A stretch of DNA of 64,000 bases from Vermamoeba vermiformis (GCA_045837725.1 JBEWZL010000098.1:186001-250000), one strand, 5' to 3'. Shown: positions 1 to 64,000, numbered from the stretch's first letter. Translations and numbers: made by a program. Notes: a model not told the origin generated them from the sequence alone.

Positions 1-455
1 AAAAGCAATCATTTCAGCCATAGTAAGTTGCATCAACTCGTCCACAAGTTTAGATACACGAGGAGAAACACCGACTTCGTTAGGGTTGCTAGATGGGGGC
101 ACTACGCTGTCCAATCCATTGGGCTTCATATCAGCAGCCAATTCTGACAAAGGTGTGCTGTGTGGTGAGTTGCTATATAATCTTGTGCTTGTGGCAGCGA
201 ATAGGCTGTGGAGGTAATAAGCAAGGTTAATACGATTTTTTTTAATCCAGCTAAATAATTAAAATATTGTAATAATTTATAGCAGCCTCCATTCCAATTG
301 ATAATCCGTATAATTAATGTCCGTCCATAAAATAACACTGTGGTATATTTTTCAAGCGCTAATAGTACAAACCTGACAGATTTGTTTGATTTGAATCCTT
401 TCTTTTGGCATCGAGCCACTCGCTTAGCGGAGGTTGAAACAATACGATTTAACAT
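1..455 (-). CDS. MRPL12: Mitochondrial ribosomal protein L7/L12 (5' part; gene runs off the window start)
   Basis: Manual splice (one intron ~206-373) gives MLNRIVSTSAKRVARCQKKGFKSNKSVSLFAATSTRLYS...VSPRVSKLVDELMQLTMAEMIAF: a basic presequence followed by the L12 N-terminal dimerisation helix pattern. Confidence 0.7.
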
Positions 456-640
456 TATTCGATATATTAACAAAATTGGTGGGCCTCCTCCGCAGGGAAT
501 AACAAAAAATAACAGCGCTATGGTCGCAGGGCAAAATTCGACACACGGGCAATAAAACGAAAAATTTCTGACGTCAGGACCATTAATTATTTTCAATTTC
601 AATCAGTAATCCACATATAGAACCTAAATAGTTCGGTAAA

Positions 641-2047
641 ATGGGCATTTGCAAGTGTAAAAAACGAACAGATCTGTTTTGCTTCAATCACAAAAAACCT
701 GTTTGTGAGAGCTGTATTCTCGAAGGTCATAAGCTGGTAATTATCCCAAAATTATACAATACACAAATTAACTACAAACGAGTGAAAATCTATCGCCTAT
801 AATTATTACGAATATTTTTCTAATTTTGATGGAATTTTGAAGTGCCATATCAGAACGTACAAAGATTGGCTTCAAGACAATGAATTTCCTCCACCAGCGT
901 GCGGGTTATGCAAGAAACAATTAGACGAGAGTGAAGCGGACAATGTTATTCGATTTCTGTGTCTCGGTGAGTAATTTCAATTTGCTCTTTTTCACATAAT
1001 TTCATGCTAAACACAATACTAGATATGTTCCATATGAAATGCATCGATGATTATGGATCTAAGATGCCAAACAACACAGCCCTCGCAGGCTTTGGTTGCC
1101 CTACATGTGGCGTAAGTTTCTAGTGGCACAATATTCGTCGATGTATTAACAATGTTCTGCATGTCAACAGACTCCATTCGTGCCTGCTTCCGTCGAGCCA
1201 TCGCCACTCGTGTCAGATATTATTAGTCGACTCAACAACTTCACTTGGATAAACACAATGCTGCCGCAGGTACGACGAGTCATACCTCGTTGTGTTGATG
1301 AATATAGGACTAATCTTTGGCCCTCATAATGTAGCTGCCATCAGCTCCGAGCAGTGTCAATGGCACACCAGTCAAGTTCAACGATTTTGTACCCGCTGAA
1401 GGCCAATCACCCTACAAACACGCAACATCGCACTCAGCCACACCAAACATCAAACCCAATACTAAAAAGTACGTGTTGTCATATCTACGTTGGTTCATGC
1501 GGCGATTAACGTATTCAATTGCAGCTTTAATGAACTGAAAGACGGCAGCGGTCCGATTGATCCGATTGGAGTCAGTGTCGCGAGCAGAAAACACAATCAA
1601 GTACGTACAATATTGACAATGGTCTTCTTTGGTACTACGTTACTAACTTGCGTCATTATCCATCCAGCCTTCAGCCTCAGCAGTTGATCCAGAGAGTGGG
1701 TTACCAGAGGGCCAGGACGATGACGAAGACAAGTACAGAAAAAAGAGCGTGTGGCGCATGTTTGAGGCCATGGGCTTAGTGTAAGTATCTCGTCTACTAG
1801 TCCACGAGAGCTATTCTAGCAGTACCACCAGCATCGCTAATCAATGGTTTGTTTCAGTGAACGAGCAACAGTCAACGGACAACGAACACGCGAACTAAGG
1901 CTGAGCAAGTCACGCCTGTTATTGCTCTTCGTGCTAATTGCTATAGTTATGTCAATAATATATGTTTCATCCAACCTCGGCAAGGGTGGAGTCACTAAAG
2001 ATAAATTGGCCGATCTGGTGCAAGATGAGCAGGGAGAGAAGTTCTAG
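641..2047 (+). CDS. ZFPL1: Zinc finger protein-like 1 (B-box/RING-type fingers, C-terminal TM), multi-exon
   Basis: Spliced MGICKCKKRTDLFCFNHKKPVCESCILEGHKLCHIRTYKDWLQD...CGLC...FHMKCID...AGFGCPTC, later DDDEDKYRKK and a hydrophobic C-terminal anchor (LLLLFVLIAIVMSIIYV). Confidence 0.88.
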
Positions 2048-2755
2048 GCCAACAAAACTAATTTTCTTGTAATAAATATAATGTTACCTCACTTATCTAT
2101 CCATTCGTCACTTTGTTCGAAGTATTGAAGCTTTTATTGAGGATCAAGCTGGATATCCAATTTGTACAAAATAGAGCTGAGAGACCACGCTCTTATAATT
2201 GTTGTCGCAATATTTTTGTTGTTATAATATTCATGCTACTGTTTAATAATAGTGGTGCTTTTTGTTGTGCTCGACAGTGCGGTTGGCGTAGCTGACAATT
2301 CCGTAGCCAATCAAAACAGCAGGAGCGACGTAGAGAGCATTGCTCTTGTTGTATATGAATATTAGCAATTATTTGATAGGATAAATTAAGTTATGGGGTT
2401 GATAGAAATTCAAAAATAATTTTCAATAATACAGATTCGAAAACGAAAAATAACGAATAATTGCCTCTATTGAGCGCCAATAACATTATAATAACAAGAA
2501 ATATTGATTTGTATAATGGCCTAATATTGCTACTTACAGTAATGCGAGTAGTCCATCTCTTAACAGCATCTCCCCAGAAGTGGTTGAAAACCTTAACTCT
2601 GAAGGGGGAAGTGATGTAATATACGTGTCCTTTAACGCGCTCTGGGGGTGTCCAGTGACCCATGATGTGTATTGCTGAAATAAATGAAAAATAATTGCGT
2701 GAGTTTATTTCAAATCTTTTAACCCGATCAACTCAATGAACATGCGTCAGACACC

Positions 2756-4244
2756 ATGAGTCGTTCTATGCTTACAGTCAGTAGAGAGCTTATAGCTCCT
2801 ACTATGAAGAAAGACGAGGTTTTAACACCGCGAGAGTCCACCTCGGCCTCGATGTCAGATGACGACACAGCACTGGACGAATTGATACCAGACGATTTTA
2901 AACCAAAGAAATACAGAAAATGTTAATGTGCCCCTTGTTCGGTGGCATAATGCTGTTAGAAAAATTTTATTGGCACGACGATTTATTTACAATGTACGGC
3001 TTAGTAGACAAATTTCTCGAGGTGTAGATATTTTTTCTATAGGTAAATATTGCACGATTTTAATATCGATCATATTTTTAAAAATAATATGGTGGTCAAT
3101 CACGATTCTTGCCGGTCAATTTCGCTGACAATTTCTTGCAGTCACGAGCTCATTAATGTGCTGGCCTCTATTTCAACCACATGCCAAGTAAGTATTATGT
3201 TCGTTACAACTAAGCATGTTCTAATTCGTTGCAGTATTTACGGCAAAATTCAAACCAATTATGCGGCGATTCGTCCCTACGGCGGAATAATTGATGCTCT
3301 CGAGCAAGTGTATAATAAAGAAGGTATTCGAGGTCTATTTAGAGGCTGGTTCGTCAACTGGCTCTCATTCTTGGCACCCACTCTGTTGCAAGGACTTTAC
3401 GTGCCTTTTCTTTCACGCACCATAATGCGCAAACACGGTACGTACCTGCGGAAGCGAAGCGCAATTCTAAGCACTATATTAATGTACTTGGATGTTAGTA
3501 TCACAGCTGTCAGGTTGGAGGCGGTCGCTCTTCCTCGGCATTCAATTTGTAGCGACACAAATGGTCACTATTCCACTCGACTTCATCGCAGATCGAATGA
3601 TATCGCAGAGTATGTGAACCACTATTTATGCATTAGCAATGATTGTTGAAGCCAAGTGACAGTATTCTGACTAACGTGTGATTGACAGATCCAGACACCG
3701 GCGAGGTGCTCTATTCGAACTCATTAGATTGCATGCACAAGGTGTATCGTCAGCAAGGACTGGGCGTGTTTTGGAATGCACACAGTAAGTGCAATATACC
3801 AACGCTCGAGTAGTGTTTTGATGCTGACTTCTCGCAGGCTGGGTGATATACCTGTGTGACCTCACCAATCAGCTCTTGCTTCAAGGTCTCGCCACGCTGT
3901 CCCCTTCACTCGCCAATTCAAGTCTGTTCTCGGTGTTTTCAGTGCTCTGTGTCTCCACGCCACTCATGGGACTCAAGGCACGCATGAATGCTTATCGAGC
4001 CACGCACACCTCACCGCTGAGTGCAGTCAAGGACATTATGCAGCACGAGGGTCTAATAGGCTTCTACAAGGGCACTGTAACGTTGTTGTGGATGTTCCCG
4101 CTCTCCATGCTCTGGGCACGAGTCAATCTCAAGCTGCAGATCTTGCTGCGCGGGTTTATTTTCAGGCGGTTGCGTAATCGAGTGGAAGAGAAAGAATTTA
4201 CTCGCAAAGTAAAGAAGACTCTGTTGTACGATTGGCCAATGTAA
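2756..4244 (+). CDS. Mitochondrial carrier family (SLC25) protein, divergent; start uncertain
   Basis: Carrier-type segments YGGIIDALEQVYNKEGIRGLFRG, PLDFIADRM, and TPLMGLKARM...DIMQHEGLIGFYKG across several exons. Confidence 0.72.
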
Positions 4245-4382
4245 ATATGTCATAAAAGTGCGATGTACAGTTCAATTTTTATCAATTTTAAATACGGAAA
4301 AATGAAACTTTCTGAGCTCAAGCATTTAAACTTAAACTTCATTTGTATAACATATATGTGTATATAGTTGTAAATATTATTG

Positions 4383-6251
4383 ATGCTTGCGCGATTTAAA
4401 TTGCTACTGCAAGGAGCACGACGCAGATTACCACAACAAAATGCTCGTTTATTGATTGGTAAATATTTTTGCAATTTTAATGCACGGCACAGCGTTAATA
4501 GGCACAATTTTCAGGTAAAAAAAATATTACGTCGATTTTTGGCAAAATTGCGAAACGGCATCCAGCTCGAAGCGTCACCCCAACGAAAGGTATCTAATTA
4601 TTTTGATCGTAATGTTATTAATTATCGCAGTAACTATGGGATTTTCCTTGCCATTTGCAGTTTGGTTCTTTTCGGAGGGTATGCAACAAGTCTGAAAATA
4701 TCTGCGCACGAACTGACAAAACTTTGCAGACCAAAAGAACGAGGCAAACTGGCTTCAGAAAAAGACGGTTAATCAATTAGTACATAACATGGAAGAAAAG
4801 GCGTCTCTTCGGTCCATCAAAATGCTGACCTATTTAATTAGCACCAATGGTACGGACTTTATTAATCATGCACTCGAATTTATCTCGTGTTAGAGTGTTA
4901 CGCTGTTGAATTCATCAATCAACACGGCGAAGAGTTACTGAGCAAACTGTTTGACACGACCTTGGAGACTTGGCGAAGCAATGAGAATAAAGACAGCGAT
5001 GAGATGTTGTTGCAGCTGTTAAAGTTAATGGCAACAATTAATCAGTACGGTATGTCAAAACTTGTTAATAGACGATAGAAGGTTATTGATTGAGAATAGA
5101 TCGACCGAAAAAAACGTTTCAGAATATAAAGTGGGTGTCACTATTCAACTCCCTGGCTGCGGAGAAGAATGCCGAAATTGTGAACAGTGTGTCGTCAGTT
5201 CTCAGCAGTTTATCCGTCTCAAGTAAGTTAAGATTGGTTGCTTAAAGGAGAATTAATTCTCTTGCCAGCCAATGCTCGTGGAGAGCTAGTAACTCAATTA
5301 CTGGATGGCCTGGGCACTCTTATTAAAAATCAGTACTGCAGCGAAGAGGCTTACCATCATATCAGTGTTGCACTTGCAGCATTGTCAAGTAAAGATGGTA
5401 AGACACAATTAGTCTGAATGGTTTTAACACGCCAAACAGAACAACTTGCCGAGTACATGATTAAAACAGGACTTGTACGGCGTTTGAAGAAGATCACTGC
5501 GCTTCCAGACGAGAGAGTTCAACTACAGATTGCGAAGATTATCTCCAATCTATCTGCCTTTGGTACGTTACAAGGCAGCGTTACTTGCATGACCTTATTC
5601 ATCTGCAGAAAACTTGAGAAAGATAATCGTTGCCCAAGGATGGTTAGAGCAATTACGGTACTGGGGTGAATCAGAAAATAAGCAAGTGCGTCTGCAGGCA
5701 ATTCAAGTATTAAGCCATTTAGTACAGGACGGTAAGTCTGATTCAAGCGAACTGGTGTCTCCGGAGAGCTCTTCCGGCTCCCACAACCGCCCTTATAGCT
5801 CAGTTGGCAGAGCGCCAGTCTTGTAAACTGGAGGTCTTGGGTTCGATTCCCAGTGAGGGCATTTTTTTTTTTTTTTTTACTTTTCGTTTGTTTACCTAGG
5901 TGTCCTTTCTGGGCAACAAATGCATTTTTGCTTAATTACAACATATATTCGGATGCGCTAAGCTGTATCTGACGCTGCATTCTTTTTGTTAGAATCTATC
6001 GTTGTACAACTACTCGAACAACAAGGACTTGAATTGATTCTGTCGATGGGCGAACTAGTGGATATAGACATACAACACGCAGTAGAACGAGTCATAAATC
6101 AATTAAAGACTCCCGGTAGGTGACAGATGCAGAATGATCTCAAAAGGGAAACTTATTTGCTAACCATTTGAGTGCAGACGTGCTGTGGAGCCCTCGTGAA
6201 TACAAATTGGACGATAATTTCGACCTTGTGGAGCAACAAAGGAGAGTGTAA
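4383..6251 (+). CDS. ARM/HEAT-repeat protein with a basic presequence-like N-terminus and one TM segment
   Basis: MLARFKLLLQGARRRL..., hydrophobic YGIFLAICSLVLFGG, and ARM-like exons (GLVRRLKKITALPDERVQLQIAKIISNLS; GWLEQLRYWGESENKQVRLQAIQVLSHL). Last exon ends EQQRRV-TAA at 6251. Confidence 0.6.
5789..5861 (+). tRNA. tRNA-Thr(TGT), intronic copy 1
   Basis: 73-nt cloverleaf GCCCTTA/TGAGGGC+A, D-arm TAGCTCAGTTGGCAGAGC, anticodon stem CCAGT-ctTGTaa-ACTGG, T-loop GGTTCGATTCC, then a long T run (Pol III terminator). Lies in intron 5732-5992. Confidence 0.97.
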
Positions 6252-6283
6252 TTGGCGGAAACACATTTATGTACATAAAAAGG

Positions 6284-7891
6284 TCACCGATCTGAGACCA
6301 GCTTAGAAAAAACATTTTGTTTTTTGTAAGTTCGATAACTTCGCGGGAACGGGCAGCTTATCGGATACCCCACAAAGCTTTGCGAAGGCTTTCTCTTGTA
6401 GCACCTCGGCAACTTTCTGATCAACTTTTTTACCACCCAAGTTTCGAATTTCCTGAAAAAATATATGTTAGAACGCGTAATAAGTCTGCAACCGTTTGCA
6501 TGCCCGACACCTAGGTAAACAAACGAAAAGTAAAAAAAAAAGAAATGCCCTCACTGGGAATCGAACCCAAGACCTCCAGTTTACAAGACTGGCGCTCTGC
6601 CAACTGAGCTATAAGGGCGGTTGTGGGAGCCGGAAGAGCTCTCCGGAGACACCAGTTCGCTAGAGGGCCGATTACTTACGTTTACCAGTTTGGGGTACGT
6701 CCGTGAGTAGTACTCTTTATACTGATCCATCAACACTGTATTTTTCAAAGTTTCGTTTTCCCTGTGCTTGTACTTAGCTTATTTGCTGACTGTGCTGAGA
6801 CACCTACCTAAAGCACTTGATTGCATAGCGTGCTACCAACACTGAATCGCTGACATCAAAGTTTGCTTCTTGAGGTGCACCGGTTCTGCTATGAGGTCAG
6901 TTTCACGGCGCTCTCGTGTAGTTATCTTACCGATTCAACTTCCACTCAAACTTCGGCATTGACTTGGCCACGTACTCCCATACTGCCTTCTTTGCCTCTT
7001 TACTTGTCTTCGTTGTTATTTTAAAGTAACCGCGTGCTTTTGAGAAGCTGATTGGAATTGGTCTGTGAACTCAATTAGTCGCTGTTTGCAGCTAATGACA
7101 GAACTTACTTATCTCCAAACTGTTGCCATAAAAGGAATTGAAATACCGAATTGATCTTATATAACAATAACAGCGTTTTAATGGTGGGTGTTTGACTTGA
7201 TTTGGCGATAAAGAATTTGAGTGGATCTTCAATTCCAACAATCCAACCCATATCCTTTCCTTTCTGTGGCCTAGTTAGCATTGAAATAATTCGTTATTAC
7301 GCACCTTAATCGCGCTTTCGTTAGTCTCCTTAATGACGGCTACTTGCTGACTAAGAAACAAACATTTGTCCAATGGATCTGCCAAATGCTCTGTGCTGAT
7401 AGCACCGCAATCAAGAACCTCTCCTAATAATTGAAGCAATCAATCGTCGCATCAATCGATTGCTGTGAATGAAAGCTACCTGTTTGTCCGTTCAGTACCG
7501 AGTAGCCAGTGACTTTGCTGTTGACATCCAATCCTAGCACAAGCCCAATTTTCTTCTGATTATTTTGCAGATCTTTTTCCATCTGTGCCACGATATCTTT
7601 CAAGTTTACGCTGCATGTATTCATTTTAGAATTTAATTGTAATTATTTTTTTCCTCATACGTGTCTGGATCTGCTTTCTTGGCTTGTCTTTTTGGTTTAG
7701 GCTTAGATTCTATATTATTCGATTTGCTATCATCTTTTTTCTTCGCTCTCGAGGCATAATTTCTGTGGGTAACGCAAACGACGCGCCATCCAGTAACGGT
7801 CTGCTGCAACTATGCACTTATTAGTAGGCTGGAACTACGATCACTTTCAATTGTTATAATTTACTTTATTTAATTGTCGGAGGCACAACAT
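6284..7891 (-). CDS. RuvC-like (RNase H fold) Holliday-junction resolvase with a predicted mitochondrial presequence; 9 exons
   Basis: Phase-consistent splicing gives MLCLRQLNKQTVTGWRVVCVTHRNYAS...VLGLDVNSKVTGYSVL...WIVGIEDPLKFF...ISFSKARGYF...EAKKAVWEYV...NFDVSDSVLVARY, which has RuvC-type acidic residues D, E, D-x-x-D in the expected order. Confidence 0.72.
6546..6618 (-). tRNA. tRNA-Thr(TGT), intronic copy 2
   Basis: Exact reverse complement of copy 1, followed by a T tract on the minus strand. Lies in intron 6453-6679 of the minus-strand gene. Confidence 0.97.
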
Positions 7892-8036
7892 GTTGCGATC
7901 AATATCAGTGGTAAATAATTGTGAGTTCAAAATCAACGCTGACAAACTGAACCGGCATTATCAAACAAAATTTATTCGAAATATAATATTATATTATAAC
8001 ATCAAAACCCCTCAACCCCAATCTACAACGTCACGC

Positions 8037-9343
8037 CTATTTATCCTTCTTGCCGAACAACTGTGTGAATACAACAATCGCGGCGACTACAGCCAAAATG
8101 AGCGTGACAATGATGAGAAACAGACACAATTTGCTGCGACTCTTTTGTTGATAATCTGAAGCCTTCTTCACCTCCACGACTGCACGGCCTGTGTTGGTCT
8201 TGGCAACGGAGATGTTGGTCTCAATGTTGTCAATCATGTCCTCGTGAATGGTGACGAGTTGATGCAAATCTTTGAAAATTTCATTCACTTCACTCATCTG
8301 CGACTGAATGGTCTTGATCTCTTGGTCGCGCTCTTCAATCATGCTGTCCATCCACTCGCGATCATTCTCCACGGCCAAGTACTGTTCTTGTCTGCTCAAA
8401 GATGACACGTGTCAATGTCAGGCCTGTAACACAATCAAAACATGTCAACGACTGACCTGCGTGATGATTCAATGAAGCTGCGGTGCTCGTCTTCGTCTTC
8501 GTCTTCCATGTACCCTCTGCAATTGACGGTCAATATCAGCACGCGAACTACGTGCATTGCGTGCTACTTGCCTGCGCGGTTCAATGGCTTTGGGCTTGAC
8601 AGGCACACTGGCCATGCGATCGAGAGCTGTCTTCGAGAGGGCTCTGAACTTCTCGTCAAAGATTTCAAAGTCCTTTGTGATCTTCATCACCACGCCCTTC
8701 TTGTCCTAGTCGATGGTGTTATAGTGAGTCACGTGCTTCATTACAAAGATCACCTGCGCAACGTACTTTCATCTCTTGGGCATTGGTGGGCTTGACTTGG
8801 CCAATGCGACGAATTAAATTGTTAGTATCTTTTGCGATTGTCTTGGTGGCCTCGATTTTGCGCGTACTATGATTATAGTAATAATTAGATGCTATTAATA
8901 GTGACGATTGCGGAATAACCTACAGTTGATCTCGCAGCTCTTGTGTGTCCTTATCACCACCGACTTGTTGTGTTAATTGCGTAATTTGATTGAAATTGTA
9001 TGTCATCTGCTTGATATTATTGTACATTTGTGTGTTCATTTGCATGTATTCGTCTTCTACCACCACTAACCGAGATCGAAAATTAGTAAATTGATCTGAT
9101 TGTCATTATATGTAAAAATCACATTTTAGTACGACTACAAATTAATTATAAAATATATTTCCGGTGGATAATCGCGTTAAAAAATATTCTCAAAATTTTG
9201 AGCCTATTTTGACAAAACGGATCTGACTATATTAATCGAAATAGCGCATCATAATATTTACCACTAGGTGCCTCTTGATACGCTGATGGTTGGGTATCTC
9301 TTCCGCGTCCCCAGCCTCGGTTCAGTTCAGATTCAAAAGACAT
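8037..9343 (-). CDS. Qa-SNARE syntaxin (syntaxin 7/12/Pep12-like)
   Basis: SNARE motif IEERDQEIKTIQSQMSEVNEIFKDLHQLV...IDNIETNI, C-terminal TM, Habc helices in upstream exons; ATG at 9343. Confidence 0.92.
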
Positions 9344-9841
9344 CTTGCTTTATTGAATGCCAAGGTATATAAAATATAAGATAATACGAATATACTGTAC
9401 AACGTGTAGTCCTTTGATGTACCTACAACTTAATAATTGTTCAAATAAAATCGCACAGTCCTAAGACTTTTCGAACCTCGTGCGCGAAAAAACGCAACTG
9501 CACGAGAGCAAACACGCCATCACTACCATAAGCTTGTAAATAGGCTTGCAATGGTAGGTCGAAGGATACATGCACCAGTCCTGTATGTATGACCGCAACA
9601 ATCATGCTCGTTGTACTGACTCCAATATTTCGTGCGAAAGTCAGCGATATTCAGCCGATGCTCAAACAAAATTTAGTCGTTCGCAAAGCGCTTATTTAAA
9701 GATTTATATCAATCGGGGGGGAGGGGAACTCTCTGACCCGAAATTCTTTGAGTCAATGTCAAAAAAATTTTCATGTTGACACTCTTAATCTCATCTCACT
9801 CCATAAGAGCACAATAACGACAAAAATATCTATCATTCACT

Positions 9842-11369
9842 ATGAGTCAATCTTCAGGAGTGCCCGCAGGCCAATTTAATACCCGGATCTCTAACTTTAC
9901 TGCTGGTCCGGGAGCATTACCGGTACCAGTGCTGGAACAATGTCAACGCGAGATGTTAAACTGGAACAATTGTGGTGCTAGTGTCATGGAGTATGTGTGG
10001 TCGATGAAGGAATGAATTTTTCATTTATTTAATCTTAATTATTTCAGAATCAGTCACCGCAGCAAAGAGTTCATTGCTTTGTTAGAAGAAGTAAAGGCCA
10101 GCTTGAAAAAATTATTGTAAGCCATTTGATTGCGTTCAAGATTGGATCTGACCGAAACATGTATTAGAAACATTCCAGACAACTACGCGATATTATTTAT
10201 GCAAGGAGGTGGCAATGGACAATTTGCTACTGTACCAATGAACTTATTGACCGCTCATAAGAAGGTACTAAACTAATGGACCTTAGTACGGTGTTTGACA
10301 CAGCGCTATTTTTAGCCGCAATATGTCGTCACAGGCACGTGGAGCAAAGCAGCGCTGCAAGAGGCAAAGAAATTTTGTGCGGCTGAAGTCGCGAGTTCAA
10401 CAGAGAGCTCTAAATTCAGAAGCATTCCGCCGACCTCAGACTGGCAGTTAGATCCGCAAGCAGACTACGTGTACTACTGTTCGAACGAGACTGTCAACGG
10501 CGTCGAGTTTCAGTATGAGCCACATGTGACCGAACACGTGCCTCTCGTGGCTGACATGTCCTCTAACTTCTTGTCACGACCCATTGACGTGTCTAAATTT
10601 GGCCTGATTTGGGCTGGCGCGCAAAAGAACACTGGCATTGCTGGCCTCACTGTCGTAATTGGTACGTTTATTGCGTTAATTGCCATATTAGGCAAGTGCT
10701 AATCCGGTGAATAGTTCGCAAAGATCTCTTGTCACGCTGCCCTGCAAATATTCCCCAAGTGTTGAATTACAATGTGATGCACGAACACAATTCGAGCTAC
10801 AACACTCCTCCGACCTTCGCGTAAGTGACATGCGATGACACGTCTGTTTCAGTGAATGACACTTTGCACCTGACTCATTATTGTTGCAGGATTTACGTCT
10901 CCGGTCTGGTATTCAAATGGCTGCTTGAACTGGGAGGTCTTGAAGGTCAGCATAATATTCGGTCATATTATTAGTTATCAATACGGTGCTAATCTATGTT
11001 GCAGCCATGGAAAAGATCAATCGACAAAAAGCTGAACTGCTCTACTCGTACATTGACAGCTCCAAGTTTTACATGTATGTAATAGGACTGCATACCTTCT
11101 AGTTCTGACCAATCAACAGCAACGAAATCGACCACGCGTGTCGTAGTCGCATGAATGTGCCGATCAAGATCTCAGTCGGCGATGAGGAGCGCAACAAACA
11201 GCTCGAACAATTGTTTGTCAAAGAAGCAAATAAGCGCGGATTGATTGGTCTCGAAGGACATCGTTCAGTGGGTGGTCTGCGTGCCTCGCTTTACAACGCT
11301 GTCTCGCTCGAAGATGTGCAGAGACTCGTGGCATTCATGAAAGAATTTGCAGCTCAACATACTAATTAG
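9842..11369 (+). CDS. PSAT1: Phosphoserine aminotransferase
   Basis: [52 protein letters not shown] (PLP lysine), [15 protein letters not shown]. Confidence 0.97.
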
Positions 11370-11526
11370 GGAAAATAAACTATCTACCTGCAAATGATTG
11401 CTCCATTCTTTTGTTGCACTGTTGACATAAAAATTTATGTATGTTGAATTTGTGCGTGCAGCCCTTTGATTGTAGTGCAAAAGTGTAAAAATAAACATGA
11501 TTTATTGTAATTAGCGCATGTAGTCA

Positions 11527-14500
11527 CTAATTAAGGGCCTCTTGAATCCTCTTGTGAATGTGCACCAAGAAGTCTGCGTACGACAAAATATCTTGATTTC
11601 CTTTTTTGGACATCTTGCCTGGCACTGATCGTTCGTCTTCAATCAACAGCGCGGCAAATTTAGCGATGTTAGGATCTCGTGGTCTGAATTGCCATTAGAT
11701 CACTTTTCCAAATATAGACATAAATTGAACGTACCGCACAAGCGTGACTTTCGGGAAGTACAAACTGCTGGCCTGCAACCACTCGATGATGTTCCACACT
11801 CGCTGCGAGAAGTCGTTTTCTTGCTTCGTGAACGGCAGCTAAAAATAGGTCAGTTGGCATTCCTTTTATGGCAGTTGATAGTAACTTACGTGAGCGAGTT
11901 CGATCGATGGCACTTGCGAGGGATCAACGCTCGGGAACAATTGTTGCAACAATTCGTGACTGGCATTCGGGCCAATGTAAATAAATATCTGCAAAGTATC
12001 GTGCAACAAATAAATGCCATCAGGGCGCACCATCTCCATCGCTAATCGGGTAATATCTGGGAGCTTAGTGAATCCCGCGTGTATTCTACCGTCCTGCAGT
12101 GAATGTCAGCAAATGACAAGTGACACGTGTCAAACTGCGTACCTCTTCCTCGAGTCTGTGAAGTGCAAATAAGTGTGGGTGAATCAGCGTGCCTAATTTG
12201 TCGAGCGGTTGATCTGCAAACATGCGCAAGAAAGCTACGCGCTGATCAGTGAGCGAGACCACGTGTGCCTAAAATTAGATTAGACGAGTTCTAAATATAG
12301 AAGTGCACTTACCCAAATCGGGCTGAGGTTGGAGAGCAGTGGATGTTTGAGCATGCCTGAAATGTAGAGCGGGAAGTGTTTCAATGTGTCGGGCAACACC
12401 AACTGACCTTCCGCTGAGGACTTGGCACAGTATTTCCTAATTTGGAAAGTCAGTTACATCCATTTGCATTTACATTGCAATTGTCGTATTACCTGTAGCC
12501 CGCGAGCAACTTGGCGGAGCGTTCGACTAATCGCGCACGTGCCTCAATGAGTGACAGGTTGGTGGCATCCACGACAGCAGCACGTGACAAGTGGCCGAGC
12601 AGTGCGTCGAGATCAATGGCGCGATAGGCATTCAACAGCGAGGCAGTGGTGCGCAGGGCCAAGGTGTGCACGCGGATCATGCGCTGACCGTACGGCGTGG
12701 TGTGCGCGACGGCACATTGAATCAGCACGGGCTTGTCAGGACGATCTTCGAGGGTCTCGTCGTGTGTCAGGGTCACTGCGAGGGTCGTGGTCGCGTCCAT
12801 GGCAGCGAGGGCCACATCAGGACCTGCATTGGGCAGACCAGCCAAGTCGTACGAAGTGACGCTGATGCCTGAACTGGCGCGCACTCGCAATGCAGCCTCG
12901 AACACAATGCGGTGACTGAGTGAGCGGCGCAGTGTGTGCCAGAGCGTAGCGTGATCGCGGTGCACGTCAAAGTGTGGCATGTAATAGACACGGCCCTGTG
13001 TGACATGTGACACCTCGCTGATACTCGCGAGATCGACGTAGGCATTGGGTGCCACGATCATGTCCACGCTGATGGCACGCTTGAGACACTCCTCGCCGAG
13101 CTTCTTAAAATAGGCATTGTCACTCGTCAGCAAAGTCTTCTCTTTGTCCGTGTTCAGCAGCTTCAAATCCTCGCGGGGCTTGATGGCACCAGGTCCGAAC
13201 ATGGGTCTGCCAGCCTGCAGCACGAACACCTTGCCACCCGTGTTGTTCTGTCGCGTGTCAGTCACGTGTCACTTGCATCACGTGTCACCAGTACGTACCA
13301 GCATGAGCGCAGCAGCATTGAGTGCAGCACCGAGAGCGGACTCGTTGACACCTGTGTGCTGGAACATGACGGGCAACTTGTCCAACAGCTCGTCAATCTG
13401 CGCCTTGTGCTCGCCATAGCGCACCAACATGTTGGCAGTGGGCATGGGCAAGAACATGTTGTGCACTTCACCCACTGTCATCAGCTGCGGTCGCTTGGCC
13501 GTGGACTGTGTGATGGTTAATACGCACATCTCGAATATGACACGATCAAACACGTACAGCGAGGTTGTAAAAGTGCACTGTCGAGTCGTAGGTGATGAAG
13601 CCAAAGCGATAGTGACTGTCCGCGAACAGTTCTGACAAGAGCTGCTTGACACACGCCACAAAGGACTAGCGAGAGTTAATAGGGCACACAAGTATATATC
13701 ATATCATATATCGCAGTAGATACGTACAGCCAACAGCCCAGACTGCACAGCTGCAACAGAAGTGTCAATCACGAACAAGTAGCTCGGCACCCACTGCACA
13801 CTGACAGGCTGTTGCGTGCCACTGACTGCGGGCGGTGTCAACAGCTTGCCCTGCATGTCTTTGGGGGCCACAAAGTCCACTGTGCCGTGCACCAGTTCAG
13901 GACGCATGCTCAGATCCACGCGCTGTCCGTTGATGTCGAGCGGTGCAAAGTACTCAGCGGGCACTTCATTCGCACAGCCGCACAAGCGACACTGATACTG
14001 CGCGCCATTGTCGATGAAGTTGATGAACGGATTGATGTACGCGCGACACCGTCTGCAGCGCAGGGGTCCCTCGTCACCCATATTCACAATCGGAATGTCG
14101 CGCTGTTCGAGTGCGCCGTCAGTGAAGGGCTGCAGCACCACCGTGAAGGGCAGTTGACTCTGCGCCATCATCTCTTTGGTCGTGGGCACTTGATACAGCG
14201 TGCTGCGCATGAACTTGGGCGAGCACGAGCCGCGGTCATCGACGGTGAACAGCGTGGTGGCTGCGGGGGGCAAGTGCATCTCGCGCGTGAGATAGGTCGA
14301 GATCTTGTCGCTGAGGTGTGGGCGCGGCAGTGCCATCACATCTAACTTGCCGCTGCGACGGGGTTCAGAGCCGGAGGGCTGGGGCATCAGTGGACCAGGG
14401 GCAACAGGGCCTGGCTGCAGCGACATGGCACCGAACTGTGGTGTCGGGGGCTGTGTCATGCCTGGTGTGAGGGGCTGTGTCATGCCTGGTGTGAGGGGCT

Positions 14501-14930
14501 GAAAGCTCGATCCAGCACCGAGCACTGGCTGCTGTCCACTGGCTTGTTGTTCGGCCAGCTGATCCGATTGAAAGCGCGTTAATTATCTGTTACTTGTACG
14601 TACATTTTTTTTTATTATGGTTATTGCAATTGAATGAGTGCCGTAGTGTCATACTTAATATGGCGAAGAGGAAAAATTAGGCAAAAAATTCAATTTGAAA
14701 AAATTCAACAATTAACTTTGTACGAATAATAGCGCTGTGAGATCATTATTACTCGATACATTAATAATAAAAATATCACGGGAATTTTTAAAATATACCT
14801 GAGCCTGCATTTGACGGTGTTGTCTAGATTTCACAGGCGGCATCTGGAATGAAACCTGGTTAAACCCAGTTTGCATATGACCGACCGGATGCTGAGGACC
14901 AGGTTGAGTGTACTGATTGGGATCGGCCAT
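11527..14930 (-). CDS. SEC24: COPII coat subunit Sec24 (Sec24C/D-like)
   Basis: CSPKFMRSTLY, zinc finger RCRRCRAYINPF...CRLC, trunk YLFVIDTS, GGKVFV, FEAALRVRAS, GQRMIRVHT; C-terminus SYADFLVHIHKRIQEALN. Confidence 0.95.
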
Positions 14931-15332
14931 AGTGTTTACAATATAATATACAGTAATAAAACTGTGGCTGTGAAAAAATCAGTTTTGCGTCCTGTCGACG
15001 TCATCACCATAACACTACGTAAGCACCGATTAATAGGGGACATATTGCACTGAGCCGCTCAAGATATGTCATCGTAAAAGCAAAGGCCTTAATGTGCGTT
15101 AGAACGGTGGGTCGTTGAGTGTCAAACTAGTGGCGGGGCCCGGGGTGTTCGCGTCATCCTCTTAGCATCAGCGTGCTACTTATCATGAATGAAGCACGGC
15201 TGAATCATTCACTGTTCAACGATTGTTTGAAAATATACGGTGAATCGTCGTTGAAAAAGCAAATAAAAAGAAATTTGAGCCTCGCGCAGAATTGGAGCCA
15301 TTAGTCTTAATAATTATCAACCAGCGAGCACA

Positions 15333-18300
15333 ATGCTGTCACGCAAGAGACCATTTGAAGGCCCTGAGCCCGCGAATTACGTCGCAGGTCTCGGCAGAGG
15401 GTATGTATCGTTACAACTGACCACATCCAGCTGTCAATTCAATGCTAATTATTTTATTATTAGTGCCACTGGTTTTACTACACGATCTGATATTGGTCCT
15501 GCTCGTGAACAGACGTATGTGTCGCGTCAATTTAATAATAATTCTGAAAAATATTCAAAAAACAATAATAATTCAGCACGCACTCGCATTGCGCTGAATC
15601 GATGTAATAATGACAATACAATATACAGGAATTTTGGCAAAGCACCAGAGAACTATGTCGCTGGTCGTGGACGTGGTGCCACTGGATTTGGTTTTTCTCA
15701 AAATGCAGCGCCGAAGAAAGATGACGATGAAGACGAAGGCGGAGGTGGTCCTGATGGCGACGCATTGGGTGACAATGAAGAGGGCTTGTTCGATTACGCC
15801 AACTACGACGCTGAGGACGCAGAAGCAGATGCGATCTGGGACTGGGTCGATCAACGCATGGATTCGCGCCGCAAACGACAGCGAGAAGCGCGCGAAAAAG
15901 AAGAACAAGAAAAGATACGCAAACAACGACCCAAGATCCACACGCACTTTGCGGATGTGAAAGAAGAGCTCAAAGACGTGTCGTGGGACGAGTGGGCCAA
16001 TCTGCCCGAGGCCGGTGATCGCGTCAGTCGTCACAAGCGCCAAAAGACTGAAGGTCGCTTCACACCCGTGCCTGACAGCTTGTTGGAACAGGCGCGACTC
16101 GAGTCACAGACTGTCACGCAGATCGATCCGCGTCGCAACTACGGCCTGGAGACACCGGGCACGATGAGCACCATGTCGGGCACCGCGAGCACATTCACGC
16201 CGATTCAAGATCTGCGCAAGATTGGTGAGGCCAAGAAGACTGTGCTCGACACGCACTTGCGGGCCACTTCGGACAGCGTGACGGGCCAGACGACGGTGGA
16301 CACCAAGGGCTACTTGACCGATCTGTCGCACATTCGCACCAGCACTGACGCGGAGGTCGGTGATCGAAAGAAGGCAGAGATGTTGATGGAGAACATCACC
16401 ACCACCAATCCCAGTCACGCGCCGGGCTGGATTGCACGTGCTCGTCTGCTCGAGTCTGCTGGCAAGCTGGCACAGGCGCGCAAAGTGATTGCAGATGGCT
16501 GCAAATATTGTCCGCGCAGTGCCGAGGTGTGGCTCGAAGCAGCACGACTCAATCCCGACCCGACCGTGGCCAAAGCACTGCTGGCACAGGCTGTGAGTCA
16601 CTTGCCCGAGTCAGTGCCGCTCTGGACTGCGGCGGCCAATCTCGAGACCGATCGACAGCGCAAGAGACGCGTCTATCGCAAGGCCCTCGAACACATCCCC
16701 AACAGTCCCATGCTCTGGCGCGCAGCAGTGGAGCTCGAAGAACAGGAAGATGCGCGTGTCATGTTGAAGCGCGCAGTGGAGTGTGTGCCGCACAACACGG
16801 AGATGTGGCTCGCACTGGCCAAGCTCGAGACCTACGAGAACGCCAAGAAAGTGCTCAACAAGGCCCGCGAGACCATTCCCACTGACAAGGCAATTTGGAT
16901 CACTGCAGCACAACTCGAAGAGGCCAATGGCAACGAGTCGTTTGTGAGAAAAGTCATCAAAAAGGCCGTCAAAACACTCGCGGACGGTGGTGTGAAAATA
17001 GACCGCGAGGAGTGGCTGAAAGAGGCACAACAGAGCGAGAAGGCAGGCTACGCAGTGACGTGTCAGTCGATTGTGATGGAGACGATTGGCATTGGCATTG
17101 AAGAAGAGGACCGCAAGAGCGTGTGGTGCGAGGACGCAGACAACTGCATTGCCAGCGGATTCATTCAGACTGCACGCGCTATTTACGCACAAGCGACTTC
17201 AGCTTATCCGCACAAGAAGTCGTTCTGGCTGCGCATGGCTGACTTGGAACGCAATCACGGCACCAAAGAGAGCTTGGAACAGGTGCTCAAACACGCTGTG
17301 AAGGCGTGTTCGGAGAGCGAGGTGTTGTGGCTGATGGCGGCCAAGGAGAAGTGGCTGCAAGGCAACATTCAAGACGCACGTCGCATCTTAGAAGAGGCGT
17401 CAGGGTCGATTCAAGGCTCGGAACAGATCTACCTCGCTGCAGTCAAGCTCGAGAAGGAGAATGATGAATTCGAGCGCGCACGATCGCTGCTGCAGAAAGC
17501 GCGAAAGAACGCCAGCACAGCGCGCGTGTGGATGAAGAGTGCGCTGCTGGAGCGTGAGATTGGCAATGCAGAGCGCGAGCGTGAGCTGCTAGACGAGGCC
17601 CTGCAACAGTTCAACAAATTCGACAAGCTGTGGATGATGCGCGGTCAGCACAGTGAGCGCGCAGGACGACCAGAAGAGGCGCGCACGACGTATCAACAGG
17701 GCCTGGCACAGTGCAAGACCTCCATTCCGCTCTGGCTGTGTCTGTCGCGACTCGAAGAGAAGCAGCCTGGTGGTGCGAGCAAGGCCCGCGCAGTGCTGGA
17801 GAAGGCACGTCTGACCAATCCCAAGCAACAAGAGCTGTGGCTGGAGTCCATTCACGTCGAGAACAGAGCTGGCAACAAGAAGATGGCCATGACACTGCTC
17901 GCCAAGGCCCTGCAAGAGTGCTCCACCAGCGGCAAGTTGTGGGCCCTCGCCATCGATCTCGAGAACACGCCGCAGAAGAAAGCACGCTCCGTCGATGCAC
18001 TCGCGCGCTGCGGTCACGATCCATTCGTGTTGGTCGCACTCGGCAAGCTGTTCTGGGGCCAGCGCAAGATTGAAAAGGCGCGCACGTGGTTCAATCGCAG
18101 TGTGACCGAGCCCAACGGCAATCCCGACATTGGCGACAGCTGGGCGTGGTTCTACAAGTTTGAGCTGCAGCACGGCACTGAAGAGCATCGCGAGGCACTC
18201 ATCAAGCGCGTTATTGCTGCAGATCCACATCACGGCGACTACTGGGTGCAGATCTCAAAGCGAGATGAGAACGCGCGACTGAAACCCGATCAGATCTTGA

Positions 18301-18335
18301 AGAAAGTTGTGTTACTGCTGCCTAATGTGCAGTAA
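15333..18335 (+). CDS. PRPF6: Pre-mRNA splicing factor Prp6 (U5-102K), HAT/TPR repeats; two 5' introns (15401-15463, 15515-15628)
   Basis: [51 protein letters not shown], a long HAT array and C-terminal [17 protein letters not shown]. Confidence 0.98.
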   Translation: [1000 protein letters not shown]

Positions 18336-18464
18336 ATGACTACTACTACTATTAATGATAATAATACTCTTGTGAATAGCAAAAATAAACTTGTACAAAC
18401 AAATTCAAACGACCAAGTTCTTGAGAATACAAACACAACTCGTAACTTTTATTAGCATATAACA

Positions 18465-19329
18465 ATGACAGATATATTACAATCGCTTGAAGCGCTTATA
18501 AACGATTTACACACAGAAGAGGACGATCAGATCGTGGATCGCGTTGATCAGATCCATTCAATTAAAGGTAAATAAATCATTAGCCCTCGGATTTTGTATT
18601 AAATTAATACTAACATAATACCCAACGTATATTAAATTAATTTGAATATTTTAGTTATTTTATTTGGTTGACAGATCCACCAGTTAAGTTTATAACCTAA
18701 TTCCTTTTCAGATTTCGATTTGGACGACCTAACAGATGCACAAAGAGAACAACTAATACAAAAATTGAGCGAATTATCCTCGCGCACAATGAATATGATG
18801 AGCAAATTATTAGAGAAAAACAGCGGGCAAGAGCTCTATCTAAAAGTATGCACAGGATAACTGATTAATACAGAGCCCATTTGTAACATCAGTCATGTAG
18901 GACCTCGAAGTGAACAAGAATTTGCACGATGTGAAGCAATACACCGAGTTCGGACTGTGGCGCAGTCTGTACAAACAGAACTTGGTGCTGCACGAGCGCA
19001 TCCACCGCACCATGAAACGACTCTCGGTGAGTGGTCCCAATAGCCGGCTGAAGCGTCAATAGGACTAACCTCCTTTGTAGCACTCAGTCAAGCAGCAGGA
19101 GACACGAAGCGAGACACACAATGCGAACGATAACGCTGGAATGAATTTTAAGGACTTGTATATGAATGAGATGACGGAATCATTTGGCGATGAGTTGAAT
19201 GCACTACGAAGCGATGACGGGTTTGATGGACACAAAATGAGGTTACTCTCTGACTTTTTAGAGCAAGGCACCAAGCTGTACAGCCCTGAAGAACAAGAGT
19301 TCATTATGAGCTGTTTTACCTCTAAATAA
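18465..19329 (+). CDS. Coiled-coil protein with a C-terminal Rsa3-like (ribosome assembly protein 3) domain
   Basis: Last exon FKDLYMNEMTESFGDELNALRSDDGFDGHKMRLLSDFLEQG resembles the Rsa3 motif F..Y...T..FGDDL..LR...DF; upstream exons are helical. Confidence 0.55.
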
Positions 19330-19422
19330 AGCGTAATTGTATTTAACAGAGTATCACACTGTTGTTCGTGGACAAGTCACACACTTTTTATTTTCAAGAG
19401 CTTGCTAAGCACAGAACATTGC

Positions 19423-21059
19423 TTATTTGAAGATCTTGCCTTGGTTGACCTTGCGGCCACCGAGTTCACCGTCCCAGGCGAAGTAGTCCTCAATGAGGGC
19501 CTTGTCAGCGGCGTTGTTCAAGTCAGCCTTGCGCCAAGTGTAGAGAGCGTGGTCATCAGCCTCCTTCATTTCTTCGGGGATTTCTTGACCGCGGAACAAC
19601 CAGCAGCTGCCGATTTGACGGGCGTTGTCATCACCGAAGATGATGATGGAACCCATACCGTACTTGCGGAGTTGGTCCAAACGTTGGATCCAGCCACCAA
19701 CAAAGTTCAAGTTCTTGAACATAGGCTCCTTGGCCAAATCGTCGTTGTAGTTGTACTCGGCGAAGTAGAAGCAGAAGCCTTCAGCGTCGAAGTTTTGCCA
19801 CAACCAGGGGTAAGCCTCCTTGCGGGTGTCCTTGGCATTGCTGTACACACGCTTCCACTCTTCCAAGTTGAACTTGCTGGGGGGCAAAGAGTCCAACTTG
19901 CTCTTCTTCTTCTTCTCGACGAATTCGTCTTCTTCGGGGGCATCATCCTTCTCTTCCTTCTTGGCCTCCTTCTTGGGCTCTTCCTTCTTGGGTTCCTCCT
20001 TCTTCTTCTCAGGAGCAACAGCCATCTTCTCGCACAGTTGGAAGTCACCAACAACAGCCTTCCACTCGGGTTGGTTGATGCAAGTGTTGAACCATCTGGT
20101 AACGTTGCCGAAGGGCTTGCGGAAAGCAGGGTCGAAAACAATCTTGAAGCCGTTGTAGAGAGCAAAGGCAACAGAGAGATCGGCAGCAGTGATGCGCTCA
20201 CCGACCAAGTAAGTGCGGGTCAACAAGTAGTTGTTCAAGACAGTCAACAACTTCTTGACGTCTTCCTTAGCCTTCTCGGTGGCCTGAATGGGAACGGGTT
20301 AGAACGCAATCAAAGCATTCAGTTAATTTTCGCAAAACAATAGATTCATCGTATTCAAGGTCGACAATGTCATGAATACTACAAATTAAGGTCATAAAAT
20401 CGCTTAACCGAATATACCTCAGGGATGTTGTCCATGTAGCCAAAGATGGGGTAGATCCAAGTACCAAGAGCGGGGGTAATGGTGCAAGAAGTCCAATCGA
20501 GCCAGCTGTCAACAAGGGCCTAATTGTAATCCATTAGTTTATATCACAGTAAAAATTGTAACGATCCGTGAGTTTTTTCAGCGTAAAGAGTATTTATGGC
20601 TATGTCAATAACTTACGTTCTCGTAGGCGTTGCTGCCGTAGAGCTTGGGGGACTTGCGAGCAACTTTAATAGCAAAAGTTAGCTGATGATCGAGATTTGA
20701 TATTAAAAGAATAAATAATATTCTTACTATAGCGAAGGATGGCATTGCTTTCCCACAAACCACCTTCAGGAGTCTCAAAAGCAGGGACCTTATAAAATAA
20801 AATTAGTGATCAAATCGGAAAAAAAACAAATCTCAAGGGCGTACTTGACCCATGGGGAACTTGTCCAAGAATTGCTTGGTCTTGTTGTCAACACCCATGT
20901 TGAAGGCAGGGACCTCAACATCGAGACCGGCGTACTTGGCGGCGATCAAGATCTTGAAGGCACGAGGGTTTTGGGGGTAAGTGTAGAGTTTCTAGTCAAA
21001 CCATAAATCAGCGATATGCATTAAAGACAGTTGGATAGAGAGCAACTTACGTAAGACAT
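19423..21059 (-). CDS. EEF1G: Elongation factor 1B gamma
   Basis: GST-like N-terminus [20 protein letters not shown]...[31 protein letters not shown], and C-terminal [12 protein letters not shown]...WLFRGQ...YFAWDG...GKIFK. Strong codon bias. Confidence 0.98.
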
Positions 21060-21311
21060 TGTGACTTGTGACTCTTCGCTTTGGTAAAACGACAAAATGT
21101 TTTGCGGTCGAGACCAAAAAAAGAGACCGAATTTTATCAATTTTATTACTCACCCACAAGTACGCTCTGCAGGTTTGTGCAAGATAAACAGTAATCTTTT
21201 TTATTGTTTTAGATAACCGAGAGGTACTTCTTCCCAACAAACCGTTGAATGTCTACAAAAATTTAAAACACATGAAGGGTTGAAATTGTTATTAACATTA
21301 TTGTGGCGTGT

Positions 21312-22616
21312 TTAAGCCAAATTCTTAGCAGCTTCTTGTTCAATCTTAGCAATAGCTTCCTTTTCCTCCTTATCGACTTGATCGAAGTAGTTGTTGAGTT
21401 GTTGCCAAGAGGGCAATTGACCGGAAGCGAGACCCAACTCCTTGTAGATCTGAGGGGAGAGGTCCTTGTCGAGACCCATCTCCTTGATAAATTGAGCTTT
21501 CAATTGTTGGTCGTACTTTTGTTTAACGTCGTTGGTCAATTTGGGCAATTCCTTCAAGGCTTGAGCCAAAGCGCTGACTTCATCGCTCTTAGTAATACCG
21601 GGGTAGTTCATGTAGTTGATGGTGAAGTGCGAGGCCAAAGTACCTTCAGGCTGTCATGGGTGCGTTAGACACGTAAATATATATTAGGCAGGAAAAGAAT
21701 GCGTGATCTTACGGTGGTGTAGTTAGCAATCTCTTCAGCAGAAAGCAACAACAAATCGGCATTGACACTGCGCTCATTAACGCGGTTCTCGTGCTCTTTA
21801 GCAACCTAAACACAGATCGAAGTTTAGTACAGAACTCACAATTGGCTTGACGAGTTTAGGAATAAATAAATCAGAAACCAAAGGGATTGATACAAATATT
21901 TTTTCTAAATTAATTACGTGATAAATAAATAAATAAAAAAATAGATCTGTTACCTGTTCGGGAGTGAAGGTTTTGGATTTCTCGGCCAAGATCTGCTTGG
22001 CGCGGTCGATCAAAGCTTTAGCTTGGGCAGTGAATTCAACAGGTGAAGGGTCTTCGCCAAATTTCTCGATAACGGCGCTTTGAGCTTCCGATTTGGATTT
22101 GAAGAAGGGTTGGAACTGAGCGTCAGATGCTTCAGCAATCTTCTTGAGGGCGTCAGCTGACAATTTGAGAGCGCTGGCCTTTTGGGCGAATTTTTGACTT
22201 TCAAGCTTGGCACCTTCAGCCATGCCTCTGTAAATATCGCGGTATGAAAAGAATGGTGTTTCAGCATTGACAATTTGACCAGCAATATTGTTCAACATCT
22301 CCTCAAATCTAGGGGTCATCTTCAATGATACGCGACCATCCTTAATTGTGGGCTCTGAGATATGAAAATATTTTGTTAGATTAATTATTATTGTAATTAT
22401 TTTTTTGCGTTGTAAAAATTACCAGGTCTCTTATCGACGGTGGGACGAACAGTGTATGATCTAGCAAACACAGAGGTGGTCGAGGAGCTCTAAAATAAAC
22501 GGTATAAGCAAAAACGCTGAATCGAATCGACAAGTTTTTTGTGGCTCCACTGAAAGTTCCAATACCTTGAGGGTACGAGCGGAAATGCGAGCAACGTTAT
22601 TGAGTGCTGACAACAT
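21312..22616 (-). CDS. Unknown alpha-helical protein with a mitochondrial-type presequence; probably highly expressed
   Basis: MLSALNNVARISARTLK...FARSY presequence; five phase-compatible exons; K/E/A-rich helices; codon usage similar to neighbouring EEF1G. Confidence 0.6.
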
Positions 22617-22824
22617 TGATACTGCTTTGTTGTTTGTTGGCTTGCAGGAAAAAAACAAATTAACAACCACGAGCACAAACATCTTCGTACGAGCAACTAA
22701 GATTTACCCACAAACAAACGGGCTGTATTATTCAATAATTTATTGGTAGTACTAATGACACAAAATAGACAATCTTTGCCCACAAACAACAGGAGGGCAG
22801 ACCTCCTTATTAATAAATAATCGC

Positions 22825-25800
22825 TTAGAGCTCTTGCACGTAGTTAGCAGGGACCCAGCCACGTTGACCGCCGGCTTCAGCTTCCCACCAGCCATTGGCG
22901 TCCTTTTGAACAATAAAGAGGATGTCACCTTCACCGAATGTCAACTCGTCGTCGTTCTGCGCGGTGTAGGGATACAAGGCACGTGCTTGAGGCTTGGCAG
23001 GTTGAGCGGGCATCTTGGCGGGACCAGGACCAGGACCTTTAGGACCCTTGGCCATGCCAGGACCGCCAGCTTTAGCCATACCAGGACCCTTAGGACCACC
23101 CATACCAGGGCCCTTAGGAGCACCCATGCCAGGGCCTTTAGCAGCGCCCATGCCGGGCCCCTTTGGTCCTCCCATGCCTGGGCCCTTAGGACCACCCATA
23201 CCGGGTCCTTTGGGAGCACCCATGCCGGGACCCTTTGGTGCACCCATGCCGGGACCTTTAGCGGCACCCATGCCAGGGCCTTTGGGAGCGCCCATTCCGG
23301 GACCTTTAGGAGCGCCCATGCCTGGACCCTTCGCACGACCAGGAGCAGCACGGCCAACAGGAGCAGAGCGTTGAGCACCAGGAACGAATCCTTGAGGAGC
23401 AGTGTCTGTGTTGCGATCGAGACCGCTTTGAATCATGACGGTCATTGTCTTGCCCGATTTTCTGATGCGAGGAACTGAAGCAGACTCGTCCTTTTGGAAC
23501 ACAATTTGTCTGCTGTCACCAGCCTTGGGTCGGTAGGTGATGCTGTCACTGAAGTTGATGGCGAGCTTGCGACCAGTAGCTTGTTCGTAGTACTCGTTCA
23601 ACACAGCCACGAGTTCAGTCTTGTTCGCGCACTCGATCACGACGTCGAACTCGCTGTCGCTGTGAATGACAACGACGTTATCTTGCAAGGTACTCAAGGA
23701 GACAGAGGAGATGTTTTGCAAGGTCGTTCTGCGGGTCAACTTGGAGAGGGCCAGTCCTTGCTTGACAGCGCGCATGATCAAGTAGTACGCTGAGCTAGTG
23801 ACGACAAAGTCACGACGTTCAGGCATGCAGCGTCTGTTGAACTTGATGACTTGATCGTCAAAAGCGACACGCTCTTCACGGTATCTGTCCATGGCAGCTT
23901 GCACCGTGTAGTTGTTGTCGTAGTTGAGGTAGTCAGCGGTGAAGGCTCGGGCCACTGATTCGCGACGACGTTCCTTCTTGCCGCGGAAGATGTTGGCTGC
24001 AGCGGCCTTCTGTTCAAGGGCGTGCTTCTTGGCCTTCCAACGTCTCCAAGCACGTTGAATGACGAGGGCCTTTTCGTAGTCGTAACGTTCCAAGCACTCC
24101 TCCAAGAAGAACAACGATTCAGGGTGACGAATGAACATCTTCGTCTTGCCCAATTGCCACTCCTTGGTGTCGAGGCCTGATTCTTGCAACACAACGGTAC
24201 AACCCTCGCGAGGATCACCGCTCCATTCACCCCAGATACCCCAAGTCTTGGGCGACAACTTCTTGTATCTGTTCAAGAAGCGCGCGAAGGGTGCACGGTA
24301 GGCAAATCCAGCACGACGGACGCGCACGTTTTCGAGCAGACCGAGGTACTTGACTTGATGGCTGACACGCTGGTCATCCCAATCTTGAGGCTGCTTGGTG
24401 TCGTTGGGCTTGATGCAACGTACGTAGTGCGGTGTGCAAGCAGAGAGGGTCTTGATGAGCGATTGGCACGAGGTCTTGATCTTGAAACCAGCGGTGGTCG
24501 GTCTCTTGGACTGCTTGACCTTGGTGTCTTCGGGGAAGAGCGAGACCAAGAACGGATTGTCACTGCACTGCATGGCTTCGATCAAGTCGTTGAAGACGGT
24601 GTCCTTGTTCTTCTCGCAGAAACCTTCAATCTCGTAGGTCACATCACCGGCATAGTGCTTGATCGTGAAGGAAGTGTCGGCACGTCGGAAGTGCAAGTTT
24701 TGGGTGTAAGTACCAATGCACTTGTCGAGGAACTTCATGTCGAGATTGCCACTAGACTCGGCGTGCATCGTGTAGCAAATGTCGTCGAGCAAGGAGAACA
24801 TGCCGGGGGGTGCTTTGCCTTCGATCAACTCGCACACGACCAAGTTGTTGAAGTACTTGATGGGCTCCCACTTGATGCCCTCTTGCTTGTACTCCTCTTG
24901 TTCGGCCTTGAGCGTCAATTCAATAAAGTACTGCTGCAACTTCTCGTTCACGTAGTTGATGCAGAACTGTTCGAAGCTGTTGAACTAGATATACTGCACG
25001 TCAGTATTTGAATGGCTGACTAGCAAACACAATGACTGGTACTCACATCGAAGATTTCAAAGCCGTAAATATCGAGCACACCGATGACGCAAGCAAAGTC
25101 GAGATTGAATTTGGAGAGGGCCTGATTGGTCTTCTCAATCAAGAAGTCGAAGATGCGACTGTAGATTGTCTTGGCCAGGGCATCACGAGCTCCCTCAGCC
25201 TGCACCTTGTTCTGCGGCACGTTGTACGTGGAAGTACGACCACCAGCACCACCAGTGTTGATCACACGGAAGGTGAGGGCATTGCGCAAAGTGAACGGAT
25301 CCACTTGTAAGATGGCAGCAGCGACGTTCAGACCTGCAGATACATACACATATGAGTGCCAATGAAGCAACGCCGTCTAACTGTTTAGTACGCACCGTTC
25401 TCATCAGCAATGTCCGCATTGCCCTGGTTGTTCTCGGCGAACTGAATGTTGCCCAAGTGCAGCACCGAGGCTACGAGCGCAAAGATATTTTGTTGCGTGG
25501 CCTCATCGATGCCGACTGTGTACATGGCCTGCAAGGTCTCTTTGAAGTCCTCGGCATCGTCCACACCTTGGATCGTGAAGCAGCGACTGTTGGCAATGTA
25601 ACCAAAGTACTCGGGCTGATAGAGCTGCAACGACTCAATCATTTGTTGGTGCGCGCCTGACAAGAGCTGATAGAAAATATGGAAGGTACGCTCGCCTTCT
25701 TTTTGGTAGACGATACGCGACTTCTCGAGCAGATCTAAATGGTTGTTAATTACTTGCGAAGAAAATGATATTACAGTATACTCACAGTGGTTAATTTTGC

Positions 25801-26655
25801 CACCGCTAGGGTCACCATATCTGTTGAATTGAATCTCAAAATATTTGCCCTGGAAATCACATGTTAATGCGACTGAATCAGCCCCGCAAGTTAATTAACG
25901 AGCTTACGAATCGACTTGAGTTGTTGTTTCTCAATGTCTTGGCGTTACCGAAGGCCTCCAACAAAGGATTGGATTGAAGAATAACGTCCTTAATGTAGGC
26001 AATTTCCGGACTATTGCCAGAAACCAACGAGACGTACTTCATAATCAACTTGGCAGCTTCAGTCTTGCCTGCACCAGACTCACCACTATTATTTGTATAT
26101 TAATTAACCCATAATACTGCAGTATTAGTAAACAAAAAAAAATTATTAACGTACGTGATAATAACGCATTGATTTTCTTGCTCATTCTTGACAGAGCGAT
26201 AAGCCTCTTCAGCAAGAGCAAAAATGTTCGGTTGCACTTCGTGACGGAATCTACCGCGGTACTGGTCGACATTTTCATCGTCACAGATGCCCTTAATCCA
26301 ACGGAAAGGGTTCACGGAGATAAGCACAGGGCCGATATTGGTCTGAAAAAATGGGTTATATAATTATGACTGCTTTTGTATAATCAAAACTGCAGGAATA
26401 ATAAGTAAATTTGGGAGATATTTTTGATTCAATTCAGAAAGTCTAATCTGCCTTCTTTCTCTGAGACATACGTAAATCAAATCGGAGCGAAATCTCTTCA
26501 ACAAGTTACCGCAGATGCCGTCTTCAGTAACTTGCGGCAGGAGGACGAGATCGTCAACTCCCTGCTGCTCCATCAACCCCTTAGTTCTGAATTCCGTCTG
26601 AATAAAAGAATATTAGATAATACTGCAGTATAATTATACTGGGCCTATTTACCAT
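22825..26655 (-). CDS. Long-tailed class I myosin (motor, IQ, TH1, Gly/Pro/Ala-rich TH2, SH3)
   Basis: [76 protein letters not shown], and C-terminal SH3 ARALYPY...GWVPANYV. Confidence 0.97.
23070..23332 (-). repeat. 24-bp coding tandem repeat: ten KGPGMG(A/G)(P/A) units plus a degenerate one, in the myosin I TH2 tail
   Basis: Visible in the 708-aa ORF; units differ at synonymous positions. Confidence 0.93.
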
Positions 26656-26977
26656 TTTGAAGGATTAGAATGAGGCGTGTTCGTGTTTAAAAAAAGATAT
26701 GGAAAAAAGATTCTACAAAAACCCAAACCAAAAATCTCTCTTACGCTCACACACGGCAGCTGGAAATTGAACCGGTTAATAATAATGTCACCTGCAAGGT
26801 ACTCTTGATTGTTAAATTACAATTGTACACTGCTTTATTACTTTCTTTTCAATTTGCTACAGATCGCATTTCGAATGAGATTTGTTAAGTCTCGTTGTTG
26901 GTCATAAATATTGGTGAAGGAATCGGTCTATTAGGCGGATGAAGTCGTGGGGCTAGTTAGATGGTAATCTTGGCTCA

Positions 26978-28393
26978 TTAGTGAGCGGCATTGTCGTTAG
27001 ATCTGCCGCCAGTCTTGTTGTCGCGCTTGGCACCAGCAGGCTTGGACTGACCCTGAGGACGAGGGGCACTCGACTTGGCGCCACGGTTGCGGTCTTCAAT
27101 CACCAACGGACGGCCATCAAGAGTAACCTAAGTGTCAGCATGTCAGTTACAGTACTCACTTGGTGACAGGAGCAGTACTCACAGGGTGCTCGTTGAAGTG
27201 GTCGAGTGCTTTCTTGAGGTCTTCAGCACTGGTCAAATCAACAAAGCCGTAGCCACGCTTCAATGCAATGTCCTTGATGGTGACTAACTTGGCGAAGAGG
27301 TTGTACACCTGTTCACTGGTGGCTTCAAACGGCAAATTGCCGACGTAGACGGAGTGGCCTTCGCGCTCTTGCTTGGGCTTCTTCTCTTTGACTTGAGTTG
27401 GCTTGGGGGCAGCACCAGTCGCTGTCTTGGGTGCGCTTTGTGGTTGCTTGGGAACAACGCCAATCTTGGTCTTGGGCTTAGCGGCGCTCACTGGAGGAGC
27501 ATCGGTGGCAGCAGCACTGCCCGAGACAATGTTGGCGTAAGTAGCAGGCTTGGAGGGCTTGGCGGCAGGTTGTTCTTGGCCGTGTTCGGGCTTGGTCTCG
27601 CGACTCTTCTTGTCTTCACCCTTGCGGTTCGTGTTCTGACGACCCTTGCGAGTGGTGGTCGGGGAGCCAGCGGCAGCAGCAGCGGGCTTTTTCTTGTCAC
27701 CTTGAGGTTGATTCTTGGCCTCACCATTGCCTTCAGCGACAGGAGCGGTGGTGATAGTGGTGTGTGTTTCAGTGCCATTGGTGGCAGTGGGGGCGGGGGT
27801 AGGGACTGGTTGGGCCTTGGGCTCTTCTTTGGCAGCAACAACAACTTGTTGCGGGGTCTCGTGCAAATAGCGCAAAATATCGTTGCGAATGGAGTAGTTG
27901 TGCGGGGTTTGTGCCTCCAAGAAGAAAGTCTGCACGAAGCGGCGTGTCTTGACAGCAGCGCCCTCCAAGCGATTGAAGCTGCCGACAGCAGTGATGACGA
28001 TGCCCTGATTGACTGAGTATTGACTGTCCATCACCTTCAATGTCACTTCAGAGTTGCGCACTTGATTGTGGAAGGTAGCCAGCTCTTTCTTGATTCCCTA
28101 CGAATTCTGGTATTAAAATCTGCGTACCTTCGCTCAACTGTCTGGTACTAATACGATATGTGTCGTGGAATGAGAATTATAAAATTGGTTGAATATTTAA
28201 GTACCTCGAGACCGGTGGTTGTCGATGCGTCTGCTTGACCACGAGCTTCGTCTCCGCGAGTGAAAACAGCGTCTAATTGATAGAATGTGTGCAACTTAGA
28301 GAAGTTTTCAGGGTCCACTAACAGGCCATAATAGGCTTCAGCAAAAGTGTGAGCAATGTAGGAGAGAGCATCCGAAGTGTTGGTTTGCGACAT
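26978..28393 (-). CDS. G3BP/Rasputin/Bre5-like protein (NTF2 domain + low-complexity linker + RRM)
   Basis: IAHTFAEAYYGLL...LHTFY, DSQYSVNQGIVITAVG, RRFVQTFFL...YSIRNDILRY; RRM SVYVGNLPF...GYGFVD. Confidence 0.9.
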
Positions 28394-28730
28394 TGTGCGA
28401 GCTGCAGAAAAATAATAGTGTTATTTTTTGCATAAATTCTTACTAATGTACCATAAAAATAAGGTTGTTGGTTCAATTCTGTAATATCTTCGGATCTAAA
28501 ATTATTTTTTAAAAGATTCAAAAGAGCCTAAATTTAACAAATAGTTGTTCTGACAAATTATAGCAACGTTGTGCATTATTATAAATATTAGTATTGTATA
28601 TTGTCGCTCATTTAGTCGAAGAAAACGATCAGAAACAGAATTGATCCTTATGTTAAGTAGCGTAATTGGCTTACCTGAACAACAGAGAAAAGAAAGTAAT
28701 GCAGTGTTGCAACGTATTCACTTACAGGTG

Positions 28731-30341
28731 ATGAATACTGTGTTTTTGCCAAGCCAACAACAGATTTGGATCTTCCGACGGATTTCTTCGGAGAACGTTT
28801 TATTTTTCTGAAGTCAATAGTGCAAATTGTTAACTACTGTAGTGTACATTGAAGCTTCAACAACAGACCACAAGGGACCTACTTGTTATTGTCTGCTTTT
28901 GGTGCGTGGATTTAGCTTAGGAGTGGATGGATAGAGGCGTTCTTGATATCAATATAATATAATATAATGCTCACTAGTTTCGTTGGATTTAATGTCGATA
29001 GAATCAGATTTTGCTCCCCTTCGAGTCGTTTTGGCGGATCTGACACCTGGTTCGTCACCTCCTCTCAAAATATTGACGTAAGTACATAATATAATATATC
29101 AGCTTAATTAAGCGATATTACCAAGCAGTATAACAGTACTGTAAAGTTGGATCCTTTCTTAGAAGTAGTACGAAATTAATTCTGCTCGCAGCACGCCCTG
29201 GCAGTGTGGGACTGGGAGACGTGTTTGAATGCAGAGAGCTATCAGCGCGTCACTGGCAAGGCACGTTACTTCCGCATGAGTGACGACGAGGACATTCGCG
29301 ATCCAGTGCGCGTCGCAACGAGTGCACTGAGTGCCGGTGATCAGAAGAACATCGGTACCCCTACCCAACTGCGCGTGAGTAATCAGCACTAGTATAGCGA
29401 GCATGTCTCACAGCCGCGCAGACACTGTCAGAGCACGAGCGCTCATTGCTAGTCACATCCACCTCTGCTGGTCTCGTGTTCGTGCACAACATTACACGCA
29501 CTCAACAGGCCACAGTAAGATCACGATGCATAATACAATGCACGACTAGTCACTCACCCTCGTTGTCCAGGAGCTCAAATACACGCAACACACCGCCGCA
29601 CACGCGAGTGCAGTGAATGACATCGACGTGCAGCAAGACAAGCTCGTGGTCGCATCAGCAGGCGAGGACGGACTAGTGCATGTGATCAGTCTCGCGGACT
29701 TGAAGACACGCAGCACTTTCGGTGAGTACGCGCGCTGATGGCACTCACGAGACTCACGCTCTTGTTCTCCAGCCCCGCCAGAGCGACGGTCCATCACCGC
29801 GCTCAAACACTGCACTGCTGACACCTTGGCACTCGCCATGGGCTCCGTCACCGTGCTCTGGGACTCGCGCACTGATAAGCCTGTCATGCGCTGTGAGTCC
29901 TCGCACAGCTCTCAGCTGACGCACCACCACGTGACGTGTTTGACGGTGCACCCTGATCAGCCGCACCGCTTGGTGACAGGTGCCAGTGACGGACGTGTCA
30001 CACTTTATGACCTGCGTGTCAATGCCGCACTGCAGTCGCACACCACGCACTCCTCGCTCGGTACGTACACTAGTCTCATCTTGCAGTCGTACTCACCACG
30101 GCCTATTCTAGTGTGGGAGGTCAAGTTCTTGCCGCAACAGCCAGATGCGCTGCTCTCGTGCGGTGAAGACGGTCAATTGCTCTTGTGGCACGCCAATGCT
30201 CCTGCAGCACCAGTGCATCGACTGCTGACTAACATCATGGGCGTCAATTCGTTCGACATTCACCCCGAATTTCAGTACCTCGCTGCGTCGTTGGATCAGG
30301 AGGCTGTCGTGTTCAACACGCAACTCGCGGAGAAATTGTAA
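28731..30341 (+). CDS. NUP43: WD40 protein, Nup43-like; 5' exon structure and start uncertain
   Basis: VTCLTVHPDQPHRLVTGASDGRVTLYDLR, HSSLVWEVKFLPQQPDALLSCGEDGQLLLW, GVNSFDI...DQEAVVF match the Nup43 C-terminal blades as I recall them. Confidence 0.68.
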
Positions 30342-30401
30342 AAATAAAAACTAGTAGATATCTGTTACATACCACAACTCACTTATAATACGACTCGAAC
30401 A

Positions 30402-31109
30402 ATGTCATTTTTTGGAGGTGCGAAGAAAATGTTGGGAGGTAAGTAATTGCAACGCAGTGAAGCGGGTACCAGAATGACGGATCGCACAGAAATAATTTTA
30501 AAAAAATTTCTAAGACAAATCATACTTGCGGCCTGCTATTAAAATGGTTTGTAGCATTATTGAGGTATAACAAAATTATTGTAAGGTGCCATGGACTTCG
30601 CCAAATACATGCCCCAGATCATGGCGCTATCACAAAAATTAGGCAAAATTTCAGCTGAAGGCGCCTCTGAAGGTAATAATAGCGAGTATAGCGCATAACA
30701 TTGGTGCTGACGGTGTGTTGTTAGGTAGTCTCGTGAAGGTGAAACTCGCGCGTCAATCAGGTAGGTCCAGTCTACTTGCGTTAGCTAACCTCTGTCCAAT
30801 ACTGACTAATAGCACTATGATTGTATCAGACTTTGGCAGTAAACTCACCGAAGTCAAGGTGGATCCGAGCTTGTTGAAGAAAACACCCGCTGAAATTGAG
30901 CGTCACGTGATGCAAGCTGTCAACCAGGGTCTGGCTAAGGTCAGTTTATATATTAATATTTATTTATATTAAATTTTGCCTTTGAGCAAATCATATTGCC
31001 TAATTAGGAAGTATCTGAACAAACACTGACGGAGCAGTTCAATTAGGAAATGGACGAACTGAAGAAATTGCTCACGACTGAAATGCAGAACTTCAAAGAG
31101 GACAAATAG
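30402..31109 (+). CDS. YbaB/EbfC-family small protein, 5 exons
   Basis: Spliced MSFFGGAKKMLGGAMDFAKYMPQIMALSQKLGKISAEGASEGSLVKVKLARQSDFGSKLTEVKVDPSLLKKTPAEIERHVMQAVNQGLAKEMDELKKLL fits the YbaB pattern (EG.S.G.LVKV, V.IDPSLL, AVN). Confidence 0.75.
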
Positions 31110-31428
31110 AGCAATCACGTGCCTCTATATATATCGAGGGTCTATTAACATGTGCTCGCACAACACGCGATAAGAGGTGTTTGAAAGAATAAACAATTGT
31201 ATATACTGGCCAATGCGTTAGTTCTCAGTACTTGTTGCCTGATCTAGTCTCCGATCGGTCACGTGTTCGAGTCACGTGTTCGTTGTTTATGACGCACGTG
31301 ATTTTCTCAAACATTTGACGCGCACGCAAATTCGAAATTGAACACGAAGCTTCACGACCACAACAGTCTATCTTATTCGCTCATTGAACCATCACAGACT
31401 ATTGCATGACTCACAGACTATTGCAGGG

Positions 31429-34400
31429 ATGACAGCGATGTTTGACGTTGAAAAATGGTAAAATGATATTTGAAAAATACGAAAAAAAATTACAAAAATA
31501 TTTAATATCACTTATTTAGCTCAATGCTGCTCAAATTAGCATTGAACAGAATTCGATTGCAGAAAAATAAGAAGCGTGAATTGAATGAAGTGCGTCGGCG
31601 TGAGATCGCAACACTCTTAGCTGACGGCAAGGAAGATCAAGCACGTGTGAAGGTACTAGCGAGTGAGACGAGTACAGCGACGATAATATTTAATGCACAT
31701 GCAGGTTATCGCATTAGTACATGAAGATCTGATGGTGGAAGCACTCGGCATTGTGGAAGTCTACTGCGAGACTATTGCAGTGCGCTTAGACATCATCGCT
31801 GCACAAATGTACGCCGATTGCAGCTATTAATAGCTCTAATCTTTGCGACAGTTCTTGTCCGCTTGACATGCACGAGTCTATCAGCGGCATTATTTATTCC
31901 GCGCCCTATTTTGAACACAGCCCTGAACTCGCCAAGGTCAGTACACTCCATGACCAAATATGGCAATAGCTGATGTGTTGCACAGATTGCGCGCATGTTG
32001 ATGCACAAATATGGCGCAGACTTTGCCAATGAAGCAGCGACTAACAAGCTCATCAACACACGCGTAGGTTCTAAAAATAGTTCATCACGTGACTCACTAA
32101 GCATTGCAGTTATTTCGCGCGCTGTCCAATCAGTTGCCCGAAGAAGGTCTGATCCACTTCTATCTCTCGGTCATCTCGCGCACTCACGAGATCGACTGGT
32201 CTGTGCCGGTAACTATTCATGAACGGTGACACTTTGACATCGCACTGACACGTGTCACTGCAGACAGTTGAGGGCATGGCTAAGATCGACGAAGCACTTG
32301 CCAAAAAAGGTCTGCGCGAAGAGAGCAGTGTGCCACTAGACAGCGCGGTGGATGAAGGCCCTGTGTTGCGCGGAATATTTCAGCAAGATGCCGTGGAGAG
32401 CACGTGGGGGTGGGTGACGACGGAAGAATTGGGTCCGCAGCGACCAGTGCTGGTGACACGCGACGAGTCCGTGCCCTGGCCGAGATCACGTGACACTGTG
32501 CGCGTGCAGTTGAGTGACCCTGGCAAGAGCGGAACAATTGCTGGTCAACTGCTGTTTGACGGGCCTGCTCCGAATACTGGCACACGTCACGTGTCTGGTG
32601 TGTTGCAGGTGGACAAAAAAGGCAATCACTGGGCAGTGTCACGTGATCCGATCAGCAGTCGCGCGCTGTACGTGTTCATCGCGCCCAAAGATCTGAATGG
32701 CGCGCAACCTCGCGATCACGTGCGCGTTGAACTTCACAACCGCGCTGACAGCAAACTGTCAGGCCGTGTCATTGCCGCTGAACAATTGCCTAATTTGGAA
32801 CAGTCGCAGCCTCGCTTCTACCAGGGTGATTTGCAGCGAGATAAGTCTGGCCGCTACTGGGTCACACAAGGCACGTGATTTGGTGATCTATTTTTAGCTT
32901 CAAGTCCTAAAAAAGGTTGTTTTTTAGCGACACCTGTCATTCCAGGGCCTGTGCGCGCAGAGCTGACATTGACACGACCGGTGTACATTGCGGACAAAGA
33001 TCTGCTCGCTGACAGCAGTCCCGGCACACGTGTGGTGATTGAACTGCACGCGCGCACTGACGACAAGCTCTCCGCGCGCATCGTGTCGGCCGTGGCGAGT
33101 GCCGCGCTGAGTGGCAGCGAGAGCGAGTTTGAGGCCGTGCTCACCATTGACTCGCACACGGGCATGGGCTATGCAGTGCACCCCAGCACACGTGCGGTGT
33201 ACGTCATGCCCACGAGGTAAGGCAGTGCTCGTTCAGTGAATCAGAGAACTCATGACACGCGTTTCAGTGAACACCTCAATTACGCGCAACATCTCGATCA
33301 CGTGCGCGTTGTGCCACTCAGTCCCCTCGATCAGAATGGCACCAACCAGGGCCAGTTCACGCTCGGTCAGGTGACACGTGTCATCAAGCCTCACTCGCAC
33401 ACCAAAGATGTGATTGGTCAGGTGACTGTGACGGCTGATGGCACTGCTCACGTGCCGTACTTGACCTCCATTCATCGCCTGCGCGTGGATGACACTGTCG
33501 ATCAGATCACTGTGGATATTCCTCCAGAGGCTGTTAAGAAGCACAATCTCCGCACCGGAGATTTAGTGATGGTGCGTGCTCAGCGATATTTCCCGTCAGG
33601 TGACACCCCACACCCACACGTGACTGGCGAGGTCATGAATGTGTTACAGCATGCTAGCGACCTCTCGTTGACAGGTGTCAAATCGAGTGTGACACCATCT
33701 CCGAGCGCGTCACTCATGTCCACCAATGACAGTCACGCAAGTGATCACGTGCTTTTCCAGGGCCTCGAATCAGAGCTCGACAACACCGTCTATCACGTGA
33801 CCGATGAGCTGCGATCACGTGGTGCCGAGGCCAGTCACGTGATCACCGACGAGCCAGTGATGGTGCTCGACATTGGCGAGTACTCTGTGCGCGCAGGACT
33901 GCACACTCTGGTCAACGAAGGTCAAACCAGTCCGAGTCTCGAGCTGAGTGCGGTGATTGGTCGCACGAGTGTGCCACCAACCATGTTGACAGCTGTCAAT
34001 GACGAGTTCTATTTTGGGTACGAAGCACTCAGACGGCGCAGTGTCCTTTCAGTGAATTCGTTGATGGAGCACGGTCACGTGCTGGACTGGGATCACGTGG
34101 ATCAATTCGTTGGTCACGTGTACGAACAACTGCAATTAATCAGCGCGGAATATCCTGTGAGTATCTGCCGCTAAGTTAGGTTTATTATTCCGCTCACTTT
34201 CCTAATTAGGTCGTGTTGCCCCTGCCAGCCAATACTCCGCACGCCAATATCTCCGAGTACGCCTCGATCCTGTTTGAGAGTCACGTGGTCCCCTATCTCG
34301 CAATGCCCTCGCAAGTCACGTGCCTGCCCTGGTCCATGACACGTGACGCACCTGCCTTGCTTGTCGATCTCGGTGCTGGTCAGACGCAAGTGACAGCTGT

Positions 34401-35013
34401 CACCGCTGACAATCACGTGCTCCACCACGTGACAGCACGCACCACACTGGCCGGGCGATCACTGGCGACAGTGCTGTCACGTGACTTGAAACTCGATCAC
34501 GTGCCCTGGGTGATCACCACGCAGTTGCTGAATCATTGCGCCCTGGTGGAAGATGTCACTCAACTCGATCACGTGATCGATCGATCGGAGCCACTGTCAC
34601 TGTCCGATTTGGAAGTGGAGGCAGGCTTACCTTCCATATTTGGTGCTGAGCGGTATCGCTGTCCCGAACTACTGTTTGACCCTCGGCCCTTGGGTCTGGA
34701 GCTCGAGCAGGGTCTCAGTCACGTGCTTGCTCGTTCACTGAACCGCGTCACCGACCAGTCGCTGCGTCATCTGCTCGCGCGGAACATTGTGCTGAGCGGT
34801 GGCTTGTCGCAGCTGACAGGTCTCACCGCTCGACTGACACGTGATCTGCGCGCACTGATGTCCGATCACGTGATCAGCGTCCAATCAGCAGCGAGTGCCA
34901 GTCACGCGGTGTGGCTCGGTGCAGCGCGCAGTGTGCACGAACAGCACTACTACTCGCGCGATGATTTTTTCGAACAGGGCTCGCGTGTGTTCATCGACTC
35001 CTCGCAGTTGTAA
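31429..35013 (+). CDS. Multidomain fusion: IST1 (ESCRT-III-like) N-domain + ~5 cold-shock/OB repeats of RNase II/R type + divergent actin-related domain
   Basis: IST1: LKLALNRIRLQKNKK...RREIATLLADGKEDQARVK...EDLMVEALGIVEVYCE...KYGADFA. OB: VFIAPKDLNGAQPRDHVRVEL...SGRVI. Actin: VLDIGEYSVRAG, FGYEAL, EHGHVLDWD, LVDLGAGQT, ERYRCPELLFDP, NIVLSGG, AVWLGA. The junctions I checked between domains are phase-compatible. Confidence 0.8.
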
Positions 35014-35202
35014 TTATCACGTGGTTTGCATGAACGATCACGTGATGTTGCCTTATTTGTACATACAAAAAAAATGTAAATTCCGCATTGCCTAAAATTT
35101 CCTTGGGTGAAGTGTTACGCTTCCAGCTTCCAGTTGATGTTACAGGATTAGAGGAGTACACGATATGTATAATATATAATTGTATATAATAGTTATAAGA
35201 AC

Positions 35203-38200
35203 ATGGAGAAGAATTTTCCGAGCTACATCTACGATCATGTCTTCCGTCCAGTCATATTGACTGTTACAACCCCTGAGGCGGAGGCATTGATAAAAAAGCA
35301 CGATGGATTGACGATAGCCAAATACTTGAATATGCACTCGGCTATTAATGAGCGAGGTAAATTTAATAATAATAATAAGTTTTTTTTTAATTTTTTCACC
35401 AGCATTTTTATTTAATTTTAATTTGTTTTAATCGTCTTAGTATAGATGATTAGTTTATTCTTTGTTTCAATTTTTACATAAAATTAAAATTTCGAATTAC
35501 CGCAATTCAATTTGCAACCACATCCACTGCCCCGCACCACTCTAATATGCTTCCCTCGCCACCAGTGCGCATTCGACTGCCAGGCAGTGCGGACACGGAG
35601 CGACAAGGCTTTGAGATTGTATTCGCCACGCCCGAGACACTGTTGACACCGTTCACGAACAAACTCGCTGCTGCCCTGGTCGAGGTGCCACCGTGCCAGC
35701 CACGTGCCAGCATAGTCGTGCGACACAAGAGCGATGCTGTCACGTATCAGCGCGGTCAGTACTTTGACACTTGCCCGCGTACCTCGCTGTTTGACACTTG
35801 CCTAATTTAGAATACACGCGCACGATGCGCAGCTCGGAGGAGGTCCGATTGCCGTGGAGTTGGTGGTACCAAATATGGCGCGAACATCGCCTCGGCTGCA
35901 GTGTGGCGAATGAGTACGAGACAGCGCACCATCCCGTGGCAGTGCTGGTCTGCGTCACGCGACAGCAGCTGAGTGCCACCAGCAAGGTCTGGGACGTGCG
36001 GAGACCTCCGAGCTACTGGCCCAAGTACATGGACAGCAATCTGCCCGTGCACTACTGTCTCGTCTCGGACTCGGACGCGGAGTAGGTCCCGTGATTGGAG
36101 CTATTTTTAGAACTCACTCTCTATTTTTAGCACTGCCGTACAACTCGAAGAATGCAAAAAAGCCACAGGCTCGAGCAATTGTCACGTGATTACGGTTGGT
36201 TCACTGAACGAAGCTGACATTCACAGAACGCAAGAATTCACGCGCGAATTGATGTTGAAGAATTTAATTCCCGATATGGAGCGCAGCATCAAAACCACGC
36301 ACGATCAGATGCAGACGGAGCGCAAAGGATTTAGCCATAAATGGAAATTGTGGATTGGTGGTGGCAAGTACAAAGAGGACGGCAGCGACGAGGAGCGCTA
36401 TCCCCCCGCGAGTGTGGAGCAACAGCAGCGCAAGATGGGGGACTGGGCCATGATGTTGGGTGACTGGCCCTTTGCCTTCAAGCACCTCAAACAGCTCGCC
36501 GATGTGTTTCGCGCGGACGGAGCCGTGCTGCATCGTGTGCACGCCCTGCACTCCGCGGCCATTGCGCTGCTGTGCACCAGTGTGCCACCAGTGACACTCT
36601 CCCAGGGCCAGCAGATCACCACCGTGCTGCTGTCCAGTCAAATTGCCACACAGCTCGAGTCGCTGCTCGATGCCGCGCACCGTGAACTGCTCAAACTGCT
36701 CGCGACACCACTCACCCCGACACGTGCACCGCTCTTGCAGGCACTCGCACAGCGCATCTTGTTGCTGCACGCGGATGTGTTGCTCGCTTCGGAAGTGCCC
36801 GATGCCGTGCAAGCTGGAGCACTGTTTGACCGATTGTTGACCGGCAATCAGAACGGCGCTGATCCCCTCGCACTGCTCAGCACTGCACCGCTCGCTGTGC
36901 CGTCCATTGAGGAGCACAACAGCTGGCTGGAGCGGGCGTTGTATCTCGAGCAGATGGCGCTCTGCCACCTCTCCACGCGACCCAGTGCCATGATTCGCAA
37001 GTTCGCCTTTCGCATGTTTCAATCAGGGCTCGTGTACCATCACCTCGCCCTCGCGCTCTCGCAGGGTGCCAGCACAGCCCTGGTAGATCGCTACTACCAA
37101 CACGCCCTGCGCTGTTTCAGCAGCAGCTATCACGTGCTGGAGTGTCACGAGGCAGCAGAATGGAGTGGCAGCAGTGCGTGGTCCTCGATGCTCGATCACG
37201 CGCACTCACTGCTGGCACGACTCTCGCACCGCTTGGGCCTCACACAGCACGCCTTCACACTCTTTGCGCGCCTCGTGCAGCACAATCAGCAGAGTGCCAC
37301 CGCCCAGGCCTCACTGCTGCGAGAATTCTTCCACTTGATGCGTGCCAGTCACGTGCCGGACAGTGATGTCACGCTGCACTTCCCGCTGCTGGTGGACATC
37401 ACGCTCAACGACGAGCAGTTGAGTTCGCAGTGGCTCAGCGCGCACAGCTTGCAACGATTGCGCGCACTCAAGCGCGAGAAGAAGCGGCAAAGTGCCACCA
37501 AACACTCTGGCTCCAGGCCACAGTATCTCCGCTTTGTGGTGCACGACGATCCGATTGAGCGGAACAACTCCCCTCAAGCGGAACAACTGTTGGCCGAGTG
37601 GCACTGGATGAAAATGGAAGAGGCGCTGATCGTGTCGGAGATGAGCGGAGATAAAGCGCAGCTGCTGGCACTCAAAAAACAACAAGTGCAATATCAACAG
37701 CAGAACTCGCGACTCGCTGTCACTGTGCCACCACTCGCTGTCGTTCATGAATCATTCTGGGTCGAGCTCAAACTGTTCAATCCGCTTCAAGTACCTTTGC
37801 AGTTGTTCGACTTGCATCTATTAATAGACTTCCAATCCACGGAGGTCGACGAGCCAAATATAGACAACACGCCCTTCAATCTCTTATTGCAGCCTCAACA
37901 GCGTCACATGGTACGATCGATCAACTGTGCTATAAATAGCCCCACTGACTGCTAATTATAGGTGCGATTTGCCCTGCGCGCCAAGCACGAAGGTCGCGTG
38001 ACGGTGCACGGCATTCGCTTCAGACTGGTGCCGGGCGTGTGGTGCGTGGTCAAACTGAAATCTCCGGACAGCAAATTCACTGAACAGAATTCACTGAACA
38101 TGCTCAAGCGACGCAAGTTCAACAAATCCTCCAGCAATCTGCGCCGCTCGGAGGATGACTCCGAAGAAGACAGTTCGCTGAGCGGCAACAGCAGTCCGCA

Positions 38201-40136
38201 GCTCAAAAACAGTCTCACGTCGCCCGTCAAGCGCAAACAGAGTCACAAGCGCAGCAGCAGTCACCAGGACAGTGGCAATGTGACACCTACCTCCAGTCCG
38301 CGCACTGCTTCCTTATTAGGCGATGAGAACAAAGTGTCCGACGATCACGTGATCACAGTGGTCGGAGTCATGCCCCGATTGCAGGTCTGTCTCGTGGGAT
38401 TCAACGACGACGTGACAGCTAAAAATAGCTCCGTCCCCCATGCACTGCGCCACGGAGCTAAAAATAGCACCGTGTTCATGTCGCAGTACCAGCCCGATGC
38501 AGAATCGAATGCCGAGCTGAACAACGTCAATCCAAATCAGGTAGTGCCACGTGACCACAAAATCACCGTGCGCGGCGGAGTGATCAAGCGCCTATTACTA
38601 AATATAGTCAACACGGGTCACGCGCCGATCAAAAAGATCTGCTTCACGCACTCGCACCCCAATTTGTTCTTAATTCCGCGCGGCGAAGATCTCGAACTGC
38701 TCAGTGACAGCGGTGACAAGTTGACAGCTGTCATTGAGACCAAAAAAGTCAATGTCAGTCACGTGACTCGTCCTCCCAGCACGCCGCAGTGGCTCTCAGC
38801 CGCGCAGCAGCACATCTACTATCAACTGCTTGCCACGTGCTCGCACACGCCACTCCACGTGACACGCATCACCCTCGCGGAGATATTGCAGCCGGGACAG
38901 TCCTTGTCTTTGCCGATCTATTATCGATCTCCCACGCATCTCCCACCCGTGCCACAGCTCGACAACGTCTTGCAACACAAATTTCTATTTTTGGCTGAGT
39001 CCCCGAAGAGCACGACTACCAAATTTAGACTGCAGAAGTGTCAAGTAGATGTCAAAGTGCTGCCCTCGCTGCGCGTCACTTCGCACACACGCCCGAGTCA
39101 CGATCACCTGCACAACCATATTTGGTCAATCGAGTTCGAGAACGGGTCCAAAGATAGCACCGTGGTGCTGCACGAGTTGGTGGCACTCAGCGCGCAGTGG
39201 ACGTTGACGCCGCTCAGCAACACCAACAGCGCACGCCTGCCCCCGCAGAGCTCGCTCAATCTCTTCTTCCACGTGCAGCCACGTGACAGCAGTGCCACAC
39301 GCCACAGCGGACCCTGGGGAGAGGACTCCACGGTGATCAGCTTCGATCGATCGGATCTCGACGAGCGGGAGATACAACGCGCGTTCATGAACAAAGAGAA
39401 GACGGAACAACACGAGCTGGAGCGCGATCAGCAAGCGAGTGCCAGTGGTTTCAAGCCCGCCCCGCTCATCATCCTCGACAACGCGCAGCACGAACTCGAA
39501 CTCGCAGCGCAGCGTCGCATGGTGAGTGTGCAGAGCGCGTACAACGTGCAGCTGTTGATCACGTGGACGAGTCAGAACAGCGCCAAGTCACGTGCCGAGC
39601 GCGGTCAGCACCACCTGATTGACGTCAAATTCACACCGGGCCTCAGTCCTGCCGCACTGCCCACAGGTACGCAGTTGTGTCGCGTCTCATTCGCGACGAG
39701 TGCACTGACGCTATTAATAGATCTCTCCAAGCAGTGTCCGCTCCGCTTTGTGATCGATTCCCCCGCCGTGCTGGCACACGACTTTGCGCGCCAATCACTT
39801 GCCTTGGTGCCGATTGTGTTCCACGTGACCAACACCAGTCCCCTCGCTCCACTCGACTACGAATTTGAGACTTTGAGACCGCAAGAGACGGTGGAGACCA
39901 GCAACGAATTGAATTCTTCGAGCGACTATTTGTGGAGTGGCACTACGCACCGTGCCCTCACTACACTGGCACCCTTGCAGTCCGCGCAGTTCAGTGTGAC
40001 CGCTTGCTTTGCACGCCCTGGTCGCTATTTGATCAACCGCTTCAAGTTCAATGTGTTCGCGACAGATCCTTTCTCGCAAAAGAAGAAAAAACTGACGCTC
40101 TACTCGTCCTCGCAGCACTTGTTGGTGATTAAATAA
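35203..40136 (+). CDS. TRAPPC8: TRAPP III subunit TRAPPC8/Trs85
   Basis: LNEADIHRTQEFTRELMLKNLIPDMERSI, YPPASVEQQQRKMGDWAMMLGDW, IRKFAFRMFQSG, VELKLFNPLQVPLQLFDL, YLWSGTT. Confidence 0.88.
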
Positions 40137-40245
40137 TACGACTAGTAGTACTTGTACATAACCCATTGCTACATTAAAACGGTGTTTGCATTTACATCAA
40201 CAATAATTACAAGTTTTGTACAGACTGAGCATGACACGCGCGTGG

Positions 40246-41865
40246 CTACTTGGTGCTATTATTAGCAGCAGTGGCAGGTGGCTCCAGTGTGCCGTGCAGT
40301 GCTTGCGACCACGCGGCGAGGTCTTCACTGTCCGCACTCAGCAGATCGAGCACATTCAACGCACTCTGCGCTACGATGCGCTGCTGATCACGTGACAGTG
40401 CGGCAGCGAGCAGTTGTGGGGGGTCAGTGCAGGGGTCCATGAGGCGATTGATCGGATACAACATGCCCGCTGCGAGGTACTGCCACACGGTGAGCAGGGC
40501 CCAGGCCACGGACGCGACATCGTGCAGCGGTTGCGTGCGACAGTAGACCGCGTGATACACCACCACGTGCAGCGTCCAGTCCGTCACTGTCGCGCGCAGA
40601 TCGGGGCTGTGATCGCGCACGTGGAGCAGTGTGCGCAACAAGACGCGCGGCGAGATGACAGCGAAGGTGAAGAAGTTGTTATTGAGCAGATAGGTCTCGA
40701 ACCAGATGTGCTGGCGTATTGCCATCAAGTGCGCGCGACACACCGCGAGCTCGCAGCCCTGGTCGACGGGCACGGACTCGGAGTAGCTCCAGGCCTTGAG
40801 GAAGGTCACTGGCACCTCCACGTGTACCGTCGTGCCGTTGACTGCTGTCTCGCTGCTGACCCCTGTCACTGCACCGAGCAGTGCCGCATCTTGTTTGACA
40901 TTCGCAGTGACGTGTATGCACAGCTGTGATTGGTCCACGGTCACGTGCACATCTACCAGGGCGCCAGAGTTGACAGCAGTGGTCAAGTGTGTTTGCACGG
41001 ATTCAGCGATGCAGTCGACACGTGACTTAATGGGTGGCAGTGATTCGCGGAGAATTACGGCGAGGACAGCACGCAGTTGATCACGTGACATGGTGCCCTG
41101 AGCATAACGACCAATCAGCTTCAGCTCCGTGATGTCACGTGGTGCCAGTACGTCACGTGCTCCTTGTTGCGAGAGATTGGTCAGCGCGGTCATCACGTGC
41201 TGCACGACGGAGGCCAGGGCCAGTGCTTGCGCTGTCAGGTGGATTGGTCGAATTAGTAGCGTGTTGCATAGCTTGGTGACGCAACACTTACCTGGCTCGG
41301 GAACTAATTTCCTTTTATGGAAATCAAGGATTGCCGCATCCAAGTCAGCGAGCGAATGCTTGACTGGACGCGCAGCGCTGTTCTGTTCAGTGCTCGGTGC
41401 TGCAGTATCGCTAGTCTGCAGGCCCATGGCATTGCGCACGTGTCTGCGGCCCTTGACGTGCAACTCCCACGTATGCAGACTGGAGCAGTGGCAGTCGCAG
41501 ATCTTGCAGTAGTAGTCGCCTGGAACATCAGCTGTCGTAGCAGTGTTAGTAGGCTCAATGTAGGTGTTGGGCTTGTGTTTCTTCGCTGCTGGACCCTCGT
41601 TGAAGTCTGGATCGTCTCGCTCGCGACGACGTTCTGGATGTGGTGGCGGTGCATTCGTCGCTGCAGCGCCATTAGCCAGCAACGAGGCCAATATATTCTG
41701 AACACTGGTGCTCTCAGCTGCGGGTTGCTGCAGTGGCAGCGCCTTGTTCTTGAGTGCCTCTTGGTGCTTCTTGCCGCGCATGTGCTGCTGATAATTGGGC
41801 GCGCCAGTGCAGGAGATCTGACACACACTGCAGTAGTAGCTGAGCTTGTTGGTGTGGTCTGACAT
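40246..41865 (-). CDS. ZFR-like protein: two dsRNA-binding-type C2H2 fingers + DZF domain (one 60-nt intron, 41232-41291)
   Basis: YCSVCQISCTGAPNYQQHMRGKKH and YCKICDCHCSSLHTWELHVKGRRH; DZF-like IGRYAQGTM, CRAHLMAIRQHIWFE, DWTLHVVV, YLAAGML...LMDPC...LSRDQQRIVAQSALNVLDLL. Confidence 0.8.
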   Translation of the reverse strand: MSDHTNKLSYYCSVCQISCTGAPNYQQHMRGKKHQEALKNKALPLQQPAAESTSVQNILASLLANGAAATNAPPPHPERRRERDDPDFNEGPAAKKHKPNTYIEPTNTATTADVPGDYYCKICDCHCSSLHTWELHVKGRRHVRNAMGLQTSDTAAPSTEQNSAARPVKHSLADLDAAILDFHKRKLVPEPGKCCVTKLCNTLLIRPIHLTAQALALASVVQHVMTALTNLSQQGARDVLAPRDITELKLIGRYAQGTMSRDQLRAVLAVILRESLPPIKSRVDCIAESVQTHLTTAVNSGALVDVHVTVDQSQLCIHVTANVKQDAALLGAVTGVSSETAVNGTTVHVEVPVTFLKAWSYSESVPVDQGCELAVCRAHLMAIRQHIWFETYLLNNNFFTFAVISPRVLLRTLLHVRDHSPDLRATVTDWTLHVVVYHAVYCRTQPLHDVASVAWALLTVWQYLAAGMLYPINRLMDPCTDPPQLLAAALSRDQQRIVAQSALNVLDLLSADSEDLAAWSQALHGTLEPPATAANNSTK

Positions 41866-42205
41866 TGCGAGGGGAGGGACGTGTACTGCGGAACTGAGGC
41901 GATGCTAGTATGAGAGTAGAATTTATGTCTGCACCTATCGCAGTCTCCAATCAGCTAGCTACGTGTTGATGACTCGCGTTGTGTTCGATCTGGTCAGCGA
42001 GGGAATGGAAATAGACACAACACTGCGCACTTGTTGCACCTGTCCGCAGAACACGAACACAGCGCAGTCAGCTGACTCATTTATGCTGCTATTAGTCGCT
42101 GGTATGCTCAATGAACGAATGGCAAGCTGACGTCATTTTAACAATTAATTTTATTTCCAGATCCAACACGAAATTGAATTCTATCGTTGAAATTGATGAA
42201 AAATA

Positions 42206-44144
42206 ATGGGCCTATCAAAAATATATTGGCCACAACATATTACGCAGCCCAAGAATGGTCCACCCCCTTCAGGCTATGTGATCGGGTGGGTGCTGTCGAG
42301 TCCAGTGCCCGTGACCAGCACGCATCATCGCCGCTCCGACAGTGCTGCGAGCGATGACCTCGATCACTTGCGGCAGCTCTCTGACTCTGACTCCACCCAG
42401 CAGCGCGTCACAGCCGTGTTCGTGGTGGATGTGCTCGACGGTCCTGCAGCCCAAGTGCGCGCAGTGATTGAGCGCTGCAACGAACAGCTGCACCAACAAC
42501 GACCGCACGATCAGCCCCTCGCTGTGCTGGGCTACATCGGTGCACCAGATCACGCCGACAGAGCGCTGTTCGAGAGTGCACTCTGGCTCACGCTGCACAC
42601 ACGCGCGCGCTGGCCGGCACTGCTGTCACTGGAGCACGTGACTGGCACTGAGCACGTGACGCGCGGCAGAGAGGAGAGCGCGCACTCGAATGTGATCTTC
42701 ATCTTCTACCAACAGCGCGTGATCGATGTGAGTCACGAGCACGCGGCACACAATTCACTGCACTCCAAACTGCTCGCGACCATCACACGCGCCTGTCACT
42801 GCGCACTCACCCTGCACCGCTCGGCTGAGACCTCTCGCGCGCGTGTGGGGCCCGTGCACGACTCGATGGTGGGCACACTGGGCCTGGTCTGGCTGCGTGT
42901 CATCTGGCTGTTGACACGTGTCATGTCACCACTCGCAGTCAAGCTCATCTGGTTCATGAATCGCAAACTGTCCTTGCCCTTATATGGCAGTGTGCGCAGT
43001 CTGCGTGAGAGCAGTCTGATCGGTGAACAGCTCGATCACCGCTTCAAACTGGTGCGCGAGTGGCACGCACTGGCTGGGCTATTAATAGAACAGGCGCGCA
43101 GTGACGAGCCGTTGAGTCAGTTGCCCGATCGTCAACAGCTGCGCGACAAGTACCTCACCATGTGCAATCAGCTGCTCATCGTCACGATCGATGTGCTGTC
43201 GGGTATTTCCGCGATGCTATTTATAGCGTACTGGCTGATGACGTCGGAACAAAGCATTATTCCGCGCCTGACGCAGCTGTACAACTCGCACATCATCAGC
43301 ATGACGGCGTGGATCGAGTGGCTCATGTTGGGCTGGCCAGCAGGTGTCAAGCTCAACTACAAGCTGGATCTATTTTTAGGTCAGATCTTGCTGTTCTACA
43401 TCCAGCACTGGGCACTGTTCATCACCACCCTCGCCAACAGTGCGGCCATAGTGTGGACCATCATCGCGCTCACCTCGCTCATGTGCACGCAGGGCCTCAC
43501 CATGCTCATCGCACTCTTCTTCGACATTGTCTCCGTGGCCTGCACGCACATCTTTTGGTTGTTTGCAGCTTTGCAGCGCACGTACAATCTGCAAATCAGA
43601 ATCCTGTCCTCGCTGTGGATGTTGTTCCAGGGCAAGAAACACAACGTGCTCAAACAGCGCGTGGACAGCTGCGACTACGAGATCGATCAGCTGCTGCTCG
43701 GCACACTCTTGTTCGCGATGCTCTTCTTCTTGCTGCCCACCCTCATCTCGTACTACACCTTCTTGGCCTCGCTGTTCAGTCTCGCCACGGCTGCACATCT
43801 GCTGGCCCAGATCATGTTCAGCACTGTGTATCACTTCCCGCTGTATCAGATCTGGCTCTACTTCTTCGATCGCACCGCCTACTTGGAGATCAGCTTCAAA
43901 ATTCTGCAGTGGCCGCAACAGCTGCAGACTGAAAGCTCATCGGTGTATTTTGAGCTCAAGGTAAGATCATATCTCTATTATTGCTCGTCTAATTGCACCA
44001 CAGAATTCTAAAGTGCCATTCTACCTGCTATTCACCAAGCTATTCAAGAACTTGTCACACTTGTTTGTACCATACTCTGTCACAAAGGTCTTCAAATCTA
44101 TCGTATTTGGCACCAAATTACAACGTGTACATAATGACATGTAA
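42206..44144 (+). CDS. PIGQ: GPI-GlcNAc transferase subunit PIG-Q/Gpi1
   Basis: WLMLGWPAGVKLNYKLDLFLG, SLWMLFQGKKHNVLKQRVDSCDYEIDQLLLGTLLF...FLLPT; short last exon ends with TAA at 44144. Confidence 0.93.
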
Positions 44145-44159
44145 ATAAACAATCCTAAA

Positions 44160-45720
44160 GTCTGGAGGTCCTGCCCAACCGCCTTCAAGCGTAATAAAAG
44201 GCTAATAGCACCAAATTGTAGTGGATACTATATTTTAGGTGAGTTAAATGGTTTCCTTGCTTAGGAACTGAGTTTGGCAAAGTTTAGTTGTATCTCTCAT
44301 CCGCATAGTCTTAGATAGTGGCTTAACAAAGCATGGAAATCATTTGCAAAATGGACATGTCAGAGTTCAATAGAAAGAGTCAACATTGCAAGTGTAATCT
44401 TACATGACAATTTTGGGCGTGTAAAACTGCTCTTTACAACAGGATGGCAGATCCTGTCATTTCAGGGTCGCTGTTGAGGGTTGCACTAAAACCCCAGTCA
44501 GACTGGACTAGCCATGGCTCAACATCAGAGGGTTGAAGATACATCAGCAGACGGATCCAGGGTCGCTGCATCTGCTGATGTTAGTAATTGACCAACTTAT
44601 ACCAAACACTGCCATTAGCACCAGCGGACCCAAGAAGGACTACTGTTGGCATCAGGTGGCTTTGGGCAAATCGTTGGAGGCTGAAAATGTCATTGTTCTG
44701 CAAAGAACTTAACCCCAGAACTTAGTTCTAAATTACTGCTATACCATTTAAACTTCGAGACTCAGCATGATTTGCTTTGTTATGACTCTCATTCAAAAAT
44801 ATTCCGTTTCTGGTACAGTTCTATGCAGACTACAATCTACAGGAGGATGCCGATGTCCTGTCCAGCAAAAAGTGGACATCCGCCAAGGACCGCACCGCCG
44901 ACCATACATTATATAGTATGAAGATTTTAACAAGATTTCCATGTGCCATGTATATGATTAAGCAATCCCTTCATTATAACAAGGTTTGCCACCATACTGG
45001 ACAAAGTTACAACATAAAAAAGTTAGATGAATCAAAAAAATTTTCATAGCTAGGTGACAATGTATTGTAGCCAAAGTTCAGGGTTGCATAAAATACTTGT
45101 GTTGTACGAAACATGTGCTGGTGGGTGGGTTCATACTTAATGCTGAAAATTTACAATTTGCTGCCACTACAATATCTTTGATGATTACCCATATTTTCTT
45201 GTTAGATAGTGATAGGTCTAAAAGTTTCCAAAGTTTCAATGGTATTGCAGCCAATAGAAAAAAGTTATAGTACTTAAGTTCTTTGCAGAAATTTGCCATT
45301 TTCAGCCTCTGGCGTTTAGCCCAAGCCTCCTGACGCCAATAGTAGTGTTTCTTGGGTCCACTGATGTTGGTCTTACTAACTTCAGCAGGCGCAGCGACCC
45401 CGGACGGACGCAATGTCCACGGACGGACGAAAAATTTTTGGCGGACAGGACGTCCACCTATATAATACCAGTTTTTAATAGGATTTCTATATGCCATGTA
45501 TGTGGTTAAGCATATCCCTTCCGTATAAAAAGGTTTGCCCATGCTGGACAAAGTTACAATATAAAAAATTATGAATAACGCAAAAATTTTTGGACAGTTA
45601 GATGACAATGAATTGTAGCCAAAGTTCAGTGGTGTATAAAATACGTATAGTTGTATTTTAATAGAAGACTTCTTGGTCACTAGAGCAAATTTGAATATGG
45701 ATGTGAGGGGGATTACTGCC
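44160..45720. mobile_element. Decayed repeat/transposon-relic island containing diverged inverted (44560-44755 vs 45231-45400) and direct (44925-45106 vs 45473-45655) copies
   Basis: Shared words TTCTGCAAAGAACTTAA (inverted pair), CTGGACAAAGTTACAA and ATTGTAGCCAAAGTTCAG (direct pair), and GGACGGACG clusters. CpG-poor, no recognisable protein, longest gene-free gap in the window. Confidence 0.6.
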
Positions 45721-45837
45721 CTTGTACAAGATGGAACCAATATGCCGTAGAGGTGAAATTTTTATCGGTTTTATATTACAGGGTTACATTACAAATGTAC
45801 AAAAAGCATTTACAAGCATCATAATGATGCAATGTGC

Positions 45838-47384
45838 TCATGAAATATCCATCAGCACAGAATTGGTCTCTGATTCCTTTTCAGAGGCGCCATCAGCCTC
45901 ATCCATGAAGTCAGGCAGCTCATCCACACTTTTAATGATTGGTACGCGGTCCCACAACAACCGTCCGCCACGTCCAATGCGCGCACGACCCCTAAACGAG
46001 GGCATGTTGCTGCTGCTCAAGTTGATGAGTTTGATCCAACCAGGGTCGTCACTGGCCAGGTCAAACAGTGACAGCTGTGACAGTGGCACCACAGCGCGTG
46101 ACTCGACACGTGACTCGGTGGCTGGACTGGCTGGCTCGCTATCGGAACTGACATCGAATTCTTCTGCTGACAGCTGACTGACAGGTTCATCACGTGGAGG
46201 TGTCAACGTGTCACTCGCTGCTCGCCGTCGTCGCGTCTTGTGCTTGGTGCTCGTGCCGTTCATGAACAGCGTGTCAGTGTCCGTGTCCGCAGTCAGCCAC
46301 GTGGTCTCCAACTCGCCGTTGAACAGCGCGGTGTCCTCGAGGATGTTGTCGCGCAGTTCGTTGCCCTGGTGCACCAATATTTGCAGCATGTGCTGTGCCA
46401 GGGCTCGTTTGCACTCCTCGCGGCGCGTGATGAGTTGCAAGAGCTGTCGCGCGCGCGTGAACTGTTCGCGCAGTGCCCGCATGAGCGCGAGGGAGTGCTC
46501 GGGTCTGTAGCTGCGCACGGGCTGCTTCTTCTCCTCGGTCTTGTAGATGAACGCTGCGTACGGCGAACTCTCGCTCACTGGCTCGCGTAACTTGCGCAGC
46601 AACGGCTCACTGCTCGCTGCTCGCCGCGCCTTCCAGTGCTGCACCACGGCGGGCACGTGATCGAGCAGTTCAGGCCGTTCATGAAACAGTCTCATCGCTT
46701 GCTGCGCATTCAATGTCACGTGCTTAGCTTTGCCAGCGTGTTTTTCGAGCGTGTCGATCATCAGCTCGAGATCATCGGCGTCGAGCACGTGGTGCGCGTG
46801 TCCATTCGCTGTCACGTGATGATGATTGTTCCGCTCGTCACGTGCTCGATCACGTGATGTGTAGTCCTCCAGCCACGACTCGTCCTCGCTGTCGAGATCG
46901 TACTCGACGGGCACGCGTTCACTGTCAGGCAGGGTGTATATAATGTATCCGTTGGGTCTGTTGAACAAATACGCAGCACTCTCGCGCTCGTATTCATCGC
47001 GCACTATGACGCGGGGCGTGGGAATGGCCACATCTGGTTGTTGGTGACCGACGCGTAGCACTTCTTGAAGATGTTTTTCCTGCACTAAGGTCAGCCAATC
47101 GTGTCCGTATATCAATATTCTGTAGAATCACTGCGTAGTGAATTGAACTTGAGCGTACCAAAGGCGAATCCGCGCAAAAAAATTAAATAACAAATATCCA
47201 AAAATTTACAGCTCAAGAGATATTTCACAATGAAATCACGTACCGCCTCCTCATCCTTCGACATGCCAGTAGGTATATCGGGTATGTCCTGCGCTTCAAT
47301 CTCGACCTCGGGGGGCGGATTGTGAAAGACAGGCATGGGCCTGTCAGGGTCTATTCGACGACTGCGCAGTGAAAATGCACTCAT
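45838..47384 (-). CDS. EPL1: Enhancer of polycomb-like protein (NuA4 subunit Epl1/EPC)
   Basis: LRSRRIDPDRPMPVF, PTGMSKDEEAEKHLQ, IPTP, EYDLDSEDESWL, LELMIDTLEK, SPYAAF, FRGRARIGRGGRLLWDR. Confidence 0.93.
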
Positions 47385-47776
47385 AGAGTAGACTCGCTCT
47401 CGTACTCGCTCTTATTAGTGTCGTCGATGCTGAAGCATAATCGCTCAGGTAAATCCAACAATGCGAACAAAAAAAGGGTGATCTGCAAGGGTCAAAATTA
47501 GCAACAGATCTGTCAAGAACAAAGAAATTCGAGTGCAAACATACTACTGCTACTGGGTGAGGGGTCAATGACTGTGCGCGAGTGCTGGGCGACAAGTCAA
47601 CAAAAATAATTTCGCCGTGCTGTGAAATTGTTCGTTCAGGTCCGCAACAGTCATTCCTCGCACTACTGGCGCACTACCACCACAAGCGAGCACTATTATA
47701 CAGGTACGTGCAGTAATATCTGAATTGTGCCTGTTGTTGGTTCACACCTAATTATTCTGATCGCGATCAGGCGCAG

Positions 47777-49724
47777 ATGGAGCACCAACCAGGCCCGCAG
47801 AGCCACGAGACCGCGCCATCGCTACAAGTGCCACATGATGAAGGAGACCGCGATGTCGCGATCAAAGCAGAATATGTGGCTGCAGATCCATCGCAGATTG
47901 ATTTGTCGTCCTTCGCTGTACGTTCTATAGTCCCGCAATATTCATATGTAACATATTAGTGCAGTAATTACTGGTCATTGGTCGAATATATTAATTAATG
48001 CCACCAGTGAGTACTCGCAATACTAACACTCGTCAGACACTGCCGTTAATCTCGGAGCAATCTCCGGTGTCAGAACTTTGCAGTGCAATCGCGCAGGGCT
48101 CGGAGTGTCGCTTCGGTGACACGTGTCAATTCAATCACGACACCGCCTCGTACCTCGCTGTCAAACCTCCGCCAGTGCGCGACACGTGTCCGTTTGCCGC
48201 ACGTGATCAGAGCTGTCCCTACGGAGTCACGTGTCTGTGCGGCCCTACCCATGACATTACCCAAAAAGGCAATGATGTTGCTGACACCTTAGAGCGAAAT
48301 TTCCTCTCCAAAGCAGTGCAACAACAGCTGCGCAAGAAGAGCTATGATTTCTCGCGCGCCGATGCCCAAATTAAGAAAACAACGCGTGAGGTGCGCGCGG
48401 AGCGGAACAAAATTGACTGGCACCGCAAGCTAATTTTAGCGCCACTGACCACTGTTGGCAATCTGCCATTCAGACGCCTGTGCGTGACTCTCGGTGCTGA
48501 CGTGACCCTGGGCGAGATGTGCGGAATAATACCATTCATGAATGAACTCTGTTAGTAATCATTGCAATTATTTCAGGGCCCTGGCGCAGAACATCGTGAA
48601 AGGCGAGCGGCAAGAGTGGTCGCTGATTCGTCGGCACCAGTCCGAGGCTATTTTTGGCGTGCAGCTGGCAGGAGCACACGTGGACACACTGACACGTGCG
48701 GTGCAGCTCTTGACGGACCCGGAGAATGAAATTTCAGTGGATTTTATTGACTTGAATGTGGGCTGTCCGATCGATCTGATTACCAAAAAAGGCATGGGCT
48801 GCGCACTGGTGACACGTCCCGCGCACTTGACAGCACTGCTGCGCGGCATGGTCGACACCGCGCAACACGTGCCAGTGACGGTGAAGCTGCGTACTGGCGC
48901 GCAGGACTACAGCAACAAACTGCACGGCCCTGATCACGTGCCTGTGGAGAAGCGCGGAACAATACACAGAGATATTCTTCCGCAGCTGGCAGAGATCGGA
49001 GTGTCAGCTGTCACCATCCACGGCCGCTCTCAACGACAGCGCTATCTCCGCGCGGCAGATTGGCAGTACATTGCGCACTGCGGGGAGCTGTTGAGCGCCC
49101 ACAACATTCCCTTAATAGGCAAGTGATCTCTGCACTCGAGATCTGCAGTCTAACAGTGTCGCACAGGCAACGGTGACATCTACAACTGGGAAGAGGCCCA
49201 GCAGCACTTTGAACGCGATCACGTGACTGCCCTGATGATCGCGCGCAGTGCTCTGATCAAGCCGTGGCTATTTAAGGAAATCAAAGAGCAGCGTCACATC
49301 GACTACACGGCCACGCAACGGTACGTCCCACCACACCCAGTACTCGCACCACACAGTACTGTACTCACCTCAGACCCACAGGTGGGAGTTGATCTCCGAG
49401 TTCATCGCGCACGGTCTCGAGCACTGGGGCAGCGACAGACGCGGTGTGGAGACTACGCGGCGCTTCTTGCTCGAGTGGCTCTCCTTCACGCACCGCTACA
49501 TACCCATTGGACTCGTGCAACACGTGCAGCCAATCAGCATTCACCACCGCGCTGCGAGTCGACTGCAAGCACGCGATCAGTTTGAGACCATATTGAGCAG
49601 TCCACTCGTCGCTGATTGGCAGAGAATTGCTGCCTGGTTCCTCGGACCTGCTCCGAGCTCAGAGGCGAAGAGTACCTTCAAGCCCACACACACTGCTGGC
49701 TGGCAAGATCAACAGAACGGTTAG
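47777..49724 (+). CDS. DUS3L: tRNA-dihydrouridine(47) synthase with CCCH fingers
   Basis: [89 protein letters not shown]. Confidence 0.96.
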
Positions 49725-50021
49725 TGTTGTTGTGCGGCCGGATGTATTTGTGTCTTCTACCACCCAAGGAATACCAAGGGCTAATTGTATGGTAAACCTT
49801 CGGCATTTCGATGGTCCCACCTGTGTACTGAAAATACAACTACGCGAAAGGTGCACATAACTACAAGATCGCACCACTGCTCGCGTTCGATGAGTGATCC
49901 AATGCGTTCCCCGCGAGTTGCAGAGCGCGATCATCAAATCTTGCCGCGGGAGATTGCCGTGTTTTTGAAGCGTAATTGTTGCATTAAGGTCACGGCTCAG
50001 TCAACACTCACACACACTGCG

Positions 50022-52684
50022 ATGGCAACTACTGGTGTGGAGCGAGTCAAAGAGCACACATTTGTGAAGCTCAATCAGCCACTAGAGGTCAAAAAGTTGC
50101 TCAAACAACGACCTGAAGCCATCTACAGCCGCGACGATTATGATCAGGTAGAATTCCGTTGCATTCACGCGTTAAAATCTGCGGTAATAATATTTGTGCT
50201 AATTTATTTTCCATCAGACTATGCTCCATGTCGCTTGTTTTGAAGGCTACAACGAGATTGCAGAAATTATATTGAACAAATACAAGGTTCAAGATCTTAA
50301 ATTGCGCGATAAAAATGGTTGGACAGCCCTGCATTGCGCATGCATTCAAGGCAACTACGATATTTGCGAAGCTTTGCTCAAGAAGGGTGCTTCGCCGAAT
50401 GCACAGAACGGAGATCTGGCCTCGCCATTTTATTATCTGTGTCGGTAAGTTATTATTGACATCGAGTACAGTCCGCAAGTGCGTCGAATTAGCGCGCGGT
50501 TGCAGAGGACGCTGTCCTGTCAAGTTGATTTTGCAGTCAAATTAATCAATTTAAATACTTCAACGGCTGTGTCAATTAAAACCATCGCGTTATATAACTG
50601 CACTCATCGTGTGCTGTGGGTCGTGTATATGATACTAATATGCGATATTGGCACAGGAATGCGTACAGCGAGCGATTGATGCTCATCCTAGATCTGATGT
50701 TGAAAAAAGGCGCAGATGTGCACCTGCAGAACAAGTGGCTCGAAACACCACTCCACCAAGCATGCAGCAGAGGGTGCGTGGAGACTACGCTGTTTCTGCT
50801 GCGTCAGGGTGCAGATCCGAATGCCCTCAACTACTACAACGAGACACCGCTGCACAAGGCGTGCAGACTGCCACCGAGTCAAGCGCTGAAGATGGTCACC
50901 GTGCTGATCGAACACGGCAGCGATCCACTCATCGCTGGCTACTGCGGCAATGCGATCAGTGTCGCCATGCAGAGCGGCAATCAATCGAGTGCGGAATATC
51001 TCAAGCAGGTGCTCGAGACCAAGATTGTGATGATCGGCACGCGCGGCGAGAACATGGTCGAGAAGATACCCGGCACGCGCTTGGTCTCCAGCAAGAGTCT
51101 CGACGATCAGTACCGCGTGCACAGTGCGCACATGAATGTCGGACCATCGATCGACAACATTGATCTCGAGACCATCTTGTTCATCCGTTCAGAGAACGAG
51201 CAGTCACGCACGCGCACCAAATTAGTACAAGCGAGCTCGAGCACGAGTGTGCTGTCACCGCGCAGTGACGTCAGCGAGGAGAGCACGAGTGCCACCAACT
51301 CGATCACGCCCAACAACACCAACAGACCCAGCGATGCCAGCGATGAGTCTAAAAATAGCTCCGAGCAGCAGGCCAAGCCAGTCAGTCACGTGCCCAAGCC
51401 CCCCATTCCCGGTCTGCCCCTGGTGGTGAGCACGGACGAGTTCCGCGTGGAGATGGGCGTGGAGTTCATAGTGACCGACGACGTGCTCGGCATGAGCAAG
51501 GCAGATCTGCGCATTGAAGATGACAACTACAGCTTTGACTACGGCCAGGGCGGTGCTGAGGACGTGGTGAACATTATCGGCAAGCTGCACAGCACGTTCT
51601 TGGAGGAGCCGATTGCCATCAGGTACGCGCTGAGTGCACTGCTGTGGCTTGACTAACCTCGTGTGTGTGCAGCATTCTCAAGACCCCTGACAAGCAGAAG
51701 CACCGCGGACTGTTCCGCACCAAGGCCGTACGTATTGATACCCTTTCACAACACATCTAGTGCTCTGTCACTCGCTGTATGCACACGTGACTCACACCGA
51801 ATTTTCAGGGAGATTTCAAGTTCTTCATCCCCGCAGCGCTGATCAAACAAGGCAAGTCCACCGCCAAACAAGTGCTCAAAGCACTGCGCACCAGTGTGCC
51901 GCAGTTGATGGACGCCAAGCTGCACGTGATCACAGACCCCAAGCTGCAAGAAGAGCTTGCGTACTTGGAGGAGTTGAAGAAGAAGCAGGCCAAGTTCTTC
52001 AAGATTGGTGTCTTGTACGCCAAGGCCGGACAGACCACTGAAGAAGAGATCTTCGGCAACGAGCACGGCAGCGAGGCCTTTGAAGAGTTCTTGAAGCTGC
52101 TCGGTGAGCGCATTGAACTGCAGGGCTGGAAGGGATTTCGCGGAGATCTCGATGTGCAAGGCAAGAGCGGCGAGTACAGCGTGTACACCAAGCTGCGCGA
52201 GTACGAGATCATGTTCCACGTGTCGACCTATCTGCCGTACAACGCGCAAGACCCGCAACAGATCATGCGCAAGAAGTACATTGGCAATGATCTCAGCACG
52301 ATTGTCTTTGTCGATGGTGAACACGCGTCATTCACGCCACCCACGGTCAGCGGAGATTTCCTGCGTACGTTGTGTCACTTGTCACCTGTCACGTGTCACT
52401 AACCCCCACAAACAGACATCTTTGCAGTTGTGAATCCCACCGAGACAGGCTACAAGCTCGGCGTGGCCAGCAAGGTCGGTGTGCCCGCATTTGGTCCCCC
52501 GCTCCCGAAGCCACCCGAGTTCCCGAAGAACACCTACTTCCGCGACTTTTTGTTGACCAAGATCCTCAACGGCGAACAGGCTGCTTTCCACTCGCCGTTC
52601 ATTGCTGCAAAGATGCGTAAGACTCGTCGTGCACATCTGCAAAGATTAGTGGAACAATTCTGCACGAACGACACCAAGTTGTAG
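50022..52684 (+). CDS. Ankyrin-repeat + RapGAP domain protein
   Basis: Ank repeats (GWTALHCAC, ETPLHQAC, ETPLHKAC); RapGAP FKIGVLYAKAGQTTEEEIFGN, GWKGFRGDLD, EIMFHVSTYLP, RKKYIGND, FRDFLLTKILNGE. Confidence 0.93.
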
Positions 52685-52960
52685 GTCCATAATCAATCGT
52701 CTTGTATTCTACGCTGAACAGCTGTTAAATTAATAATAAAACTGTACATAGCAACGTGAACTCTTCCAGGGCTCTGTGTGTATGCTAGCAATGTGTCCTA
52801 GTCGCAGCGTGGTGTATTGTGGCATTTATTGTGTTCATATGTACAGAAGTTGCTGTTGCTCAACACTGGCGGTCAGATCCACCGTTCACCCTCGTGTTCG
52901 GTGCCATTGACTGCCAATAACAAAATTGAGCAGTTGATATAATAATAATAATACAGAGCT

Positions 52961-53724
52961 CTATTCGCGGGCCTCAATCAACAAGAAGAAGACGAGTACG
53001 CCCAAGAAGAGTGCGCCAAAGAACAGATCCGGTGCCACAGTGCCGGGTGGAAACACGCGCAGTACGAGGGCGATGAGTGCCACCAACACGCCGAGGGCAA
53101 TGAAGCGACCGCTCTTGCCGCGCGGTGCAGGACGAGTGACAGTGACGGTGGTGGGCTCGATGGCGTGTGTGCGCGGTGAGGCAGATCCGACACTCTGAGT
53201 GCGCACTGAGGGCTCAGCACTAGTCTCGCGCACTGGTGAGCTCGGCTTGATGATCGGCTCTTCGGATTTGACGTCATCGAAATTGAGTCGTCGCTCAACC
53301 ACGTCAGTAGTAGTCTCGACTTTAGGCTCTACTTTTGGCGGGCTCATCGAGCTGCGACGTGACTTGCGGCCAGTGGATTTGGATCGGCCGCGCTTCGACT
53401 CGGATCTGAACAGCTACATTAGTACACTGAGTGTCGATTATCAAACGTAACGCGATCGCACGTACTTGCGAGGTTCAGGGCTGGCACGGCGTGATCTACG
53501 ACCGCGCGGAGTTTTCTTCGGGCCATCTTGCTCAGTTTTGAGCGCCTCTTCTAATCGCTTGACTAATTCGGCTTTTAAACCAGTTTGTTTGAGGCCTGTA
53601 GGATTATTATAATTAACAAAATATATTCAAAATTATTTCAGGCGAGCAAAGCTAATTATTGACCTCGATCTTTTAAGGCAGCTTTCAGTTCTTGCACTGT
53701 ATAATCATTCAAATCGCCTTCCAT
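52961..53724 (-). CDS. SAP-domain protein with an Arg/Ser-rich linker and two C-terminal TM segments
   Basis: MEGDLNDYTVQELKAALKDRGLKQTGLKAELVKRLEEAL (SAP); C-terminal FIALGVLVALIALVL and LFFGALFLGVLVFFLLI. Confidence 0.85.
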
Positions 53725-53954
53725 AATAATATTGTGCTGCTCGCAATGGGTTGTTGCTTGTGTTACAGCTGTGAATTGATCGCTGATAACAATAACATTT
53801 TTCACACGCGATACAACGGTCACAAGCTTGTCCGATTGGCGCCAAAATTTATCGAGCAGAGGAGCACAGAAATCTCGCGATATGGAGTGGTGCAACAAAA
53901 GATTATTTTACAAATGATTGTACATTCGCATCGACTAAAATATTTACATGTAAC

Positions 53955-56900
53955 TTAATTCTTCTTTTCAGAAGGCGAGATCTTGTTCTTCTTCTTGGGC
54001 GATTTCTTCTTATTATTGTTGTTGTTACTGCCAGCACTGAGCGGTGGAATGGGCGGCACTGTCGCTTTGATCGGCTGCATGCTGGGCGAAGAGGGCGGTG
54101 AGGCACTGCTGTTCGTGACTGACGGCGTGGCGGAGGGATCTGCCGAGTCAGTGGGCGTGGGCGTGGTGAGCTGATCAGTCGAGCTGCTGGGTGACATGAG
54201 CGGTGCAGTCACATCTGCAGCACTCGTGCCCGGTGTCAGGTTGGTGTTGTTGGTCGCATTCGGATCGACTGCTTCACCGCGATGATGATGCAGCATGGAG
54301 AGGTACTTGGGCAAGCTCTTAGCGAGGGCGGGTTTGCCAGGATGAATCGCTTGGTGGCGCTGCTTGAGATTGAAGCAGATCACGGAGATGTTGTCCGTGG
54401 AGCCCAGGCCGTGTGCGTAGTCGCGCAGCTTGACCGCGGCTTTGTTGGGGTCCTTCTCCGAGTTGACAATGGAGACAGCAGTGTCGTTGTCCATCACGTC
54501 CCACACACCGTCGCAGCACATGATCAGCCACTCGTCTTCAGCGGTGATCTCGCAGTGAATAATGTCAGGATGTTGCGACACGTGCGGGTGCAGTTCGGGG
54601 TCACCGAGTGCGCGACTGAGGGCCAGCACACCATCCACGCGCTTGTTCTCGCTCACAAAGCCACCGTCGCGTTCAATGCGCTCTTTCTCTTCGGGTACGT
54701 CGGGGCGGTGGTCTTTGGTGAGTGGAATGGCCTTGCCTGAGCGCGAGAGCACTGCGCGCTGATCACCGGCATTGGCGAGCACAATGTTGTCGCCCATGAT
54801 GATCGCGAGCAGTGCTGCAGTGCCGTCTTGGAAGTTGAGCTTGACAATGTCTTGATGCAGCTCGTAGTAGGTAGCAATGAGCGCTTCTTCGAGGATGCTG
54901 AGTGCCGTGCGGTTGGTGCCCTCCGAGTCCACGACACGCTCTTGCAGCAGTGCCATCAAGTGATTGTTGTTGCTCGCAGCATTGGTCGTGCCTCGTGTCT
55001 GCTTGCTCTTCTTCTTGTTGTCACTCGACGGTGTGACACTGCTGTCACCTGTCATCAGCTGCGACTCGTCCACATCGGTCTTGGACAGCGAGCGTGATCG
55101 TTCGCGATAACGAGGCTGGAAGTCGCGCGGTTGAGGCGGTGGCACATCGGGCGTGAAGTCAGGCTCGGCGGTGAGCTGACTGAGTGACTCCACATCAAAG
55201 CTGCGTCGTCCGAGATCGAGGCTGCGTCCTGACTTGTGCCCGCGTCCTCTGCGTCCCTCAGGTGGCGTGGTGCCAGTGGCCTGCTGAATGTTCTGATTCA
55301 CACTCTTCGCTTTCTTCGCGTCCTTCAACTTGCGATCAGGACGCTGCTTGTCCTCGCTCTCAGGTCTGCGCCACTCACTCGGCCGTTGTTGTTCATCGGC
55401 AGAGTGACGACGTCGCTCGTGCATCTCTTCGCGCTTGATGAGTGCTTCGAGGTGCGAGATGAGCACTGCGGGCAGACGAGTGGCCGCCAGTTCAGCACTC
55501 TGTGTGCCACCGTGTCCGTCGAACATGGCAAGCAGATACGTGTCTTCACCCAGGGTCACGGCAGAGGACGAGGCACCAAAGCTGAAGCCGTAGTCGTGCT
55601 GTTGCTGCAACTTGCTGTGCTGCATGTTGTGGTGCGGATCGAGGAAGTTGGGCACGAGCACAATGGTGTCTTGCATGTCTGGTCTGCGGCCACGCATCTC
55701 TGACCAGCCCAGCCAGCCCAGCCAACTGCGCTGTGTCTCGAGGTCCATGTTCGCGGGGGGAGCGGTCTCCACGGGCTCGATCAACTGCACGGCGGGCTTG
55801 AGGGCAGGATTGACGGGCACGGGCAGTGGATCGCGCGACTTGGTCTTCTTGCGCGGTGTCTTGCTCTTGACTACGGTGCTGTCTGAGTTGGGTGAGGGAT
55901 CGGGCGGTGTGCTGGGCTGCGAGGTGCGGCCTTGACTGGTCTCCGAACTCTTGCGCTTGATGTCCACTGGCGCACTCTCCGCGCGTGTCAGTTGCGGTGG
56001 TGTGCGCGGTGATTTGGGCTCGTCTTCGGGACTGCTGTGCGGACTGGCGGGCTGGACCGTGACACCAATCGGCACGGGCTGCGAGACACCGTGCGGGGAC
56101 TGGAGGGGCGCGGGGGTGCTGTTGACTTCCTGTTCGAAGAGGGTGCTCTCCTCGAGCTCGTCGTCACTCTCATTGGTGCCCAGCGCACTCATCTCACCGC
56201 TCATGCTCGTGAAGGTGCCCTCTTTCTTCTGCGCTTTGGCCTTCTGACGCAGCGCCTTCTTGATCTTCTTGCGCTCCATCTTGTCCAGCTTGTCGGTCTC
56301 GCGGTTCCACTTGGTGAGGTACTTCATGTAGTAGCTCGGTTGTTTCATGTAGTAGAAGCCCGTCAAGAACTCGTTGTTGCCCGTGCACGAGATCCACGGC
56401 TGCTTGTTCATCGGATTGCGGAACACGGGCAGTGTGCGCAGGCGATTGAATGACACTTTGACTTGCAGCAGCTCTGACAGCATGCCGAACTCTGGCGGAC
56501 AATTCTCGAGCAAATTGCCCGAGACATCGAGATCAGTGAGTGCTGTCAATTTGACGAATTCGAGCGGCAAGTGGTGCAGTTCATTGTGCGAGACATCGAG
56601 CTCGTGCAGGGCTCGGAGATCTCCGATGGTGGGTGGCAATGTTTGCAATCGATTGACGCTGAGCAAGAGACACTCGAGATTGAGCAGTTGACTGATGGTG
56701 AACGGCAATTCGCTGAGCTGATTGTTGGACAGCGAGAGTTCTTTCAGACCCGTGAGCGACAGGATCACCTCGGGGATGTGGTCCAAGCCATTGCCGCGGT
56801 GGTGCAGTTCGATCAGCGCAGTCAACTTGACCAATTCAGCGGGCAGGGCTTTGATGCGGTTGTACGACACATCGAGGCGCTGCAGCTGTGGCATGTCCCC

Positions 56901-58683
56901 GAGCCAGGCTGGCACGTCTTTGATGTTGTTCGAGAAGAGATTGAGCAGCACGAGCGAGTCCGGCACGAGCGGGAATTCAATCAAGCGATTGTTGCCGAGT
57001 TCGAGCCACTGCAGCGAGGTCATGGCGCGAATGTCTGGGAACTGCGTGCAGCGATTGTTGTTCACGATCAGCTTGCGCAGCGAGACGAGACAGCCGAGCT
57101 CCTCGGGCAAGAACTTGATCTTGTTGTCGCTCAGATTCAGCTCCTGCAGTGCCACCATGCCCTGCGCGAGTTGGACGGGAATGGTGACGAGTTTGTTGCG
57201 CGCGAGGGAGAGATTGAGCAGCTGCGAGAGCTGGCCCATGGTGACGGGCAGCGCAGTGAGCTTGTTGGACGAGATGTCGAACTCGCGCAGCTTGACGCAC
57301 TCGCCAATCTTGTCGTCGAGCACGCTGATGGTGTTCGAGTAGAGGTGCAGGTAGTGCAGTTCACGCATCTCGCCAATGCCCTCGTCGATGAGCTTGATCT
57401 TGTTCTCCGCTAGCAACAGCTCGCGCAGATTGGTCAGCGCGTACACTGCGGGGGGCACTTTGTTCAACAAGTTCTTGCGGCACCACCTGTGGCCTGTCAG
57501 TAGCTGCACTGGCGCTAGATGTGCACGAGTACTTACATGATGCGCAGCGAGGTGAGGGCACTGATCTCTTTCGGCAAGGTCTTCAACAAGTTGCAGCGCA
57601 CATCCAGTGTCCGAAGTCGCACCAAGGGCTGCAGTACTTCAGCGGGGATATTCACCAAGTAATTGCCCGACAAGTTCAATGTGGTCAGTGAGTCTAATAC
57701 TCCAATTGATGTTGGTAATTCGGTCATTTTGTTTTGACCCAGATCCAGTTGAGTTAGATTTGTTAATTGAGTCAGAACTGGAAATGTTTTCATATTGTTG
57801 ATGTACAAATTGAGGATCTTCAACTTATTCAGCTTGGACACTTCATTCGGCAGCTAAATAAAGGTATTAATAACTGAGTAACCACTACAAAAATATTCGA
57901 GTAGATCTACAACGAGCTCGAAATTTCATCAAAGCGATCGCCGTTTGATGCATGATTTACGGCTTTTAGCAGAACTAGCATCAAAAACTGCTAATATGAT
58001 CGTAGTATCTATTAAGTACAGTGACAATGTGGTTCATTGAATTATCCGCAAATTCATTATTGTTTGAAAATAGCAATTTATCCATCAAAATTAATATGAA
58101 TAAAATATTGAATATTGTTATTTACTACAATCGATGTTATTTCTGTTGATGGATGACGTAAGATTTTCGTGCATCAGATTTAAAAATAAAGAACGTGTCA
58201 AAAAAGTTAACATTTAGCACTATAAATGCAGGTCTATAAATAAATATTACTAATAAACAACATTACCGATTGAATGCGGTTCCAATGCAAGTGCAATTCA
58301 TTTAATTGCTGCAGTTCGCCGAGGGATGAGCTGACCTCCGTAAAATCGTTCTTGCCCAAGTCTAGGCAAGTTAACGAGGTCATCTTGGTGATTTGCGCAG
58401 GCAATACCGCGATGTTGTTGCCCAACACGCGCAGTGTGAGCAGGCCAGTGAGATTGCACAGGTAATCAGGTAAGTGCGTCAGCTTGTTGTGCGGTAAGTT
58501 GAGCCATTTCAATTTTTTCAATGCTGTAATATTCTCTGGTATGCGTTCGATGCCTCTATTCTTCAAATCGAGGCGCGTAATGTTGGGATCGAGGCTGTTA
58601 ATGAGTTCATCCAACGAGTCGCGTGCATCTCGAGATTTGAACAGACCCGAGAGCAGTCCTTCTTTTCCGTAGATATTGCCCAT
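53955..58683 (-). CDS. LRR-array + PP2C phosphatase (PHLPP-like architecture) with a possible N-myristoylation site
   Basis: MGNIYGK start; more than 20 LRRs; PP2C motifs GRRPDMQD, MFDGHGG, ANAGDQRAVLSR, DHRP, LALSRALGD, MCCDGVWD, GSTDNIS. Confidence 0.93.
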
Positions 58684-59273
58684 TGATTATACTATCCTAT
58701 TGCATGATTGAAATACAATGTGTGCCGTGGTCTTATGCGCGTTATTCAAGTTAAATAATAAAAATTTTTATTTTGCTTTTTCGTATCACCTTTGCAGCGA
58801 CAACACACGCGGACAAACGGAATTCAGTGCCGTTAATGAGCTCGCTATAATTGCTAGTCTTACTTCGTTGCGCGGGTCAATTCGGCAATTGTTTCTTCGC
58901 ACTGAGATTATGGAGATTGATCCGAGTTATATTTAGCAATCACGCGTATGTATGATTAGCGCGAGTACAAACACCACCCTCGATGGCAATAGTTCGTTGG
59001 TAGATTACGGTCCCGCTAATGAGCAGCAGGGGATGATCAAACGGCAATGTCAGTGAAATTTCCTCCGTTTGTTTTAGCACGTGGTGGGCGGAGTAGTTGC
59101 GAGGACAGCGCAATTACTTGTATCAGTCCTGTATATATCAATACTAGTATAGTTGTGCAACCAAGTAGCTGAAGGCGTGCTTTGGTTGTTAGCGCTATTA
59201 ATTCAACTCTTATTTATTCTTCATTAATATCCCTATTTTGTATTTATTACGTACCCCCTTTATATAATGCGCT

Positions 59274-62200
59274 ATGACTGCCTTTTTAACTAAATTTAAA
59301 TTAATATCTGCGGTATCAAAAGAATATGTATTCGAGATTCAGCCTAGCGACACGGTAAGTATAAAAAAAAACACAACTTAATATTGAAAATATCACTACT
59401 TTATATTTAGCTCTATTTGCTGTCATATTAAGTCCCAATAATGACCTAATTTTATTGGGGGTTGATTTTAAATAATTGTGAGAATTTTTTTCTCAATCCA
59501 GATCATCAAATTACCCCGCGTTAACACTTGATGACTACAGGTTGGTCTAGTAAAACAAAACTTAGGACGCATATTCGGAGCAGGAGCGCACAACATTGAG
59601 CTGATCAGCGGCAATCTTATTTTCAAAGACGACACGCAGCCCTTGCGACAGCTGATCCCGAACAACACTGTCGTGTTCGTGCACGTGCTCAGCGCGGTGT
59701 GTACTGAACAATACGAGTGGTGATATATATATAGTGACTCACTGTGCTCTTGCAGGACCTCGCATTGCCCGCACCAGATCCGCGTCGTCCCAGCCGCGCG
59801 CTGTCCAATCCCGAGTCCCAACCACAGCCCGGTCCAATGATGGCACCTGGCACTGTGACAGGCCCGATGATGGGCAGCACTATGACAGGTCCCACTATGA
59901 CAGCCAACACGACTGGACTGCTCGCTGCACCGCCCAAGACACGTGTCACGCGACCTCGGGGCGGGGGTTCACAGCCCGCGAGCAACACTGTCTCCCCGAA
60001 CGGCGGCATGGGTTCAGTGAACGGCATGTCCGATCAGGCGTGGTTCACTGAAATGAGTGGCGGAACATTGCCACGTGCCTTCACCTCCCCGAACACAATT
60101 GCGGGGATCAGTTACACCGCACCTGTCACACTGCCCGCCCCGACCAGCAAGTCGCAGAACTCATCCCCGACCTCGCTGATGGTCAGTCCGCGCACCCTCA
60201 CTGCCCCGAATGTCGTCGCTGGTCCCCCGTCCCCGACTGTGCACTTGTTGCCCCCGCCCGTCAGTCGCACCAATCGTCGTCGCGGTCCTCGTCCCATGTC
60301 CGTGGCGAGCAATGTCACGCTGTCACTGCCCTCCTCGCCACCCCCGCACGACTCGAGCGACGACAGCTCGTCCAGCGAGGAACGACCCCGCGCCAAGTCC
60401 CCGCCCCCGCGCATCACTCAGCCCCCGAACTACAACACCAATCCGGGCACTTCTCATCGCACCCCGCGCAGTGGACTGGTGCTGTCAGCGCCGGAGAGTG
60501 ATCGCATTGCAGGGCTGGCACTCGAAGACAACTCGGGCCCTCCCTCGCCCAAGACTGCGCGCTTGCGTCAGATGACTTTGCCCGCCAATCTCAAGTCCGT
60601 GCTGCCCGTGCAGAGTGCGGGGTTTGGAGACAAATTGGCGTTCAATCAGCCGAGTCCTGCGCACTGCACCTGCGAGGGCTTCGATCCACTCAACAACGTG
60701 CACGCACTCGGCACTGATCGCGTGTTGACGGTGAACATTCGCAATGACTTGGGACTGCCGCTGCTCGACGCCCTCACACCGCGCGGATCACCGAGCGGGC
60801 CCGTGCAGATTGTGATTCGTGGCCCCGATCACGTCATGTACAACGTGCCCGTGCAGTCACTCGGCAGTGGCCAGTACCGTGCCAAGTACCGCACACAGGG
60901 CCGCGCAGGTGTGTACGACATCAATGTGCTGGTGAATGGCCAGCACGTGAGCGGCAGTCCATTTATGGAAGTGTGGGAAGTGGGCACGAGTCAGGGCACG
61001 GATCCGAGTGCGTGCAAAGTGACTGGTCTGGCGCTGATTGGTGGTGTGGCTGGACGCGACTGCGTGTTCTTCTTGCAGGCACGTGACTCGACGGGCAATG
61101 ACCGCACCGTGGGCGGGGATCCATTCAAAGCAGTGCTGTTCATGAAGAATCAGAGTGGCATGGCTGCACGCATCACCGACTTCAACAACGGCACGTACAT
61201 GATCAGCTACAACGTGACGCGTGCGGGCAGTTATCAGCTCGTGCTCTCACTCAACAATCAGCACGTGGCTGGCAGTCCATTCCAAGTCAACATCGAGCCC
61301 TCAGTGGCGTGTGGCAAGACTTCGGAGTGTTCCGGCCCTGGCACGCGCTCAGTGCTCACCAACAGCGGTATTCCCAGCGAATTCTTCGTGGTGGCACGTG
61401 ATCAGTTTCAGAATCGCATCACACGCGGCGGAGATCGCATTCGACTCAAGCTCGACAACAGCACACAAGCGCAGCTGCTGTCCAAGGTGACCGACAATCG
61501 CGACGGCACCTATCTCGTGCAGTACTTTGTCAACTCGTCCTTCACTTCAGTGGCGCGTGTCAAGCTCGTGGTCACCATCAACAACGAGGCCATTGGACTG
61601 CCCCTCGCAGTCGATGTCATTCCACCTGTCGCCAAACCTGCGCCTGGACCGGGACCTGCGCCAAACACAGTGCCGAATGTGAATGTGACAGCTGTCAAAC
61701 CCACACCTCCACCGCGTGTCACTCCACGTCTGCCCGAGAACCGTGTCATTGTGCGCATTCAATCGGCCGTGCGCACAGCTCTAGCGCAGTCCGTGCTGGC
61801 CCAGCTGCAGAAGAGCTATCGTCTGCGCACCAAAGCCGCGAGCGAGCTGATGACGAGCGAGGAGAGCTACATTCAGTACCTGCTCAAGCTCAAAGAAGAG
61901 TACCTCAATCCCCTGCGCATGGCTGCTCAGCGCGGCAAGCCCGTCATCTCGCTCGCCAAGATTGCACTCATCTTCAGCAACATCGAGTTCATCATCAGCA
62001 TCAATACGGAGTTCTTAAATAAGCTGCGTCCTCGTCTGACGCAGTGGAATGCGACACAGCTGGTGGCAGATCTGGTGATTGAAGTGGTGCCCTCGCTCAA
62101 ATACACCTACACGCAGTACGTCAACAACTACGACCAGGCCCTCAAGACCCTCAACTGGTGCATTCAGAAAGAAGACGCCTTCAATCACTTCCTCTCGGAG

Positions 62201-62993
62201 CGCGAGATGGTCAGCACGGCCAGTCGCAACAACGCGCAGCACAAGGGCCCTCAGAGCGCGGGACTGTCGCTGCCTGCCTATCTCATCATGCCCGTGCAAC
62301 GCCTGCCCAAGTACGAGCTGTTGTTGAGCGAGCTGTTGCGTCACACCGCTGAAGAGCACCCTGATCGCACCAATCTCGAACTCGCGCTGCAACAGATCCG
62401 CGAGACCACGCAGTTTGTGAACGAGAACAAGCGCAATGCGGAGAACTTGTCGCGGCTGTTGTCGCTGCAGAATCAGATCAGCGACTGCATGGTATGTAGT
62501 GAGAGGTGATTGGCCAGCACGTGATGGTACTAATTAGGCAATTGCCAAATATAGAATCTGTTCAGCACGGATCGCATGTTCATCCGCGAAGAGAACCTCA
62601 AAGTGTACAACACGGTGGAGACCAAAGAGAAGGTGCGCCGCGTGTTCTTGTTCAACGACATGCTGCTCATCACGCGCCACAAGAAGTCGCGCCGCGCCAT
62701 GCTCAAGTTCAAAGAGGCCGTGGCATTCAAAGACGTGCAGCGCATGGAAACACTAGGTAAGTCACGCGCCATCCTCTGTTTGACACCTGTCACTCACCTG
62801 TCACGTGCCTGCAGACGAGACGAGCTTCAGAATGGTGGTGCCGTCCTTCACCGTGTTCACACTGGTCGCGCCGAGCAAAGAGTCGTGCGATCAGTTCTAT
62901 CGCGAGGCAGTCGAGGCCCTGCATGCGTTCAAGAACAGCAACGGCACGAACAACAACGCGAGTAGTAGCACGACTAGTCCGCGCCCTAATTAA
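59274..62993 (+). CDS. RhoGEF: ubiquitin-like N-domain, Pro/Ser-rich region, three filamin-type Ig repeats, IQ-like motif, DH-PH
   Basis: FEIQPSDTVGLVKQNL (Ubl); DFNNGTYMISY...HVAGSPF (filamin); ELMTSEESYIQYL, IFSNIE, YTQYVNNY, YLIMPVQRLPKYELLL (DH); RRVFLFNDMLL (PH). Confidence 0.9.
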
Positions 62994-63203
62994 CACTAGA
63001 GCGACCTTCTTATTTATTGAATTGTATCATAGCGTGTAATTAAACTGCGTTCTCAACGGTGAGAACAACATTCAAGTCACTCATTGTACGTGTCATAGGG
63101 ATACCTCGTGAGAATATAGTGCTAGTACAGGTCACAGTATTGTACTGAAGATCTAAGGACAGTCGTGCATCAAGCATATTTAATAATCTTAGTATTTATT
63201 ACG

Positions 63204-64000
63204 TCACACATTGGCCTCCTCGCCACTGCTCGACTTGACGAGAGTGCGCAAGAGATTGAGCTCGCGAATATAGACCTCATCTTCACCAGGGGTCTCGAGT
63301 ACTTTGGGCACGTGTTCTAAGCGCTTGTCGTTCATGATGGCAGTGAAGGTCGTCATATTTAACTTGCCCTTGCCGATGTTCTCGTGTCGATCCACTCGTC
63401 CCCCCTAACAATAGTGTCGGTCACTACAGATGTGTACATATATGCATTTATGTGTGCTCTATGTTACCAGTTCAGTCTTGGAATCGTTCAAGTGAATCGC
63501 TTTGAGTGCCGCGAGACCAATCACATCATCGAACTGGCGCATCATCTCCTCGTACTTGTCTTGCGTGCGAATGTCGTATCCAGCTGCGAAGGCGTGACAC
63601 CTGGCAGCGGAGTTAAATCGAGCGCTCATTGTTCGGTATTAACTTACGTGTCTAAACAGACTCCAATGCGTTCAGGAATGCGCTTTGATTTGTCCGCTGT
63701 GTTGGTTGATTTTTCTGCACCATCAGTATTGTCTTTGTCACTATTCTTAGTACTGTCGCTCTTCTCTTTAAGTTCAAACATCAGATCCATGATGCGGCGA
63801 ATGTGTTCAAATTTGTGGCCCATATTGGTGCCTTGACCGGCAGTATTCTCGAGTAATATCGCGCACTGACCAGGTACTTGTGCTAGTACTGTGTTCAGGC
63901 CCTGCGCAATCAACTTCAAACACGTCTCTTCGTCCTGTTACTGGATGTTGAGCGACAGTTATACAACGCTAGCACTTACTCCACCTGTTGAGGCACCTGG
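63204..64000 (-). CDS. APN1: Endonuclease IV-family AP endonuclease (3' part; starts beyond the window)
   Basis: [48 protein letters not shown]. Confidence 0.95.

Follow-up and report, generated by a model that had tools for sequence, protein, structure and literature searches.

CACGTG palindromes are iterated in the exons of some Vermamoeba vermiformis genes and scarce in their neighbours

Genes and CACGTG Zones

The window analysed here is a stretch of 64,000 nucleotides of Vermamoeba vermiformis (GCA_045837725.1, JBEWZL010000098.1:186001-250000); positions are counted from its first letter. It contains 119 copies of the hexamer CACGTG, distributed unevenly. The main hot zone, at 31250-49550, carries 86 copies in 18.3 kb. 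Hot and cold zones were drawn after the CACGTG map had been seen, and the data comprise this one window and one 6.5-kb contig of a relative.

The densest gene (31986-35013, plus strand) encodes an actin-related protein that is divergent and carries a long extension at its N-terminus, an assignment based on the Pfam Actin domain, PDB matches to actin and Arp1, introns seen in RNA contigs, and an open joined frame. Its 2694 coding bases contain 29 sites (10.8 per kb). The cluster with the highest density, at 34282-35044, packs 13 sites into 763 bp. It includes the 16-bp palindrome TCGATCACGTGATCGA (34565-34580) and GATCACGTGATC (34864-34875), and its final two sites (35018 and 35039) lie in the 3' untranslated end. 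The gene also contains an internal 42-base repeat that carries a site.

Downstream follows a TRAPPC8/Trs85-like gene of 1514 codons (35170-40136, plus strand), with 15 sites occupying 15 of the 18 places where the amino acid sequence is compatible with the word; the palindrome GATCACGTGATC recurs at 38343. A zf-met/DZF zinc-finger protein is encoded on the minus strand (40246-41904), and its 11 sites in 1596 bases constitute the cluster at 40389-41442. In the gene for Gpi1, a GPI-GlcNAc transferase subunit (42200-44100, plus strand), all three sites (42635, 42653, and 42915) fall in the 5' 720 bp, and the conserved 3' domain is free of CACGTG. The last two genes of the zone encode an Enhancer-of-polycomb-like protein, EPL1 (45838-47400, minus strand; nine sites in 1407 coding bases), and a DUS3L-like tRNA dihydrouridine synthase (47995-49585, plus strand, with approximate 3' exon boundaries; eight sites within the first 1071 bases of coding sequence). 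The divergent promoter regions at 41905-42199 and 47400-47994 contain no CACGTG. The same is true of the untranscribed spacers at 44.3-45.6 and ~47.5-48.1 kb, which are AT-rich, so that few sites would be expected there anyway. The 12-mer TGACACGTGTCA is present in six copies, at 42912-42923 and also at 8403, 12121, 32246, 33372, and 48117.

A second hot zone (8406-13284; 10 sites) spans the end of a SNARE gene, an aminotransferase gene, and the 3' part of Sec24, and a weaker one (59078-63314; 11 sites) coincides with a filamin-RhoGEF-PH gene. The cold zone at 13301-29899 covers the 5' part of Sec24, PRP6, EF1G, myosin I, and a G3BP-like gene, and has three sites in 16.6 kb: two in PRP6 (15279-18332), none in EF1G, and one in myosin I. 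Also cold is an LRR-PP2C phosphatase gene (53958-57638, minus strand), a 3681-base open frame with a GC content of 0.58 and a single site. These low counts, the counts of 13 and 11 in the two clusters, and the extended palindromes had all been given in an earlier note on this DNA, and they agree with our site list. The scan of open frames in the window revealed no bHLH gene.

Excess of CACGTG over Null Models

In dinucleotide-preserving shuffles of the window, CACGTG is expected 25.54 ± 4.86 times (maximum 37), and none of 100 shuffles reached the observed 119. It is the most frequent single-strand hexamer, the runner-up having 74 copies. When dinucleotides were shuffled in 1-kb blocks, the 86 copies of the main hot zone compared with 12.0 ± 3.6 expected (maximum 25 in 200 shuffles), and the remainder of the window was still enriched 1.8-fold (33 vs. 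18.0 ± 3.6).

The 19 coding segments examined (~31 kb) contain 92 of the 119 sites, the rest of the window not being assigned to genes. The coding count far exceeds the expectation under codon-order shuffling (17.2 ± 3.9) and synonymous shuffling (37.1 ± 4.1), as well as under shuffles preserving the protein, the codon usage, and the dinucleotides (48.9 ± 4.5, maximum 60 in 40 shuffles). Among all hexamers, CACGTG is the strongest outlier (z of 19 and 13.5). The sites are split between the frames as 48, 34, and 10, compared to 33.1, 11.0, and 4.8 expected under the last model, and hence the excess involves all three frames. The earlier note had proposed a frame-independent excess; it is neither removed by shuffling nor confined to one reading frame.

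In non-coding or unassigned DNA we found 23 copies vs. 7.8 expected. Two sites, 32249 and 32872, lie in or on the 15 introns with RNA support (1052 bp in total, 39% GC), so that the sites which the earlier note took to be intronic or intergenic are so only in part. The one upstream cluster, at 31260-31300, turned out to lie, like the sites at 35018 and 35039, in transcribed non-coding ends. The same sites are present in RNA-run contigs of three other studies.

Codon Choice and Protein Composition

In hot genes, the dipeptide His-Val is spelled CAC GTG in 39 cases out of 43 (expected fraction 0.55), [STPA]-R-[VADEG] is spelled nCA CGT G in 25 of 38 (0.04), and x-T-[CW] carries the word in 8 of 9 (0.13). 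Altogether, 72 of 90 amino-acid-compatible places are realised in hot genes and 4 of 29 in cold genes, at equal GC3. The proteins themselves are affected as well. His-Val occurs 43 times in 3770 hot-gene codons and three times in 4288 cold-gene codons, as the earlier note's remark on HV-rich proteins would have it, and both residues are more frequent in hot than in cold genes (histidine, 4.6% vs. 2.1%; valine, 8.0% vs. 5.7%). In hot genes, the pressure towards CACGTG is strong enough to fix nearly every codon choice able to spell the word, and to replace amino acids; the residues affected would be His-Val, Ser/Ala/Thr/Pro-Arg followed by Asp, Val, and others, and Thr-Cys/Trp.

Hot and Cold Genes

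The two groups of genes differ in how they treat places where one synonymous step would create the word. The ratio of sites to such one-step synonymous neighbours is 72:8 in hot genes and 4:11 in cold genes (Fisher's exact test, p = 9e-7). PRP6 is a case in point: its codon bias is weak (index 0.50, similar to the hottest genes), yet only 2 of 11 places are realised and five synonymous neighbours are kept. Cold coding sequence overall is at the shuffle expectation, and the word is lacking from cold genes whose codon usage equals that of hot genes. Since synonymous places are left unused in cold genes, and in PRP6 in particular, the pressure is specific to genes or domains. The earlier idea of a word fixed at every place of weak protein constraint is not supported.

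Heterogeneity is also seen at the level of DNA. Over 65 GC-rich tiles, the counts are over-dispersed, with the variance-to-mean ratio of 2.6 and 28 empty tiles vs. 13.7 expected; with the zones taken from the CACGTG map itself, 92 sites fall in 36 GC-rich tiles of the hot zones and 4 in 24 such tiles of the cold zones, a comparison at matched composition. No periodicity of sites was seen within the window. The CpG observed-to-expected ratio is 1.03 in hot and 0.97 in cold zones, that is, CpG is not depleted. Site density falls with the codon-optimality index (Spearman correlation -0.65, p = 0.009, n = 15), and hence the contrast could be due in part not to the domain but to selection against the word where expression is high.

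Symmetric Flanks and Companion Words

The preferred form of the site is RT-CACGTG-AY. Position -1 is T in 55 of the 119 sites and position +1 is A in 42, while position -2 is a purine in 99 and position +2 a pyrimidine in 96. The flanks are dyad-symmetric in the sense orientation: the reverse-complemented left dinucleotides (AC 21, AT 18, CT 10, TC 10) mirror the right ones (AC 20, AT 15, TC 12, CC 12), and the symmetry is also seen when frame 0 or frame 1 is taken by itself. This suggests that the word acts on double-stranded DNA.

Two further dyad words are over-represented in the window, CTAWWWWTAG (23 vs. 0.39 expected; in coding sequence, 10 vs. 0.05/0.16) and TGACA-NN-TGTCA (12 vs. 0.33). 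Two of the 23 CTAWWWWTAG copies, as GCTAAAAATAGC (38419-38467), lie in an exon of the TRAPPC8/Trs85-like gene that is contiguous in RNA contigs. The companion words co-localise with CACGTG in 2-kb bins (Spearman correlation 0.61, p = 2e-4; both words summed, 0.76, p = 5.5e-7), an observation absent from the earlier note. That two more dyad words share the same domains argues that the domain is special, and not CACGTG alone. The three words may correspond to sites of bHLH, MADS/MEF2, and TALE-homeodomain proteins, respectively.

Comparison with a Related Species

A related metagenome contig, L001 (6.5 kb, 73-83% identical to the window), has the same enrichment, with 16 CACGTG sites and 16 of 25 compatible places realised, so the word persists with partial turnover. 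The hot 5' and cold 3' parts of Gpi1 are reproduced in its L001 counterpart. Individual sites appear to be retained at most moderately. Whole-site conservation is 16 of 38, with shared sites counted from both sides, compared to 24% for flanking hexamers (p = 0.012), while 8 of 22 sites conserved to L001 is not above the 31% seen for all coding hexamers, and per-base identity is hardly higher in sites (0.768) than in flanks (0.745). Of the 21 sites not shared between the two species, 16 come with an amino acid difference. This gain and loss, together with the raised His and Val contents, bears out the suggestion that the word shapes protein sequence. Over four Arp orthologues, His-Val is invariant in six of eight cases, vs. 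51% of adjacent column pairs. The 12-mer copy at 42912 has 18 bases identical in L001, and the copy of CACGTG at 42635 is opposite an 18-bp gap.

Possible Explanations

The density contrast between neighbouring genes suggests that eukaryotic genes can be under a pressure at the DNA level that has not been described before. We give about an even chance to the explanation that dimeric DNA-binding proteins recognise the words, and that single sites are favoured in particular domains of the chromosome. The reader of CACGTG would then have two-fold symmetry and act on double-stranded DNA; judging by the symmetry of the flanks, a candidate reader is a dimeric protein of the bHLH-leucine-zipper type. 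Each copy would be favoured individually in certain Vermamoeba domains, either by selection for occupancy or because mismatch repair or gene conversion is biased in a way linked to binding, and the word would pile up throughout the genes there, in exons as well as in introns and untranslated ends, leaving neighbouring domains of the same GC3 untouched. Promoters without CACGTG would be odd for a classical transcription factor site, and known regulatory clusters come nowhere near a density of up to 13 sites in 763 bp.

A bolder version, which we consider less likely, is that Vermamoeba has a eukaryotic counterpart of the iterated words of bacteria. The sites of a few dimeric DNA-binding proteins would be selfish words, favoured by drive and spreading through exons in permissive domains, for example because binding steers mismatch repair or gene conversion in a nucleus that is polyploid. 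Codon choice would be overridden and weakly constrained residues rewritten, the protein sequence becoming partly a by-product of DNA-level drive.

The earlier note had favoured a uniform process in which genome-wide repair, conversion, or protection pushes near-cognates to CACGTG, and protein constraint together with codon selection in highly expressed genes sets the density. Its DNA-level, frame-independent character stands, as the excess survives codon-preserving nulls. Consistent with it are also the gathering of sites at fast-evolving residues, the restriction of Gpi1 sites, in both species, to the 5' part, which is less conserved, the negative correlation with codon optimality, and the residual enrichment of the rest of the window. 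The uniformity across genes is not supported: it is at odds with the unused synonymous places in cold genes, the behaviour of PRP6, and the cold coding sequence at shuffle expectation, and it gives no reason to expect two unrelated dyad words in the same places. Hence we regard this explanation as unlikely.

Somewhat less probable still is self-propagation, by which copies seed nearby ones through slippage, short tandem duplication, or short-patch templated synthesis, with no protein reader. It would account for the excess of pairs 10-29 bp apart (23 in two 10-bp bins, vs. ~4-7 per bin further out), the tandem units at 31260/31273, 42635/42653, 13263/13279, and 46839/46851, the gap in L001 opposite the 42635 copy, and short motif-centred repeats with common flanks. 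However, the flanks of most sites are unrelated beyond two positions on either side, and self-propagation cannot explain synonymous saturation at isolated His-Val or Ser-Arg-Asp places, nor the co-localised CTAWWWWTAG.

Very-short-patch repair has been shown for Dcm/Vsr in Escherichia coli and proposed for the cyanobacterial palindrome HIP1; here, a methyltransferase would mark CACGTG, and T:G mismatches would be restored to C. By dinucleotide expectation, the window is indeed poor in CATGTG (11 vs. 31.9) and CACATG (9 vs. 32.1). Codon-aware nulls remove the depletion in coding sequence (CATGTG, 4 vs. 4.9; CACATG, 5 vs. 7.0), and in non-coding DNA it amounts to a general CATG deficit (102 vs. 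164.8). As neither word is depleted beyond this background, the methylation-directed variant of the earlier proposal finds no support. Moreover, such repair would favour the central C only, yet the final G of GTG is fixed too, as in the His-Val codons, and CpG is not depleted. We know of no methyltransferase for CACGTG here that would be the counterpart of the orphan enzymes acting on HIP1, and consider this mechanism improbable. One preprint reports giant-virus-like Dam genes in V. vermiformis, whose target is GATC and not CACGTG.

About as improbable, or slightly more so, is a signal at the RNA level, with CACGUG in mature mRNA bound by an RNA-binding protein or a small RNA, the palindrome ensuring a sense RNA from either strand. 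At 31-50 kb, nearly all sites are in transcribed, spliced-in sequence and the untranscribed spacers have none, but few are expected in AT-rich spacers regardless. Reverse-complement-symmetric flanks are not required by an RNA reader, and two sites are in or on introns that are short in total and GC-poor.

An artefact, whether from codon usage, preferred dipeptides, repeats inside the proteins, or a dispersed element, is refuted for practical purposes: the genome does favour the dinucleotides CA, TG, and GC and the codons CAC and GTG, and the repeat in the actin-related gene carries a site, but the excess remains with protein, codons, and dinucleotides fixed and affects three frames, cold genes of the same codon usage lack the word, and the sites recur in independent RNA-run contigs. 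As for dispersed repeats or miniature transposable elements, motif-centred matches span just 16-30 bases at 70-89% identity, and no repeat family longer than ~30 bases carries sites.

Significance and Comparison with Known Systems

We found no published account of such iterated CACGTG in eukaryotic exons. If the pattern is genome-wide, this would be the first eukaryotic case found of a short palindrome in coding exons dense enough to fix codon choice and shift amino acid composition. Hot and cold genes lying side by side at equal GC3 offer a natural contrast for asking whether DNA-level forces beyond GC-biased conversion can override protein selection. If this is true, codon-usage and dN/dS analyses would be biased in the hot genes of this amoeba, which hosts Legionella and giant viruses, and stretches rich in His-Val or Ser-Arg-Asp should not be taken for motifs with a function in the protein. 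The three dyad words that co-localise are direct handles to the proteins reading them.

The exonic transcription factor sites known as duons, and homotypic clusters of binding sites, are sparse and have weak codon effects. Like them, CACGTG may be a protein-recognition word overlapping codons and biasing their choice; unlike them, it fills most compatible places and shifts amino acid composition. The uptake sequences (USS/DUS) of Pasteurellaceae and Neisseriaceae are non-palindromic, depend on natural transformation, and are spread over whole bacterial genomes. The resemblance is in short words reaching high copy number in genes through a DNA-level transmission bias, settling where the peptide is tolerated and colouring the proteome, while CACGTG here is palindromic and occurs in a eukaryote.

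As the E-box or G-box, CACGTG is bound by dimers of bHLH-leucine-zipper proteins, such as USF, TFE/MITF (the CLEAR element GTCACGTGAC), and yeast Cbf1 (RTCACRTG). The core is identical, with T at -1 and A at +1 preferred and the same dyad symmetry; however, most sites here are in coding segments, at up to 17 per kb, and two divergent promoters have none. In contrast to the Cbf1/CDEI site, CACATG and CATGTG are not enriched, and the sites lie inside expressed genes, with no centromere context seen in the window.

The closest parallel is HIP1 (GCGATCGC), the highly iterated palindrome of cyanobacteria. Like HIP1 (PMC5861425, PMC4390886, PMC13756078), CACGTG here is a short palindrome many-fold above codon-preserving nulls, in all frames and non-coding DNA, with moderate conservation. 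The analogy, drawn already in the earlier note, extends to abundance and frame independence and stops at the even genome-wide spread, as the window is over-dispersed. HIP1 is 8 bp long, genome-wide, and quasi-periodic, whereas CACGTG is a 6-bp core in spliced eukaryotic genes, patchy between neighbours, lacking the repair signature in the window, and accompanied by two companion dyad words.

Excess of CACGTG

The hexamer CACGTG occurs 119 times in the window, compared with 25.5 ± 4.9 in dinucleotide-preserving shuffles, none of which (0/100) reached the observed count. No hexamer is more frequent on a strand, and among palindromic hexamers of the window it leads by a wide margin, the runner-up, GCGCGC, having 54 copies. 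The main CACGTG-rich (hot) zone, 31250-49550, holds 86 copies (12.0 ± 3.6 expected), and the window outside it 33 (18.0 ± 3.6 expected). The site counts and longer palindromes reported in the earlier note all proved right when recounted.

In 19 coding segments, we found 92 CACGTG, divided 48/34/10 among frames 0, 1, and 2. Shuffling of codon order yielded 17.2 ± 3.9 copies, and synonymous shuffling with the protein fixed, 37.1 ± 4.1. When the swaps also preserved every dinucleotide, 48.9 ± 4.5 copies were expected, the largest of 40 shuffles giving 60. The excess persists under this codon- and dinucleotide-preserving shuffle, and it is not limited to one reading frame, as the corresponding expectations by frame are 33.1/11.0/4.8. 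CACGTG ranks first as an outlier among all hexamers of the coding segments, with z of 19.0 against the codon-order shuffle and 13.5 against the synonymous shuffle. Codon usage does not account for this excess. A lower count is expected in frame 2, where the word has to encode Thr-Cys or Thr-Trp and the favoured A after it would create a stop.

As had been claimed from the sequence alone, the word shapes the encoded proteins. In the five densest genes, His-Val is written as CAC GTG in 39/43 cases (codon usage predicts 55%), [STPA]-Arg-[VADEG] as nCA CGT G in 25/38 (4% expected), and x-Thr-[Cys/Trp] as nnC ACG TG in 8/9 (13% expected). His and Val comprise 4.6% and 8.0% of residues in these genes, compared with 2.1% and 5.7% in CACGTG-poor (cold) genes. 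In the actin fold of a divergent actin-related protein (31986..35013, forward strand), EHGHVLDWDHVDQFVGHV is found where the aligned solved actin-like chain has ESGRVVSWENMEKLWGHV.

Other dyad-symmetric words

A general search for dyad-symmetric words added two, CTAWWWWTAG and TGACANNTGTCA. CTAWWWWTAG (often GCTAWWWWTAGC) occurs 23 times in the window, compared with 0.39 ± 0.57 in shuffles (0/100 reaching the count). Its copies lie at 8892, 10306, 11839, 12269, 12291, at 16 places in 31824-43370, at 48430, and at 51349; the intervals from 13.3 to 31.8 kb and past 51.4 kb hold none. In several cases, the word forms the end of a short intron, comprising branch point and acceptor. Ten copies are exonic (0.05 expected from codon shuffles and 0.16 from synonymous ones), where they impose rare codons, among them CTA, TTA, and ATA.

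TGACA-NN-TGTCA occurs 12 times (0.33 expected), at 8403, 12121, 32246, 33372, 33669, 33987, 34391, 38722, 42912, 48117, 61686, and 62781; six copies are TGACACGTGTCA, four are TGACAGCTGTCA, and two have other central pairs. Eight are in coding sequence, compared with 0.02 and 0.10 in codon and synonymous shuffles, and the copy at 42912 lies in 18 bases identical in a related-species contig (L001, see below). Counted per 2-kb bin, CACGTG correlates with CTAWWWWTAG (Spearman 0.61, p 2e-4) and more strongly with CTAWWWWTAG plus the non-CG form of TGACA-NN-TGTCA (Spearman 0.76, p 5.5e-7). CACGTG, CTAWWWWTAG, and TGACA-NN-TGTCA resemble the canonical dimer sites of bHLH-zipper, MEF2-type MADS, and TALE-homeodomain proteins, respectively.

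Palindromes in general are modestly enriched in the window (89 vs. 55.7 for arm 5 and 25 vs. 14.2 for arm 6). As an explanation of CACGTG, this general excess was rejected: it is real yet modest, and dominated by a few specific words. Several other strand-symmetric words (TGTCAC/GTGACA, CTGTCA/TGACAG, CACTGC/GCAGTG, GCACTG/CAGTGC, and CGATCA) exceed the codon-shuffle expectation 4-5-fold, in hot and cold genes alike; therefore, the genome seems to favour a broader set of words.

Hot and cold genes

The genes for the actin-related protein, TRAPPC8 (35170..40136, forward), a zf-met/DZF zinc-finger protein (40246..41904, reverse), EPL1 (45838..47400, reverse), and DUS3L (47995..49585, forward) carry 72 CACGTG in 11.3 kb. 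By contrast, 4 are found in a total of 12.9 kb from PRP6, EF1G, myosin I, G3BP, LRR-PP2C, and two exons of Sec24, a number that the codon shuffle predicts. The two sets are matched in GC3 (0.66 and 0.67) and similar in codon usage. Of the places where the encoded amino acids allow the word, 72/90 are realised in the hot set and 4/29 in the cold one, while the places one synonymous change away from it number 8 and 11, respectively (odds ratio for sites vs. synonymous neighbours 24.8, Fisher p 9e-7). The synonymous positions are decisive for non-uniformity, because protein constraint does not act there. The proposal that the word is fixed wherever protein constraint is weak is not supported by these counts, 4 sites against 11 synonymous neighbours in cold genes and 72 against 8 in hot ones.

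CACGTG density is lower in genes that score higher for codon optimality, as measured on codons that have no part in the word (Spearman -0.65, p 0.009, 15 genes), and counter-selection in highly expressed genes may contribute to the contrast. PRP6 argues against this as a full explanation: with an index of 0.50, as low as in the hottest genes, it has only 2/11 compatible places realised and retains 5 synonymous neighbours.

Hot zones span 8.4-13.3, 29.9-42.9, 46.1-52.4, and 59.0-63.3 kb, and cold zones 1-8.4, 13.3-29.9, 42.9-46.1, and 52.4-59.0 kb. Each stretch is contiguous across several genes and both strands, and boundaries can divide a gene, as in Sec24 and Gpi1. GC-matched tiles contain 92 CACGTG in hot and 4 in cold zones, a descriptive contrast, as the zones were drawn post hoc. 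Independently of the drawn zones, the 65 GC-rich tiles are over-dispersed, with a variance/mean ratio of 2.6 and 28 empty tiles vs. 13.7 expected. Neither divergent promoter region (41905-42199; 47400-47994) holds a CACGTG, and the AT-rich untranscribed spacer at 44.3-45.6 kb also lacks the word.

Possible explanations

The reading we prefer, with about even confidence, is that CACGTG and the two other words are recognised by a DNA-binding protein with two-fold symmetry. Within particular chromosomal domains, each copy would be favoured individually, either through selection for occupancy or because binding biases repair or gene conversion. Individual favouring follows because the compatible places are near saturation; were the benefit to come from bulk number alone, the last of them would stay unfilled.

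The closest known kinds of system are HIP1, the highly iterated palindrome of cyanobacteria, and bacterial uptake sequences. The Vermamoeba word differs from both in its host, in its patchy distribution, and in that other dyad words co-localise with it. We consider a uniform HIP1-like drive unlikely. Less likely still is local templated self-propagation of the word. CACGTG pairs 10-29 bp apart are in excess, and some form visible tandem units. No repeat family carrying the sites and no helical or nucleosomal periodicity were found in the window.

Methylation-linked repair, suggested in the earlier note, has a low probability. A deficit of CATGTG/CACATG, the deamination products, was apparent at first and disappeared against codon-aware nulls, and in non-coding DNA it equals a general CATG deficit; a signature of the very-short-patch type is excluded by these controls. 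CpG decay (CGCGCG to CACGTG) and TET-protection were also rejected, as the CpG observed/expected ratio is ∼1 in both zones and GCGCGC is no lower in hot genes.

A signal at the RNA level is marginally less credible again, given the flanks of the sites. A purine-T is preferred before the core and A/C-pyrimidine after it. At coding sites in sense orientation, the left dinucleotides, reverse-complemented, are AC 21, AT 18, CT 10, and TC 10, and the right ones AC 20, AT 15, TC 12, and CC 12; the two distributions are nearly equal, also in frames 0 and 1 separately. CACGTG is read on double-stranded DNA. Such mirror symmetry disfavours a protein-level or RNA-level cause, since neither would yield it. 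The Z-DNA reading, with alternating purines and pyrimidines, was discarded, as the preferred flanking T and A interrupt the alternation. Finally, a composition or repeat artefact is practically negligible, with 92 coding sites vs. 48.9 ± 4.5 when protein, codons, and dinucleotides are held.

A literature search found no publication on CACGTG together with Vermamoeba, and the matches listed for CACGTG and amoebae contain none on this subject. Among the matches listed on palindromic hexamers that are enriched genome-wide in coding sequence, the available text describes no eukaryotic coding-exon case. The accessible portion of the amoeba-genome paper (PMC11702301) makes no mention of palindromes, motifs, or methylation.

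Comparison with related species

A metagenome scan for relatives produced two loci, L001 (6509 bases) and a 1.4-kb one (L002) without CACGTG; two scans of genome contigs and one of viral contigs found no relatives. L001 is colinear with 42.1-49.7 kb of the window at 73-83% identity and contains 16 CACGTG (16/25 compatible places realised), 5 CTAWWWWTAG, and 1 TGACACGTGTCA. Its Gpi1 gene is patterned as in the window, with 5 CACGTG in the 5' kilobase and 0 in the 3' domain.

In aligned blocks, 8/22 window sites are identical in L001 (p 0.37 against the 31% of coding hexamers as a whole), and 8 L001 sites have no window counterpart; the window-only site at 46813 and the L001-only site at 3604 are probably one site divided by an alignment gap. 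Per-base identity is 0.768 in sites and 0.745 in flanks, and whole-site identity 16/38 vs. 24% of flanking hexamers (p 0.012, shared sites being counted from both sides). Among non-shared sites, 16/21 go with amino-acid differences and 5 differ synonymously only (gains and losses unpolarised). In an exon of the actin-related gene, 6/8 His-Val dipeptides are invariant in three relatives (99, 81, and 73% identity), the background being 51% of adjacent column pairs. In a small, unrooted comparison of Gpi1 proteins from three lineages, His-Val is both present and absent at three places. These comparisons show that density and sub-genic pattern are maintained in both lineages and individual sites turn over, largely via amino-acid replacement. 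As to site turnover, raised in the earlier note, the enrichment persists in the relative (16 sites), but individual sites appear at most moderately conserved (8/22).

Genes and transcripts in the window

Open frames in the window encode housekeeping-type eukaryotic proteins: a mitochondrial carrier, SNARE, class-V aminotransferase, Sec24, PRP6, EF1-gamma, myosin I, a G3BP-like protein, a WD40 protein, the divergent actin-related protein, TRAPPC8, the zf-met/DZF protein, Gpi1 (42200..44100, forward), EPL1, DUS3L, and ankyrin-RapGAP, LRR-PP2C phosphatase, and filamin-RhoGEF proteins. A public protein matches the Gpi1 frame with 100% identity, and a EukProt transcript labelled Vermamoeba vermiformis belongs to its 90% cluster, which assigns the window to this amoebozoan or a very near relative. 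RNA support comes from contigs of three RNA-type runs of other studies, which span 31-50 kb at 95-100% identity. From these contigs, 15 of 20 short introns are listed, of which 13 belong to the forward strand (one with GC..AG boundaries) and 2 to the reverse strand. Exons joined at the supported junctions form single open frames of 898 (actin-related), 1514 (TRAPPC8), 532 (zf-met/DZF), 633 (Gpi1), and 469 (EPL1) codons. Among the 40 of 119 RNA-contig differences that are listed, one falls in a CACGTG site (31118).

The 15 introns (1052 bp, 39% GC) contain two CACGTG, one at 32249, the other at the 32871 GC donor; on these two sites, the density exceeds the composition expectation and is under that of exons. 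In the latter intron (32871-32927, GC..AG), the donor overlaps the word (AG|GCACGTGAT). The N-terminal extension of the actin-related protein (32264-33700) has internal repeats, e.g., 32688-32729 vs. 33270-33311 (42 bases, 83%), and a weak, sub-threshold Pfam match to a cold-shock-like domain. At 31045, 33314, 34587, 39297, 42160, and 43049, the contigs of all three independent runs continue into the same unrelated sequence, which in one case itself carries CACGTG; this could stem from paralogy, from alternative forms, or from branching of the assemblies where words are shared.

Between Gpi1 and EPL1, the AT-rich untranscribed spacer (44556-45644) contains an inverted repeat with arms at ∼44556-44712 and 45274-45404 (81-88% complementary) and direct repeats 548 bp apart (44922-45096 vs. 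45470-45644), and may represent a transposable element of the foldback or miniature type. No Pfam match was obtained for the open frame at 45078-45761 (reverse strand). The first ∼12 kb of the window (1-12000) have 41-43% GC and small-exon genes (UcrQ-like, mitochondrial carrier, SNARE, and aminotransferase), unlike the genes farther along, with 55-60% GC. This fits the wide GC3 range of V. vermiformis noted in the accessible portion of PMC11702301.
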